From Lytechinus pictus (taxonomy: Eukaryota): a stretch of 64,000 nt of DNA. Location of the stretch: the NCBI RefSeq assembly GCF_037042905.1, contig NC_087245.1, forward strand, positions 35,156,001 through 35,220,000, in the 5' to 3' direction. How positions within the stretch are numbered: the stretch's first letter is position 1; each line of letters opens with the position of its first letter. Made by a program: the position numbers and the translations under genes. Below the pieces are notes generated by a model, which did no database searches, was not told the origin of the DNA, and worked only from the letters and a program-made list of their open reading frames with translations. Below are positions 1-64,000 of this stretch, in pieces.

Positions 1-600
1 TCGTTGATTCGTTGATTGATTGACTGGCAGACTGACAGACTAACTGACAGGCAGAAAGTCTGACAGACAAATTGTCTGGCAGACAAAAGTCTGACACACA
101 CAAAAACCTTGCAGTCAAAATGACTGACAGACAAAATATCTGACAGACTGACAGATAAAATGACACCAATATCTAACAGACTTTCTTACAGACTGACCGA
201 TTCAATGATTGCTTCGTTGATTTGTTCATTAATTTATTGATCGATTGTCTGGCAGACTGGCTGACAAGACTTGACAGGCAGAAAGACAAAAAAACGACTG
301 ACAGATAAAATAGCCTGACAGACAAACAAATTTTACAGACAAAAAATCTGACAGACAAAATGTATGACAGACAAAAAGTCTGACAGACAAAAAAAGGTCT
401 GACAGATAAAATTACTGAGATACGAGATGACCGACATACAAAATATCTGACAGAGATTCGTTCGTTGATTTATTGATTGATTGACTAACAAAATGGATTG
501 CAGACTGACAGAATGACAGACAGAATGGCTGACAAGCAGAATGACTAACAGATAACATGACTAACTTATTGCATACTGATTGGTTACTGATTGATATACC
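1..600. repeat. Degenerate low-complexity tetranucleotide repeat (GACA/GACT/GATT)
   Basis: Dense imperfect runs of ctgacagaca and ttgattgatt across the first 600 bp. Confidence 0.85.
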
Positions 601-1908
601 TGGTAAATGCCACTTGCATTGTTTCCTTGTTCACATTTGCATTTAACAATTCAATGAATCAACTTCATGATATAATTGATAAATGCCAATATATTAATAT
701 TGTGTTCTAATAATTCATTTGCAATCTATAAAGTGGGCGGGAAATGGGGTTATTATCAAACCCTCAAAACCGTTTATATTTTGTGTATGTATCGCTGATT
801 TTTCAACTTATTTAGAATTTTTAGCTTGCGCGACCGGCCGGGCATCGCGCTTGCATTGATTGTTAATTGAGAAACACATCTTGTTCTTTATTCAATAACG
901 TGCTTTGAATTTCCAGTTTTCCAATCGAAAGTTTTCCAGACTAGCTCGCGCTTCGGGCTCGACTTATTTTTCAAAATTAGATACACCAGCTCGCACTTGG
1001 CACTTTCATGATTACAAAAAAAAATGCACATGTCCCCTTTTTAGGTCTAACTCTAGAAATTTCAGCACACTCTTCGCCCTCACAAGATAATCGAATCATG
1101 TGTGAGATTTTTACATAATGTTTAGATTAAGATATTAACCCTTTTCTCTTTTTATTTTCTTTCTTTACCTTTTTTTCTAGGTGTTGAATTTTTGTTTGCC
1201 CCACCCCTTCTCTAATCCAATGTGACCCTTTAATATCTCGTAATATTGATGTTTTTTCAACTTGAATATGAAACAAATTATTAGAGGCCTATATGCAAAC
1301 CGCCATTCGATTTTACATGATTTGAGTGATGCATTACTTATTTATAATATTTATGAGCCTTATGCTCATAAATATTATCATTGATCAAACTGAAGCCCAT
1401 ACAAGAAGCAAGGAGTTTCTTTAAAACGATGCAGACAATCACCGCCCATAAACAATACGCCGAGTCAGTGTTCATTCAAAATAGGTTAATGCGGTATATG
1501 CACTGAGGCGAATGAGCACACAATGGCGGGAAATTTTGAAAAGCTGATGGACAGCCGAAAGTGAATGTCTTTTGTCGACAGGAATGCAAGCCATGTGACA
1601 ACAGTAATGGCGGACATGAGAAGGCGCCACAACGACCATGAGGACAGCAAATCTATAAGTATAACCAGCGGATAAGTGTTCTCAAATAATTGGACATCAG
1701 ACAGATTTTCTTTTCCTGATATTACTACATTCATGGGAGAAAAAGAAGGAAGCTGCAGTGATTTTAAACATGATTTTTGTAATGACAAGGTAAGTGTGAG
1801 TGCACATGGAGATGTAACTGAGAACAAGGTTATATCATTACCTTGTTCATTGAATGAGTGTTACAACCCAGGACCAAAATCCAATTGAAACCAGTTGGAT
1901 TTCACTTC

Positions 1909-2537
1909 AGGTGGTACTCCGGGCTGAAAATGATTTTAAGTATTAAGAACAGTCAAATTCATCGAGCAAATCGCTAAATAGTTCATCAGAATCTGGAAAT
2001 AAATAACGAGGTTAATGAATTCTAAACTTTAGCAACATTTTGTGAAAACATTTACATGTATATGTACACTGTTATGAATATCCATTAGGTGGGCTGATGA
2101 CGTCATGTCCCCACTTTTCTCTTTCTTGTGTTATTACATGAAATCATAATTATTTCATATTTTCATGTGAGTATGATTATGTTTCCCTACAAGTAACGAA
2201 ATAAAATTGCTGTAATGACTATATACATTATACATTATTCAGTTTTCAATCAAATTGCTTTCATCCTTGGTGGGAAAAAATTGAATAAATACGATATCAC
2301 ATCATAATAAAATACAAGAGAATACGAAGTGGGGGATGTGTAATCGTAAGCTTACTCATTGCATATTCATGAGGACATGCACAGAGCTGTAGTGCCGAAA
2401 TAATGCAAAGTTTTGGAATGTCATACAATATCTTTGTTATTCCTTTTCCGATTTTGATGAGATTTACAGTGTTTTGTGCGTCTGATTTTTTTAAATCTAT
2501 TCAAACCATATCATTTACAGCCTGGAGAACCCCTTAA
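1909..2537. mobile_element. Decayed TTAA-type (Kolobok-like) non-autonomous DNA element
   Basis: Imperfect TIRs (ggtggtactccgggctgaaaatgat ... atcatttacagcctggagaacccc-ttaa). The internal motifs resemble those of the cleaner elements at 7701 and 33811. Confidence 0.55.
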
Positions 2538-3225
2538 ACCAAAGGTCAAGATTTTGAATTTCCAAGATAATTTTGAAGTTTTCAGTATAGTATCATGTTA
2601 AAAATGAATAGGGGTAATAAATCTGGTAATGCCGAATACCCTTCGATTTTTGGCAGTACACACTGGCATGACTGAGACCAAAAAGTAATATTAAACTGTG
2701 TGAGAATGGCTATTGTATATCACTCATGATATGAAAGGAATAACAAGTTTCTTAGTTATAAGGTGAAACATTATTTGAGGTCGGCGAACTTAGGATTTTA
2801 TTCTCATATAAATTATTATTTTTTAATTATCATTCATCTTACATGTAATTGTTTTCAAAGTTGTAACTGCTGCTATATAGAATTTCCCAATCATGGGAAC
2901 GTACAAATGAGAACCTCGTAATATTCTATTTTATTTTAAGTAATGAGTATATTTGACGCTGTGACATATTGACATTGTGCCACTTTTTCCGAATAAAAAC
3001 TTTTGAACAATTTGAATTGTAGTGAGGCTGTGCAGTGTGCATGTAGAAAGCTGAATGGTTGATCTACCGGATATAAATATCAAGATTTGTGGATTCTCGT
3101 ACTTTTATCATTTATAGGGGCAAATGAATTGCTTATAATCACATATTAAAAAACAACAACAAACCTATTTACCTTACATAAAATTCATGCATTTTATATA
3201 GAAGAGAAGATATCAATATATGTAA

Positions 3226-4600
3226 TACCTTGGTCATATTTGCTCTACGGCGCACAGTGGGCCAGAATGAGTTGAAAGTGCGCCAAAATTATATTCCGAG
3301 TTAGATTTTTAGTTTAACATGTTGCTTTTGGGTAATTTTGGGCGTAGAATCGACTGAACATAATCTAAAGCCGATATGACGTCACCTTGATACCAAATTT
3401 TGATTGGCTGCTTAAAACCTATTTGTGAAAATACAAATTACGCTAAACAATGTGTGGTATATAAATTTTGTGTTATGTGCTACTTTAAGATTGACCAGAG
3501 TGAATGTTGGTTTATGTTTCTCACATGCCTAAAAGGTGTGTATGATATGCCGAAAATAATTTTATGTCATCAAAATGATCATTAATTAGATTTATAAAAA
3601 AAAAAATTAAAATATGAAAAATATTAACAGCGCTTTATCAAGCTGTGTTGACTTGTGTAAAACGCAGAGTATATAACACCACGAATGTATCACTATGAAG
3701 AGGGTTTTTGGCTGAAATTATTCTACAAGTAAGTTTAACTCTAGAAGAGTTGTGGGTATAGCCCTTATTTGCGTTAGCAACCTTTTTTTTTGTTTATTAT
3801 GCCCGGAATTCATGTCATTTTCATGGAATGGAAGGGGAATCGTCCTCGCCGTGCAAAAGCGAACGGCAATGTACACCCATACGGTGCGCTACGATGACTG
3901 CGCGGTATAAAAATGACCGTTTTTTAACAGGTTTTTGGGGGTGTTGTGTGATGACAACGGGCAAAAACGAGCAGCTAAACTTGGTATCGATTTAAAGCTT
4001 AGACATCGGGAAAAATGATGCTTATAGAATTTAGACGGAAATCCACGGAAATCTAAACGTTTATAATGTAAATGCAAAAAACATGGATTTTCAGCCTATT
4101 TCGAGGAATAATCATCCTATAAACCGCCTGAAAGGTGTCTTTTATCTACTTTGAACCCTTTACTACGAAAAAAGAATATTTCAGGATTATGTTGGAGCCA
4201 TTTCAGATTCCTACATGAAAAACCTCCTGTGAAATGGCCTGTTTTTCAACTAGGTTATCATATACGCGAAATTTCGCAAAATGTCACATTTTACGATTTG
4301 AGGTAGGAAATTAACAACCTTTATGCAAATTCCGGAATGAAATATTTTGCTGAAGTATTCTTCAAAGTGTTGTCTTTCAGCTGGGCATAACAAAAATTAA
4401 AAATCTGAAATTGCCCAAAATGACTTTTGGCGCACTTTTGTTTCGCCCCGGCCCACTTTGCGGCGGCCGTACGGAGAGTCAAAAACAGCCGTTTTAACAT
4501 TTTTTGTTCCAACTATATATAGGTGGTTTGCATTAGAATTAATAAAACGGCTGTTTTCGACTCGCCGTACGGCCGCCGTAGAGCAAATGTGACCAAGGTA
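3226..4600. mobile_element. PIF/Harbinger-like (Tourist-type) MITE of ~160 bp, split by a nested 1.2-kb insertion
   Basis: Removing 3253-4465 restores a ~57-bp TIR (TACCTTGGTCAyATTTGCTCTACGGCGGCCGTACGG...CAGCCGTTTT) matching 4544-4600. TAA flanks both ends (3223-3225, 4601-4603). Confidence 0.85.
3253..4460. mobile_element. Non-autonomous Transib/RAG-like DNA transposon (1208 bp)
   Basis: Ends are CACAGTGGGCC ... GGCCCACTTTG, with 36-bp bipartite TIRs. The 5-bp GC-rich TSD CGGCG is at 3248-3252 and 4461-4465. No transposase ORF inside. Confidence 0.8.
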
Positions 4601-4779
4601 TAAATCCCTGATGACTATTCTTTTGATTGTTTTATGATTGCAGGATTGCACCGCGTATGCTTCTGTCTTCTTTGATGAAGAGATAGATGAACCCCTTATG
4701 AATCATCAAAGTCTGAACCCCCATCAGACAACCAGGCAGCATCTATGCATTATGCAGGCAACATCATCCATACACCATT

Positions 4780-6565
4780 CAGACGGCATCCAATTAAGCA
4801 CCATACCATGCAAGCAACCAGACATCGTCAAGGCACTACACCAAGCAACCAGACATCATCCAGGCACCAAACCAAGCAACTAGACAGCATCCAGGTACCA
4901 TACCAAGCAACCGGACATCATCCAGGCACCATACCAAACAACCAGACAGCATCCAAGTACCATACCAAACAACCAGACAGTATCAAGGCTGCGCACCAAG
5001 CAACGAGACATCATCCAGGCACCACACTAAGCAAACAGACATCATCCAAGCACCATACCAAGTAACTAGACAGCATCCAGGTACCATACCAAGCAACCGG
5101 ACATCATCCAGCCACCAGTACACCAAGCAACCAGACAGCATCCAGGCAAGCAACCAGACATCATCCAGGCATCACACCAAGCAACTAGACAGAATCCAGA
5201 TACCACACCTAGCAACCATACAGCATCCAGGCACCACACCAAGCAACCGAACATCATCCAGGCACCACACCAAGCAACCGGACAGCAAGCAACCGGACAT
5301 CATCCAGGCACCACACCAAGCAACCGGACATCATCCAGGCACCACTAAGCAACCAGACATCATCCAGGCACCACACCAAGCAACCAGACATCATCCAGGC
5401 GCCACACCAAGCAGTGTTTTAAGAGTTGCGATTGATTGCAACTCTTTATGCTATGGGCCCCAGACATCATCCAGGCACCACACCAGGCACCACACTAAGC
5501 ACACAAACAGCATCCAGGTACCATACCAAGCAACCAGACATCATCCAGGTACCACACCAAGCAACTAGACAGCATCCAGGCACCATACCAAGCAACCAGA
5601 CAGCATCCAGGTACCATACCAAGCAACTAGACAGAATCCAGATACCACACCTAGCAACCATACAGCATCCAGGCACCACACCAAGCAACCGGACATCATC
5701 CAGGCACCACACCAAGCAACCGGACATCATCCAGGCACCACACCAAGCAACCAGACATCATCCAGGCACCACACCAAGCAACCGGACATCATCCAGGCAA
5801 CACACCAAGCAACCAGACAACATCCAGGTACCATACCAAGCAACCAGACATCAGCCAGGCACCACACCAAGCAACTAGACAGAATCCAGATACCACACCT
5901 AGCAACCATACAGCATCCAGGCACCACACCAAGCAACCGGACATCAGCCAGGCACCACACTAAGCAACCAGACATCATCAAAGCACCACACCAAGCAACC
6001 AGACATCATCCAGGCACCACACCAAGCAACCGGACATCATCCAGGCACCACAACAAGCAACCAGACATCATCCAGGCACCACACCAAGCAACCAGACATC
6101 ATCCAGGCACCACACCAAGCAACCATACGTCATCCAGGCGCCACACCAAGCAGTGTTTTAAGAGTTGCGATTGATTGCAACTCTTTATGCTATGGGCCCC
6201 AGACATCATCCAGGCACCACACCAGGCACCACACTAAGCACACAGACAGCATCCAGGTACCATACCAAGCAACCAGACATCATCCAGGTACCACACCAAG
6301 CAACTAGACAGCATCCAGGCACCATACCAAGCAACCAGACAGCATCCAGGTACCATACCAAGCAACTAGACAGAATCCAGATACCACACCTAGCAACCGG
6401 ACATCATCCAGGCACCACACCAAGCAACCCAACAACATCCAGGTACCATACCAAGCAACTAGATAGAATCCAGATACCACACCTAGCAACCAGACACCAC
6501 ACCAAGCAATCAGACAGCATCTAGGCACCACAACAAGCAACCAGACAGCATCAGGCACCACATCA
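4780..6565. repeat. 31-bp minisatellite (consensus ACCAGACATCATCCAGGCACCACACCAAGCA) with a 739-bp higher-order duplication
   Basis: More than 50 imperfect units. An identical non-unit insert occurs at ~5412 and ~6151, 739 bp apart. Confidence 0.95.
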
Positions 6566-7700
6566 AACTAACGAGGGTTCTGATGATCTTGATGCAATCA
6601 GTGGAGGTCTAACCAATCCATCTCTAATATGTCCCTGAAGCAGGAAAAACTGGGTAGGAAAAGGAATAAAAGGGAGGAAATCACAAAGGAGACCCTGATG
6701 TTCCTTGAGGTAAAGATAGAAAGTCCTCGTCCAGTAACTCAAACTCTTTTATTTTTTGATTTGTTGATAAGATCAGTGTATATGTCCATTGAGATAGCAT
6801 TTTTTCTAACCAGGGTGTCATAATATAATCGCTTATGCTTCATTCGAGGTCCCTTGAGATAAGTTTAGTTCAGATGAAAGTATCGTATGCAACTATTGGT
6901 TATTTCAGAAACACAAAATACAACTTTTAGTGGACTTGTTAATAATTGTCCTTTTAATTTTAGATGATCGGAGCAGCAAGGGTGAGGGCACAAAACCCCA
7001 TCATAATGTAGTCATGTATTTTGTATACAAGAAAATGATTGTAACTATTTGAATACATGTTATTTTCAGGATTTTAGGTTATTTTGTAGATTTGTTTATA
7101 TTTTTTGCTTGTTTGCACACATACAAGAGAACTGTTGCTGAGCTAGTGTCATGAGCGATTTGATCGCATTACAGACTGTCAAAAGAACAAGAAATCAGAG
7201 ACAGAAAACTTCATGAAGGTCCCACATATATAGGGGGCCGGACGTACTTAACGGAATTGCCCACATTGCATAAAGTTGTGTTCTCAGTTAAGACAACATT
7301 GTTTCCCAATACAATTTATGTTTCATCATAATGATTTAACTTCCCCTGCCCTGTTTGTCTCTCTGCCTTATTTATAGCCGATGATGACCGCAGCACCAGT
7401 ATCTTGGTTCTCTCACTGGTCAGTGCTTGTTGCTTGACACATGAATATGGTGATCACCATTGACCATGACAGCCAATATTGTTGATAGAGAACACATCTA
7501 TTACTCAGGTAACATTTGCTTTATCCTCTTCAAAGAATATCAAAAAATAGATCAGGTTGGTGTTTCATAAAGATGTTCGTAAGTTACGAGCGAACCATCA
7601 TACCTCAACTAAAACAACACCATTGGAAATCTGGTGTGCATCATTCACCACAATTAAGAAAGGATCACCAGTCGTATGTTAACTCGCTCGTATAACTTAA

Positions 7701-8301
7701 AGGTCAAGTCCACCCCAGGAAAATGTAGATCTGAATAAATAGAGAAGAATTAAACTAGCATAACACTGAAAATTTCATCAAAATTGGATGTAAAATAAGG
7801 AAGTTATGACATTTCAAAGTTTTGCTTATTTTTCGCAAAATAGTGATATGCACAACTCAGTTGCATGCAAATGAGACAGACGATGATGTCCCTCACTCAC
7901 TATTTCTTTTGTTTTTTATTGTTTGAATTATACAATATTTTATTTTTTACAGATTTGACGATAAGAACCAACTTGACTGAACCATATAGTATCAAACAAT
8001 GATAAATACCACATGTTCAGGAAGGTATCATTCGTTGTATCACTTGACAATGAGGAGAAAATTAGAATATTTCATATTTCATATAATAAAATACAAAAGA
8101 AATAGTGATTGAGTGACATCAATTCCCTCATTTGCAAACCGACCAGGATGTGCATATTACTGCTTTGTGAAATTAAGCGAAACTTTAAAATATAATTTCT
8201 TTCTTATTTTACATCCGATTTTGATGAAAGTTTCAGTGTTATCCTTGTTGGATATTTCTCTTTTTATTCAAATCAACTTTTTGTTGGGGTGGACTTGTCC
8301 T
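7701..8301 (+). mobile_element. TTAA-target MITE (Kolobok-like; AGG...CCT ends)
   Basis: TIR AGGTCAAGTCCACCCCA / TGGGGTGGACTTGTCCT, with TTAA at 7697-7700 and 8302-8305. A second copy lies inverted at 33811-34418. Confidence 0.88.
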
Positions 8302-8579
8302 TTAACATTCAGATTGGGATCATCTCTGGCATTAATTGGTTTGATTTCGTACTCCCGTGCCCCGTGATTTAATGAAAATGTATATCTTATTTTGGATGCT
8401 TTGAAAAGTATGACGAGGAGTTGTGTACTACTAGGTGTGGGCCAACCGGCCAAGAAACCTTTTTTTCTTTGTTTGTTAATAATGAATTGTAATGATTCCC
8501 CTTTCAGGTGTTGATGATTACTATTGTTTGGACCAATCCTCATTGATTATACAATGTAAACATAATCTGGTGAACGCCT

Positions 8580-8860
8580 TCAGAAATGAAATGAATGAAT
8601 AGATGAATTAATACAATGTGAATAAATGGATGAATAAGTAATTGAATAGACCGATAAATAGTAAATGATGAACGAATAGATGAATTAATACAATGTGAAA
8701 ATGGATGAATAATTAAATGAATAGATAATGAATAAATAGATCGATAGCTAGATAATGAAAATAAATAAAACAATGGATGAATTTGATAAATAAATTAACT
8801 GATTAATCAATATTCAAAGAATCAAATGAGCAGATGAATGAAATTAATGAATACATGAAA
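8580..8860. repeat. Degenerate (GAAT/GATA) low-complexity repeat
   Basis: Repeated atgaatgaatagatgaattaat motifs. Confidence 0.7.
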
Positions 8861-9129
8861 CCATGAACAGACAAATAATAGAGTATAGTATTTCATATGC
8901 CTTTTCATACAGGCAAATCGGTTGCTCTTTTGTACCATGCAGTAATGTATGATTCTTGATTCTTTAGTCTGCTTACTTTCTTGGCGGTAGTAATCTTCAT
9001 CGCCGTGTAGTTTCGTATAGTTCACAAGATAAATGCAGAAATATAGAAAATAAGTAGAACATACTGCCCCAACGAAAATTCAGATAGAAAATGAAAACTG
9101 CGTTGGAGACAAAAATTGAAATAGATCTG

Positions 9130-9279
9130 GGATCGGTTTCATATGAAACTTGTTATAATAACAAATTTGCATTAACAGTTAAAAGCTACTGAAATCCTTC
9201 AATCTGATTGGATGATAGTGAACTATTGTAGAAATTTTGCATTTGTTATTATAACAATGTTTTTATGAAATGGAATCCT
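9130..9279. mobile_element. Short palindromic MITE
   Basis: Arms tttcatatgaaacttgttataataacaaa / tttgttattataacaatgtttttatgaaa. The central aagctactg...tctgattgg motif is shared with the element at 12688. Confidence 0.6.
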
Positions 9280-10752
9280 GATCGTTAAGGGAGTAAAGTT
9301 CATTTTCTGGCAAAGACATGGATATTTCTTCTTCTTTTTTTTAGGTACTCCGTAATGATGTATTTCTGAAATGTTTTATTAATGTATTAGATACATATAT
9401 CATTCTTCTGAATGGTAATGATATCTGTATCGGCTTTAAGGGGCAGCAAACTGACAAACACTCCATTGACTGTACGATGTAATTACGAATTACTGCCTGT
9501 ATGAATACATCCAGAAGTGATTTTAGCATGTTATGATATTAAGTGGACCTATGTATGGGTTGTTTTACAATCAGGGTATACCGAGATGTCTCATTTGACT
9601 AAAAAAAAAGTTGCCCTTTCCCCCTCAATTATAATGTGTGTGTTGTAAACAAGTGATGATAATCATTTCAAATTGTGTGGCATGTCAGCCACATTTATTC
9701 TTTTTTTTTTTTTTTTAGGGATTCAATCTTTTAATTACATGTTCTGCCAATTGCTTCATTTTTAGGAGAGGACACTTTGGAACATTGGAACTTCTGGAAA
9801 ATAAGTGGATGTGGGGTAAATTAACATTCTCAGTTTGTTGCATCCATACAAGTGTTCATATACACACACACACCCACACACACACAAAATTTTAATCAAA
9901 TAATGGATTATCTAATTATAATAAAATTTAATTTAATATTTCATTTCAAAAATCAATTCTGATTGGAAAAAACAATACCTATGCCTAATGATCACTAATT
10001 ATAAAGATGTGAGGGCTCGAAATTGGAAAAAACAAAATTAGACTAATTATGGCCCTAAAATTCCAGATATGGTCACTTCTGAGAAGTAAATGTGTATTTC
10101 AAAATTCCAATAATGGAAAAGGTTCTCTTGCAGGTTGTTCAAACAGCGTCTAACAGATTTGAGATTGCAATTCAATTATTTCTTATGATGCACAGATTGA
10201 ATTGTTTTCAAGGTATACTCTGACTGTAAAACAACCCATAACAAGAATAAAATGCTTATTATGGGTTTTGAACTGGGTTAGATTTGAGTAGTTGAAGACT
10301 CTAGGTGGTGCAATTAAGGCTGCTAGTTCGTATCTGCTTAAGGTTATCAAAAATAAGTTTTGTTAAGAAATTATGTATATTATTTGAAATTTGATTTTTC
10401 TTTTGTATTTCCCCAAATCGTCTAGGCAAAATAACGAATTTTAAATCATTATCAGAGGAATTCATCGGTAAATCGGTCTACCGTATTCTACCTTATTTCT
10501 TAAGTGCTCTTGAAAAATCTGAACTACAAGTATCTCTGCAAATAATGTATGTTTGCAAATTACATTATTGGCCTAAATTTTTTATTTATTTTGCCTGGAC
10601 GATTGATTATTAAATGATCATATTACACCTCCTTGTTGTAACTTGTATTTATTACCCCTCCACCTCTCTCTCCCATCTATCCCTCTCTGTCTCTCTGTCT
10701 CCTCTCCCTTCCCTCTCTGTCTTCCCCTCATCTCCCCCCCCCACCATCTACA

Positions 10753-10855
10753 GGGGCTTTCACACTTAGTTGCGCGAGCTTTTGATTCCACTATATTTTG
10801 CAGACAATAGTATTGCTCATAAATGATTGATAAAGCAACCTAATGTGAAAGCCCT
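10753..10855. mobile_element. Short palindromic MITE (~100 bp)
   Basis: TIR GGGCTTTCACA(ctt)AGTTGC / GCAACCTAATGTGAAAGCCC. Confidence 0.55.
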
Positions 10856-12102
10856 TTATACATCCGGTGAACTTCATGAAATGTATGTTCTCATTTCAAC
10901 AATCACTTCAGCAAAAAATGTAATTAACTTCCAATTATTGATTTAAAACCTTTTGTGACAGATGCAAGAAAAATGTGAAATTTAACGTTATCCAAAGAAA
11001 ATTACTTCTCTTTAGCATTGTCAATTCTTGTCTTGTAACTGGTATTTTTTTCACACCCTTTTAGTGACTTAATAATTATCAAAAATACAAATCAAATACC
11101 TGATTAAAAAATAGAATACAAATCAAATGTGTGACAAAGTATGCAGCACATTGGCAGAAAATGCTCTTCAAACGAAACTAAAATTTACATTTTGTGAAAT
11201 TCACCTTTGTAAACATCATACCTGTAATGTTGCAAAATGTATTGTTGTTGGCAACTAAGAACTTTTAATATTTCTAACTTTATGAACATGGAAAAAGAAT
11301 GGGTTGATTGATCAAGTATTCATTTGAGTGGATATTGGAATATTCCATAAACATAATTCCACATGGTTGCTATGGTATAAAAACTAAATTTATTGAAAAG
11401 AAGGAAAAAATTTGCCATCAATATCAATCAATTTTGCAACATTCACCTCCCCCTCACCCAAAAATCTGGAATCTGCAAGTCAAAATGTGACATTGTCCTT
11501 GAAAATACTCTAAAAGCTTAAATTTTGAGTCGACCATAAAATTGCCCCCCTCGAAAATAAAAATGGGGGCTGAATAAATTAAATCACTCTACCTTTGATG
11601 AAATAGAAACTGCACCTAAAAAAATTCACAATGATGCACCTTGACCTTCTAAATTTACTATCTTCGCATTGTACAGTACCCATGATAAAACTAAGAACTG
11701 GGCTTTCAAGAACAATGTCACATTTGGCTTGCAAATAAGGGGTCTTTGACATTTGCTCCTGAGACGATTGCTCTTCTGGAGGAAGATCCTTACATGAAGC
11801 GAAACATAACCCCGACCTCTAACCCAATGCTAATCCTACACTGAAAAACCAAAACCCAGGTCTTAACACTAACCCTTCTAGGGAAGGAGCAATTGACCCA
11901 GAAGCAAATATCACCTTATTACAGAAGAGGGGAGGGGGGAGATTACAATAGATAGAAAAGGTGGGGGTGGGAGATGAAGGGAGGGGAGGGGGTCAAAAAG
12001 AATAAGAAAAGGGGAGATGACAAAAAAAGGCAGCCTTGACACAAATAAGCATCACTAACATCAATGGATTTATTTTTCAAAGAAAAAAAATATAAAAAAA
12101 AT

Positions 12103-12412
12103 GACCAGCAGCCAAGAAGATTCATGCAAGTAAGGAGGTTGCCATAGCAGCTGACCTATCGATTCAATAGAGCAAACCCCAAACCTCACAAAATGGCCAG
12201 CAGCCTGATCCGAGCTGGGGGTCTTCCTGCCAGAATCACACAATACATGATGCCACTACCAAGAGTCTAATTTTCAAGTGTGCAGGGCGGGGCACTGGAC
12301 ACTGTCATGCATGATATACCCCATCCTTAATGCAGGTGCTTTATTTTCAAGTTCAATGATACCCTGCATAGCTAAGGGTAAGAAAGACAATGCATTGATT
12401 TTCCAAGTAATT
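12103..12412 (+). repeat. Left arm of a diverged ~310-bp inverted repeat pair (partner at 16471-16778)
   Basis: Colinear reverse-complement similarity over the whole length, including a perfect 24-mer (12222-12245 vs 16639-16662). Confidence 0.85.
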
Positions 12413-12687
12413 TTGTGTTTGCTTGGGGGGGGGGGGCTTCACCCACATCTACATTTGCCCCACCCCCCTCCTCTTCCCCCATCCCCCTTCCTTTTCTTTC
12501 TTCCAAATGAATCAGTGTGTTAATTTCCTTTGTAGTCTCTCTATTCACCCTTGGACAATTCTTTAATCTGCTCCCTATCTCATTACCCCCCCCCCTCCTC
12601 CCCTCTATTCCCCCTCTTTCTACAAGTTTATCTGTGAATCCACCTATTGTGTTCTCTCTTCATACCTCCCTGTACTATCCATCAAAG

Positions 12688-12816
12688 GGAGCATTTCATG
12701 AATATTCATGTCAGTGATTTTCACAGATGTTATAAGCTACTGTAAATCAATGCATCTGATTGGCTGAGAGAAATTAAGTGATAATCACAGACAAAACTCT
12801 TCATGAAATGCTCTCC
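12688..12816. mobile_element. Short palindromic MITE
   Basis: TIR GGAGCATTTCATGAA / TTCATGAAATGCTC(T)CC. Confidence 0.65.
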
Positions 12817-14619
12817 ATATCCTGTCAATCTTTCTTCATTTCACATCCTTTCAACATTTATTCTCCATGACTGATATGTTCTAAATAATTATAATTTTAT
12901 CATATTTATAAAAAAGATGAATATTTGAGTATTATGATTAATCATTGTCACCATCCTTTTATTTTTTTTTTCATTTTCTTTATTTTATCTCAGTTTTACT
13001 AATTTTTTATTTATTCAATATTCCTTTTAATTATATATGTATATATATTTTCGTAAATCTTTTTTTGGGGGGGATTCTTTTCTATTGAGCAAATGGAAGA
13101 TTTACAATTTTACAAATAAACACACTTTTCTGTACATGATGCAATTGTGTTCCTATGAACTTCAGTGCATTTTGGTGAAAAGAAAGAAACCAAAAGGGAG
13201 AACATTTGATGTTTGTTTTCTTTGTTTTTCTGTCAAGGGGACACCTAATGTTTGTACTTACAGTATTCATCACGTCTTTCACACAACTCTGAGAGATAAG
13301 GCAAGGGGCCGTTGGAAAGACATGGCTTGTGAATCTAGACCTAATGGGTTAAATCCTCAACATAGGCTCGTCCAGAGGATGTGCACTTCATAATCCCACA
13401 ATGGTTTAATAATGGCCTATCAATCATAACAGTACAATGCATGTATTCTAGTTGTGGAGCACAATGTCAAATTTCAGAAACGCCACCTAACACAATGTCT
13501 AAATTCTTTCCAATGTAGGAAATTATTCCTTCAGCCAAAGGGTCAATAAAAAGCAATGTCACATTTCAGAAATGACAGGATAAAAAGTCAGAAATTCCTC
13601 TCACACTGGGATGTAGGAAACCACTTCTTTGGCAAAAGGGCAATTGAGAAGCAATACCAACTTTCAGAGACAGCGCCCTATAAAATTTCCCAGACTGGTT
13701 CTGAATGGATGTAAGGACACAATTTCTTCTGCAAAAGGGACAATGACAGTTGGAACAATCTGCCAGGAGAGGTCATCAAATTACACTCCCAATCTACAAA
13801 AAGAAACTTAAAAAGTGGGTAAAAAATAGGCTAGAATACCCATGCCACACTTTCAATCTATGTGAGGATACTGTTGACGCTCAGAGAAACCTCCCACTCT
13901 GGCTCCTTCTCGTAGGAAATGTCACCATCCTTTATTCACAGTGGATGAATCCGTAACTAGAACAAATTTGTTTAGGAATCTCCATTGAACAGTGCCAGTT
14001 TGGATGGAATAAGTGTTCTAAGCCCAGTAGAGAACTTATGTAAATTTGAATACATCTTGATCACCAAAATTAGATATGTCAAGTTACATCAAATGCCTTC
14101 CAAAATAAAGCAACCACTCTAACCAAGTGAATAAATCAAAATTCTCGTTGACACAAGATATGACATTAAATGTTCTGAGAAAAAAGTATCGGACGATTCA
14201 ATGATTGAAAAACAAATGGAAAAAAAACATAAATTGAAGAATTCAGAAGGCTGACTATCGGGTAGATCACTGCCCTATCCACATACCAAAAGGCGAAAGA
14301 ATAGCCAAACACCACCTCGAGTCAAGCCCCAGGACCTGGTTAAGAAACTCCAACTTCCCTGAGGTGAGAGACATGCAAGTTCCCATGAAAGATTTTCAGA
14401 TGAAGGGATACAGATGTCATACAGGATCGTTTCAATGTGAGGTCAAAGTTGGGGATGAGACTAGAAATGATCAACTAGATCTAGATCCAACAAGAATTTT
14501 TCTGAGACAACAAATAGGCCAACACACTCGTACAAGACTGAAGAATACCAAAGAAGTCAATTCCACAAGACAAAAGTTTAGATGACATGAGCCATATACA
14601 TCAGAGAACCATCATGTCT

Positions 14620-15177
14620 CCCGGGGGGGCCACTGACATTGACGAGTGGATACCATGCGCGACCAAAAAACACGTAAAAAGGATGTCTTTTTCAAGATAG
14701 GGCACGTTACGTACGTAACGTAATAAGGGTGTAAAAAACACTAAAATAATGAAAAAAGGGTATCTAAAATAATGAAAAAAGGGTATCGCAAATTTGGCCC
14801 TTAATTTGCGAGGGTATAAAAAATTAAGACTAAAATGTTTTATAAAGGGTGTACTTTTTGCCCCAAGAGTCAACACTACGTGTTCAGAGTACAATTTGCG
14901 CGAGGTGTTGTGAGGTGGGGCTGTACTAAACCCAATGATGTAGGTAAAACCGACGACCGACGTCGTCCGTGGCATAACAATTGAAATATCGCTGTACTTG
15001 TTTAGGGGTTCAATTCAGGAAATACTTGCCAAGAGTATCGTTTTGTTTGTAATACTTGTTAAGGGTAGGGTTTCACACACCAAGTCTTGTTAAGGGGTGC
15101 ATTTTCAGAATATGGAAAATACGTGTTTAGGGTGCTTTTCGAGACCCCATGGTCGCGCATGGTATCCTCTCGTCAAT
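14620..15177 (-). mobile_element. CCCGGG-ended MITE, one terminus truncated
   Basis: Reverse-complement homologue of 38773-39348. It lacks the last ~20 bp of one TIR. Confidence 0.88.
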
Positions 15178-16470
15178 AGTCATACCACCAGAAATCATTA
15201 AAACAATCCAAGACACAGACAACTCATGAAACATTACCATTTGAATGTCCAAAAGAAAATATGTGAAGTATGAGCTGGAAAAACTCCATTCCTTCAGTCA
15301 GTACTTGGGGATTTTCACAACATTACCAGACACCAGATACAAATATTTCACATGCGGTTGAAACACATTTCCAGAATTCAGGTATGCTCTATTCAAGCAC
15401 TCGCCAACGTATCCTTTCTGCCCTTCTTTGTGCAGACACAAGTGGTTAATTAGGCCAGGGTATATTCAAAGTGCATCCAGTCCTTAATCAGTATTGATCA
15501 ATGCCTCCGAGTCACAAAGTCGTCTCAGCTACACTGCTCCATTTATGAAATTAGACATCCAAGCAAAAGGCCCATAACAAATATCGATGAGGGGAAATAC
15601 GAAACACTGAAAATGCAACACTCCTGTATACTTCATTGAAAAGCAACTGACAATTTGACATTGCGCTCCTGAAACTAGATTCAAGACTAACATGTATTTG
15701 TATGGTTGATTTAGCATTTTGTCCCCCCTTTTTAAACATTGTGGAAAAACCATTGAAGTACACAATCCTCATAACAATGGGTGAAAACTCAATAGTTAAC
15801 TTTTGATTTTTTAGTGAATATATATTTTTGGGCAGACGAACCGATATTGGGTCACAGATCACATCATTCCAAGCAGCAGTCCATTATCTCTACACATTGT
15901 GTAATAACGTGATGAATATATGCTTGCACAAACATCAGTTTTATAGCGAACGGGGAGAGGATCAACAAAACTTATTCAAATTAGTCCGTTCAAAAAAATA
16001 AACATGTACAGAAAAGGGAATTGTATTGTAAAATCATTAATACCACTTTCTCATGTGGTTCTGCAATTAATTTTTTTTAATGTAATTGAAATCTGTAAAT
16101 TACAAATTGCCTTGTTAAAGAATTTGCTTAAGTATTCATAGCACATTATCATATCAGTCATGGTGAATATCGTGTTGAGAGGGTGTGAAAAAGATGGATT
16201 TAGAGTGACAGCTACAGTAGATAGTACACAGAGGTAAAAGAGAGACTGCAATTAATGGATAAACAGATAATGCTAGTATTTTAGAGGGGAAACCAAACAG
16301 GAAAGTGAAACATGAGGGGAGGCAGGTGGAGTAATGGTATTGTTTTGATGGATTTTCATGAAAAGAATTTCATTCCAAAGAGTAAAGAAAATGTCATGAA
16401 TTTAAAAGGTGCAATTTAGACATTTCTGCCCAATACTTCCATAATAGTTATTGCCGTTAGCATACCCTAA

Positions 16471-16778
16471 TAATTGCTGGAAAACCAATTGCATTGTCTC
16501 ACATACTCTAGGCTACACAAGATATCATTGAAATCATCAATAAAGCACTTACATTATGGAAGCTGTATGCCATGCACAGCAGCGTCTAGTGTCCTTCTCT
16601 GCACACTGAAAAACAGATCAGTTGGTAGTGACATCACTTATTGTGTGATTCTGGCAGGAAGATCCCAGCTCAAACCAGACAGGAAGCCATGTTTGTGAGG
16701 TCTAGGGCCTACCCCAGCAATCAATGAGGTCAACTGCCATGGTCCTCCAACTTGAATGAATCTTCTCGGCTGCTGGTC
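16471..16778 (-). repeat. Right arm of the diverged inverted repeat pair (partner at 12103-12412)
   Basis: See 12103-12412. Confidence 0.85.
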
Positions 16779-16891
16779 TTACATTTTATTCAAGAAAGAA
16801 AAAAAAAGGATGAATACAAATAAAGTATAATTATAATACAGACAATAGTAAATTACAAGGCAGGTCCAAGCTATCTGACACAACAAACTAA

Positions 16892-17114
16892 AGAGGTGTT
16901 TCACAAAGATTGAAGTGTGAGTGTGATTCAATTCACTTTTGAATTTACACTTGCATGTGGAAAATAAAATGGGTCACAATACTGGTTGGATCACGCTCAG
17001 AGAGTATTCATCCTGGTGCATATGAATCAATAAGACTGTGCATTAAATATTGCGTGCACACTAACACTTAGGCATGACTTTTTAAATTGCATTGATTCAC
17101 TTGTGAAACACTTC
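16892..17114. mobile_element. Short MITE
   Basis: TIR GAGGTGTTTCACAA / TTGTGAAACACTTC. Confidence 0.55.
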
Positions 17115-20100
17115 TCAGAATTGTTTTGCTAGTTTCCTAAACATTTAAAAAATCTAAAGTAATCAATGAAGTAATAAACGCTTTCAAACACTAGGCTTTT
17201 ATACAGTGGGAATTTGTTTCTCTAATAAAAAGAAAATATTAGGGCCATGACAAATTAAGAGAAACTAAATAGTTTCTCAACTGCATGCAGTCGAAATTAA
17301 TACATCCACCATTGCCAGACCAACAATAAAAACATAAAATTTTAAATTATAACCTCATGACCTTTGCCATTGTGACCAAAGTTTAAAATCGATCCTTAAA
17401 TCAAACCTGACGTTGTCGCAGGGCAAGTGATATTTTCAGGTATACAATGACCCAATTTTTTGATGGAAATTGTTAACATTTTTCCTATCACAAACCACAT
17501 GAGATGGTGATTTTGATAAGCATACAGAAAAAATTAATGACACATTTATTTATGAATTTTGGCAAGAAATAGAATTTGCATGGGATTTGTAGAGTACCTG
17601 AAATAATGCCTTTTTTTGGAATTTGATGCCTGACATGCAATTACATGTTTTATTATTTCGGAACTGCATACCCGGGGGTCGTAAATTTGATCTCGAACGT
17701 TGCACAAGATTTAAAAAAAAGTCTTTTCAGGGTTAAAGATTTACAGCAACACACATTATACACTGTGCATTTGATCTATGATTTGGCAATTGAAATATTG
17801 AAATTGGGAATATTCATATCATATACTTTCTTTGAGTAACAATTGACTAAATTGGACAGAACATATTAACAATATTCATGGAAAAATAAGTATGTATATA
17901 AATATTGTGCACAGAAGTTGGCAGGGAGAAATGTTTGTGTTAAAAAAATTCTACGACAAGTAGATCCAGGGTAAAAAACCAGAGATAAAACACAAAAGGC
18001 AAAAACTCTGGAAAACCTTTGGATCCACTTTTGCAGACTAGTTAACACAAAAGTTCTCCACAAATCCATCCAAGGCTCGATTACCAAATGGCAATCTTAA
18101 TTATAAGCCTCACAATACTTGCTAAACATTTCCAACATTATGCACAAATTATTTTTTTCTAGTAAATATGCCCTACATTGTATGCATCCATTAATGAAAG
18201 AACAAATAATTTAGATACAGATAATAGCTTGGACCTGCCCCTTGGATCTACACAAAACTTATTATAAAACACATGAAAATGGGTTCATGAGTAGCAAATG
18301 CATATACCCTCACTGGCCATGTACATTGTCCTATTTACATGAATCACTGATTTTTGGTAAATTAACTTTTTTTGTGTGTTGGAGCATGTTGTTCTGAGTT
18401 ATTCAAATGTGGCCAAAATTTTGGTATAAAAGGGAGGTAGAAACTGTCCACTAGCTATACCATAAAGTCAATAAAAACTTTTTACATGTCATAAATTGTG
18501 CAAATAGGGCGATACACATGGCAAGCAAAGGTAAAGTCACATATTTAATAATAAAACATGTTTTGAATACATTTTAAATGATATTTGGTTCATTCAATTT
18601 GTTTGATAATAAATAATTTGTGGATGCCCGTTTACTGGACTAAATGCCCCTCTCTGTGTCCTTGGAAATTGTTGCCGTCTTTTGTAATATCCCCCACTTA
18701 TAATTCAATAAATAAGAGTTCCCTATAGAAAAATGGGAAAAAAGTGCCGGCTGTAAAATTTGATCTGATATTTATGTGAAAACATGCATACCCAGTCAAT
18801 ATACATCATTGTCTTTTTGTATACAGCCTCCAAAGAATAAGAAATGCACAGATCTGACCATTTACTTTTGAAACTACCAATACCAATACTCATCCAGACA
18901 TTTCGTGTGGATGATGATTTCAAGATTGGTGTCATATCCTTAACTCTGGTAGACTAGCTCTTTCATTTCTGCTAGAAGATGGTTCACACTAGATAGGGGA
19001 TGTAGCCATGCTGTACATGTACACTGAGTGACATGACTGCAGATGTAAAGTGAAAAACAAAATATTATTCTAACAAAATTTCATTTTCAAAAACATTCAT
19101 CATCCAATAGAATATGTAATTATGAAAGTATGAACTGTCTTCCCCTTTCTTTCTAATTGATTAAAATTTCTGCACTTGTGGTCAAAGTTGGTAAACTCCA
19201 TCCTTTCTGCCACCACTCTCCATAAACTACTTCTCCTGCTTTTCACCATATTACTGGACAACAAATTTTTAGTTCACTCAAGTTATTCATTTAAAAACAT
19301 GCAGGTATTAATTGATGTTGTACTTCATCGAAAAAATTTGACAATATTTGTTTATCAAACACAATGAAATTTCATTAAATGTCCCTTGCACATCCATCTC
19401 TTGTCCCGTTTCCCAACCTTAATTTGAAATTTTGAATGTCTATACAGTTTCGTAGTCATTCACAATGAGGTGTGGGATCTGAGTCGAAGAAATCTTTCCT
19501 GAATTTGATAAATCACGGAGGATTATGCAGTTTGCAAAAAAGGAGAAAAAATCTTTCCTTGCATCACCTCGTTGTCAGTTTTCTACTCTATTTTTCTTCA
19601 TAATCTTTGAAAAAAATTTAAATTAAAACTGGGTAAGATGATAAAAATATATATGAATTTGGTAACAATTTGATGACACATCATTCTTGCTAAATATTAT
19701 GATACATTCATGTCTGAAAACTTCAGAGGTTCAACGCTACGTGCATGAAAGAATGTCTTCTCCCTGTACACCCATCTACTCCTCTGTTTTACAAGATAAA
19801 TGTAACCGCTTTAAAAGAGTTCAATGTCGAATCCAATGCCTCTTATGGATCATAACTCACCTAAATACCAATAACTGCATATGCTAGACATTCCATGTAG
19901 ATGATAATATCAAGATTGGTGTCATGTCCCTGTCTCTGGTGGACTAGCTCTCTCATTTATGCTGGAAGATAGTTCACACAAGATTGGGGATGTATCTACG
20001 CTGTACCCTGAGTGATGTGACTGCAGATGTAAAGTGAAATAACAAATATATTCTAACAAAATTTCCTTTTCAAAAACATTCATCATCCAATCGAATATGT

Positions 20101-20276
20101 AATAATGAAAGTATGAACTGTCTTCCCCTTTCTTTCTAATTGATAACAGAAATGTCTAAACTTGTACTCAGAATTGGTAATCTCAATCCTTATTCCTTTC
20201 TACCACCACTCCCCATAGGCTACTTCTCCTGCTTTTCACCTCATTACCAGACTCACTTAAAAAGATTCAGGCTTAA

Positions 20277-20906
20277 CCCTAACGCTTCGTGCGATATTTC
20301 CAAAACGGAAAAAAAATAGCACCGCAAAGTTTCATGACTATTTTCTTTAAAGTCTCGCGCAACTTTTGAGACTAAATTCGCGACATACGGGTATAGCATC
20401 CCGACGCCATGTGACTTTTTAACGAGACAATGTCATGCCGAAAATGGCTCACTCTTATACTTTGTGTACAAAGTCTATGGGAGATGAAATTCATAAAAAG
20501 GGTGATTATTTGTCGTTCTAATTGGTTTGCTTAAATAATTTAGGGATTAATTAGTTGTTAAATGGTCTGTAATAATTTCCATTGAAAAAAACAATGAAAA
20601 ATCAAGGAAATACATAAGAAATTCAAAAAACAAAGAAATACATTTGGAAAAAATTGTCTTTCGCAATTCTTTTTTAATGAAACCTTTAAATTAGATTGGA
20701 AAAAAGAAGAAAATTTGAAGCGAAATTGGGTGTTGAATATGCAAATAATGTTTTTCACAAATAAGTTGGCATATTTCATTCATAATAAATAAAATATAAT
20801 TATTTTCAGAATTTTTTTTTCACACTGGCTTGTAGTTTATGTGGTAAAGAATGTGCATTCCAAATTTTGGAGCGATTACATCTCAAATAGCCCAGTCCTT
20901 TTAGGG
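20277..20906. mobile_element. piggyBac-like MITE (TTAA|CCCTAA...TTAGGG|TTAA)
   Basis: TTAA TSD at 20273-20276 and 20907-20910. The empty site is visible in a sister array unit (gatgcaggcataaattaatg, ~29631). Confidence 0.8.
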
Positions 20907-23900
20907 TTAAATTAATGCTGTACTATATCAGAAAATAAAATAGTTTATCAAATGCGATGAAACTTCATTCCACGTCCTTGCACATCCATCTCTTTTCCCA
21001 TTTTCCTAGCTTAATTTGACATTTTGAATGTCAATACATTTTCTTAATCATTCAAGATGAAGCATGGGATAAATGTCAAAGTAATGTTTCCTAAATTTGA
21101 AAAATCACAGAGGATGCTGCAGTTTGAAAATTACTTAGTTTAAAACTGTTGAAGGTGCTAGAAATGTATATGAATTTGGTAAACAATTTGATGACACATC
21201 ATTCTAGCTAAATAAATTATGATACATTCATGTTTGGAAACTTCAGAGGTTCAACGGTACGTGCAGGAAATAATGTCTTCTCCCTGTACACTCATCTACT
21301 CCTCTGTTTCAAAAGGTGAATATGTTTAACGTAACTAGATTTTTTTAAAGAGTTTCATGTCATATCCAATGCCTCTTCTGGATCATAACTCACCTAAATA
21401 CCAATAACTGCTCATGCCAGACATTCCATGTAGATGATGATATGAAGATTGGTGTCATGTCCTTGTCTCTAGGAAACTAGCTCTCTTATATATGCTGGAA
21501 GATAGTTCACACAAGATAGGGGATGTATCCACGCTGTACATTGAGTGACATGACTGCAGATGTCAAGAGAAATAACAAAATATCATTCTAACAATATTTC
21601 CTTTTCAAAAACATTCAACATCCAATCCAACATGTAATCATGAAAATAGGAAATGTCTTCTCCTTCTTTCTAATTGGTAACAGAAAATTCTACACTTGTG
21701 GTCAAAGTTGGTAAACTCCATCCTTTCTGCCAACACTCTCCATAAGGCTACTTCTCCTGCTTTTCACCTTATTACTGGACAACAAATTTTTAGTTCACTT
21801 AAGTTACTCATTTAAAAACATGCAGGTATAAATTGATGTTGTACTTCATCGAAACAATTTGACAATTTTTGCTTATCAAACACAATGAAATTTCATTCCA
21901 CGACTTGCACATCCATCTCTTGTCCCGTTTTCCGACCTTAATTTGACATTTTGAATGTCTATCAGTTTCGTAATTGTTCAAAATGATGTGTGGGATATGA
22001 GTCAAAGAAATTATTCTTAAATTTGATAAACCACAGAGGATTACGCAGTGTGCAGAAAAGGGAAAAAAATCTTTTCATGCATCATCTCTTTGCCAATTTA
22101 ACAATTTGATGACACATCATTTTTGCTAAATATACATGTATTATGATACATTCATGTTTGGAAACTTCAGAGGTTCAATGCTATGTGCAGGAAAGAATGT
22201 TTTCTCCATGTACACAAATCTACTCCTCTCTTTACTGTAAGTTCAATATTTTTAATTTCAATAAATGTTTTAAAGAGTTTTATGTCAAATCCAATGCCTC
22301 TTTTGGATCATAACTCACCTAAATACCAATAACTGCTCATGCCAGATATTCCATGAAGATTACAACATCAAGATTGGTGTCAGGTCCTTGTCTCTCGTAG
22401 AATGGCTCTTTCATTTATGCTGGAAGATGGTTCACACAAGAAAGGGTATGCATCCATGCTGTACACTGAGTGACGTGACTGCAGATGTAAAGTGAAAGAA
22501 CAAAATATTATTCTAACAACATTTCCTGTTCATAAACATTCATCGTACTATGAAACATGTAAAGATGAAATGAAGGCTTACATTTCGACAAATACACTGC
22601 CAGGTAACACCACCATAACACTTTTCATAGCAATTTAAATTAGAGGATTTGTAGCATAATATATTCCCCAAAACACCTCACAAATCTCACCTGATTTTTG
22701 TGGCATCTAGTTTTCATAATTGAATATATGAATATTACAATATAATGGATTATGTTTGTTTACACACATAGATTTCCAAATTTTTAAGAACCAAATTTCT
22801 CTAAAATGTTTCATTCTTCTATGAGTCTACTTTATGCAGATGTACACCGAGTCACAACTGAATAACTATATAACTGCAATCACCTTGCCTAATCAGTAAG
22901 TTTTTTTGGTAGGAAGGTTCAGGGGTATCGTGAGGAGGCAATGGGGGTAGTTGTAAAAAGAAAGAAAAACATGAGGGGAAAGAAACAGAAATATGAATGC
23001 AAAGGGAGAAAAGGGAAGAATGGTAGCATTGTGGGTATTTTGAGTTTTTGTTTCTCAAAAGCATAAAAACCTAAATTAAATATTTTCTCTCTCTCTCTGA
23101 TGTAGAAATGTATATGAATTCGGTTTATAATTTGATGACACAGTATTTGCTAAATATATTATGAAACATCCACATTTTGAAACTTCAGAGGCTCAACGTT
23201 TCGTGTGAAAAAGAAATTCTTCTCCCTGTCACTAATCTACTCCTCTGTTTTACAAGGTGAATATGTTTAACGTGACTAGATTTTTTAAAGAGTTTTAGGT
23301 CAAATCCAATGCATCTTTCGGATCATAACTCATCTCAAAACTACTCACCCCAGATATTCCGTGTAGATGATGATTTCAAGGTTGGTGTCATGTCCTTGTG
23401 AAAGGTAAACTAGCTCTCTTATTTATGATGGAAGATGGTTCACACAAGAAAGGGAGTGCATCCATGCTGTATACTGAGTGACGTGACTGCAGATGTAAAG
23501 TGAAAGAACAAAATATTATTCTAACAATATTTCCTTTTTAAAAACATTCAACATCCAATCGAATATGTAATTATGAAAATAGGAACTGTCTTCCCCTTTC
23601 TTTCTAATTGATAACATAAATTTCTGAACTTGTGGTCAAAGTTGGTAAACTCCATCCTTTCTGCCACCACTCCCCATAAGCTACTTCTCCTGCTTTTCAC
23701 CATATTACTGGACAACAAATTTTTAGTTCACACAAGTTACTCATTTAAAAACATGCAGGTATAAATTGATGTTGTACTTCATTGAAAAATTTGACAATTT
23801 TTGTATATCAAACACAATGAAATTTCATTAAATGTCTCTTGTCCCGTTTTCCGACCTTAATTTGACATTTTGAATGTCTATCAGTTTCGTAATTGTTCAA

Positions 23901-24727
23901 AATGAAGCGTGGGATATGAGTCAAAGAAATTATTCTTTAACAAAATAAATCACAGAGGATTATGCAATTTGCAGAAAAGGGAAAAATTCTTTCCTTACAT
24001 CACCTCTTTGCCAGTTTTTCCACTCTATTTTTCTTCATAATCTTTGAAAATTATTCAAATTAAAACTGGGTAAGATAATAAAAATATATATGAATTTGGT
24101 TAACAATATGATGACACATCAAGTTTGCTATTATATTATGATACATTCATGTTTGGAAACTTCAGAGGTTCAACGCTATGTGCAGGAAAGAATGTCTTCT
24201 CCCGGTACACCCATCTACTCCTATGTTTCACAAGTTCAATTTGTTAAATGTAACCGCTTTAAAAGAGTTAAATGTCAAATCCAATGCCTCTTTTGGATCA
24301 TAACTCACCTAAATACCAATAACTGCTCACCTCAGATATTCCTTGTAGATGATAATATCAAAATTGGAGTCATGTAATTGTTTCTGGTAGAATGGCTCTT
24401 TCATTTATACTGGAAGATGGTTCACACAAGATAGGGGATGTAGACATGCTGTACACTGAGTGACGTGACTGCAGATGTAAGTGGAAGAACAAATATATTC
24501 TAACAAAATTTCCTTTTAAAAAACATTCGTCATCCAATCGAATATGTAATTATGAAAATATGATCTGTCTTCCCCTTTCTTTCTCATTGATAACAGAAAT
24601 TTCTGCACTTGTGGTCAAAGTTGGTAAACTCCATCCTTTCTGCCACCTCTCCCCATATGCTACTTCTCCTACTTTTCACCATATTATTGGATCACCAAGT
24701 TTTAGTTCACTCAGGTTACTTATTTAA

Positions 24728-25120
24728 CCCTAAAAGGACTGGGCTATATTTAAGATGTATTGAGGACTTCTGATCTCGGTAGCAGTTCGCGTGATCCTGC
24801 TGAAATTTGCCACACACATTCCTTACAACATAAACTATATAAAGCCAGTATAAAAAATTCAGAAAATTTTAATTTTTTTATTCATTATGAATAAAATATG
24901 CAAATTAATTTGTGAGAACATTTCTGCATAGTTAATACTCAATTTCACTTTAAATTTTATTCCTATTTTTCCAGATGTCATCTTTGTAATCAAATTTAAA
25001 GGTTTCCACAAAGAAAAATTGCGAAGGCCTTTTTTTACCTTATGTATTTTTTTGTTTTTAGAATTTATGCGCTATTTGTTGGCGTTTCGGAAATATTGCG
25101 CGAAGCGTTGGGGGGGGGCC
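24728..25120. mobile_element. Second, inverted and truncated copy of the piggyBac-like MITE
   Basis: Starts TTAA|CCCTAAAAGGACTGGGCTAT, the reverse complement of the 20906 end. It ends near gcgaagcgtt, matching the 20281 end. Confidence 0.7.
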
Positions 25121-25984
25121 ATCATGGAGGTATAACTTAATGTTGTACTTTGTCAGAAAATGGGACAATTTTTGTTTATTAAACGCAATGAAATTTCATT
25201 CTACGACTTGCACATCCATCTCTTGTCCCGTTTTCTTACCTTACTTTGACTTTTTGAAAGTCAATACAGATTTGTAATCATTCACATTGAGGATTATGCA
25301 GTTTGCAAAAAAAGTGAAAAATTCTTTCCTTGCATCACGTCTTTGCCAGTTTTTCCACCCTATTTTTCTTCATAATAATCTTTGAAAATTATTGAAATTA
25401 ACACTGGTGAAGATGCTAAAAATTTATATGAATTTGGTTAACAATTTGATGACATATCATGTTTGCTAAATATATTATGATACATTCATGTTTGGAAACT
25501 TCAGAGGTTCAACGCTATGAGCAGGAAAGAATGTCTTCTCCCGGTACACCCATCTACTCCTCTGTTTCACAAGTTCAATTTGTTAAATGTAACCGCTTTA
25601 AAAGAGTTCAATGTCAAATCCAATGCCTCTTTTGGATCATAACTCACCTAAATACCGATAACTGCTCACTCCAGACATTCCATGTAGATGATAATATCAA
25701 GATTGGTGTCATGTCTTTCTGGTAGACTGGCTCTTTCATCTATGCTGGAAGATGGTTCACACAAGATGGGGGATGTAGCCATGTTCTACACTGAGTGATA
25801 TGACTGCAGATGTTAAGTGAAAGAACAAAATAGTTTTCTAACAACAATCCTTTTAAAAAATCATTCATCGTACTATGAAACATGTAACTATGAAATTAAT
25901 TAAAGCTTACATTGGGATAAATGCACTGCTGGTACTCACAAATCTCACCTGATTTTTGTGGCATCGAGTTTATAGATATGAATA

Positions 25985-26605
25985 TAAGGTTTTTAATATA
26001 GGTTTTAATATTTTGGACTTCCAACTACTCCCCCTTTTTTATATTCCAGTTTCACCAGATCTTTTTCAACAAGGTTTTCTATACGGATATTTCAGTTTGT
26101 TTAGAATGCTTCTTTGATATCAATTATTCATATGCCTTGTATACTTGCCTTTCTTAATCCTATTCTTGACCAGAATGATACCTATTGTAATAATTACATA
26201 TAACTCAATAATGCAATGATTATCATATTACCGTTCAGCATGGAGGTGATTTTTATTTACAGTTATTTATATTTCTGCAGCTTTTGCAATGAAAATATTT
26301 ATTTATATTCCGGATACATCTCTATTTCCTTTGATTCATTTTGCCCCCCCCCCTTTCCTTTGCATTCCTACTTTTTAGTGTGCAATATTTTGTGTAAGAG
26401 ATTATATACTTGATTTATGTCATGGGAGCGGCATGTGTGGGGGGCACATGAATCCGGGCAAGTGCTGAATTTCACTTTTGCGCCCCCTGACCCACTTGCC
26501 GCTCCCATATTTCATTGCATGTTTGTGAAATTGTAATTGTTTTCTGATGTATTGTATTTGCTCTTTTTTTATTGGTCAAGTAAATAGAAATTTCGATATG
26601 AATAT
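25985..26605. mobile_element. ~620-bp insertion in one array unit, probably a retroelement 3' fragment
   Basis: Absent from sister units and flanked by a gatatgaatat direct repeat. It contains a GC-rich stem-loop (26422-26508) followed by a T-rich tract. Confidence 0.5.
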
Positions 26606-28334
26606 GAATATCGCAATAATATGAACTATGTTTGTTTACACACATACATTCCCAAAGTTAAGAACAAAATTTCTCCAAAATGTTTCCTTCTGAGAAGTGC
26701 CTACTTTATGCAGAGGTTGCAACTGAAACAAGATATAAGTGAAATGACCTTGCCTATCAAATCTGTATTTTTTTTGGTAGGAAGGTTCAGAGGCATTGTG
26801 AGGAGGCATGTATGTATGTTGCAGATACATATATCACGAAGCTGGGTGCGCTCACTCATTTGATGGAAGAAAAGTGTAACTAACAGATATATTATGATAC
26901 ATTCATGTCTGGAAATTTCAGAGGTTCCATGCTATGTGCAGGAAAGAATGTTTTTTCCATGTACACCAATCTACTCCTCTCTTTACTGTAAGTTCAATAT
27001 TTTTAATGTAACTAAATGTTTGAAAGAGCTTTATGTCAAATCCAATGCCTCTTTTGGATCATAACTCACCTAAATACCAATAACTGCTCACGCCAGACAT
27101 TCCATGTAGATGACAACATCAGGATTGGTGTCAGGTCCTTGTTTCTAGTAGAGTGGTCCTTTCATTTATGCTGGAAGATAGTTCACACAAGGGTGTGCAT
27201 CCATGCTGTACACTGAGTGACGTGACTGCAGATATAAAGTGAAAGAACAAAATATTATTCTAACAACATTTCCTGTTCATAAACATTCATCGTACTATGA
27301 AACATGTTAAGAATGAAGGCTTACATTTCGACAAATACACTGCCAGTATACGACACCATAACACTTTTCAGAGCATTTTAAATTAGAGGATATGTACCAT
27401 TACATATCCCTAAAAACGACTCAATCTTACCTGATATTTGTGGCATCTAGTTTACAAATTTGAATATATGAATATTCCAATATAATGGATTATGTTTGTT
27501 TACACACATAAATTTCCAAATTTAAGAACCAAATTTCTCCAAAATGTTTCATTCTTCTAACAGCTTACTTTATAACTGTGTAACTATATAACTGCAATCA
27601 CCTTGCCTAATCAGTAAATTTTTTGGTAGGAAGGTTCAGGGGTATCGTGAGGAGGCAGTGGGGGCAGTTGCAAAAAGAAAGAAAAACATGAAGGGAAAGA
27701 AAGAGAAATATGAATGCAAAGGGAAGAATGGTAGCATTGTGGGTATTTGGAGTTTTTTTTCTCAAAAGCATAAAAACCTAAATTAAATATCTTCTCTCTC
27801 TACTTTGATGTAGAAATGTATGTAAATTCGGTTTACAATTTGATGACACAGTATTTGCAAAATCAATTATGATACATCCACATTTTGAAACTTCAGAGGT
27901 TCAATGTTTCGTGTGAAAAGGAAATTATTCTCCCTGCACACTCATCTACTCCTCTGTTTCACAAGGTAAATATGTTTAACGTGACTAGATTTTTAAAAGA
28001 GTGTTATGTCAAACCCAATGCATCTTTTGGATCATAACTCACCTAAATATCAATAAGTGCTCACACTAGACATTCCATGTATATAATGATTTCAAGATTG
28101 GTGTCATGTCCTTGTCAGTGGTAAACTAGCTCTCTTATTTATGCTGGAAGATGGTTCACACAAGATAAGAGATGTATCCATGCTGTACACCGAGTGATAT
28201 GACTGCAGATATAAAGTGAAAGAACAAAATATTATTCTAACAAAATTTCCTTTTCAAAAACATTCATTGTACAATCAAATATTCAATTATGAAAGTATGA
28301 ATCGTCTTCCCTTTTCCTTTTAATTCATAAGAAA

Positions 28335-29496
28335 AACAAGTGGAGCGCCTCTGGCAGTCTCACCTGCATCGTGCGATTCAATATAGCAGCAGTGATGACT
28401 TTGAAAACTACTATAAAATAATTATTCACAAAAAACACCATTCATATGATAAATACTACATTCATTGACAATAAATTACATTTGACCTTGATCATGCAAC
28501 CTAAGACTTGTCAGTGATACTTGATTACCCCTATATCCACATTTTACAAACTTTAAAAATTATGACAGCAATCTAATAATTACCTCTGAAATGGCCAAAG
28601 TTCAATGACCTTTGACCATGGTCATGTGACCTGAAATTCACACAGGATGTTCAGTCATACTTGATTACTCTTCTGTCCAAGTTTCATGAATCAGATCCAT
28701 AAACTTTTAAAGTTATGATGGTAATTCAACAGATACCCCCCAACATGGCCAAAGATCATTGACCTTTGACCTTGGTCATGTGACCTGAAATTCGCACAGT
28801 GATACTTGATTACTCTTATATCCAAGTTTTATGAACTAGACCAATGAACATTCAAAGTAATGATGGTAATTCTACAAATTATACCCCCAACTTGGCCAAA
28901 GTTCAATGACCTTAAATGACGTTTGACCTTGTTCATGTGACCTGAAACTCGGACAGGAAGTTCAGTCATACTTGATTATTCTTATGTCTAAGTTTCATGA
29001 ATCAGATCCATAAACAATCAAAGTTATGATGGTAATTCAACAGATACCCCTAACTTGGCCAAAGTTCATTGACCCTAAATGACCTTTGACCTCGGTCATA
29101 TGACTTGAAACTCAGACAGGATGTTCAGTAATACTTGGTTAACCTTATGTCAAAGTTTCATGAAATAGGTCCATACATTTTGTAAGTTATGATGACATTT
29201 CAAAAACTTAACCTTATGTTAAGATTTTGATGTTATTCCCCCAACATGGTCAAGTTCATTGACCCTAAATGACCTTGGTCATGTGACCTGAAACTAAGGC
29301 AGGATGTTCAGTAATACTTGATTAACCTTATGGCCAAGTTTCATGAACTAGGTCTATATACTTTCTAGGTTATGCTGTCATTTCAAAAACTTAACCTTCG
29401 GTTAACCTTTGGTTAAGATTTGGTGTTGACGCCGCCGCCGTCGGAAAAGCGGCGCCTATAGTCTCACTCTTCTTCGCAGGACTGGTGAGACAAAAA
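28335..29496 (-). mobile_element. Non-autonomous Helentron-type (HINE/DINE-1-like) element with internal ~150-bp tandem core repeats
   Basis: On the minus strand: 5' TTTTTGTCTCACC..., a (GGC)n microsatellite, tandem cores rich in TGACCTTTGACC, then a subterminal inverted GCAGGTGAGAC and the 3' end GCCAGAGGCGCTCCACTTGTT. Inserted in a T-run with no TSD relative to sister array units. Confidence 0.8.
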
Positions 29497-31448
29497 TGTC
29501 TGCACATGTGGTCAAAGTTGGTAAGCTCCATCTTTTCTGCCACCACTCCCCATAGGCTACTTCTCCTGCTTTTCACCTTATTACTGGACAACCAATTTTT
29601 AATTCACTTTTAAAGTTACTCATTAAAAAAGATGCAGGCATAAATTAATGATAATTATAGAAATAAATAGTTTATCAGGTGCAATGAAACTTCATTCAAC
29701 GTCCTTGGCTTGTACATCCATCTCTTGTCCTGTTTTCCTAGCTTAATTTGACATTTTGAATGTCAATACAGTATGTCAATACAGTTTCTTAATCATTCAA
29801 AATGAGGGGTGAGATATAAGTCATAAAGACTTGTCCTAAATTTGATAAATCACAGAGGATTCTACAGTCTGCAGAAAAGGGGAAAATCATTCCTTGCATC
29901 ATCTCTTTGTCAATTTTCCTCTCTATTTTCTTCATCTTTAAAAATTACTAAATTTAAAAACATTGAAGGTGTTAGAAATGTATGAATTTAGTCAACAACT
30001 TGATGACACATCATTTTCGCTAAATATATTATGATACATTCATGTTTGGAAACTTCAGAGGTCATAACTCACCTAAATACCAATATCTACTCACTCCAGA
30101 CATTCCATGTAGATGATAATATTAAGATTGGTGTCATGTCCTTGTTTCTGGAAGACTGGCTCTTTCATTTCTGCTGGAAGATAGTTCACACAAGATAGGG
30201 GATGTGGCCATGTTGTACACTGAGTGATATGACTGCAGATGTAAAGTGAAAGAACAAAATATTTTTCTAACAACATTCCTTTTTTTTATCATTCATCCTA
30301 CTATGAAACGTGAAACTATGAAATGAATTAAAGCTTACATTGGGATAAATGCACTGCTGGTAGACAACACTGGAACACTTTTCAGAGCAATTTAATTCAA
30401 AGGATTTGTACCATTATATACCATTAACACCTCACAAATCTCACCTGATTTTTGTTTATAGATTTGAATATATGAATATTGCAATATAATGGATTATATA
30501 TGTTTACACACATACATTTCCAAATTTAAGAACAAAATTTCCACAAAATGTTTCCTTCTGAGAAGAGCGTACTTTATGCAGAGGTTGCAACTGAAACAAG
30601 ATATAAGTGAAATCGCCTTGCCTATTAAATCTGTATATTTTCTTTTGGTAGGAAGGTTCAGCTGCATAGTGAGGAGGCAGTGGGGGCAGTTGCAAAAAGA
30701 AAGAACATGAGGGTAAAGAAAGAGAAATATGAAAGCAGAGGGAAAATGGAAGAATGGTAGCATTGTGGGTATTTGGATTTTTTCTCAAAAGCATAAAACC
30801 CTAAATCAAACATGTTCTCTCTCTCTAATTTGATATATAAATGATCTAAAATTGGTTAACAATTTGATGACACATCATTTTTGATAATTATATTAAGATA
30901 CATTGATGTTTGGAAACTTCAGAGGTTCAACGCTATGTGCAGGAAAGAATGTCTTCTCCCTGTACACCCATCCACTCCTATGTTTCACAAGTTCAATTTG
31001 TTAAATGTAACTGTTTTAAAGAGTTTAATGTCAAATCCAATGCCTCTTTTGGATCATAACTCACCTAAATACCAATAACTGCTCACGCCAGACATTACAT
31101 GTAGATGATAATATCAAGATTGGTGTCATTTCCTTGTTTCTAGTAGAGTGGCTCTTTCATTTATGCTGGAAGATAGTTCACACAAGATAGGGGATGTATC
31201 CACGCTGTACACCGAGTGATACATGTATGACTGCATATGTAAAGTGAAAGAACAAAATATTATTTTAACAAAATTTCCTTTTGAAAAACATTCATTGTAC
31301 TATGAAACATGTAATGAATTAAGGCTTATATTTGGACTAATGCACGGCCGGTATACTTTACCAAAGCACTTTTCAGAGTGATTTGTGCCATTATATATCA
31401 TCAGCAACAACTCACAATTCTAAACCAATTTCTGTGGTATCTATTTGG

Positions 31449-31696
31449 TTTATATGACACCTAAAAATTGGTCTGCTGATTGTTACGTCATTACAACATG
31501 TGCACTGGAAACACGAGTAGTCCCTGCAGCCTGCAGTCTCGGTGCACACGTGCAATGGACAAAATCGTATGGATCCAAACTTGCACAATGGATGGATCCA
31601 AAATTGCACGGTTGATGACGTCATTGCAAAATGGGCTGAATGAACGATATCAAACATCCAAGCAAATCACAAGGATCTATCTAGGTGTCATATAAA
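31449..31696. mobile_element. ~250-bp MITE inserted in the last array unit
   Basis: 15-bp TIR TTTATATGACACCTA / TAGGTGTCATATAAA. Absent from sister units. Confidence 0.7.
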
Positions 31697-32473
31697 TTTG
31701 AATATATGAATATTGCAATATAATGGATTATGTATTTTTACACACATACATTCCCAAATTTAATAACAAAATTTCGACAAACTGTTTCCTTCTGAGCGTT
31801 TTTTATGCAGAGGTTGCAATTGAAACAAGATATAAGTGAAATCACCTTGCCTATTAAATCAGTAATTTTTTTTGGTAGGAAGGTTCAGGGGCATAGTGAG
31901 GAGGCAGTGGGGGCAGTGCAATGGCAGCATTGTGGGTATTTGGTTTTTTTTCTCAAAAGCATAAAAACCTAAATTATACATTTTCTCTCTAATTTGATAT
32001 ATAAATGTATCTAAAATTGGTTAATTTGATGACACAGTATTTGCTAAATATATTGTGACAGAATCGCTAAATCTTAAGAAGCAAAACTTACGTAACAAAC
32101 TTAGCAATTATGACGTTATAATGCACCGTTTTTTGTAGCGTCGTTAAGTAAGAAATTTCCATTGTGACGTAGCACTGGTCATGGCTACTTCTGATCAGAA
32201 ACCATTAGCAATACGCATAAATAGCGTAATTAATCAAATGCGCGCTCCATATCTTGCCCCATAAAAGTTACTTTCCATAACGAAAATTATCATTAACCTA
32301 GATAAAGATTTTGTTGTTCACGGTGCCAAGGTTACTGATATCTCTGACATATTTTGTTCTTGACAACTGTGCTAACCTTTGAAGGTATATCTCAATAAAG
32401 ATGAATTTTTGGAGCAGGAGGCTAAGAGCCTTTGTAACTTAGATATTTGTCACCAAGGGTCTCTATATGAGGC

Positions 32474-32666
32474 ATCCTTGATCTTTTATAAAGATCATAG
32501 TAGGCCCTACTGTTAGGACTTTATGTTAATTATTTTCAGATCTTATCCGATTATAGATCCTTGATCTTTTATAAAGATCATATTACTGTTAGGAATAGGA
32601 TTTAATGTTAATTATTTCAGATCTTATCTGATTATAGATCCTTGATCTTTTATAAAGATCATAGTA
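32474..32666. repeat. Local ~82-bp tandem repeat (about 2.3 copies)
   Basis: atccttgatcttttataaagatcata occurs three times. Confidence 0.8.
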
Positions 32667-33810
32667 TAGTGAGACCACTACATATCGACCACCTCTTTTG
32701 AAACCGACCACCTTCTTCACCATGTAGGTATGTTACAAAAGCGCCCTCTAGGCGTTTGCATGTGCAAGGAAAGGTTACCGGTATTCCTCATGACATCATT
32801 GTTTTTTACGTAGTTGAATGTTTACGGCAGCTGTCTATAGACTTGAAATAAAATCTCACTCGGTGATCTTGCGACTCTGTGTGCTACTGGAACTTTGGCC
32901 TTGCTTTCAACCTCTTGCTATTCATATTTACAGGTATCATCCCACTCTAAAAGGTATGCATTCCGATAGAACAACATTTCAACTACATTGTGGTGAAATT
33001 TGAAAGAAATCTACTGTACTGACGCTAAGTGTGTTTTTTACGTCCCTGTTTCGGCAGCATCTGTAATTTTTGGGAGTGTTGTTGGGCACTTCCACATGCC
33101 AATGTACGCGCATTGTTGTTTTCTATTAGTGCACCTTGGGGCCAATTAAGGTCACAACTTTTGTTTTTAAAAACAAAGGAATACATAGGCTAATAAGAAT
33201 TGAATAGGCGATTTGTATGAACTTAAAACTACCATAACTTTCTTGTTACTGGGGCTATTGAAATTAATGAGGTATTAAATAAAAGGTCTTGATGAGCTAA
33301 ATGATGCTATGAAGCAAACACCTAATTTCTCAATTTTTTTTGTAACATACCTACACCTAACCCAGGGAGCTCCAGCCTGCGAAGCGCCCAGGACTCATCC
33401 GTGTAATAGACCTTATCGCAAATAGCGTTCGTCGCGTGAGGGCGTATGTCACCGCAAAGGATCACAGGAATGAAAAAGGGAGCAAACGCGTAATCGGCTT
33501 TCGGGAAGCCATACAACGCCATATGTTTTGTGTAGTGTCACTCAAAATCCAGGCTTTTTTTAAAGTCTGATTTCTTTGTATTGAAATCATTTTGGATACT
33601 TGAATGTGGATTTATAGAACAATCTTTTTATCATGATTGCACAGTGAAATTATGAACTCAATGCTCTCAACATTTTCATAGTTTTCTGGGGCTAAATTTG
33701 GGAAGATTTTGTAAGAAAAGTGAGCATGGTGATTACGGGTCAATGGCGATTGACTTTAGAAAAGAGCACGTCGGCGATCCGAAGAGAGTCTGAGGCTATT
33801 TTTCCATTAA

Positions 33811-34418
33811 AGGATAAGTCCTCCCAACAAATAGTCCACCTGAACCAATAGAGAAAAATCCAACCAGCATAACACTGAAAATTTCATCAAAATTGGATCA
33901 TTGGATGTAAAATAAGAAAGTTATGACATTTTAAAGTTTCACTTAATTTCACAAAACAGTTATATGCACATCCTGGTCGGTATGCAAATGAGGAAACTGA
34001 TGACGTCATCCACTCACTGTTTCTTTTGTATTTTATTATATGAAATATGAAATATTCTAATTTTCTTCTCATTGTCAAATGAAACAATGATTAATTCCTC
34101 TTGAACATGTGGAATTAGCATTGTTTAATACTATATGGTTCAGTCAACTTGGTTCTTATTGTCAAATCTGTAAAAAATGAAATCCTGTATAAATCAAACA
34201 ATAAAAAACAAAAGAAATAGTGAGTGATGGACATCATCAACTGATCATTTGCATGACACTGACTTGTGAATATCACTGTTTTGTGAAAAATAAGAGAAAC
34301 TTTAAAATGCCATAACTTTCTTATTTTACATCCGATTTTGATGAAATTTTCAGCGTTATGCTAGTTTGAATTTTCTCTATTTATTCAAATGAACAATTTT
34401 CTGGGGTGGACTTGACCT
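33811..34418 (-). mobile_element. TTAA-target MITE (Kolobok-like), same family as 7701-8301
   Basis: TTAA at 33807-33810 and 34419-34422. The body is the reverse complement of 7701-8301. Confidence 0.88.
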
Positions 34419-34660
34419 TTAAAGAATATATTGATGAGCATCATAATGTAGACCATAATATATTTTATCTCCATAACTAGTAAATTTAGCTAGTTTTTGC
34501 TATTTTGGGGGAATATAGTCCTTTGCAAATGGGGCTTTTGAGTTTGATCATTGGGATTACAAGATCTATAATGTTTGATAGTGGGGGGGGGGGGGGGGGG
34601 GTGGGGGGTGAGAATCGAGGTTCGAGCGGCCGGAGTGACCAAATATAAAGTATATTTATG

Positions 34661-34726
<66 letters not shown>
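34661..34726. repeat. (TA)n microsatellite
   Basis: About 32 TA units with one interruption. Confidence 0.97.
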
Positions 34727-34730
<4 letters not shown>

Positions 34731-34739
34731 AATGCATAT

Positions 34740-35196
34740 GGGCAATTCCATAGGTTGGTGGACATGAGCTCAATGTGTCTTTGTACATATAGCCCATCTG
34801 AACCGTAACGTGAGTAACCACTTTATCTGCACCCCTAGTAAAAACCATGTGTTCTTTATTTTTTGAATTATATACAAATTTGTCTCCCTAATATTCTTCT
34901 TTGAAATGGATATAATCAACTTTGATAAAGGCCTTGTATGAGGACACTTTTCACTTATGTCCACGATTCATTTAATGCATGTCCAAATCATGTAACATGA
35001 GTAACCGACACATTTCAAAGATTTGCCAGGAGCATAATGAAATTTCCCAAGTTTTGTTTTTATACAAAGGATAGTCAGACTGCGTACTATGTTATGATAA
35101 AGAGATGTTTAGTTCCTATCAATAATAATGGAGTTACAGCTCTAAGTATGAGTCAAGGTGTCTCCAAATTTAACGTGGGTAAGCGTGGAATAGCCC
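34740..35196. mobile_element. MITE with GGGCwATTCCA TIRs flanked by AT (possibly ISL2EU-like)
   Basis: AT|GGGCAATTCCA ... TGGAATAGCCC|AT. Confidence 0.55.
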
Positions 35197-35797
35197 ATAT
35201 TAAGAAATATATATGACATGCAGAATAAAGATTAAATAAATCCCTGTATTTAATTATGATGCCATATGTCCTAGTATTCTTCATGGTCTCCCTCTAACCT
35301 CTGTGTAATTTTATTTTGTCTGAAGCAGCTGATGGATATTTCATTCATATAAATGATATATATTCCATTCTTTTAATAAAACAAATATTATTTCAAAAGT
35401 TGCATCTCCAATTAATTTCATCACTAATTATTTCTGTCACAGATCACGATCTTCATTTCATTTTTTTTTAAATTATTTTTCTCTCATCATACTTTCATCT
35501 TTTCTCACATTTTTTTTTCTATTTAAGTCATTATTTTGTCATTGCAGTATTATAAAATCTGGGGACCAGGCCACTAATAAATCCAGAATGTCCGGCCATG
35601 ATCTTGAATTACATGCAATAATTATGTATCTGTGGAGAGAAAAAGAAAACACAGATATAATATCTGAATACAATCATGATTGGGATGATTATTCATGAAA
35701 CATGTATTCTTGACAACCGATCGATAATACTAAAATATATAACTAGAATAAAGTAATCAAATCTTCTGCAGAGTTTGTTTTATTGATCATCATTTTA

Positions 35798-36025
35798 TTA
35801 TTTTCTTTGGAATTCCGGGACTTTCCTCCACCCCGCCGACGTACACCGTCCTTGGGCCGAGAGTGCCCGCAGTCCGTGCTTACAAGCACACTTTGCACAG
35901 ACACAGCTGCACAGCTCAGAATACGCACAGACAGTGCGCGAAAATGAAACAAAATTGCACTTGTCATCATAAAATCTTCATAAAATCTGTGGTGATTCTT
36001 GCAGCTATAGACAGCACATCTATCT
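35798..36025 (-). pseudogene. Putative terminal exon for a 10-Cys peptide (TIL/EGF-like tail), frameshifted by an 11-bp duplication
   Basis: Acceptor ttccattctttatgtggcag. Removing one TCATAAAATCT copy (35967-35988) gives DRCAVYSCKNHHRFYDDKCNFVSFSRTVCAYSELCSCVCAKCACKHGLRALSAQGRCTSAGWRKVPEFQRK*. Confidence 0.4.
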
Positions 36026-36146
36026 CTGCCACATAAAGAATGGAAAATTTAAATCAATTATTGTAATCATGAAGAGGATCATCGCTATAAAACAATTAAT
36101 GCGAGCGCGAAGCGCGAGCGGAAAAAAAAATCGACATTTAGACCTA

Positions 36147-37140
36147 AACAAGTGGAACGCCTCTGGCAGTCTCGCCTGCATTACGCGATTTAAATAGCGC
36201 AGCAGTGCTTACTTTGAAAACTACTATAAAATAATCATTCACAAAAACACCATTCATATAATGACATAATACCACGTTCATTGACCATAAATGACATTTG
36301 AATGGTGACTTAAGACTTGTCAACTACACCCATGTCCACATTTCATTCACTCTATCTATAAACTTTCAAAGTTATGATGGCAATTCAACAATTACCCCAA
36401 CATGGCCTAAGTTTATTGACCTTAACTGACGTTTGACCTTGGTTTTGTGACCTGAAACTCACAGGGGATGTTCAGTGATACTTGTTTACTCTTCTATCCC
36501 AAGTTTTATGAACTAGATCCATAAACTTTCAGAGTTACGATGGTAATTCAACAAATACCCCCAACACGGCCAAAGTTCATTGACCTTAAATGACCTTTGA
36601 CCATGGTCATGTGACCTGAAACTCGTACAGGATGTTCAGTGATACTTGATTACTCTTATGTCCAAGTTTTATGAACTAGATCCGTAAACTTTCAGAGTTA
36701 GGATGGTAATTTAACAAATACCCCCAACACGGCCAAAGTTCATTGACCTTAAATGACCATTGACCATGGTCATGTGACCTATAACTCGCACAGGATATTC
36801 AGTGGGACTTAATTAACCTAATGTCCAAGTTTCATGAACTAGATCTATAAATTTTCAAAGTTATGATGGTAATTCAACAAATACCCCCAACATGGTCAAA
36901 GTTCATTGACCCTAAATGACCTTTGACCTTGGTCATGTGACCTGAAACTCAGGCAGGATGTTCAGTAATACTTGATTAACCTTATGTCCAAGTTTCATGA
37001 ACTAGGTCCATAGACTTTCTAAGTTATGATGTCATTTCAAAAACTTAACCTTAGGTTAAGATTTGATGTTGACGCCGCCGCCGCCGCCGTCGGAAAAGCG
37101 GCGCCTATAGTCTCGCTCTGCTATGCAGGCGAGACAAAAA
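36147..37140 (-). mobile_element. Non-autonomous Helentron-type (HINE/DINE-1-like) element, same family as 28335-29496
   Basis: Same termini and core repeats. The empty site gacctaaaaacgg at ~39816 shows insertion into an A/T run without a TSD. Confidence 0.82.
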
Positions 37141-37849
37141 ACGGGACACTATTCATGTTTTGTATATCATGAAAAGGATGAGTAATAGGGGGTTCTTCCT
37201 ACATAAATAATGCGAGCACAAAGCACGAGCAGAATTTTGTTTTTCTGAAACTGGACAATTATTTAAATAGAGAACAAGTTGAGTATCTGAATAAGCATGC
37301 GCGCACGTGTTTCCGATTTAGACCTACAATGTAGGCATTCTGAAAACATATTTTAACATGAAAATCAAAGCGAGCGCGAAGCGCGAGCTTAAAATATTTA
37401 ACATTCCGATCTGAAAAAAAGGTCGATTTCAGCTCTACATATACTTCAAGTACTTTGTAGGAAAATTGTGAGGTGGATTTGGATCGCACTTAATAAAGAG
37501 CTGATAGATTTGACAAAGGACCGGGAAATGAAAGTGATGAATATCTTCCTATTCCTCTTGCTAAGCGCGAGATCAGACAGAAAGGACAATTGAACCTTTA
37601 AATTAATATCTCATCTATTAATGCGCAATGAGGCGCCAAATCTGATGATATTATGGCATGAAAACTGGAAATTTCAAGCACTTTTGTAATTATGAATAGG
37701 ATGCATCAGGTTATATTTTTAACCATTAATGCGAGCGCAAATCGCGAGCTGAAATTTTTATAAGGCCAAGTCACAAGGATTACCCTCCTTTTAACTGCCA
37801 TTATCAATATGTTACTACATTATAATCATGTCTATACTATGCATTAAAT

Positions 37850-38260
37850 TCTGTGAATCCCATAATCTTGAACCATTAATGCTTCTTTCTTTGACCCATG
37901 CTATTTCTGCCCATATATCTCTTGAGTGTTTTTTTCTCTCTCTCTCAAGGTGTGTGTGGCACATTGAGGAGTATAGAAGCATGTTGGAGATATTGAAAGG
38001 GGTAGAATAATTATGTTAAGAATTGAATGAAATTTACGAATGGGAGAGAAGGGGGGGGGGCGGGGGCAAAGATGTTGAGACAGAAAGGGGTTTGAGAGAA
38101 AAGAGGGGAATTAACTAAAGGAACAGCAGTCAGGAGAGGGAAAGAGAGGGGGAAGGAAATCGAAGGAAGACATGCATACGATAAAAGAGTCCTCGTAGAA
38201 AGAGTGAGAGAGAGAGAGGAGGAGGAGGAAATGGAACGAGATAAGAAAGAAGTAGTAGTG
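37850..38260 (+). repeat. Dispersed repeat, direct partner at ~60220-60630
   Basis: Shared aatcttgaac.attaatgc and ttggagatattgaaag...atgttaagaat.gaatgaaatt blocks followed by a purine-rich tract. Confidence 0.7.
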
Positions 38261-38293
38261 CAGGGGCGGATCTATCGCCAATAAGGGGGGGGG

Positions 38294-38701
38294 GGTTGCC
38301 AATTCGTCTGTTGCCAATTCGTCTACGGCCAACTCGTCCACTCACTACATGGCAGGCCTGCTACATGGTCTATTTTAATTTAGTCTAATGCCAATCTGTC
38401 CATCAACATTTCGTCTAACAGCCATTGGTCCATTAACCAATTGGTCCAATCATCACTTCGTCTAATAACCATCTCGTCTATGACCATTAATTTTAGTCTC
38501 ATAACCGGTTGGTCTAATACCCATTTTACATTTTGCACAATTAGCACTTATAGCCCAATTAGATAAAATGGTATATGGACCAAATGGCTGTTGGGTCCAC
38601 TGGTCATTAGACGGAATGGCATTAGACTAAATGACAAAAGACTATGTGGTGAGTGGATGAACTGATGGACCAAACGATAGTAGACAAATTGGAAATAAAC
38701 C
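38294..38701. mobile_element. MITE with long imperfect TIRs built of short ccaattcgtc/gacgaattgg subrepeats
   Basis: Left arm ccaactcgtccactcactacat and right arm atgtggtgagtggatgaactg; the orientation of the subrepeats flips near 38540. Confidence 0.6.
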
Positions 38702-38772
38702 GCGGAAGGGGCCTAAAAATATTTGCACCCATATTTTCCACAATCAGCCACTCAAAGTTGATAGGGGTAGTC

Positions 38773-39348
38773 CCCGGGGGGGCCACTTCCATTGACGAGT
38801 GGATACCATGCGCGACCAAGGGGTCTCGAAAAGCACCCTAAACACGTATTTTCCAAATTCTGAAAATGCACCCCTTAACAAGTATTGGCGTCTGAAACCC
38901 TACCCTTAACAAGTATTGGAAACAAAACGATACTCTTGGCAAGTATTCCCTGAAATGAACCCCTAAACAAGTACAGCGATATTTGATTGTTATGTCACGA
39001 GTCCATCGGTCGTCGGTTTTACCTTTACAGTTTACACACCATTTGGTTTAGTATGGCCCCAGCTTCCACACCTCGCGCAAATCGGACTCTAAACACGTAG
39101 TGTATGGGGCAAAAAGGACATCCTTTATAAAACATTTTAATTTTGTTTATCATATCCCCGCAAATTTGACCCTAAACACGTACTAGCTTTCCTAGCGAAA
39201 AAGATACCCTTTTTTCATTATTTTTGTGTTTTTGACACCCTTATCACGTTACGTACGTAACGTGCCCTATCTTGAAAAAGACATCCTTTTTACGTGTTTT
39301 TTTGGTCGCGCATGGTATCCACTCGTCAATGTAAGTGGCCCCCCCGGG
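38773..39348 (+). mobile_element. Full-length CCCGGG-ended MITE (576 bp)
   Basis: ~47-bp TIRs (CCCGGGGGGGCCACTT.CATTGACGAGTGGATACCATGCGCGACCAA). TSD GGGTAGTC at 38765-38772 and 39349-39356, which is 8 bp if the end is CCCGGG as in the 14620 copy. Confidence 0.92.
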
Positions 39349-42139
39349 GGGTAGTCCTAACAGTCACTTCTTTATTCTTATTAAACAACATACACAAAAA
39401 ACAATATACAATAATCTCATAGCCCCTATGGTGCGAGCTAAAATATTTTTGAAATTTCATGTATTTTATCCTCAAAATTGAACATTCTGAGCAATGTTTG
39501 TGAACTTGAACAAGATGCGTATTTAACTAAAATTGCTGCGAGCGCAAAGGACAAGCAACAAAAAAAAAAAAGAAGAGAGAAATATACATTCTGGCCTGAT
39601 CGAAAAGGGACTTGCTAATGGCGGTTTACAGTTAGCCATGAAGATGATGCATATTTCAATCAAAACAATACGAGCGCAAAGCGCGAGCTGAAAAATGTTT
39701 GAAATTCTGACCATAAAAATTGACATTCCAAGCACTTAATCATGAACAGAATAAGTAATATTCTAGGTACACAATTCAAGCACGAAGCGTGAGCGGATAA
39801 AAATTGAGATTTATAGACCTAAAAACGGAACACTATTTTATATTCATGTTTTCTAAATCGTGAAAAGGATGGGTAATTGGTTACCGTCTTACATTTATAA
39901 TGCAAGCGCGAGAAGAAAATTTTTGATATTCTGATCTGAAGCGAGATAATTTAAGCATGTTTTCAATACATGATAAGCAGCCTATCTCAATAAACATGTG
40001 TTCATGTTCTAGAATTTGTGCATTCTAAATACACTTTTTATCACGGAAATCAATAATGCGAGCGTGAAGCGCGAACTTAAAATATTGGATATTTCGATGT
40101 GAAAAGGTCAAATTAAGCACTATTTAAAGCACTGTGTAGGAAAATAATTGTGAAGTGGACATGAATCACTCTTAATAAATGAGGCGAATGCAAAGCATGA
40201 GTTGCTGAAGTTATTCTGGCCTAGGACCGGGACATTCTAAGGACATTTGTTCATCGTATGAATGACTGTCTTCCGATTCCTCTTCCCAAGCGCAAAAAGA
40301 AACATGTCGATCTTCCAATCTGAAAAAAGTGACAATTTAATAACTTTACGGTATTAGGAATGAATGAAAATAATATTATCTTATTTTCCTAATCTAATAA
40401 GCCTAATGAGAGCGCTAAATTTGTTGATATTAAAGCCTTAAAACTTGACATTTTAAGCGCTTTTGCAATTATGAATAGGATGCATTAATTAACGTACTTT
40501 TAGAAATTAATGCGAACGGCAATTGCGAGCGAATTTTTAATTTAATAAACTTATTATTAACTTAATAAACTGTCATGAAAAGGGAATTTTAAGTACTTTG
40601 ATTTATATACATAACTCACCAATTCAAGCACTTGCCCGCAATACCTGATAGGATTTGACAATCAGACCTTAAAAGTTATATTTTGATAAATTTATGGAAT
40701 AGGACCTATACACGAAGAGAATAGGTACTCCACAAATCAAATAATGCTAGGGCACAGCGTGAGCTAAAAATGTTGATACTAAGATCATAAAACGAATATT
40801 TTACAAAGCACTTTTTTATTGATTCGTAAATCAAACAGAATAATGAAAGTTCAATGTCTTATAGCTGACCGTACAGTATATGTTTTGTATTTTTGACTAC
40901 AAAGCTTGAAATTTCAAGCTCCATATATCAGCCTATTGAGCAATAATGTATAACTCATCGAAAATGAGCAATGCGAGTGCAAAGCGCGAGCGAAAATTTC
41001 AATTTTACATGTTTTTTTAATCATCAAAGTCTCCCCTTCCTAATTTTATTCACTTTTCTCCCTCCCTTTCCCCCTCTTACTTTTCCCCTCTCTTTTCCTT
41101 CTTTTTCTCTCTCCCTTTTTTGGTCTTTAATCCGCCCGGGGGGGGGGGGGGGGGGGGGTGACCGGGCCCCCTGGATCCTTCTATGGTAGCGATGGTGGTG
41201 GGAGAAAGAAAGAAAGCATTTGAATTATTCACCTCACAGTGTTAAACGGGGAAAATAGGAAATGGCTAAATTTTGAAAATCAGTAATGTGGAGCCCTATT
41301 CAAGTTTACTTTCATGCATCTACACCAACACCTTGACAGGGGCTGATCCAGGATTTTCCAAAGTGGGGGCATTCAATACAAAAAATAAACAAGGCCTAGT
41401 ATACTAGACCCCCCCCCCCTCCTTAATAGGTGAAATTTGGCTAGGAAAACGTCATTCCATACAATTAATGTTTCGTTCCTGGGAAAAGTTGACAGCTGAC
41501 AAATAAGTCCTCACTTGAGTATGAACGCCAAAATCCACTATTTGATATATTACGGGAGGAGGCACCTTTATCTTTCTCCCCTTTCCTTATTCCTCATCCA
41601 TTCTATAGGCAGATCCATGGGACCAAATTAAGGGTGGCGGCGCCCCCCTCCTACTGGCGGTGCAAAAATTAAAAAGAAAGGTTATTAGTGCTGTATAGTT
41701 AAAGGAAAAAAAAATCGGCTTTTAACGGCGCTGATCGGGGAGAAAAATTGTATCCCCCCTATTGGCAAAATTTGGATCCACACCGGGTATTGGCCTGTCG
41801 TACCTCCCAGTAAATGAAACAACAAAATCAACAAAGGCCGTTGCACTAGTACTAAAATTTTTGCGAGTCTTTATTTTTTAAATATTTTCGTTTATAATGG
41901 TATTCATTAAATAGTGGAGGTTCGCATCCTGAGAATTCAAAGAAAAAGAAAAAAAAATGTGCACTGAACAGGAAACACTTAACGTCCTTTTCAATTCCAA
42001 TTTAGATAATTACTTCTTTACTCAAAGTCATTCAAATAAAAAAATAAGCATAATTTTTTTATACCTTATATTTGTTCATCACGAATACAATGAAGCCGAC
42101 ACTTATTTGCTTTGTTTTGGATTAATCTTTATATTATTA

Positions 42140-42630
42140 ATTCACTTCAAATAAAATTCATATACATGTATACATAAACAGGAAAATATCACAGAAAATA
42201 ATATAACAAATTAATTGCAGTTGTATAAAACATCATAGAAAATAACATGACAGATAAATTTTATCTCGACAGGCACTGTTTCATTCGATCATAAAACAAT
42301 CGCGCTTTTTCACTCCTTGTGCACGCACAACTCTATCAGTATTGTTTCATCTTCATCTGTCCTCAATGACAAGGACACCAGCATAATTCATTCACTTCAA
42401 ATAAAATTCATACATACATATACAGGAAAATATCAAAGAAAATAATATAACAAATCAATTGCAGTTGTATAAAACATCATAGAAAATAACATGGCAGATG
42501 AATTTTATCTCGACAGGCACACTGTTTCATTCGATCATAAAACGATCGCGCTGTTTCACTCATTGTACACGCGCAACTCTATCAGAATTGTTTCATCTGT
42601 CCCCGATGAGGCAAACACCAGCAGTGATAT
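42140..42630. repeat. ~250-bp tandem duplication
   Basis: Two diverged copies, each starting attcacttcaaataaaattcata and ending acaccagca. Confidence 0.85.
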
Positions 42631-44206
42631 GCACGGATAAGCATGATAAGTGCACAAGTTGCAGTTGCTCGTGCGCGGAGAATGAATTAAGTTTGGCGGC
42701 TGGGTAAAGTCTAGCGAGAAAGGCACGTCACCAACGAACTTCACGATAGACCACGCCTACTTGCCGAGGTAACCAATGTTGATTGACAGCCCATTTAGTT
42801 TTTTTAGTAGTATGAAAAAGTACAGGCATGTATAAACTTCATTTTAGTTAGAATTCATTCAAAAAACAATTTTTAAACATTTATTGCTATATTTTCTACA
42901 TGAAAAAAGGAATTTTTACGCGACAATCAGTATGATATGTGTGGGCACCGTTTAAGTCATAAAGCATACGATACTCTGTGGATTTAACCTCCAAACGTCA
43001 CTTTCGATACCACGTGAAGGTAAGACACTTCATCCCACATAAGTCAACTTTAATATAGAAATCACAGGGCATAATATTTGTAACTAAGATTAACTAATTT
43101 ACTGAGGAAAAAGCATTTCAATGGTTGTTTTTGCCGTCGAGAACAGACCATGGGTGGCGAGGTGCACTATTTACGCACTTGCAATTGGCTTCTCATTTGC
43201 CCATAGCAATATGGCCAAGGGGATCAGCCGACCTTTTGGGAACCCTACTTACACAGTAAATGGACGCGGCCTAAAGTAAAGGGGTCGTTGTAAAGCAGAT
43301 TCGCAAGCATTTTAGCTGATTTTACAAGAGACTGATGTGTGGAAAGATAAAAGACCTTACTTTTTAAAATCATGGAAAAACAGGTTATTCAGGAATGAGA
43401 GAGATTAGAGGGAGAAAGATACCGTATTTTGAAATGCAGCGCTGGCAGATAAAAAATTGCGCACGTTGACGTACCTACTAATAAAACCGGGAGCTGATTT
43501 TAAACTCGGTTACAGCCAACGTTCTCGCCAGGTTCATTCTGACGCTTGGCGGCGCGAAGCGATGATACGCAAGCCGCGCAGCGGCCTTGGTGCGTGCGAA
43601 GCACGCACGGGGGGAGGGTCGCGGGAGGGGGGTGTCCCCCCTCCCACGCGGAGCGCGGTAGCTATCGAAAATATCAATATCGACGAGCTTAGATTGCTGC
43701 TAAATGCACCACATTTGATGTCTATTTAATGCTTCTCCGGCCACACAGCCGTAACGGTTGCGCGAATTGCGATCGATTGAAGCAGAAAGGCAAGTACTGA
43801 TGAAAAAGGTCAAAAGAAAAGATTTAAATTCAATCTCATTTTATACTTACAGTTTATAGATTTATTCACATCAATGACATCGATAATGTACTCCATACTT
43901 TCCAATGTCTAGATCGCTACGTCCTTAGAAAGTGCGATTCATTTTGTGAATGCGTGTCAATGACCGACTACATCTACGGACCGCATGCGCGCCGCGCCCT
44001 TACTCAATCCAAAGATTGTTCCGACTTTGTTTGGAAGCCTCGGAAGAAAACTTCCGAGGCTTCCAAATAATGGGCATCGGTATTCATGAGACGATATAAT
44101 TTGCATGTTTGTTTTGTTTTCAGATACTCACTGAAACTATGACTCTCATAATTAAGACTTCTGCTGATGATGTTTATACTAATAATATCCAATCAAGATT
44201 CGTTTA

Positions 44207-44602
44207 TCACTGTCAATTATTGCTATGTTCATTTGTATTGTTCTATACTCGCCTATAAAATAATGAATGTGTCCATCACGAGCGGGAGAAATATTTTTAG
44301 TCATTCATCATACTTTAATATTACGATTTTGTTCTTATTATAATTAATTGCGATTTAAAATGTTTTAAAAGTAAAGCTTAATTGACAGGAAAGTAGATTT
44401 ATACTCACTGTCAATTATTCCTATATGTTCATTTGTATTGTTCTATACTCGCCTATAAAATAATGAATGTGTCCATCACGAGCGGGAGAAATATTTTTAG
44501 TCATTCATCATACTTTAATATTACGATTTTGTTCTTATTATAATTAATTGCGATTTAAAATGTTTTGAAAGTAAAGCTTAATTGACAGGAAAGCAGATTT
44601 GT
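44207..44602. repeat. Near-perfect ~198-bp tandem duplication
   Basis: Two copies of tcactgtcaattatt...ttgacaggaaag.agattt. Confidence 0.92.
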
Positions 44603-45480
44603 ATTTTTAAATAATGCACTATGTAGGCCTACAAATACAGCGTGTGTGAAAGAGAGGAAGAGGGGGGGGAGGGTTGTAGCTAGGATGGTCGAAGGGGGAG
44701 CGCGAAAGGGGAGGGGTCGTGGCGTGGACAATGACAAGGGGATGTTGAGATCGTACGTGTGTGTGGGATTGGTGAAGAAGTCAATATTCGAAGCGAATGC
44801 ATATTTATAGACATGTCTATACTACTACTGATGATGACGGCTGAATAATCTTTCTTTACATGTATATTTTGGCGATTTTAAATTTTTTAAATATTTTCTT
44901 GCATCATGAGTGGGAAGATCGAGGTACGTGATTCAATAAATTGCATCAGTTTTCAAGTTACAGAAATTCACGAACAGATTATTAAAATTGAAAAAAAAAA
45001 AGAGTCAGAAAGATCTTTTTATAGCCCCCATCCAGTGTAAACAACATGAAGAATATTTGAGGTCACGAAACCAGCTGATTCGCATTCATACAACAGGTTA
45101 ACAGGTCACGCACATGGTACACAGTCATTCAAAGGGCGGGAATTCGGGGAAACCCGTTTTCAAGCACAATGATTGGCTCAACCCAGAAAGTGAATACTAA
45201 TTAGATCACGTGCCATCGGCTTTGGGGCGTCTCGTTCACATTCCAACTCATTTCATAAATATAATCCACTCGCAGTAATTAGGCTAACGACGTTGTAAAG
45301 ATAACTCTCTATATAAAACACAATTCCGATATAAAACATATATAACGACATAAGTGAAATTGAAAAATTCATCCAGCGATATTCAAATTATACTAGCGAC
45401 TCATGTGGGCGTGGGCAAACAAAATACATATCCTCTAAAACGTTCACACATATCAACTTCAATAATTCGTACTTGAAATG

Positions 45481-45634
45481 CAGGGGCCGCGGAAAGGTCT
45501 TGAAAGTGGGGGGGGGGGGCTGACCACCATGCAAAAAACGCAATCAGGTGGTCCTGTTTTTTTACATGGTTTTGGAAAAAAAAGTGGGGGAGCTGAAGCC
45601 CACCCAGCCCCCCCCCCCTGTTTCCGCGGCCCTG
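45481..45634. mobile_element. ~153-bp CAGGGGCCGCGGAA-ended MITE
   Basis: TIRs are present and the flanking 5-bp direct repeat is AAATG. A sister copy is at 59612-59764. Confidence 0.8.
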
Positions 45635-47312
45635 AAATGAATATCTGTGAATGAATTGTCAATTCCACTTTGTTGAATGTGTACTTTTATTGAAATCTAT
45701 TGAATCACGTACCCCTCCCGACCAAGTCCAAGGGTTGATTTTCCACTCGCCATAAAGATTATGCAGCCACAATCACAGTAGACACATCCATAAAAGAATA
45801 TTAATTTAATTCGCTCCGAACATTGACTTCTTTTCGCCAATCCCCTCCCAACAAAGTCACAAACATCCCATCATTTTCATTTACATTGCCCACGACCACC
45901 TCCCATTATTCTCTTTCTCCTTTACACAAATTAATTTCAAATAATATTTTATTTTAAATCGTAGTTGTTACCGGGAGTTGTTAAGCAATTGTACAACAAA
46001 TTCACGAAGCATTCACTGTAATGACTAATTGGCAGGCAAAGAGTAGTAAAGAACAATACAAATGAAAATACACTGTACGTATAACTCACATTAAAAAATG
46101 AGTCGTAATATGATAAAAAGCGTGAATAAAATTAATAAAGATTATTACTTATGAAAATTATAACAGATTCAATGAATATCTGAAGAAAAAAAAAACATTC
46201 AAATCAGTTTTGGATCCCATCTAATTTTGGAAGACCCGGATAGATTTTGATGCCATGTGCGATTTGTATTATGTATGTGGCCATGGCGAGCGCTAGTGCA
46301 GTGACACAGAACTTGGTAGACACACCGTCGCGAAATTAATCGACACTTTCAAAAGATCGATGTAGAGATCAAGACTTTGGAAATTATGGAGTAAAATTGG
46401 AATATAAATGTGAATAATCATTTTGCTGTGAGTAAATGAGTTGGACATTATATCAATCCATTCATGTGGCTGTGGCTTTGTCATTATTAACGTGATCTTT
46501 TAATAATTTTCTCAATTCGTTCTACGGCAGTGTCATCAGAAATGCATTCAATGAATTCATGTACCGTAGATGTAGCTATAATAAGGCTGGGGCCTGGGAC
46601 GAGATGAAACTAAATTTCGATCGAATTTTTATATTATTTTTTGACACACTTTACTTTTGACAAAATAAATGACAATATCAACTGAAATTCGTAACATCTA
46701 AATTACATTGCCCAACCCAGTAACCCACGGTACCCCTCTCTTCTCACTTTATTTTTGAGCGTATTTTACTACCATTTTAAAGACGTAAATAATGAGAGCA
46801 ATGCGATACGCAAATGCGAGGTAAACATCTTCGCACTTCCCACATAAGAGAGAGAGAGTTAAATTGGGCCTCGAGTCGAGGTCGTATCGTATACAGCATA
46901 GTAGCGAAGCAAAGAAATCCCGGGAAGAAATCGTGGAAGAAATAATCGACAAGTTTATTTTAGGATCTGAAAAGCAGATTGTTTTTATTTTAAATATATT
47001 ATTCAGTTTTTTGTGTGGATCTAGGCCTGTTTTACAGTTGTCGGCCACGGTTGTCGGGGAAGTTCACGGTTGGCGGATTTGCCCTGAAAATTTTCAGGGT
47101 TGTCGGCGCCCGCCAACCGTGACGCGTGGTAGCGAGAACGTTGGTTACAGCCATACCTTCATCCATATAATCGAGGTAAGTGCATAATTTATATTTTCCC
47201 CTTTTATTTTGAGTGCTATTGCGACCCCATTTTGGAGAGCATCTGTCCGCCTCGTATTACACGGACGAGTCCTGGGGAGTGTTTCATCAACATTTTCATC
47301 TGACAAGTTGTC

Positions 47313-47434
47313 AGGGGCCTGTTGCAGAAAGAGTTGCAATCGATTGCAACTCTAAAAATCATGCGCAACTTGATTTTCAACCAATCAACAGAGCGCATTT
47401 GGGACTTGCGATTGATTTTTTGACTTGCGTTTAA
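47313..47434. mobile_element. Truncated GGGGCC-ended MITE
   Basis: Terminus ggggcctgttgcagaaagagttgcaatcgattgcaactct matches, in reverse complement, the insert in the 31-bp minisatellite. Confidence 0.5.
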
Positions 47435-47720
47435 GGCCATATCGTGATTGCTGACTCCAGAGACATAAAGTATACAGTACCTGAATTTCACTAAGCACTA
47501 CCACGCCTTGTTGATTTTCAATAGATGATGCGAGAATTTAACAATTCAGCTAGCTCTCTCACTGGACAAGACTCTCGCACATGGGACAATTTCTGCATTG
47601 ACATGACATTGCGCAGCAACTTAACTCTCGCATCGTCACACTCCCCCCAATCATAATGGATCATTCTAGATGATATCATATCACACACAGTCACACACAT
47701 TAATTTTCAACGTCCTATTA

Positions 47721-47888
47721 CTTTATCTTCCTTTTTGACTCCAGCGCGTGTTATCGCGTTGTCAAAACCCATTGCAGAGCCAAAAAGGAGGATAAAACCT
47801 AGAATCTTAACTTTATCGTTCTTTTTGGCTCCGTCTATGGGTTTTGGCCACGCGATAACACGCGCTGGAGTCAAAAAGGAAGATAAAT
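47721..47888. repeat. ~170-bp palindrome abutting the 157-bp array
   Basis: Arms tttatcttcctttttgactccagcgcgtgttatcgcgt / acgcgataacacgcgctggagtcaaaaaggaagataaa, with imperfect pairing continuing to a ~15-nt loop. Confidence 0.92.
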
Positions 47889-49895
47889 AATAAGCTTGTT
47901 GAAATTGTATTGGATGGATAGCTAACTGTCTAAAAGTGGCAGAGTGGTTTTGAAGAGAAGGGAAAAGAGGGGTTGATGAAATATACAAGTTAATTACCGT
48001 GCGTATATCGTTAAAAAAGTGGAGTCAAAAAGGAGGATAAAGATATAGACAGTTTGAATTGATTTATTTAGTGGATAGCGAACTGTCTAAAAGTGGCAGA
48101 GTGGTTTTGAAGAGAAGGGAAAAGAGGGGTTGATGGAATATACAGGTTAATTACCGTGCGTATATCGTTAAAAAAGTGGAGTCAAAAAGGAGGATAAAGA
48201 TATAGACAGTTTGAATTGATTTATTTAGTGGATAGCCTACTGTCTAAAAGTGGCAGAGTGGTTTTGAAGAGAAGGGAAAAGAGGGGTTGATGGAATATAC
48301 AGGTTAATTACCGTGCGTATATCTGGTTTTGATTGGTGGTGATTTTTTTTACCTGATTGCTAAGGAAGCATGAATGCTTGTAAGCAAGCAACCAGAGGAC
48401 CGACGGCTTAAGGTCCACTCAGAAGGACCTGGTACTGAGGATTAATGCCTTACCAAAGGGCACTAGCGCACCAAGTGGGAATCGAACCCGGGTCACCGGA
48501 ATACGAGTCCCTCGCTCTACCGACTGAGCTATCGCGCCTCCATATCGTTAAAAAAGTGGAGTTAAAAAGGAGGATAAAGATATAGACAGTTTGAATTGAT
48601 TTATTTAGTGGATAGCCTAGTGTCTAAAAGTGGCAGAGTGGTTTTGAAGAGAAGGGAAAAGAGGGGTTGATGGAATATACAGGTTAATTACCGTGCGTAT
48701 ATCGTTAAAAAAGTGGAGTAAAAAAGGAGGGTAAAGATAAAGACAGTTTGAATTGATTTATTTAGTGGATAGCCTAGTGTCTAAAAGTGGCAGAGTGGTT
48801 TTGAAGAGAAGGGAAAAGAGGGGTTGATGGAATATACATGTTAATTACCGTGCGTATATCGTAAAAAAAGTGGAGTCAAAAAGGAGGATAAAGATATAGA
48901 CAGTTTGAATTGATTTATTTAGTGGATAGCGAACTGTCTAAAAGTGGCAGAGTGGTTTTGAAGAGAAGGGAAAAGAGGGGTTGATGGAATATACAGGTTA
49001 ATTACCGTGCGTATATCGTTAAAAAAGTGGAGTCAAAAAGGAGGATAAAGATATAGACAGTTTGAATTGATTTATTTAGTGGATAGCCTACTGTCTAAAA
49101 GTGGCAGAGTGGTTTTGAAGAGAAGGGAAAAGAGGGGTTGATGGAATATACAGGTTAATTACCGTGCGTATATCGTTAAAAAAGTGGAGTTAAAAAGGAG
49201 GATAAAGATATAGACAGTTTGAATTGATTTATTTAGTGGATAGCCTAGTGTCTAAAAGTGGCAGAGTGGTTTTGAAGAGAAGGGAAAAGAGGGGTTGATG
49301 GAATATACAGGTTAATTACCGTGCGTATATCGTTAAAAAAGTGGAGTCAAAAAGGAGGATAAAGATATAGACAGTTTGAATTGATTTATTTAGTGGATAG
49401 CCTACTGTCTAAAAGTGGCAGAGTGGTTTTGAAGAGAAGGGAAAAGAGGGGTTGATGGAATATACAGGTTAATTACCGTGCGTATATCGTTAAAAAAGTG
49501 GAGTAAAAAAGGAGGATAAAGATATAGACAGTTTGAATTGATTTATTTAGTGGATAGCCTACTGTCTAAAAGTGGCAGAGTGGTTTTGAAGAGAAGGGAA
49601 AAGAGGGGTTGATGGAATATACATGTTAATTACCGTGCGTATATCGTTAAAAAAGTGGAGTCAAAAAGGAGGATAAAGATATAGACAGTTTGAATTGATA
49701 TATTTAGTGGATAGCCTATATACTGTCTAAAAGTGGCAGAGTGGTTCTGAAGAGAAGGGAAAAGAGGGGTTGATGAATATACAGTTAATTACCGTGCGTA
49801 ATTTTGTTGGAAAAGTGGAGCAAAAAAGAACGATAAATATATAGACAGTTGATACTGTGACTTATTTTGTGGATAGTAAAAAGTTGCAGAGTGAT
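47866..49895 (+). repeat. 157-bp tandem satellite, ~11.5 highly similar copies
   Basis: Unit gtggagtcaaaaaggaggataaag...ccgtgcgtatatcgttaaaaaa, with starts at 48019 and 48176. Interrupted once by a SINE. Confidence 0.97.
48324..48541 (-). mobile_element. Full-length tRNA-derived SINE (218 bp)
   Basis: On the minus strand: A box TAGCTCAGTCGG, B box GGTTCGATTCC, a tRNA-unrelated body and an A/C-rich tail. TSD ATATC at 48319-48323 and 48542-48546; every other satellite unit shows the empty site. Confidence 0.92.
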
Positions 49896-50829
49896 GAGGA
49901 GACAAACGATGGGTTACTTAAATGACAGTGAAATTTCTTTGAAAACAGTGGAGTAAAAAATGTAAACTTGGCTGAATTATCGCTGCCTAAATGAAATGTA
50001 AGATTGATAAATGACAGGGTTATTTTATAATTAGATTTTTTTTTTCCTTAGTAACATTTAAGAGAGATTAACAAAATTTGTGGCACTGACTAAATAAATT
50101 GGCCGATCATTTTATTCAGATTTTTGTCAGTTAAGTCAGTCAGTCATGAAAGGCCTTTATAGATTCCCACTTGGCTGACAAAATAAGACAGAACTTTGAA
50201 TTGGGAAGATCATCAATCTGATTGTCGACCACTGACTAAATAAATTTAGAACGATTTTGATTCTGTCAACTTTCAGAAGACAGATGCAAATTCTACTTTC
50301 TGTCAATCAACAGGTGTGAGAAATTAACAAGCATGTGGCACGCGCTGGGTATGCGTACATAACGAGCCGTGAAATTTACATGTCTATTGAATTAGGCATT
50401 CCTGCACACTTGTAATATACATATAGTATCATGTAGATATCATTTTGGGGAAAGTAATTAGTTTGTGAAAGCTGTGTATCGAGCTGCAGGGATTATTGAT
50501 ATTCATTTAGTTTGTTGAATGTTCAAGAATGATTTGACAAAGTGTGAGGCATTTTCCTCGATACACAAATTTTATTTTTAGTCAGTTATCCCATCAATGA
50601 TAACAACGTTCTAGAAAAAGAAAGAGCAGAATCAAACAAACCAGTTTCCGATAGGTTTTTCTTTATTTAGTCCAAGCCAACACTCAAAGGCGAAAAAGCA
50701 AATGAGAAAGTTTTGAGGGAGAGAGAGAGAGAGGATAATAAGAAAGTATATCCCCTTGCACACGCACTGGAAGATTTTGATCGTGAGCCAACTCGAGCGC
50801 GGATGGAACTTCAGACCCAGTGTCGAGAC

Positions 50830-51698
50830 CACTCTAGGCGACACCCCAATACTTACCCGTGTTAATAAACTGGGACTCCACTCACGCGCATTTGGGCCGC
50901 CCTAGCTTAGAACTAAGCAATATTATCTAGAAATTGTTAAACTATAGTCATATAATATGTTCTATTAAATAAATTGATAATGTTTAATCGGTACTCACCG
51001 GTTCTTTTGTTGCATTTTCAGACCATTTCTCACAATTCTTCGTAAATATTTGCGGCAAATTTTGTCGCCATAGACAGCTATACGTCCATCTTTATTAATA
51101 AATGGAGCGCCCTTTACGATAGTTGTTAATGCCGCGGAGAAATCGTCAGGCATTTTGGCCTGTGTTCAAGGCGTTCTTTCTGTTTTATTTTTTATATTGA
51201 AGATTGTGCATTTGTTGAATAGCGCCGTCTACGTCAGGTATGAGATCGAGTGTATAAATACACTCTTCCAAAATAATTATGATTCCGACCTGGCGCTGTT
51301 TAACTTCAATTTCTTTCACCTAAATTAGCGATGAATGCTAGCATTATAAAATATATATTATTAACGTCTGACAAAAAGAATAATCAACCGATCAGCTGAC
51401 GAGAACGCGAATCACGTGATCTTCATATCAGCTTCAATCGCGAGTCAGAAGTGAAGAGCAACTGCCCAGAAAATCAGGAAAAAGCCGTGAAAATGTAAGT
51501 TCCCCTTCATTTTTTTGTTGTTGCTAACGATGCATTTACACTATAAAATTATAATTTAATTAGATAAAGGAATATAGCTTGTACTTGTGATATAATATAG
51601 AAATATCCTGTTCTCAGATATTTCTAACCAAAAATACTACTGATGTCGCCTATGAGGTCCATACATGTAATGTTTGGACCTCATTGGTACTAGGAGTG
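50830..51698. mobile_element. Putative element A (CACTC...GAGTG ends) flanked by GTCGAGAC direct repeats
   Basis: GTCGAGAC at 50822-50829 and 51699-51706. Subterminal IR TAGGCGACA/TGTCGCCTA and a 3' hairpin ATGAGGTCCA/TGGACCTCAT. Confidence 0.5.
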
Positions 51699-51707
51699 GT
51701 CGAGACT

Positions 51708-52635
51708 TAGACCAAAAGCTTCGGTCTCTGTTATGTTGGTTGTTCCGCTGAACTACGTTGGCTCCACTCACCAAATACATAGACCGAAGTTAAACCGTCG
51801 TCTGTACAGGGGCTCAATGGCCACAGCTAATTTCTTGTTTTTCTCCTCGATACCGCGATATTTTCCACCAAAAGTTCATACATATGCACCTATAGCTGAA
51901 AATGTATAAGTAACGACAGTTTCTTACCCTAAATTCCCCCTTTAAAACTAGCAATCAGGGGATTAACTCTGAAAGTTGACACTTGCGACTCGGACTAGTG
52001 GGCAGCCATCTTGGTAATGAATAATTCATGAAAAAGTGGCTGACTCCGCCCCATGACCTTTACATCACACATTACAGAAGGGGAAAAGAAAGGAGCAGTT
52101 AAAGAAACAAAAGAAAAAAGGGGAAATAAAAAATAAAAAGAAAAGTAAAACAAAAAAGAGAGAAAACGAAAGAGAAAGAGATAAAGGAAAATGGAAAAAA
52201 CCGTCTAGAATTTTAGTATTCATAAACCCGACGTAAAAGAGATGATCTGATTGGCCAATGGTTTTGATACGCAGTTGACCCGGAAGTTCTTCCAACGGCA
52301 TATGTTTGTGTGTTATATCGACTTCGGATGAACGAGTGAACTAGGAGCTACACGACAGCCGAGGTAAGTCGCTGTTTTTTTTCCTTTTAATTTTATTTTT
52401 CCCTCGTTTTTGGCAATTAATGCCAAGAGGGAATATTAATTCGCATATTTGTCCATTTATTTTCATATATATTTATGAAATAAAGACAAAAATCGATAAG
52501 CCCCGTCGGGGGGAATTTGCATTGTACCTCCCCTAATGGTGGCGACACGCTAGCGAGCTGTCTGTGTATGAGGAGAAATTAAAAAAATAAAAAATGTTGA
52601 AAAACTCCTCGAAACAGACGGCTGCCAGCTGTCTA
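51708..52635 (+). mobile_element. Putative AcademH-like non-autonomous element B (TAGAC...GTCTA) with 9-bp TSD
   Basis: GTCGAGACT at 51699-51707 and 52636-52644, TAG...CTA termini, and a subterminal hairpin at 51719-51789. Confidence 0.62.
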
Positions 52636-52644
52636 GTCGAGACT

Positions 52645-53057
52645 TAGACAGCTGGCAGCCGTCTGTTTCGAGGAGTTTTTTAACTTTTTTTTTTTTTTTT
52701 TTTAAATTTCTCCTCGTACACAGACGGCTCGCTAGCGTGCAGCCACCATTAGGGGACTTGCAATGCAAAATCCCCCCGTCGGGGCTCTTCAATTTTTGTC
52801 TTTAATGAATAAAAATTTTGAAAATTAACGCCACCAAAATGCAAATTAATATTCCCTCTTGGCATTAATTGCTAAAAAACGGAGAAAAATCTAGTTAAAA
52901 GGAACAAAAACAGTGACTTACCTCGGCTGTCGCGCAAATTCACTTCCCCGTTTTATCCGATCTTAAGTACATAAACATATGGCCATTGAGTCCCCTGTAC
53001 AGATCGCGCTAGAACTTCGGTCTCTGTATTTGGTGAGTGAAGCCAACGGAGTTCGGT
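52645..53057 (-). mobile_element. Inverted, internally deleted and truncated relative of element B (element C)
   Basis: 52645-52932 mirrors 52353-52635, and 52980-53057 mirrors ~51750-51823. Confidence 0.62.
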
Positions 53058-53784
53058 AATCCTGGGTTTTAGGGGCGTAAAATATCTGTATACATTACCG
53101 GCCTCCAACTTCAGCCAAATCATCCAAGCATAGTATGGACTGCTAAAAGGGCAAATATTCAAATATTATTGGGCTGTTTTCAACATTTTTGTCTCGCATG
53201 CTGGGCCTTGTTATTATGTGGATCTTTTCTTGAAACTTTGGCACTAATGCAATTAAGTTTCACTGACCGAGTTGAAGGTCACATGATCAAAGTCAAAGGT
53301 CATTTAGGGTAAAATTTTTAATTGCATCTGAAATATACGTTTATAGACCTGCATTTTCCCATATATACAACCGCATGTTCTTATTGAAGTTACCAACTTG
53401 AACAATATTTAATCATGACTGTCTCCCCCCCCCCTCCCCTTTGTTTTTCTCCAGCAGTGCTCTACTTGGTCAGAAATTATGGAGTGAGATCACTTGACAA
53501 ACCCGATGCAAGAATTGGATGGCAGAGCCAGATACATTACCAGGCATTTCATCAACGGTCTATAATAAATGATGATAAAAAAGAACAACAGATAAACTAT
53601 ATTTTGACTTAAGGGGGGGGGGGGAGGGGGGAGTATTTCAAGCCATTTTTTAGGAGAGAAGATCAACTTTGAAAATATTAATATATCCCCTAATGTAACT
53701 GCCGGGTTTGAGGGGTATAAATTATTTTGGGGGCTGAAGGGGGGTACTTCCAAGAAATCTACATTTGAGTGGAGGGGGGGGGGG

Positions 53785-56700
53785 GTTTAGGGGCATAAAC
53801 TATTTTTTGACTTGAGGTGGGGGGTACTTCCAAGAACCCAACATTAAATTGGAGAGGGGATGAAATTGGACTATATATATTACCGTATTGTACCTACTGG
53901 GTTTTAGGGGCATAAACTATTTTAGGGATTTGAAGGGGGGGGGGGTACTTCCAAGAACGCTACATTTAATTGGAAAGGGGATGAAATTGGCCTATATATA
54001 TTACCGTATTGTACCTACTGGGTTTTAGGGGCATAAACTATCTTAGGGACTTGAAGGGGGGGGGGTACTTCCAAGAAGCCAACATTTAATTGGAAAGGGG
54101 ATGAAAATGGCCTATATATATTACCGTATTGTACCTACTGGGTTTTAGGGGCATAAACTATTTTTTGGCTTGAGGGGGGGGGGGTACTTCCAAGAACGCT
54201 ACATTTAATTGGAAAGGGGATGAAATTGGCCTATATATATTACCGTATTGTACCTACTGGGTTTTAGGGGCATAAACTATTTTAGGGATTTGAAGGGGGG
54301 GGGGTACTTCCAAGAACGCTACATTTAATTGGAAAGGGGATGAAATTGGCCTATATATATTACCGTATTGTACCTACTGGGTTTTAGGGGCATAAACTAT
54401 TTTTTGGCTTGAGGGGGGGGGGTACTTCCAAGAACGCTACATTTAATTGGAAAGGGGATGAAATTGGCCTATATATATTACCGTATTGTACCTACTGGGT
54501 TTTAGGGGCATAAACTATTTTAGGGACTTGAAGGGGGGGTGGTACTTCCAAGAAGCCAACATTTAATTGGAAAGGGGATGAAATTGGCCTATATATATTA
54601 CCGTATTGTACCTACTGGGTTTTAGGGGCATAAACTATTTTAGGGACTTGAAGGGGGGGGGGTACTTCCAAGAAGCCAACATTTAATTGGAAAGGGGATG
54701 AAATTGGACTATATATTACCGTATTGTACCTACTGGGTTTTAGGGGCATAAACTATTTTTTGGCTTGGGGGGGGGGTACTTCCAAGAACGCTACATTTAA
54801 TTGGAAAGGGGATGAAATTGGCCTATATATATTACCGTATTGTACCTACTGGGTTTTAGGGGCATAAAGTATTTTAGGGACTTGAAAGGGGGGGGGGGGT
54901 ACTTCCAAGAACGCTACATTTAATTGGAAAGGGGATGGAATTGGCCTATATATATTACCGTATTGTACCTACTGGGTTTTAGGGGCATAAACTATTTTTT
55001 GGCTTGAGGGGGGGGGGGTACTTCCAAGAACGCTACATTTAATTGGAAAGGGGATGAAATTGGCCTATATATATTACCGTATTGTACCTACTGGGTTTTA
55101 GGGGCATAAACTATTTTAGGGACTTGAAGGGGGGGGGTGGTACTTCCAAGAAGCCAACATTTAATTGGAAAGGGGATGAAAATGGCCTATATATATTACC
55201 GTATTGTACCTACTGGGTTTTAGGGGCATAAACTATTTTTTGGCTTGGGGGGTGTACTTCCAAGAACGCTACATTTAATTGGAAAGGGGATGAAATTGGC
55301 CTATATATATTACCGTATTGTACCTACTGGGTTTTAGGGGCATAAACTATTTTTTGGCTTGGGGGGGGGGGGGTACTTCCAAGAACGCTACATTTAATTG
55401 GAAAGGGGATGAAATTGGCCTATATATATTACCGTATTGTACCTACTGGGTTTTAGGGGCATAAACTATTTTAGGGACTTGAAGGGGGGGGGGTGGTACT
55501 TCCAAGAAGCCAACATTTAATTGGAAAGGGGATGAAATTGGCCTATATATATTACCGTATTGTACCTACTGGGTTTTAGGGGCATAAACTATTTTAGGGA
55601 CTTGAAGGGGGGGGGGGTACTTCCAAGAAGCCAACATTTAATTGGAGAGGGGATGAAATTGTCCTATATATATTACCGTATTGTACCTACTGGGTTTTAG
55701 GGGCATAAACTATTTTAGGGATTTGAAGGGGGGGGGGGGTACTTCCAAGAACGCTACATTTAATTGGAAAGGGGATGAAATTGTCCTATATATATTACCG
55801 TATTGTACCTACTGGGTTTTAGGGGCATAAACTATTTTAGGGATTTGAAGGGGGGGGGGTACTTCCAAGAACGCTACATTTAATTGGAAAGGGGATGAAA
55901 TTGGCCTATATATATTACCGTATTGTACCTACTGGGTTTTAGGGGCATAAACTATTTTAGGGACTTGAAGGGGGGGGGGGTACTTCCAAGAAGCCAACAT
56001 TTAATTGGAGAGGGGATGAAATTGTCCTATATATATTACCGTATTGTACCTACTGGGTTTTAGGGGCATAAACTATTTTAGGGATTTGAAGGGGGGGGGG
56101 TACTTCCAAGAACGCTACATTTAATTGGAAAGGGGATGAAATTGGCCTATATATATTACCGTATTGTACCTACTGGGTTTTAGGGGCATAAACTATTTTA
56201 GGGACTTGAAGGGGGGGGGGGTACTTCCAAGAAGCCAACATTTAATTGGAAAGGGGATGAAATTGGCCTATATATATTACCGTATTGTACCTACTGGGTT
56301 TTAGGGGCATAAATTATTTTAGGGACTTGAAGGGGGGGGGGGGTACTTCCAAGAAGCCAACATTTAATTGGAAAGGGGATGAAATTGGACTATATATATT
56401 ACCGTATTGTACCTACTGGGTTTTAGGGGCATAAACTATTTTTTGGCTTGGGGGGTACTTCCAAGAACGCTACATTTAATTGGAAAGGGGATGAAATTGG
56501 CCTATATATATTACCGTATTGTACCTACTGGGTTTTAGGGGCATAAACTATTTTTTGGCTTGAGGGGGGGGGGGGTACTTCCAAGAACGCTACATTTAAT
56601 TGGAAAGGGGATGAAATTGGCCTATATATATTACCGTATTGTACCTACTGGGTTTTAGGGGCATAAACTATTTTAGGGACTTGAAGGGGGGGTGGTACTT

Positions 56701-56815
56701 CCAAGAAGCCAACATTTAATTGGAAAGGGGATGAAATTGGCCTATATATATTACCGTATTGTACCTACTGGGTTTTAGGGGCATAAACTATTTTAGGGAC
56801 TTGAAGGGGGGGGGT
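53785..56815 (+). repeat. ~120-bp tandem satellite, ~25 copies, with a variable poly-G tract
   Basis: Unit ctgggttttaggggcataaactatttt...G(6-13)tacttccaagaa...ttaccgtattgtaccta. Degenerate precursor units lie at 53595-53785. Confidence 0.97.
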
Positions 56816-58560
56816 TCGAGTGAGGGTGATTACAGTCCCTTGCACGTGAGATGAGAGGGGATCAATAATTTCTGTCTTTTACTTTTAAAGCAAAAGCAGC
56901 ACTTTTCGCCCGATAGGGGGGAAAATATGGATAAAAATATTTTTCAGTTCATTACCGTCCTGTTGGTGAAAGCTGGTTCTGCTCTTGATTACCATAAAGA
57001 GATGATATATTGTATTTTGTATTTTTGATGTTGTCTGTTGTTAGGGTGTCCAGAACATTTTTCTATCTTTTTTATTAGGCAAAATGTGCTTTGTTCATAT
57101 CTAACATAGATAAGAATTCATCTATCTAAGACCACTTACCAAGGTTAGATGTTGTAAGATCATCCAGGAAAGCTATAATTTGAGGTTGAAATTTCCCTTT
57201 TTCCCGAATAAAAATGCACCGATATTCCGCGCGAGCCCTTGAAAATCACGTCCTCCCGGTGCGTTCAAAGTTGTACAGTGTATTGCGAATTGGACCCTTC
57301 GCGGCCTCATATCGCATAGACGCACGTCAGTCGCTTAATGAAAACTGCTGCCGTTATATGCTTTTAATGTACTGGTGTATGGTTTAATGCCCTTGACCTT
57401 GTCATGTTAAATTATCAAAATTGCATACATTCTTAATGTTATTTAAGAACGATGAAATCTAATTCAAACACCTGTGTTCACTGATATTATATCATGAAGA
57501 TATGAACCTACTATTATAGTATTATGTATAATGTAAAATTTTACTTCCACGGCATTAACCAATTGTGATTACTTTATTCTATATTCCGAAGGTGACTTTC
57601 TATTTTAGTCAGGCTGTACGTTTTACTGCTAAATTTCGACTGTTGGCGGTGACGCCCTTTGGAGGTGAGTTTCACAATCCGTATGCCCATGAACAAACGT
57701 GTTTTTACGATTGTTTCAGAAACGGATTTTGATTTCTTTTTTTTATTGGTCACATCATGGGCACTGATGACGAGTGTGACTTTACTTTTCATTTTTGATA
57801 GCTATATGCTCCTTTTAAAATCTGCGATATTATTTCTATGGCATTTTATAAACCATTTGTGATTATTTTATTCCATATGCCGAAGCAAACTATTTCTATT
57901 TTACCATTTATTTGTGATTATTATTATTATTATATAAATAGGTGGCGGAAGCGGGGGGGGGGGGGGCGTGTCCCCCTAAATGTAAGGTAAAGGGGACTAA
58001 ATTTTTAGTTGATAATCTTTTTTTTGGCTTGTCAAATTTGTTTCCTGCGCCCCCCCCCTCCCGCCCTAAATTCACGTGGACCCCACCTGAAATGTTTGTG
58101 ACCCCCCCTGAAATTTATATTTTACGTTGATGACCTTTTTTATAATTTTAAAGCACAAAAATCTATGGGAGATTTTAGGGTAAGTTGCCTTGCCACTCCC
58201 GCTTCCCAGGGTCATGCTGAACAGTCAAAAGTGGGGATACATGTATAAGCATATTGACCTATATTTTCCATCTTTTTTTTTAGGGGGGGTACGATATTGT
58301 CCTTTCAGAAGAGGAAGTGCCCTCTTTCTCTTGTGCCCCCCACCACCCTTTCAACTTCGCTATACGCCGCCGCCGCTGAAATAGTAATGTATAGTAAAAT
58401 TGATTGTTTGTAATTATTCCTTGATTTGTTTAAGTAGATTTAACGTTGTCATTGAATTTACTTCAGGTTTTATTATGGCTGATTCGGATGAGCTAGATTC
58501 ATTTGATGCAAAGATGTCCCTCCCCTCCCCGCTTCTGCGGCCCCTGAAAGTGATAGTTTG

Positions 58561-58594
58561 GACCAATCAGCATTCATCCATTCCGACCAATCAG
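58561..58594 (+). promoter_or_regulatory. Tandem CCAAT boxes (GACCAATCAG x2) upstream of the SGNH gene
   Basis: Identical 10-mers at 58561 and 58585, 80-115 bp before the ATG at 58675. Confidence 0.4.
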
Positions 58595-58674
58595 GACTCT
58601 GAATCCTACCAAGCAAATACATGAACAGTTATACTGGCCTAGCGTGCTTTGCCATACTTCATAAAGAAATAAAA

Positions 58675-59846
58675 ATGTCGAAAGGCACGGGCCAGAGGGC
58701 AAAGGCAGAGAAGTTCATGAAGGGCAGCAGTGGAAAGACCCATGCAGTGTGGTCCAATGGTGTGGACATCAATAGGAAGGTGCGATATAGTTTAACAAAA
58801 ATTTATAAGTTTCTGATTTGGTTAGATTTAGGCATGAATTTCTTAATGAGAAAATACTCCCACGGGCTCCCATGCAAAAAATAATGACAATACAAGGAAT
58901 TAGTATGTTGAGACGATGTCGAGCATTGAGGGGAAGGGAAGTAATCACATATATTTTGTTCATGTAACATAATCACTACAATAACATATATTTCATAGAC
59001 AATCTATTTTAGGGATGCTATAATCATGTATTATTGTTATTTTTTCAGCTGGTTGTAATATTTGGAGATTCCCAAATGAGGGCAATTGTCCAGGGTAATT
59101 ACCGACACAAGTGGCCATTTTTCAACGTCATCGTGAACTGCACCCCAGGGGCAACCTGTGCTCACTTGAAGGAGGAGATACGTCAGTATGTCTATCCGAA
59201 GCGCCCAGACTTCATCGTCCTCCAGGTGGGAACCAACAACGTAAGGGCCAAAAACTGGCAGGGAGCCCTTGGAGAGGCGAAGATCCAGTTCCGCCAGCAA
59301 GTATGTCTGTCATGTGAGTACATTATCTTCATGTATTAGCACATTTGCGGAAATTCTATTCATTGTGATAAAATGTGAAGGTTCACATAAAGGTCAAGTG
59401 TTTCGCCAGTCTATAATGTGCGGAAGAGTTAATGAAAACATAACAATATTTGCCGTATCGTTTTGTTGTCTTAAAAAAATATACCTCTTGATATATTTTC
59501 TACTCCTGAATAATTGTTATTGTTATGCTGTCTGCTTTTAGTTTGATTAGCAGGATAGTAAATTAATTATGATTGTTATTGATATGATGTTGATTTGGGG
59601 AATATTATATACAGGGGCCGCGGAACGGTTTTCAAAGGGGGGGGGGGGGGCTGACCATGCAAAAAAAATCACAATCATAATAATTTGTACGTTTTTGTAC
59701 ACGGTTTTGGAAAAAAAAGTGGGGGACTGAAGCCCCCCCCCCCCCCCCGTTTCCGCAGCCCCAGATATACTAGGCTACATTCATGAATGAGGGAATATTT
59801 TCGTTAGATTTTGCAGATGGTATACAAGTAATGACTCTCGACCCCC

Positions 59847-59877
<31 letters not shown>

Positions 59878-60124
59878 CCACCTCCAGGTCATAGCGGTAG
59901 GAATACCACCACGTCTTGATGAACCTGGCAAGTTCGTAGATGTATACAATGGTTGTTTTCGGAGGATAGCCCTGGAGGAGGGAGTAGGCTGGCTGGACGT
60001 CGACCACCTCTTCGCGACCAACCAACCTATTCTCTGGGCCAGAGATGGACTCCACCTAAGTGACAACGCTGGGATCCCTCGATTCATGGATTTCATCTCT
60101 GGCCACTTGGCCAAGCTTTGTTAA
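58675..60124 (+). CDS. SGNH/GDSL-family hydrolase (esterase), ~197 aa, exons 58675-58779, 59049-59300, 59888-60124
   Basis: Both introns are GT-AG and phase 0. Block I VIFGDSQ, block II TPGAT, block III LQVGTNN, block V RDGLHL. Exon 1 is the least certain, and a short exon may be missing in intron 2. Confidence 0.85.
59612..59764. mobile_element. CAGGGGCCGCGGAA-ended MITE in intron 2 of the SGNH gene
   Basis: Homologous to 45481-45634, with flanking 5-bp repeat ATATA. Confidence 0.8.
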
Positions 60125-60928
60125 GTGCATGCAGTGCAAGATAGGCCAAGTCTCCAGGAATATCCTCCTATTAGATATCAGATATTTTATTTCATAACGT
60201 ATTTATGGGTATTAAATACTTTGAACCCCCGAATCTTGAACTATTAATGCATCTTTCATTGACTCATGTTGTATGGTTATCTCTCCCCATCCCATATGGT
60301 CTAAATCTAACAATATATCTCTGATGTTTTGGGGTTTTTTAAAGTTCAAACAAGGTCTGTGAATGAGATAAGGGACTAAATTGAAACATATTGGAGATAT
60401 TGAAAGAGATGGTGAATAATAATGTTAAGAATCGAATGAAATTGATGTATAAAAGAGAGTGCGAAGGGCGGGGTACCAAAGAAGGGGAAACCGAAAGGGG
60501 GCTGAGATCGAGAGAAACCGCAGTAGAGAGAGGGGAAAGAAAGTGGGATAAAATAGTTGTAGAAAGAGAGAGTGGAAGAAGGAAATGGAAAGAGAGGCTT
60601 AAATTATCAAAAAGAGTAGTAGTAGTAGTAGTAGAGAAAGAGATTGGAGTCGATGGATTTCAGCAGCAATTTGCTGTCGATGGGGGTTGGGGCGGCGCAG
60701 CAAATTCGAAAGTGGGGGAGGGCACTTCCAACTAATATTTTTAAAAATAACATTGGGAGGGAGGTGGTAATAAACGATTCCTGGTTGAGCGCCATTGGAA
60801 CTGCCCCAATGGCCCTGCCCAGGCCCTCTTTTCACCCCGTAGGGTACGGCGAGGAGTTAGTTCCGTTTTAAAATTTATGGATGGTATAGTTGCCAGAAAA
60901 TTAAAGCTACCTTGGGCGAGGCTAGCTG

Positions 60929-61070
60929 TTTTTTCGTCTCGCCTGCATAGCAGAGCGAGAATAAAGGCGACGCTTTTCCGGCGGCGGCGTCAAAATAAAA
61001 TCTTAACCTATGAGGTTGAGGTTTTGAAATAGCATAACATAGAATCTAGTTCTTAGAACTATGACATGAT
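60929..61070 (+). mobile_element. 5' fragment of the Helentron-type element
   Basis: ttttt(c)gtctcgcctgcatagcagagcgaga...cgcttttccggcggcggcgtcaa. Confidence 0.75.
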
Positions 61071-61958
61071 AAAATGTACAAACACATATAATTTTACAAA
61101 AATTATAATACAGTACATTTTATAGAATGAAAAATGAGCTGGGATGTACTCACAAACTGGCTTAATAAGCATTAACTTTAGGAAAGAAATGTGCACCTGT
61201 GTGGGAAGAAGCATGTGTAAAAACAAACAAAATGCCAGAGGTCATGATAATTGTTGCTGAAGATACAATTTTGTATCCTCGGTCATGACCACTAGACTAC
61301 AGCGAACATAAGATTATCTTAGATCTATCTGATAACGAAGGCGTAATAAAAGTGTATGTAATGATAACCATACAAATCAATACAAATAAACATACCAGTG
61401 GCATACCGTGGGTTACTGCATTAGGGGGGGGGGCACCAGCAAAGTTTTAAGTCACTTTTAGTGAGCGCGCGAAGCGCGCTCAGTTGACAGGTATACTTAC
61501 CTAATAGAGACATTGCAAGAACAGTGCCATTAAACGGATATGTAATTTCATAGGGTATAATAAATGGAATTTTCTTCGCCTAACCAACTCCTGTTTGACG
61601 CCCATTCTGTACTCTCATAAAAACCAGCTCTCAGCCTTGACTCATTCACCAACAGGAGACGGTGGGCTTCTACTTTTGGGGGCAAAAGTTAAAGTGATCA
61701 CATGTGTGTTTATTTCGATGAGATGTGATTTTCGATATGAAAATTGAGACGAAACATTTAAGAAAAAACGAAACATTGTTTTACTACACATAGGGCCTAC
61801 TTTGCTAATACATTGGTCGAAAAAATTAGACATCATTATTCGCGTAATCTTCTAAAATTGGCCCTTGCCATGAATTATCCATGGCACCGCTGCCGTCATC
61901 ATTAGCGTCAAGTTCGGCTTCTACAGAATCGTATTCTACGAAACATTCATTTACCCCA

Positions 61959-62140
61959 GTGTGTGTGTGTATTGGAGTTTTGTCAGACGTTTATCAATCA
62001 GATATGATTATTTACATTTGGGACCGACCTTTAACGTCACCATCCAAAATACGTGACCAGGGTTCGAACCTCGAACCTCTGCATCAATTTGCAACTTCCC
62101 CACATAGCTTGGATTACAGGCGCACGCCACAACGCCCAGT
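61959..62140 (-). mobile_element. SINE with a 7SL (Alu-domain)-like head, B-box-like segment, central domain and (CA)n tail
   Basis: Minus strand reads ACTGGGCGTTGTGGCGTGCGCCTGTAATCCAAGCTATGTGGGGAAG...GGTTCGAACCC...GACGTTAAAGGTCGGTCCC...ACACACACACAC. Confidence 0.72.
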
Positions 62141-62489
62141 TTTAGAAGCAATATAGCCTTTGAACCAGACGTTGTCGCCTTCAACGTCAAATTTATGCAT
62201 CATATGTTTGCCCACTACATCTTGTATTGTAAGTTCACTTAGCTTTAAGTCCCCATTGCAGTGTTGTTGTTGTTGTTCATAGTTATCTTGACATGTATTT
62301 TTAACTGCAGGGCGCCTTTGTAAAGCAGTTTTAAGAACTGAACAGGCCTACCATGCAGTATAAAATAAATAAAACAAAATAAATATAAATAAATAAATAA
62401 TAATTTAAAAGTTCCCGTGGCATTATCATTTTTTTCTAGATTTTCTACAAGCATTCGACAATGTGAACTACTCATTTTTGTTTAAAACA

Positions 62490-63800
62490 TTAAAGTTTAA
62501 GGAATCGTTTATAAATTGGACTAAGATGTTACATAAACATGCTCAAGGTAGAGTACTACAATGTGGTTGGTTATCAGAATCATTTCATATTTATAAAGGT
62601 ATAAGACAAGGGTGTTCAATGTCGGTATAGAGGTTTTTTTTCAGAGATTTTAGCAATTCCTATTAAAGAAAATGATGAAATCAGAGGTATAGATGTTTCA
62701 GGAAATTGTTTGTGCTAACCACATCGAGAGATAAAAAATAACACATTTCGCAGACGATACGACGATATTTATTAATTCGATTAAATCCCTTTATAATGTT
62801 ATGAAAGATGAATAATTTCGGTTCCAAAAGTTCCAAATTAAATTGGAATAATACAAATATATTAAAAATAGGGATATTTAACTTAGAAAGAAGCGAGTTT
62901 GATTTTACAGATGATCCTGTTAAGTATTTAGGAATATCTGTGGGGGGTGAAGAGCATATGCGAAAGCTCATTTGGGGATTGGAAAATTGAAAATGTCAAT
63001 AACATACTAAAAACATGGACAATGAGTCAGCTTACATGTAACAGTATATTGATTATTATGAAATTTTGTGCCTCAAATCGTATATGTTGGTACGTTTTTT
63101 CCAATGCCAGACTTTGTATGCAAGAGTTACATAAGATAATATATTTTTATGGAATTCAATGCTTGAGAAAGTTAAACGTAATATTTGTGTCAGACCAATA
63201 GTTGAAGGTGGTCTTGGTATGATCGATCTATATTCGAAATCAAAATCAATTATATTGTCTTTGATAAATTCCTTTTTAAATAATTATGATACAGTCTGGA
63301 ATACACTTTTCTCGTTTTGGTTAAGGTACATAGGAGAAATTCCCTACTGTATTCAAATAAATTGTCATCCAAAACACATGTTCAAGCTTCGTCGATAAAA
63401 GGGTTTACCAATGTTTTATATTGAATATCTATAGAAATGGGCTCAATTACGTTATATAAATGAGCAAAATGTTTTAAAAAAAACATCGTAAAAAATTATC
63501 GAATAATATTAATATTGGAATGGAAAGAAGCTTCATATATTAAGTTGTATATACAGATAAATGGAAAGATATATCATTTTTCGAAAGCTTATTTTTTGGT
63601 TGATGTTGATAATTTAGTACACAGTTTTACATTTCAAAAAAAAAAAACATTTCCTGCTCATTGGTTAGAAAGAATAAGTATACGATTAAAGAAAAACAAA
63701 ATGACTCTCCAGAACAAGAAGTTCCGATACATCTGTTGGTGAACGTATTAATATAACTTTCACCAGAGCGAGAAAAAATATTACCGGTATTTGTTGTTTA
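62490..63800 (+). pseudogene. Decayed non-LTR retrotransposon ORF2 (reverse transcriptase, L1/Tx1-like), 5'-truncated
   Basis: Motifs in the expected order across frameshifts: GWLSESFHIYKGIRQGC, EIRGI, THFADDTT, KLNWNNT, PVKYLGI, RPIVEGGLGMIDL. Confidence 0.9.
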
Positions 63801-63809
63801 TACAAAAAG

Positions 63810-63860
63810 TTTTTTGTCTCACCTGCATAGCAGAGTGAGACTATAGGCGCCGCTTTTCCG

Positions 63861-63899
<39 letters not shown>

Positions 63900-64000
63900 T
63901 CAACACCAAATCTTAACCTGAGGTTAAGTTTTTGAAATGACAGCATAACTTAGAAAGTATATGGTCCTAGTTCATGAAACTTGGCCATAAGGTTAATCAA
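63810..64000 (+). mobile_element. 5' end of a Helentron-type element running off the window
   Basis: TTTTTGTCTCACCTGCATAGCAGAGTGAGACTATAGGCGCCGCTTTTCCGA(CGG)n, same family as 28335 and 36147. Confidence 0.85.

Follow-up and report, generated by a model that had tools for sequence, protein, structure and literature searches.

The closest described systems to the locus analyzed here are Transib transposons of the sea urchin S. purpuratus. TransibN1_SP is a non-autonomous Transib with CGNCG duplications and 36-bp ends that include an 11-bp gap (Kapitonov and Jurka 2005, PMC1131882, Fig. S4g). The autonomous Transib1_SP is given there with a CGGCG duplication and a 676-aa transposase (PMC1131882). 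Section 9 of the same paper treats RSS-like ends as a general feature of Transib, usually of the 23 kind but with a few 12/23 families as well, and describes ends of about 38 bp in which nonamer positions 5-6 of the 23 register are AA (PMC1131882). Cleavage by Transib is reported to need the CAC heptamer and to proceed by nick and hairpin, with 5-bp duplications resulting from insertion (PMC4840297).

We analyzed a stretch of 64,000 nucleotides of Lytechinus pictus DNA (the window). An earlier note on it had placed an element with CAC ends and a GC-rich 5-bp duplication among the non-autonomous members of the RAG1-related Transib superfamily, and homology to coding Transibs upheld this assignment. 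We are highly confident that this 1.2-kb element is a gene-less Transib present in several hundred copies, likely an internal deletion product and likely moved in trans by a Transib transposase. Its features are collected in Table 1.

Table 1. Features of the N1 element and its host MITE, in window coordinates
Feature	Position	Strand	Remarks
Non-autonomous Transib element ("N1")	3253..4460	-	1,208 bp, without coding remnant; strand is that of the parental transposase
5' terminal inverted repeat	4425..4460	-	Heptamer, GGCC, 11-bp spacer, AAAGTGCGCCAAAA; third base privately mutated; 5' denotes the end that precedes the transposase in the coding relative
3' terminal inverted repeat	3253..3288	+	CACAGTG heptamer, GGCC, 11-bp spacer, AAAGTGCGCCAAAA
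Target site duplication CGGCG, left copy	3248..3252	+	5 bp
Target site duplication CGGCG, right copy	4461..4465	+	5 bp
Segment similar to the 5' end of the C11 coding Transib relics	3788..4460	-	69-75% identical
Segment similar to non-coding DNA that precedes the C11 transposase coding region by about 300 bp	3635..3731	-	About 75% identical
Segment similar to the C11 relics at their 3' end, past the transposase stop	3253..3519	-	74-78% identical
Host MITE, outer part of left arm	3227..3252	.	AT just before (3225-3226)
Host MITE, remainder including intact right arm	4466..4599	.	AT just after (4600-4601)

The 36-bp end pattern matched the window twice, at the two terminal inverted repeats and once on each strand, and gave no match in 100 shuffles. 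The letters and positions quoted for these ends in the earlier note were therefore accurate, and the left CACAGTG heptamer, the 12-spaced ACAAAAGTG (6/9) and the 23-spaced CCAAAA were all located where it had put them. Two of its descriptions held in part. The right heptamer does read CAAAGTG; as a family feature this failed, since it is a private mutation at position 4458 and the N1 family has CACAGTG at both ends (97-100% per position in 121 N1 ends). About 99% of the contig depth at this position in three DNA runs carries the family letter. The 11-bp spacer, described as unconserved, does differ between ends and between families, but within N1 it is fixed for each end, with 83-100% agreement per position. 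Contigs from DNA runs of other individuals break at repeats, and none bridges the insertion site in the window.

A search of the genome (812 Mb) with the end pattern gave 699 exact and 942 near matches and none with the reversed control; the near matches correspond to roughly 470 elements. The ends divide into the 1.2-kb N1 family, to which, counted by eye, 72 of the first 100 exact ends listed belong, and a 2.0-kb sister family that by pairwise search has the end blocks in common with N1 and little else. Target duplications were tabulated across copies, a check that the earlier note had proposed. An exact 5-bp duplication was found in 25 of 31 copies of a first set and in 58 of 74 complete copies; 67 of the 74 agree with at most one mismatch and 51 have the form CGNCG. 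The 16 copies in which the exact duplication is absent include seven that are off by more than one base. Duplications of 4, 6, 7, 9 or 10 bp occur in none of the 74, and matches at 2 bp and 8 bp are explained by the CG..CG form and by GCC runs. The 74 were kept from 78 complete elements in the fetched loci, eight of which had been chosen for sitting in the MITE; the four rows left out are two segmental duplicates, one probable duplicate and L097, which was left out wrongly.

In an alignment of 46 N1 copies the mean difference from the majority row is 4.4%, and the window copy differs by 3.2%. Two copies at unrelated sites (L010 on C5 and L011 on C14) show one difference in 1,231 bases, and such near-identity points to a very recent jump. 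An older subfamily, with spacers of its own, was also seen (L095, C2:57459379-57460553, and L094); it is 73-76% identical over the element length. A literature search, which covered papers and not Repbase or Dfam, found no description of N1 in Lytechinus pictus.

The ends had been thought to form a possible 12/23 pair. When any gap from 0 to 30 was allowed, the spacer measured 11 in 699 of 709 ends. Two motifs are conserved at both ends of both abundant families, AAAGTG (positions 23-28) and CCAAAA (positions 31-36), the latter, which lies in the 23 register, at 93-100%. A second conserved block at differing distances on the two ends was not found, the register being the same at both. Judged by these positions, the family has no 12/23 antibody-signal pattern, and its two ends are spaced alike. 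The proposed pairing thus falls, and the published ends of TransibN1_SP are symmetric as well. The 12/23 positions did prove conserved across copies, but at both ends alike, so that they provide no pairing, and the caution in the earlier note that weak nonamer matches could be chance was well placed. The right end of the window element scores 6/9 against the nonamer in both the 12 and the 23 register, and the left end 3/9 and 5/9, respectively.

A Transib with functionally unequal ends, 12-like at the 5' end and 23-like at the 3' end, could be imagined from the end types. The five 5'-end types all score 5-6/9 in the 12 register and the six 3'-end types 1-5/9, the C11 3' end has lost AAA at this place, full-length relatives of the transposase carry a GRP motif in their N-terminal region, and 12/23-like Transib families, a few insect ones, are in print (PMC1131882). 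The same data speak more strongly for equality: the 11-bp gap leaves no difference in spacer length, CCAAAA and the 12-register AAAGTG stand at both ends of both abundant families, and the supposed 12 end of the window element scores as well in the 23 register. TransibN1_SP moreover carries the same 5/9 motif at each end, a single base away from the 6/9 motif here (PMC1131882). We consider this reading unlikely, because the end types are related by descent and are not independent samples, and because no spacer length differs. Similarly improbable is the joint claim built upon it, namely that a sea-urchin lineage of single-gene deuterostome Transibs is still jumping and that its GRP-motif transposase would read the two ends unequally, the 5' ends keeping a 12-register nonamer-like motif and the 3' ends letting it drift, as an early step toward the 12/23 rule.

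The window element, which we continue to regard as a Transib with equally spaced ends, is inserted in a MITE of about 160 bp when empty, for which 1,084 candidates were found across the genome. Uninterrupted copies at 29 loci (L233-L261; 30 rows, one locus having given two) contain a single CGGCG at the insertion place. When the element and one CGGCG were removed from the window, the MITE matched one uninterrupted copy at 162 of 164 positions. This confirmed the duplication that the earlier note had read from the nesting. The host MITE (window 3225-4601) has AT on both sides, within a TWATWA context in 28 of 30 rows; a TA duplication combined with a shorter MITE end fits these flanks equally well.

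The same CGGCG of the MITE arm is joined by 13 ends in the genome (L262-L274), of which 11 are independent when three segmental duplicates are counted once. About one hit would be expected, given 72 CGNCG in the 64 kb of the window and the number of MITE candidates, and by this rough hand estimate the MITE site is favored about tenfold over expectation. The recurrence of one junction could also be explained if the MITE and its insert moved as one unit, the element reaching the site as MITE cargo. This is very unlikely: the 13 junctions involve both N1 and the 2.0-kb sister family and both orientations, and outer flanks are common to only the three segmental duplicates. Five MITE-nested N1 copies are scattered in the tree (90-97% alike) and do not form one clade with one orientation, and one of them has a near-identical twin outside any MITE.

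Independent insertion, our preferred explanation of these junctions, is accompanied by several similar observations. Three other repeats have been hit repeatedly at one site: one is tRNA-derived by eye, with no ARAGORN call, one is unnamed and one has GCC runs (L035, L097, L099; L033, L110, L071; L008, L050, L045, L062, L067, L011, L053). Such repeated hits fit a GC-rich target within an AT-rich genome. Tandem elements were also seen, with two copies split by only one common 5-bp duplication at L007:1501-3945 and two copies 8 bp apart at L006:268-2723 and L067:562-3786. Tandem copies are to be expected if the 5-bp duplication itself serves as a new target.

Some features of the neighborhood were recorded as well. 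An open frame that follows an AG lies at window 4644-4883, its start some 40 bp beyond the right edge of the MITE. Window 4616-4750 is covered at a depth of 11-21 in one RNA run. The frame may be an exon, which would put the element in an intron. A tandem array of a 31-bp repeat occupies window 4705-6550 and contains a 26-bp palindrome-like insert at 5421-5446 and again at 6160-6185.

Coding relatives were found through a search for the rare spacers. The C11 relics are four duplicated copies of 12-17 kb in which N1-type ends surround a frameshifted transposase and nested repeats. Window element and relics are 69-78% identical in DNA at both ends, with E values down to 1e-106; at the 5' end the identity is 69-75% over 520-705 columns, and the best of 50 shuffled controls reached 33.7 bits. 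In frameshifted pieces the relics span residues 6-697 of a full-length relative of 697 aa. The distance from the end of the transposase gene to the 3' terminus is about 400-600 bp, which leaves no room for RAG2L. The proposal to look between paired ends for Transib or RAG1L/RAG2L frames was therefore answered in its first part, by a broken Transib gene, and not in its second, the RAG1L loci examined having no such ends. The window element seems to have arisen by internal deletion from a related coding Transib. By alignment, it lies antisense relative to the parental transposase, and it has retained no coding remnant. The direct parent of N1 was not found among these copies; the closest coding relative, the C11 type, is only 69-78% identical. 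In addition, a 120-bp piece of DNA immediately flanking the C11 relics at their 5' end (L161:150-269) is 82% identical to window 4117-4236.

Parts of the 2-kb sister family show about 90% identity to a second type of transposase, on C15, C8, C7 and C17, and the family keeps the last 51 codons of the C15-type enzyme (88%). The C15 fragment aligns with HzTransib at E 3.9e-83 over 411 residues and with amphioxus RAG1L at E 5.8e-5, and its D, D and E motifs are kept. A database search gave 1,119 relatives of this fragment at E < 1e-30, among them proteins of about 700 aa at 59-71%; named entries match at 97% (Lytechinus pictus) and 63% (S. purpuratus). The L. pictus entry, which is truncated to 321 aa, has an intact zinc motif that is absent from the C15 fragment. 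The full-length relatives have about 250 more N-terminal residues than HzTransib. Pfam offered no model for these transposase pieces, and a search of the ESM Atlas returned no named Transib cluster.

Frameshifts, truncations or insertions of other repeats disrupt the local coding copies. The assembly yielded no intact transposase: all 23 N-terminal candidates scored as broken or truncated, and none of the C-terminal candidates scored (102 of 102 in one search and 92 of 169 in another) was intact. In two DNA runs from other samples, contigs without gaps extend past the truncation point of the C15 fragment; they agree with it at about 97.5%, showing 27-28 differences across 1.1-1.2 kb. Among the 23 of 28 differences listed, read by eye, there were no stops. 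An intact transposase allele elsewhere is plausible. One RNA run, with another species label, covered the transposase at a depth of 0-6, the first mates falling mostly on the minus strand. In most stranded libraries this would mean antisense RNA.

Other candidate partners were rejected. Candidate autonomous partners included copies of 4-8 kb with these ends. The long frames in them gave matches to Tc1, LINE endonuclease and GIY-YIG families, and the copies were therefore taken as nested insertions. Twenty loci with unpaired ends or odd spacers yielded nothing but non-coding copies in decay and two older subfamilies. Chapaev/CMC elements make a 4-bp target duplication, which was seen in none of the 74 copies, and 14 loci with DUF1280, which we take to be a Chapaev marker, had no such ends within 1.5 kb.

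The earlier suggestion of a RAG-like (RAG1L/RAG2L) transposon, which would make N1 a non-autonomous derivative of a ProtoRAG-like element moved by one of the genome's RAG1L proteins, is extremely improbable: the genome does hold 17 matches to the RAG1 profile (PF12940), some with 600-aa open frames, and RAGL elements likewise have CAC ends and 5-bp duplications (PMC7204232, PMC10629977), but neither N1-type ends nor homology to the element occurs near the RAG1 matches (about 9 kb on each side in eight regions, with a smaller flank covered at C182 and its duplicate C233), positions 8-11 of the ends read GGCC where RAGL ends have an A-rich stretch at 8-10 (TR2), and the coding relative is one Transib gene that leaves no place for RAG2L, which largely refutes the suggestion. 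One of the RAG1L loci (L127/L128, G000:C4:15674907-15683400) combines an open frame of 624 aa with convergent frames on the opposite strand that look like kelch; it is probably a RAG1L-RAG2L pair, with RAG2L called by eye. A second RAG1L type is present on C182/C233 and C10.

Movement of N1 by a Transib transposase could be envisaged as follows. The enzyme would bind two ends of equal spacing and cut and paste the element in trans; by analogy with characterized Transib, it would cut at the heptamer by nick and hairpin and insert with a 5-bp stagger. Insertion here was into the GC-rich MITE arm, with duplication of CGGCG. Which transposase moved N1 we infer from the common ends. The likeliest recent mobilizer would be the C15/C8/C7-type transposase, the putative parent of the 2-kb sister family, as N1 and the sister family share end blocks and the C11 3' end has drifted. 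It would be supplied by an intact copy lacking from the assembly. The contigs of other samples that continue past the C15 truncation point speak against a dead family, and the near-identity of L010 and L011 points to recent movement despite the broken copies of the assembly.

For sea urchins, RSS-like Transib ends, these same end blocks and the CGNCG target were already published in 2005, and taken by itself the element matters little. What is added is the link to coding relics, the repeated independent hits at GC-rich repeat sites and the signs of very recent movement. Should an intact allele exist in the population, it would represent a deuterostome Transib with a nonamer-binding-like N-terminus, comparable to HzTransib and RAG1. 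Only a demonstrated asymmetry of the ends would make the element notable.

Compared with known systems, the window element is most like TransibN1_SP, whose two conserved end blocks it matches at 25 of 25 positions in a comparison that covered the ends. Neither element has coding capacity, and the length is mostly about 0.9 kb there and 1.2 kb here. TransibN1_SP has one 11-bp spacer sequence for its two ends, whereas that of the window element differs between ends, and the hosts are S. purpuratus and Lytechinus pictus, respectively. Transib1_SP resembles the C11 relics in its single transposase of about 680-700 aa and the window locus in its CGGCG duplication, a comparison by description; it is autonomous, in contrast to the broken local coding copies. 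The AA expected of Transib ends in the 23 register is present in the CCAAAA of both ends of the window family.

HzTransib (PDB 6PQN series) agrees with the local family in the catalytic motifs found over the aligned part of the C15 fragment, and in the invariant CAC and 5-bp duplications (PMC4840297). It is described as lacking most of the nonamer-binding region and as having ends that are little nonamer-like (PMC4840297), whereas the local ends carry a second conserved block. With the RAGL elements (ProtoRAG, RAGL-A and RAGL-B) the window family has in common the CAC heptamer and a GC-rich 5-bp duplication (PMC10629977, PMC7204232, PMC4411706). It differs from them in having no RAG1L-RAG2L pair, no A-rich stretch after the heptamer and no asymmetry of spacer length such as that of PflRAGL-A.

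Follow-up and report, generated by a model that had tools for sequence, protein, structure and literature searches.

The locus lies in a 64,000-nucleotide stretch of Lytechinus pictus DNA (contig NC_087245.1, 35,156,001 to 35,220,000), here called the window, with a GC content of 36.8% and an abundance of satellites and small inverted-repeat elements. A stack of three elements, A, B and C, is bracketed there by a 157-bp satellite that ends at 49876 and a 120-bp satellite that starts at 53782. Its parts, in window coordinates, are as follows (TIR, terminal inverted repeat).

50822..50829, + strand: spacer 1, GTCGAGAC, the left copy of A's 8-bp target duplication
50830..51698, no strand assigned: element A, a non-coding DNA transposon of 869 bp with a perfect 5-bp TIR (CACTC/GAGTG) and an 8-bp duplication
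50835..50843, + strand: left arm of the subterminal inverted repeat of A, TAGGCGACA
51644..51652, - strand: right arm of the same repeat, about 41 bp deeper inside than the left arm
51649..51687, no strand assigned: subterminal hairpin at the right end of A, with 18-bp arms (z -6.4)
51699..51707, + strand: spacer 2, GTCGAGACT, whose first 8 bases are A's right duplication and all 9 of which are B's left duplication
51708..52635, + strand: element B, 928 bp, non-coding and AcademH-like, TAGAC...GTCTA, with a perfect 9-bp duplication
52636..52644, + strand: spacer 3, GTCGAGACT, the right duplication of B and the surviving one of C
52645..53054, - strand: element C, inverted, of a shorter B subfamily that is without about 480 bp of the B interior
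53055..53200, + strand: unrelated sequence joined to C's broken end, the fourth spacer being lost at the junction

A, B and C are non-coding. None of the 10 frames within or overlapping the stack matches Pfam, and the six Rfam matches in 50000-53600 are all below the gathering score and all on the B/C palindrome or a T-run. BLAST found no second copy of A, B or C elsewhere in the window, and in collections of viral, genome and metagenome sequences six pattern scans gave 0, 1, 0, 8, 6 and 4 loci, a yield at the level of chance, with agreement limited to 19-23 bases at all 19 of them. The remainder of the window contains further repeats and frames of its own. A 3,627-bp element at 43517-47143, apparently with nested repeats inside, has a 12-bp TIR (CAACGTTCTCGC) and an 8-bp direct repeat (GTTACAGC); a 6-bp duplication with a 13-bp TIR fits it too, and the duplication also begins with GT and ends with C. 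Two copies of a 560-bp element (38780-39341 and 14620-15177; 85% alike) have long TIRs that start from GGGCCACT, the first of them in a C/G-run target, and two inverted-repeat elements of 610 bp bounded by TTAA (7697-8305 and 33807-34422) are 86% alike. A 287-bp TAG...CTA stretch at 57606-57892, with the 9-mer TTTCTATTT on both sides and a weak TIR, is a possible element with a 9-bp duplication or a product of chance. About ten degenerate copies, 78-90% alike, of a repeat unit measuring from several hundred to 1,400 bp occupy 18800-32100 and are perhaps exons of a gene cluster, and exon-like frames at 59013-60124 on the + strand resemble an SGNH/GDSL-type hydrolase (Pfam Lipase_GDSL_2, a weak match at E 0.0026, below cut-off).

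The three spacers share a sequence that is confined to them. Copies of GTCGAGAC begin at 50822, 51699 and 52636, all on the + strand, against 0.31 expected in the whole window; no other copy is present there on either strand, as the initial annotation had noted of this 8- to 9-mer, and none of 100 shuffles contained as many as three. Exact copies of the 9-mer GTCGAGACT stand only at 51699 and 52636, the copy at 50822 being an 8-mer followed by C. Over the 42,284 unmasked bases there is one pair of duplication-plus-5-bp-TIR units with a common spacer, and none of 100 shuffles yields such a pair. Single 8-bp duplication-plus-TIR units are frequent by chance (10 in the real sequence vs 9.1 in shuffles), and A's ends taken alone are therefore weak proof of an element.

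Evidence on other copies comes from contigs of four public runs (X1, X3, X19 and X21; 22 listed) aligned on 50250-53450, X19 and X21 being from one organism and one study and hence not independent. It comprises the best 15 of 126 joints, 12 of 58 rows of letters between joined pieces, 24 of 1127 loose-end rows and 32 of 18,534 pieces, and shares calculated from it are rough. One X19 contig covers 50250-50855, the region of spacer 1, with 0 differences. Loose contig ends lie just before 51708 in 156 contigs of X3, 40 of X21 and 35 of X19, and for 97 contigs of X3 they lie just behind 52635; the flanks at these ends agree with one another at 0.35-0.38, compared with 0.34-0.37 for unrelated DNA of the same composition. 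B is a full-length member of a dispersed family and its exact ends fall at the spacers; since its flanks are unrelated across contigs, the spacer is a locus-specific target duplication that lies outside the family. The initial annotation had set its reading against a spacer internal to one larger repeat and against copy boundaries that depart from the spacers, and for B these contigs show neither. Contig depth is high at the B ends and low in the B interior, and the family includes members of about 130 bp that are almost only the two hairpin ends (X3, X19 and X21), with joints such as 51754 to 52591 and 39 letters between. A joint of 51708 to 51742 between opposite strands was disregarded, B's left end being itself a hairpin. 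Both ends of B read TAGAC-N11-GTCT and each carries a longer subterminal hairpin (left z -3.3, right z -4.1); hairpins had been reported beforehand for A and B and are found at the right end of A and the left end of B, that at the right end of B being an addition.

Element C is an inverted relative of B, as had been proposed, with 251 of 288 aligned bases (87%) equal to the right part of B and 67 of 73 equal to its left subterminal part. The match continues only up to B position 51750, leaving 42 bp and the fourth spacer absent; that this far end was missing had been recognized before, although the stack had been extended to 53057 and C ends at 53054. The remainder of C's far end was not found in the window, and its duplication is seen on one side only. 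Past 53054, 44 X3 contigs run on into sequence that resembles the left terminus of B, and two contigs, X3 record 30 and X21 record 22, match from 53055 with 158 and 32 other letters, respectively, before that point. These B-like continuations, together with the contigs that start at 53055, indicate that C breaks at 53054/53055 and that the loss is local. A contig of X1 spans 52726-53039 in one piece with 9 differences, across C's missing interior, and because X1 does not cover the upstream flank, the short form of C must be present at other loci. Where B and C meet, the sequence forms a strong palindrome around the 9-mer, with 55-bp arms that are 95% complementary. Just past the break in C, a 26-bp piece at 53062-53087 is about 90% like the 120-bp satellite some 700 bp onward.

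The contigs also contain tandems from elsewhere. Head-to-tail B-B joints of 52635 to 51708 are present in at least six (X3), three (X19) and four (X21) contigs, and further B-B joints from 52637 in at least two (X3). The frequency of such tandems, which the initial annotation had put forward as a check, comes for the B type to 8/164 (X3), 3/38 (X19) and 4/44 (X21) of the left-end junction contigs listed, about 5-9%, whereas chance would give 0.005-0.25% for an assumed 1,000-50,000 copies in an assumed 0.8-Gb genome. Two of the B-B joints are readable, one with a 9-bp spacer, GGTTATGAT, that differs from GTCGAGACT and the other with 13 letters, and some B-B joints may be circles or have longer gaps. 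At least one X3 contig leads from the right end of A to a left end of A across the 8-bp spacer GTTATATC, which is AT-richer than GTCGAGAC. Target re-use is thus a habit of the B family and also occurs in the A family, where one tandem was found, and the constancy of the spacer described in the initial annotation holds within the locus but not between loci, where other tandems have other spacers. A single X3 contig joins the right end of A (51699) to a B-type right end (52643) with an implied 9-bp spacer that has at least two differences from GTCGAGACT and a short side of 26 letters; it is either the present locus in a B-less allele whose spacer has changed, or another mixed junction.

Element A is a family distinct from B and makes an 8-bp duplication. 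Its boundaries are placed by one tandem joint, a step in depth and the TIRs, A ends having no rows among the loose ends listed, and over its interior the family contigs differ by about 2% in X1, X19 and X21. The arms of its subterminal repeat align at 12 of 13 positions (p 0.025, uncorrected). In the P superfamily the TIR is continuous over some tens of bases and the autonomous partner encodes a P-type transposase, the third base of the hAT terminal consensus is a purine and the fifth is G, and Zisupton/Dileera elements have a short TIR with a subterminal repeat and a KDZ transposase in the autonomous partner. Compared with a P-type TIR, the perfect TIR of A is only 5 bp long, with an offset 9-bp subterminal repeat in addition, an anatomy that would fit the Zisupton/Dileera picture. 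The length of its duplication fits hAT, while both ends, CACTC, depart from the hAT consensus, which makes hAT less likely for A without excluding it. Helentron-like elements also combine a subterminal repeat with a hairpin and make no 8-bp duplication, and this reading of A is disfavoured by its duplication. According to the passages available, duplications of 8 bp are common to P, hAT and Zisupton (PMC5932611, PMC3706591, PMC12730594), the last source giving this length for Zisupton/Dileera, and A has it. As in P-type targets, the duplication of A is GC-rich and near-palindromic, and GTCGAGAC equals the P consensus GTCTAGAG at 6/8 positions (PMC5932611) and GGCCAGAC at 6/8 (PMC2577343), both as given in the accessible text. 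A is left unclassified as of P, hAT or Zisupton type, its 5-bp TIR and its offset subterminal repeat and hairpin not settling the choice.

B and C fit AcademH, a putative placement by termini and duplication. AcademH elements begin with TAG and end with CTA, and so does B (TAGAC...GTCTA), with ends that are exact in the family contigs. A transposase and a helicase define AcademH, whereas B and C are non-coding and are known here by their ends and duplication. The perfect 9-mer on both sides of B is within the 9 or 10 bp given for AcademH, as against 3 or 4 bp for AcademX, in the section available of PMC10045372. Mutator/MuDR elements, described in part of PMC2774946 as having a 9-bp duplication and long TIRs (about 215 bp in maize Mu), were rejected for B and C: the length of the duplication fits, but long TIRs are absent. 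The two ends of B agree only in TAGAC-N11-GTCT, and its 100-bp ends align at shuffle level (p 0.13). Neither Academ tandems nor an Academ target motif was found described in the literature searched, which left aside the original AcademH paper and most subscription journals; Kojima's 2020 account of the AcademH lineage (Mob DNA 11:15) is said to be one in which tandem AcademH insertions and a target preference may already be mentioned.

The flanks of the B family point to a target preference. Their consensus has G at -13 and C at -12 on the left (X3, X19 and X21) and G at +12 and C at +13 on the right (X3), mirror positions that lie 3-4 bases outside the 9-bp duplication. The chance of G (or C) as the modal base at such a position is 0.001 with 156 flanks, 0.006 with 97 and 0.04-0.05 with 35-40, values to be read with the weighting of the consensus unspecified and a few other near-end positions also being G or C. 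An origin of the motif from TAG-ended neighbours was rejected, the modal bases at +10/+11 being C/T and not T/A. The last three bases of the duplication are GAC in X3 and X21 and TCA in X19, with AAC behind the right end in X3, and GTCGAGACT read on C's strand ends in GAC as in the B-family consensus. At B itself the outer motif is present at only one of the four positions, where the matching base, G, belongs to the TAG end of C. We regard this mirror-image GC preference just outside the B-family target as a new but modest finding. GTCGAGAC itself is a near-palindrome, like the targets of P and hAT.

The stack is probably (at about 0.8) the result of three separate cut-and-paste insertions at one target that each insertion re-created. 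The initial annotation had proposed this course of events, and it is supported by spacers that are target duplications and coincide with the element ends. At each insertion an intact copy of the target would have stayed next to the end of the element, and such a copy would then have been hit in turn. Either C or A would have come first, the other then using the adjoining target copy, and B would have entered last, between A and C and facing the other way from C; the far 42 bp of C and the fourth spacer would have gone in a subsequent local deletion. The nearest family contigs differ from B at 7/577 and 3/293 bases (∼1%), from A at 10/540 and 8/377 (∼2%) and from C at 9/313 (∼3%), which suggests, with contrasts that are not significant (Fisher p 0.11-0.47), that B is the youngest and was inserted between A and C. 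Growth of the stack was thus probably not polar, B having seemingly entered between its neighbours. Sequence preference, in the near-palindromic 8-mer and the GAC end of the 9-mer, may explain part of the re-use, and the G of a TAG end could put back one base of the B-family flank motif. Because the site agrees with the outer motif at only one of four positions, some pull towards existing element ends may also have acted. No empty or partly filled allele was clearly seen among the contigs of the four public runs. The duplications of A and B start at the same base and are of unlike length, which marks them as the work of two different systems. That two families with 8- and 9-bp duplications use a common target edge is a modest finding, seen at one sure locus and one doubtful one, and we found no description of different duplication lengths on one target edge in the literature searched, which left aside most subscription journals.

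The common starting base also raises the possibility that A-family elements aim at the duplications beside B-type ends, or the reverse. The X3 contig in which the right end of A meets a B-type right end and the poor fit of the site to the outer motif of the B family point the same way, but that joint is one contig with a 26-letter short side and may be a B-less allele of this locus, and with 6/8 agreement to two P consensus motifs GTCGAGAC is a good generic 8-bp target that A may have chosen alone; such cross-family targeting seems to us unlikely. We judge equally unlikely the wider proposal that the B family is of AcademH type with a marked drive towards element ends (5-9% of junctions), led by a palindromic flank motif in part restored by its TAG end, and that an unrelated 8-bp family systematically co-uses its sites, with mixed stacks at many loci acting as safe harbours. 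Less credible again is a single transposase group that leaves 8- or 9-bp duplications and moved A, B and C as one array. Both kinds of element do have very short TIRs and subterminal hairpins, and the left subterminal regions of A and B have the 10-mer CTCCACTCAC in common, but its p of 0.03 is uncorrected over 28 end pairs, and the 10-mer is too weak to serve as a link. BLAST found no similarity between A and B, their terminal bases are unlike, and the readable same-family spacers, one each, are of 8 (A) and 9 (B) bases.

The palindrome at the B/C junction, with its 55-bp arms at 95% complementarity, would be expected if B and C were one foldback or inverted duplication with the spacer as its loop. 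Beyond the tips, however, B and C are only 87% alike (251/288), yet family contigs lie within 1-3% of each of them, the short form of C is present in X1, a run without the upstream flank, and the 9-mer stands on both sides of B, which is unexpected for a foldback. This reading is largely refuted and, in our view, very improbable. The spacer as an internal motif of a composite repeat that moves as a whole is refuted for B and otherwise hardly tenable: nothing in the contigs was found to support it, the flanks at the B ends are unrelated in 156, 40, 35 and 97 contigs, the depth of the parts differs by orders of magnitude, and an A-B or B-C bridge with the GTCGAGAC or GTCGAGACT spacer is absent among the contigs listed. 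A fourth TAG-ended element, terminating in the upstream flank and having the spacer for a tip, was also considered and dropped; the flank resembles B's left end no better than shuffles do (p 0.25), and X3 and X21 show no rise in depth there.

Double insertion at a re-created target is already known, as the available text of three papers describes (PMC5932611, PMC2577343, PMC3706591), and the serial insertions that we favour are a case of this process; what is less familiar is to find two kinds mixed at one site. In the passages available, double insertion gives rise to tandem dimers of the P element and of hobo in Drosophila, the P-element dimers containing the 8-nt duplication with consensus GTCTAGAG (McGurk and Barbash 2018, PMC5932611), and P ends restore a 14-bp target motif so that repeat insertions give inverted pairs, the inverted singed-weak P pair being one that is described (Linheiro and Bergman 2008, PMC2577343). 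Like the stack, these have one target duplication between elements, both head-to-tail and inverted pairs, and a palindromic target motif beyond the duplication that the element end partly restores. They differ in being of one family with 8-bp duplications, whereas here a 9-bp subfamily pair adjoins an unrelated 8-bp element, and two-family dimers do not appear in the accessible part of PMC5932611. Two families in tandem with a duplication between them are described for Dada, which targets fixed sites in multicopy snRNA and tRNA genes with a 6-7-bp duplication (Kojima and Jurka 2013, PMC3706591, in part). This resembles the stack in its two different families, but both partners there are Dada and the flanks of B are diverse. 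Dada was itself rejected, with duplications here of 8 and 9 bp, unrelated B flanks and no Rfam family at gathering score in 50000-53600. Tandem casposons with a common duplication, outlined in the section available of PMC4779613, likewise have the unit-spacer-unit order and repeated use of one site, while the KolobokP multimers in the available text of PMC9587614 have long terminal repeats in common instead of a duplication spacer and are a separate case. The initial annotation had compared the stack to growth of an integron or CRISPR array, and of that likeness the unit-spacer-unit layout stands. A CRISPR array or integron has the same repeat or site at all junctions, a dedicated integrase and polar addition; here there is no integrase gene, leader or attI-like site and no sign of polar growth, and with mixed orientation, no Pfam-matching frame and spacers that differ at other tandems both systems were rejected.

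Transposon clusters and satellite DNA are known to arise through double insertion at a re-created target, and the locus is a clean example of it in a poorly studied element type. It offers two testable leads, the first being an AcademH-like family with a target-site motif and a high rate of tandems, and the second a possible sharing of sites between superfamilies. If that sharing is not systematic, the stack is an ordinary nest. If it is, it would suggest target capture at the ends of foreign transposons and would explain how islands of harmless transposons build up in the genomes of animals.

Follow-up and report, generated by a model that had tools for sequence, protein, structure and literature searches.

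According to two accounts, independent 7SL-derived SINEs are 'extremely rare' and known from supraprimates, hagfish and the shrew mole only (PMC13023118, 2026), or are listed only from supraprimates and hagfish (PMC10886601, 2024). Alu, B1, Tu (the Euarchontoglires SINE1) and the shrew mole Urop carry at their 5' end the 5' domain of 7SL with the determinants for SRP9/14; they feature a central deletion that keeps both the 5' and the 3' end of 7SL, and they terminate in poly(A) and rely on L1 (PMC13023118). The same account ascribes a dual 7SL and tRNA origin to the left units of tree-shrew Tu and records 7SL-tRNA dimers in rodents. In the hagfish Eptatretus burgeri, the element SINE1-1_EBu carries an independent 7SL head on an older, tRNA-headed SINE body and tail, lacks the S domain and ends in a microsatellite. 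Its head of ~140 bases contains both 7SL ends, the whole Alu domain and the B box of 7SL itself, and is combined with RTE-derived tail pieces, an (AAC)n end and target site duplications (TSDs) of ~17 bases; among hagfish SINEs, bodies held in common are known to have exchanged their heads (PMC7245038). An engineered minimal Alu domain, SA46/AY46, comprises 7SL bases 1 to 46/47 and is sufficient for L1-driven mobility. In cells, retrotransposition with the 46-base 5' domain reaches ~86% of that of full Alu; the domain also associates with SRP9/14, and the absence of natural elements of this size has been attributed to the missing B box (PMC12199147).

Here we describe an element of 182 bases on the minus strand (62140-61959) of a Lytechinus pictus window, by which we mean the whole stretch of 64,000 nucleotides that was analysed. 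Sequence inspection confirmed the placement in the initial annotation (minus strand, 61959..62140). Self-comparison of the 64-kb window returned one copy, the next-best matches having E-values of 0.11 and 3.3, and with a length below 1 kb and a single dispersed rather than tandem copy within the window the element has the dimensions of a SINE. We consider it, with a probability of roughly three in four, to be one copy of a SINE family that was born when bases 1-47 of 7SL replaced the tRNA head of an older SINE.

The closest described case is SINE1-1_EBu, with which the element shares the independent 7SL head on an older body and tail, the microsatellite end and the absence of the S domain (PMC7245038); it differs from the hagfish element in its head of 47 bases, a B box from a tRNA-like remnant, a Deu-like stub, a (CA)n end and a TSD of at most 6 bases. 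With Alu, B1, Tu and Urop it has in common the 5'-terminal 7SL domain and its SRP9/14 determinants (PMC13023118), but it is without the 7SL 3' end and without poly(A), and it resides in a non-mammalian genome. It contains the same 7SL piece as SA46/AY46; SA46, however, was built in the laboratory and is driven by an external promoter and equipped with poly(A), whereas the present element is natural, with a predicted hybrid internal promoter and a structured tail (PMC12199147). By inference, the element would work like Alu while standing outside the Alu/B1/Urop/Ebu1-1 type, the full Deu-SINEs and the 7SL genes.

The 7SL-like head occupies bases 1-47 (62140-62094, minus strand) and corresponds in the Rfam Metazoa_SRP alignment to the 5' Alu domain, comprising helices 2-4, the U-turn and the loop-loop triplets, with the A box inside it. 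When 701 bases around the element were scanned with cmscan against all 4,227 Rfam families, Metazoa_SRP was the best of six matches (31.9 bits, below the gathering score of 70; E 1.8e-6, or ~1.6e-4 if the whole 64 kb are taken into account). The model begins, with its position 1, at 62140, the first base of the element, which thereby belongs to SINE1 in the broad sense of a 5' end derived from 7SL. The Rfam consensus is equalled at 36 of the first 46 model positions, as counted by eye in the cmscan alignment. The initial annotation had based its proposal of a 7SL-derived head on 28 identities in 36 positions to human 7SL RNA and had named the Rfam SRP model as a check; its arithmetic is right for the two strings it gave, and the cmscan result now supports the 7SL-like nature of the head. 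The second match over the region of the element was mir-1268 (E 0.008), a family that we take to be Alu-related.

The match ends at base 47 with the closing helix (bases 1-3 with 45-47), which is Watson-Crick throughout even though both partners depart from the consensus in two of its three pairs. Apart from two inner pairs in helix 3, flagged by cmscan as non-standard, every pair in the three 5' Alu domain helices is possible. In energy folding, the first 50 bases are no more stable than shuffled sequences (z 0.25; 121 of 200 shuffles fold as well); the Alu fold rests on tertiary contacts, which plain energy folding does not score. Binding of SRP9/14 depends on G4, U23 and G24 together with the GGC/GCU loop triplets (PMC12265939). 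By eye, the triad and both loop triplets are all present in the head under the same numbering, and it is thus predicted to retain the features needed for SRP9/14 binding.

When metagenome contigs were searched, in one scan, for a 22-base motif taken from the central part of the element, three loci were returned, L001 (525-675), L002 (515-681) and L003 (165-370), which are SINE-like elements with one common middle and tail and three different heads. Local alignments to the element start at its B box for L001 (from 62069; 83 of 104 columns identical) and L002 (from 62070; 98 of 112), and at 62057 for L003 (76 of 92), so that overall identity across B box, middle and tail amounts to 80-88%; the longest exact stretch, 27 bases in the central block, is found in all three loci. 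The heads of the three relatives carry A- and B-box-like motifs, from which we infer that they are tRNA-derived. Rfam returned no match in these heads at E up to 1, a 7SL-like head being present in none of the three, and ARAGORN detected no tRNA gene in any of the three loci; the only tRNA-type match among the heads is to the tRNA-like mascRNA in L002 (Rfam, E 1.4). The contigs are probably animal DNA, and the body motif occurs at no locus in prokaryote genomes and at none in viral contigs. The motif adjoining the head likewise has no locus in prokaryote genomes and a single one (L004) in a phage-type contig, which was rejected as a relative and taken as chance, being an isolated 19-base match with neither head nor body. 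Among the 24 sequencing runs listed, 20 (9 studies, 3 organisms) share 0.09-0.22 of 32 words, none shares half of them, and no RNA run is among the holders listed; such common words could stem from other copies or from diverged flanks, and they speak neither for nor against a family.

Since the segment that runs from B box to tail recurs behind other heads, the element is a chimera, as the initial annotation had proposed in calling it a 7SL/tRNA-chimeric SINE: a 7SL-like head is joined to a SINE-type body common to elements with other heads. This chimera is real, and it likely represents a new build of a rare kind of SINE. The relatives also bear on how much of 7SL is kept. The cmscan alignment skips 201 positions of the Metazoa_SRP model, S domain included, and forces the 3' end of the model onto 62046-62070 with several non-standard pairs. 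Because this 3' match is forced, and because most of the stretch is also common to the relatives without a 7SL head, we conclude that only the 47-base 5' Alu domain is kept. The earlier view that the fold of the Alu domain is retained therefore stands for the 5' half (three helices, triad and loop triplets) and fails for the 3' half, which is absent; the accompanying statement that the element is not a 7SL gene and lacks the S domain agrees with the skipped positions and the low score. A Rfam scan of the whole 64 kb gave no match at gathering score, and thus neither a 7SL gene nor an S domain in the window. The element is accordingly no full 7SL gene or full retrocopy, which would bring the S domain and ~300 bases, and it does not show the build of Alu, B1, Urop and Ebu1-1, namely both 7SL ends around a central deletion, a whole Alu domain and the 7SL B box. 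The SINEBase rule (PMC3531059), which was written for unsplit heads, asks for an identity of 60% or more to tRNA, 5S or 7SL RNA across 60 bases or more; by this rule the overlap of 47 bases is too short, 36 of 46 positions being identical to the Rfam consensus.

Motifs that would form an internal promoter are present in both parts of the chimera. An A-box-like stretch inside the head (62136-62127) agrees, by eye, at 8 of 10 bases with the human 7SL A box as printed in PMC7245038. The B box that had been noted in the initial annotation is found by sequence inspection at 62070-62061, 56 bases from the A-box-like stretch; together with a T-arm-like stretch (62070-62054 in all) it is common to the tRNA-like heads of L001 and L002. 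Between head and B box lies a linker (62093-62071) with a small predicted hairpin and, beside the B box, a 7-base tandem duplication. The linker is not conserved in the alignment with L001-L003 and is possibly a worn tRNA anticodon arm and variable loop; Rfam yields no tRNA match over 61950-62095, nor is there a tRNA match anywhere over the element. The duplication itself (62065-62078, minus strand) runs ahead of and into the B box and creates two overlapping B-box-like words.

Downstream follows a central conserved block (62053-62021) whose resemblance to the Deu/Nin domain, in comparison with AmnSINE1, is confined to the 33 bases with which that domain begins. Counted by eye, 24 of 33 columns agree with the AmnSINE1 line headed 'Deu domain' (PMC7245038, supplement file 1), and 26 of 33 do so in the block of L002. 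A block resembling the start of the Deu domain is thus shared with the Deu/Nin/Inv-type SINEs, which have tRNA or 5S heads (PMC7245038, PMC5786205), and the exchange of heads on a shared body is paralleled by the 5S heads fused to Deu SINEs (PMC4758252); in contrast to these elements, the rest of the central Deu domain of ~130-140 bases is absent, and the element is therefore no Deu-SINE. The available portions of PMC7245038, PMC4758252 and PMC5786205 report no 7SL head in SINEs of the Deu/Nin/Inv type. Middle and tail of the element together measure ~130 bases. An alternative reading of the body as a C/D-box snoRNA was rejected, as the matches to SNORD101 (E 0.37 and 0.077) lie far below gathering and the D-box-like word is lost in L001-L003.

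The tail (62020-61984, minus strand) contains a bulged hairpin, predicted by RNAalifold from four sequences, that would likely be the signal recognised by a LINE. It can form in all four sequences, in which 94% of 52 cells pair compared to 23-40% when the structure is slid along the alignment, and its loop varies. Since two-sided changes occur at none of the 13 pairs and the observed values are attained by every one of 500 shuffles, covariation lends the hairpin no support. The 3' end (61983-61959) closes with (AC)6 at 61970-61959, in accordance with the (CA)n tail described initially, so that a structured region and (AC)6 are found where elements of the Alu/B1/Urop type have poly(A). At the corresponding position L002 has an (AC)n end and L003 a (CCAA)n end; L003 additionally carries a 9-base duplication in the loop of the tail. 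No LINE sharing the tail of the element was found within the window.

At the outer boundary, a 6-mer at 61960-61955 is identical to the six bases that open the head (62140-62135), the pair that had been put forward as a possible TSD. The repeat is real, but as it overlaps both head and tail it is not assignable as a TSD from one copy: upstream it coincides with bases 1-6 of the 7SL-like head itself, and the downstream copy takes in the last AC of the tail, so that only four of the bases are independent. Of 7,598 flank positions, 26 (0.3%) carry this 4-mer; between the 30-base flanks of the element there is no further direct repeat of 4 bases or longer. The 6-mer may be a short TSD at a target resembling the 5' end, or it may be chance. 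A second, tRNA-headed SINE-like element lies at 48324-48541 (minus strand) of the window, where it is inserted in the 157-base satellite. ARAGORN identifies its head as tRNA-Thr and Rfam as tRNA (E 0.00045), and it is flanked by a 5-base TSD (48319-48323 and 48542-48546), the empty site corresponding to intact satellite units; from this clear duplication it follows that short TSDs do occur in this genome. Its kinship with the body described here is marginal, 99 of 1,000 shuffles scoring as well against the element and 8-19 of 1,000 against the three relatives.

We propose that template switching or recombination put bases 1-47 of 7SL in place of the 5' part of the tRNA head that an older, Deu-like SINE had carried. 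The A box contributed by 7SL and the B box of the tRNA remnant, at the distance given above, would form a hybrid internal Pol III promoter. The head of the transcript would fold into the 5' Alu domain and bind SRP9/14, which would bring the RNA to ribosomes making LINE protein, and the LINE enzyme would recognise the hairpin of the tail and use the (CA)n end for priming. The head piece equals the 46-base minimum for Alu mobility, with the B box supplied from another source (PMC12199147), and the element would thereby answer the suggestion made there that nothing but the lack of a B box keeps heads of 46 bases from succeeding in nature. Even if the family is real, the docking step through SRP9/14 has only about even odds, because the same body spreads with other heads, and an element with its own LINE tail may have no need to depend on SRP9/14.

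Given a real family, it comes close to an even bet that the 7SL head serves only as a donor of the A box and as a 5' cap structure, with no role for SRP9/14 and with the LINE locating the RNA through its tail. Heads other than 7SL are found on the same body and tail, which can therefore spread without it, and the intact fold may merely reflect recent copying from the host gene. Yet all of the named SRP9/14 determinants are intact although the body differs from its relatives at several sites, and hagfish SINE1 likewise has a LINE tail and nevertheless keeps the Alu fold (PMC7245038).

It is unlikely that no family exists and that the element is a one-off chimeric retrocopy, made when the LINE enzyme switched from the RNA of a tRNA-headed SINE to 7SL RNA in a single insertion. 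Such a retrocopy would look identical to what we observe: the window holds no second copy with this head, the other three body-bearing loci (0 of 3 with the 7SL head) have heads of their own, and chimeras of this kind are known, as in the case of U6-L1 (PMC7245038). A random switch point would, however, seldom yield a 7SL piece that coincides exactly with the functional 5' domain, beginning at base 1 and ending with the closing helix, and at once place an A box as far from the B box as a promoter requires; the linker, moreover, is unlike those of all three relatives and fits a lineage of its own. We thus favour a SINE family over a single event.

A chance resemblance to 7SL, in which the head would be random sequence or derived from a worn tRNA, appears very improbable, in spite of a score under the gathering value and the lack of excess folding energy, as the E-value of 1.8e-6 was obtained over all families, the first model position coincides with the very start of the element, the closing helix carries two-sided changes, and the element shows no match to tRNA. 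Contamination by a human Alu joined into the assembly is hardly credible: the head does resemble Alu-type 5' ends, with mir-1268 as the second Rfam match, but this resemblance ends at base 47, the departures from the Rfam consensus at paired sites are compensated, and the head passes unbroken into a body that is also found in marine and other metagenome contigs, not into Alu sequence or poly(A).

In the open literature, to which the search was confined, we found no invertebrate 7SL SINE and no published description of elements of the L001-L003 type. An 18-base word from the body occurs in none of the main texts of the open literature, three words are missing from the supplement of PMC5786205, and the central word GGTCGGTCC is absent from the supplement files searched for PMC7245038 and PMC4758252. 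If real, an invertebrate family would be a fourth origin of 7SL SINEs and a new build, as the known ones all keep both 7SL ends. We advance only tentatively, with the balance leaning somewhat against it, the combined claim of a first invertebrate 7SL-derived SINE family that is also the first natural element on the minimal 5' Alu domain alone, with a tRNA B box and a use of SRP9/14 that reaches a non-L1 LINE. The element bears on the question whether the Alu domain aids SINEs through SRP9/14 docking or only lends them a promoter, and if a minimal Alu domain using SRP9/14 is the true reading, ribosome docking would help even SINEs that possess their own LINE tail. Sister elements with the same body and tail but tRNA-like heads provide a natural control for judging what the head contributes.

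The surrounding window is rich in repeats, with a GC content of 31-47%, and contains no long open frame outside a 31-base minisatellite; open frames of at least 150 codons come only from this 31-base array. When 81 open frames of at least 75 codons, taken from outside the satellite regions and the element, were compared with Pfam, two matches were obtained, both below cut-off. A GDSL-lipase-like match at 59774-60121 (plus strand; E 0.0026, with 18.7 bits where the cut-off is 32.9) is possibly a worn exon, a piece of a retroelement, or chance. Satellites are located at 4811-6566, 28592-29194, 36332-37031, 47915-49876 and 53782-56814, with units of 31, 163, 157 and 120 bases, and a degenerate tandem array of ~13 kb (18870-32060), whose long units are 78-91% identical, goes unreported by Tandem Repeats Finder. 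Amongst the dispersed repeats, one of 610 bases is present in two copies (7697-8305 and 33807-34422; 86% identical) that also match in opposite orientation at 73%, making it an imperfect, MITE-like palindrome, and another of 560 bases (14620-15177 and 38773-39362; 85% identical) shows signs of terminal inverted repeats. The 163-base satellite forms two arrays and recurs as pieces near 53.3, 61.0 and 63.9 kb; a perfect (CGG) run of 12.7 units at 63862-63899 lies within a piece of this 163-base repeat.
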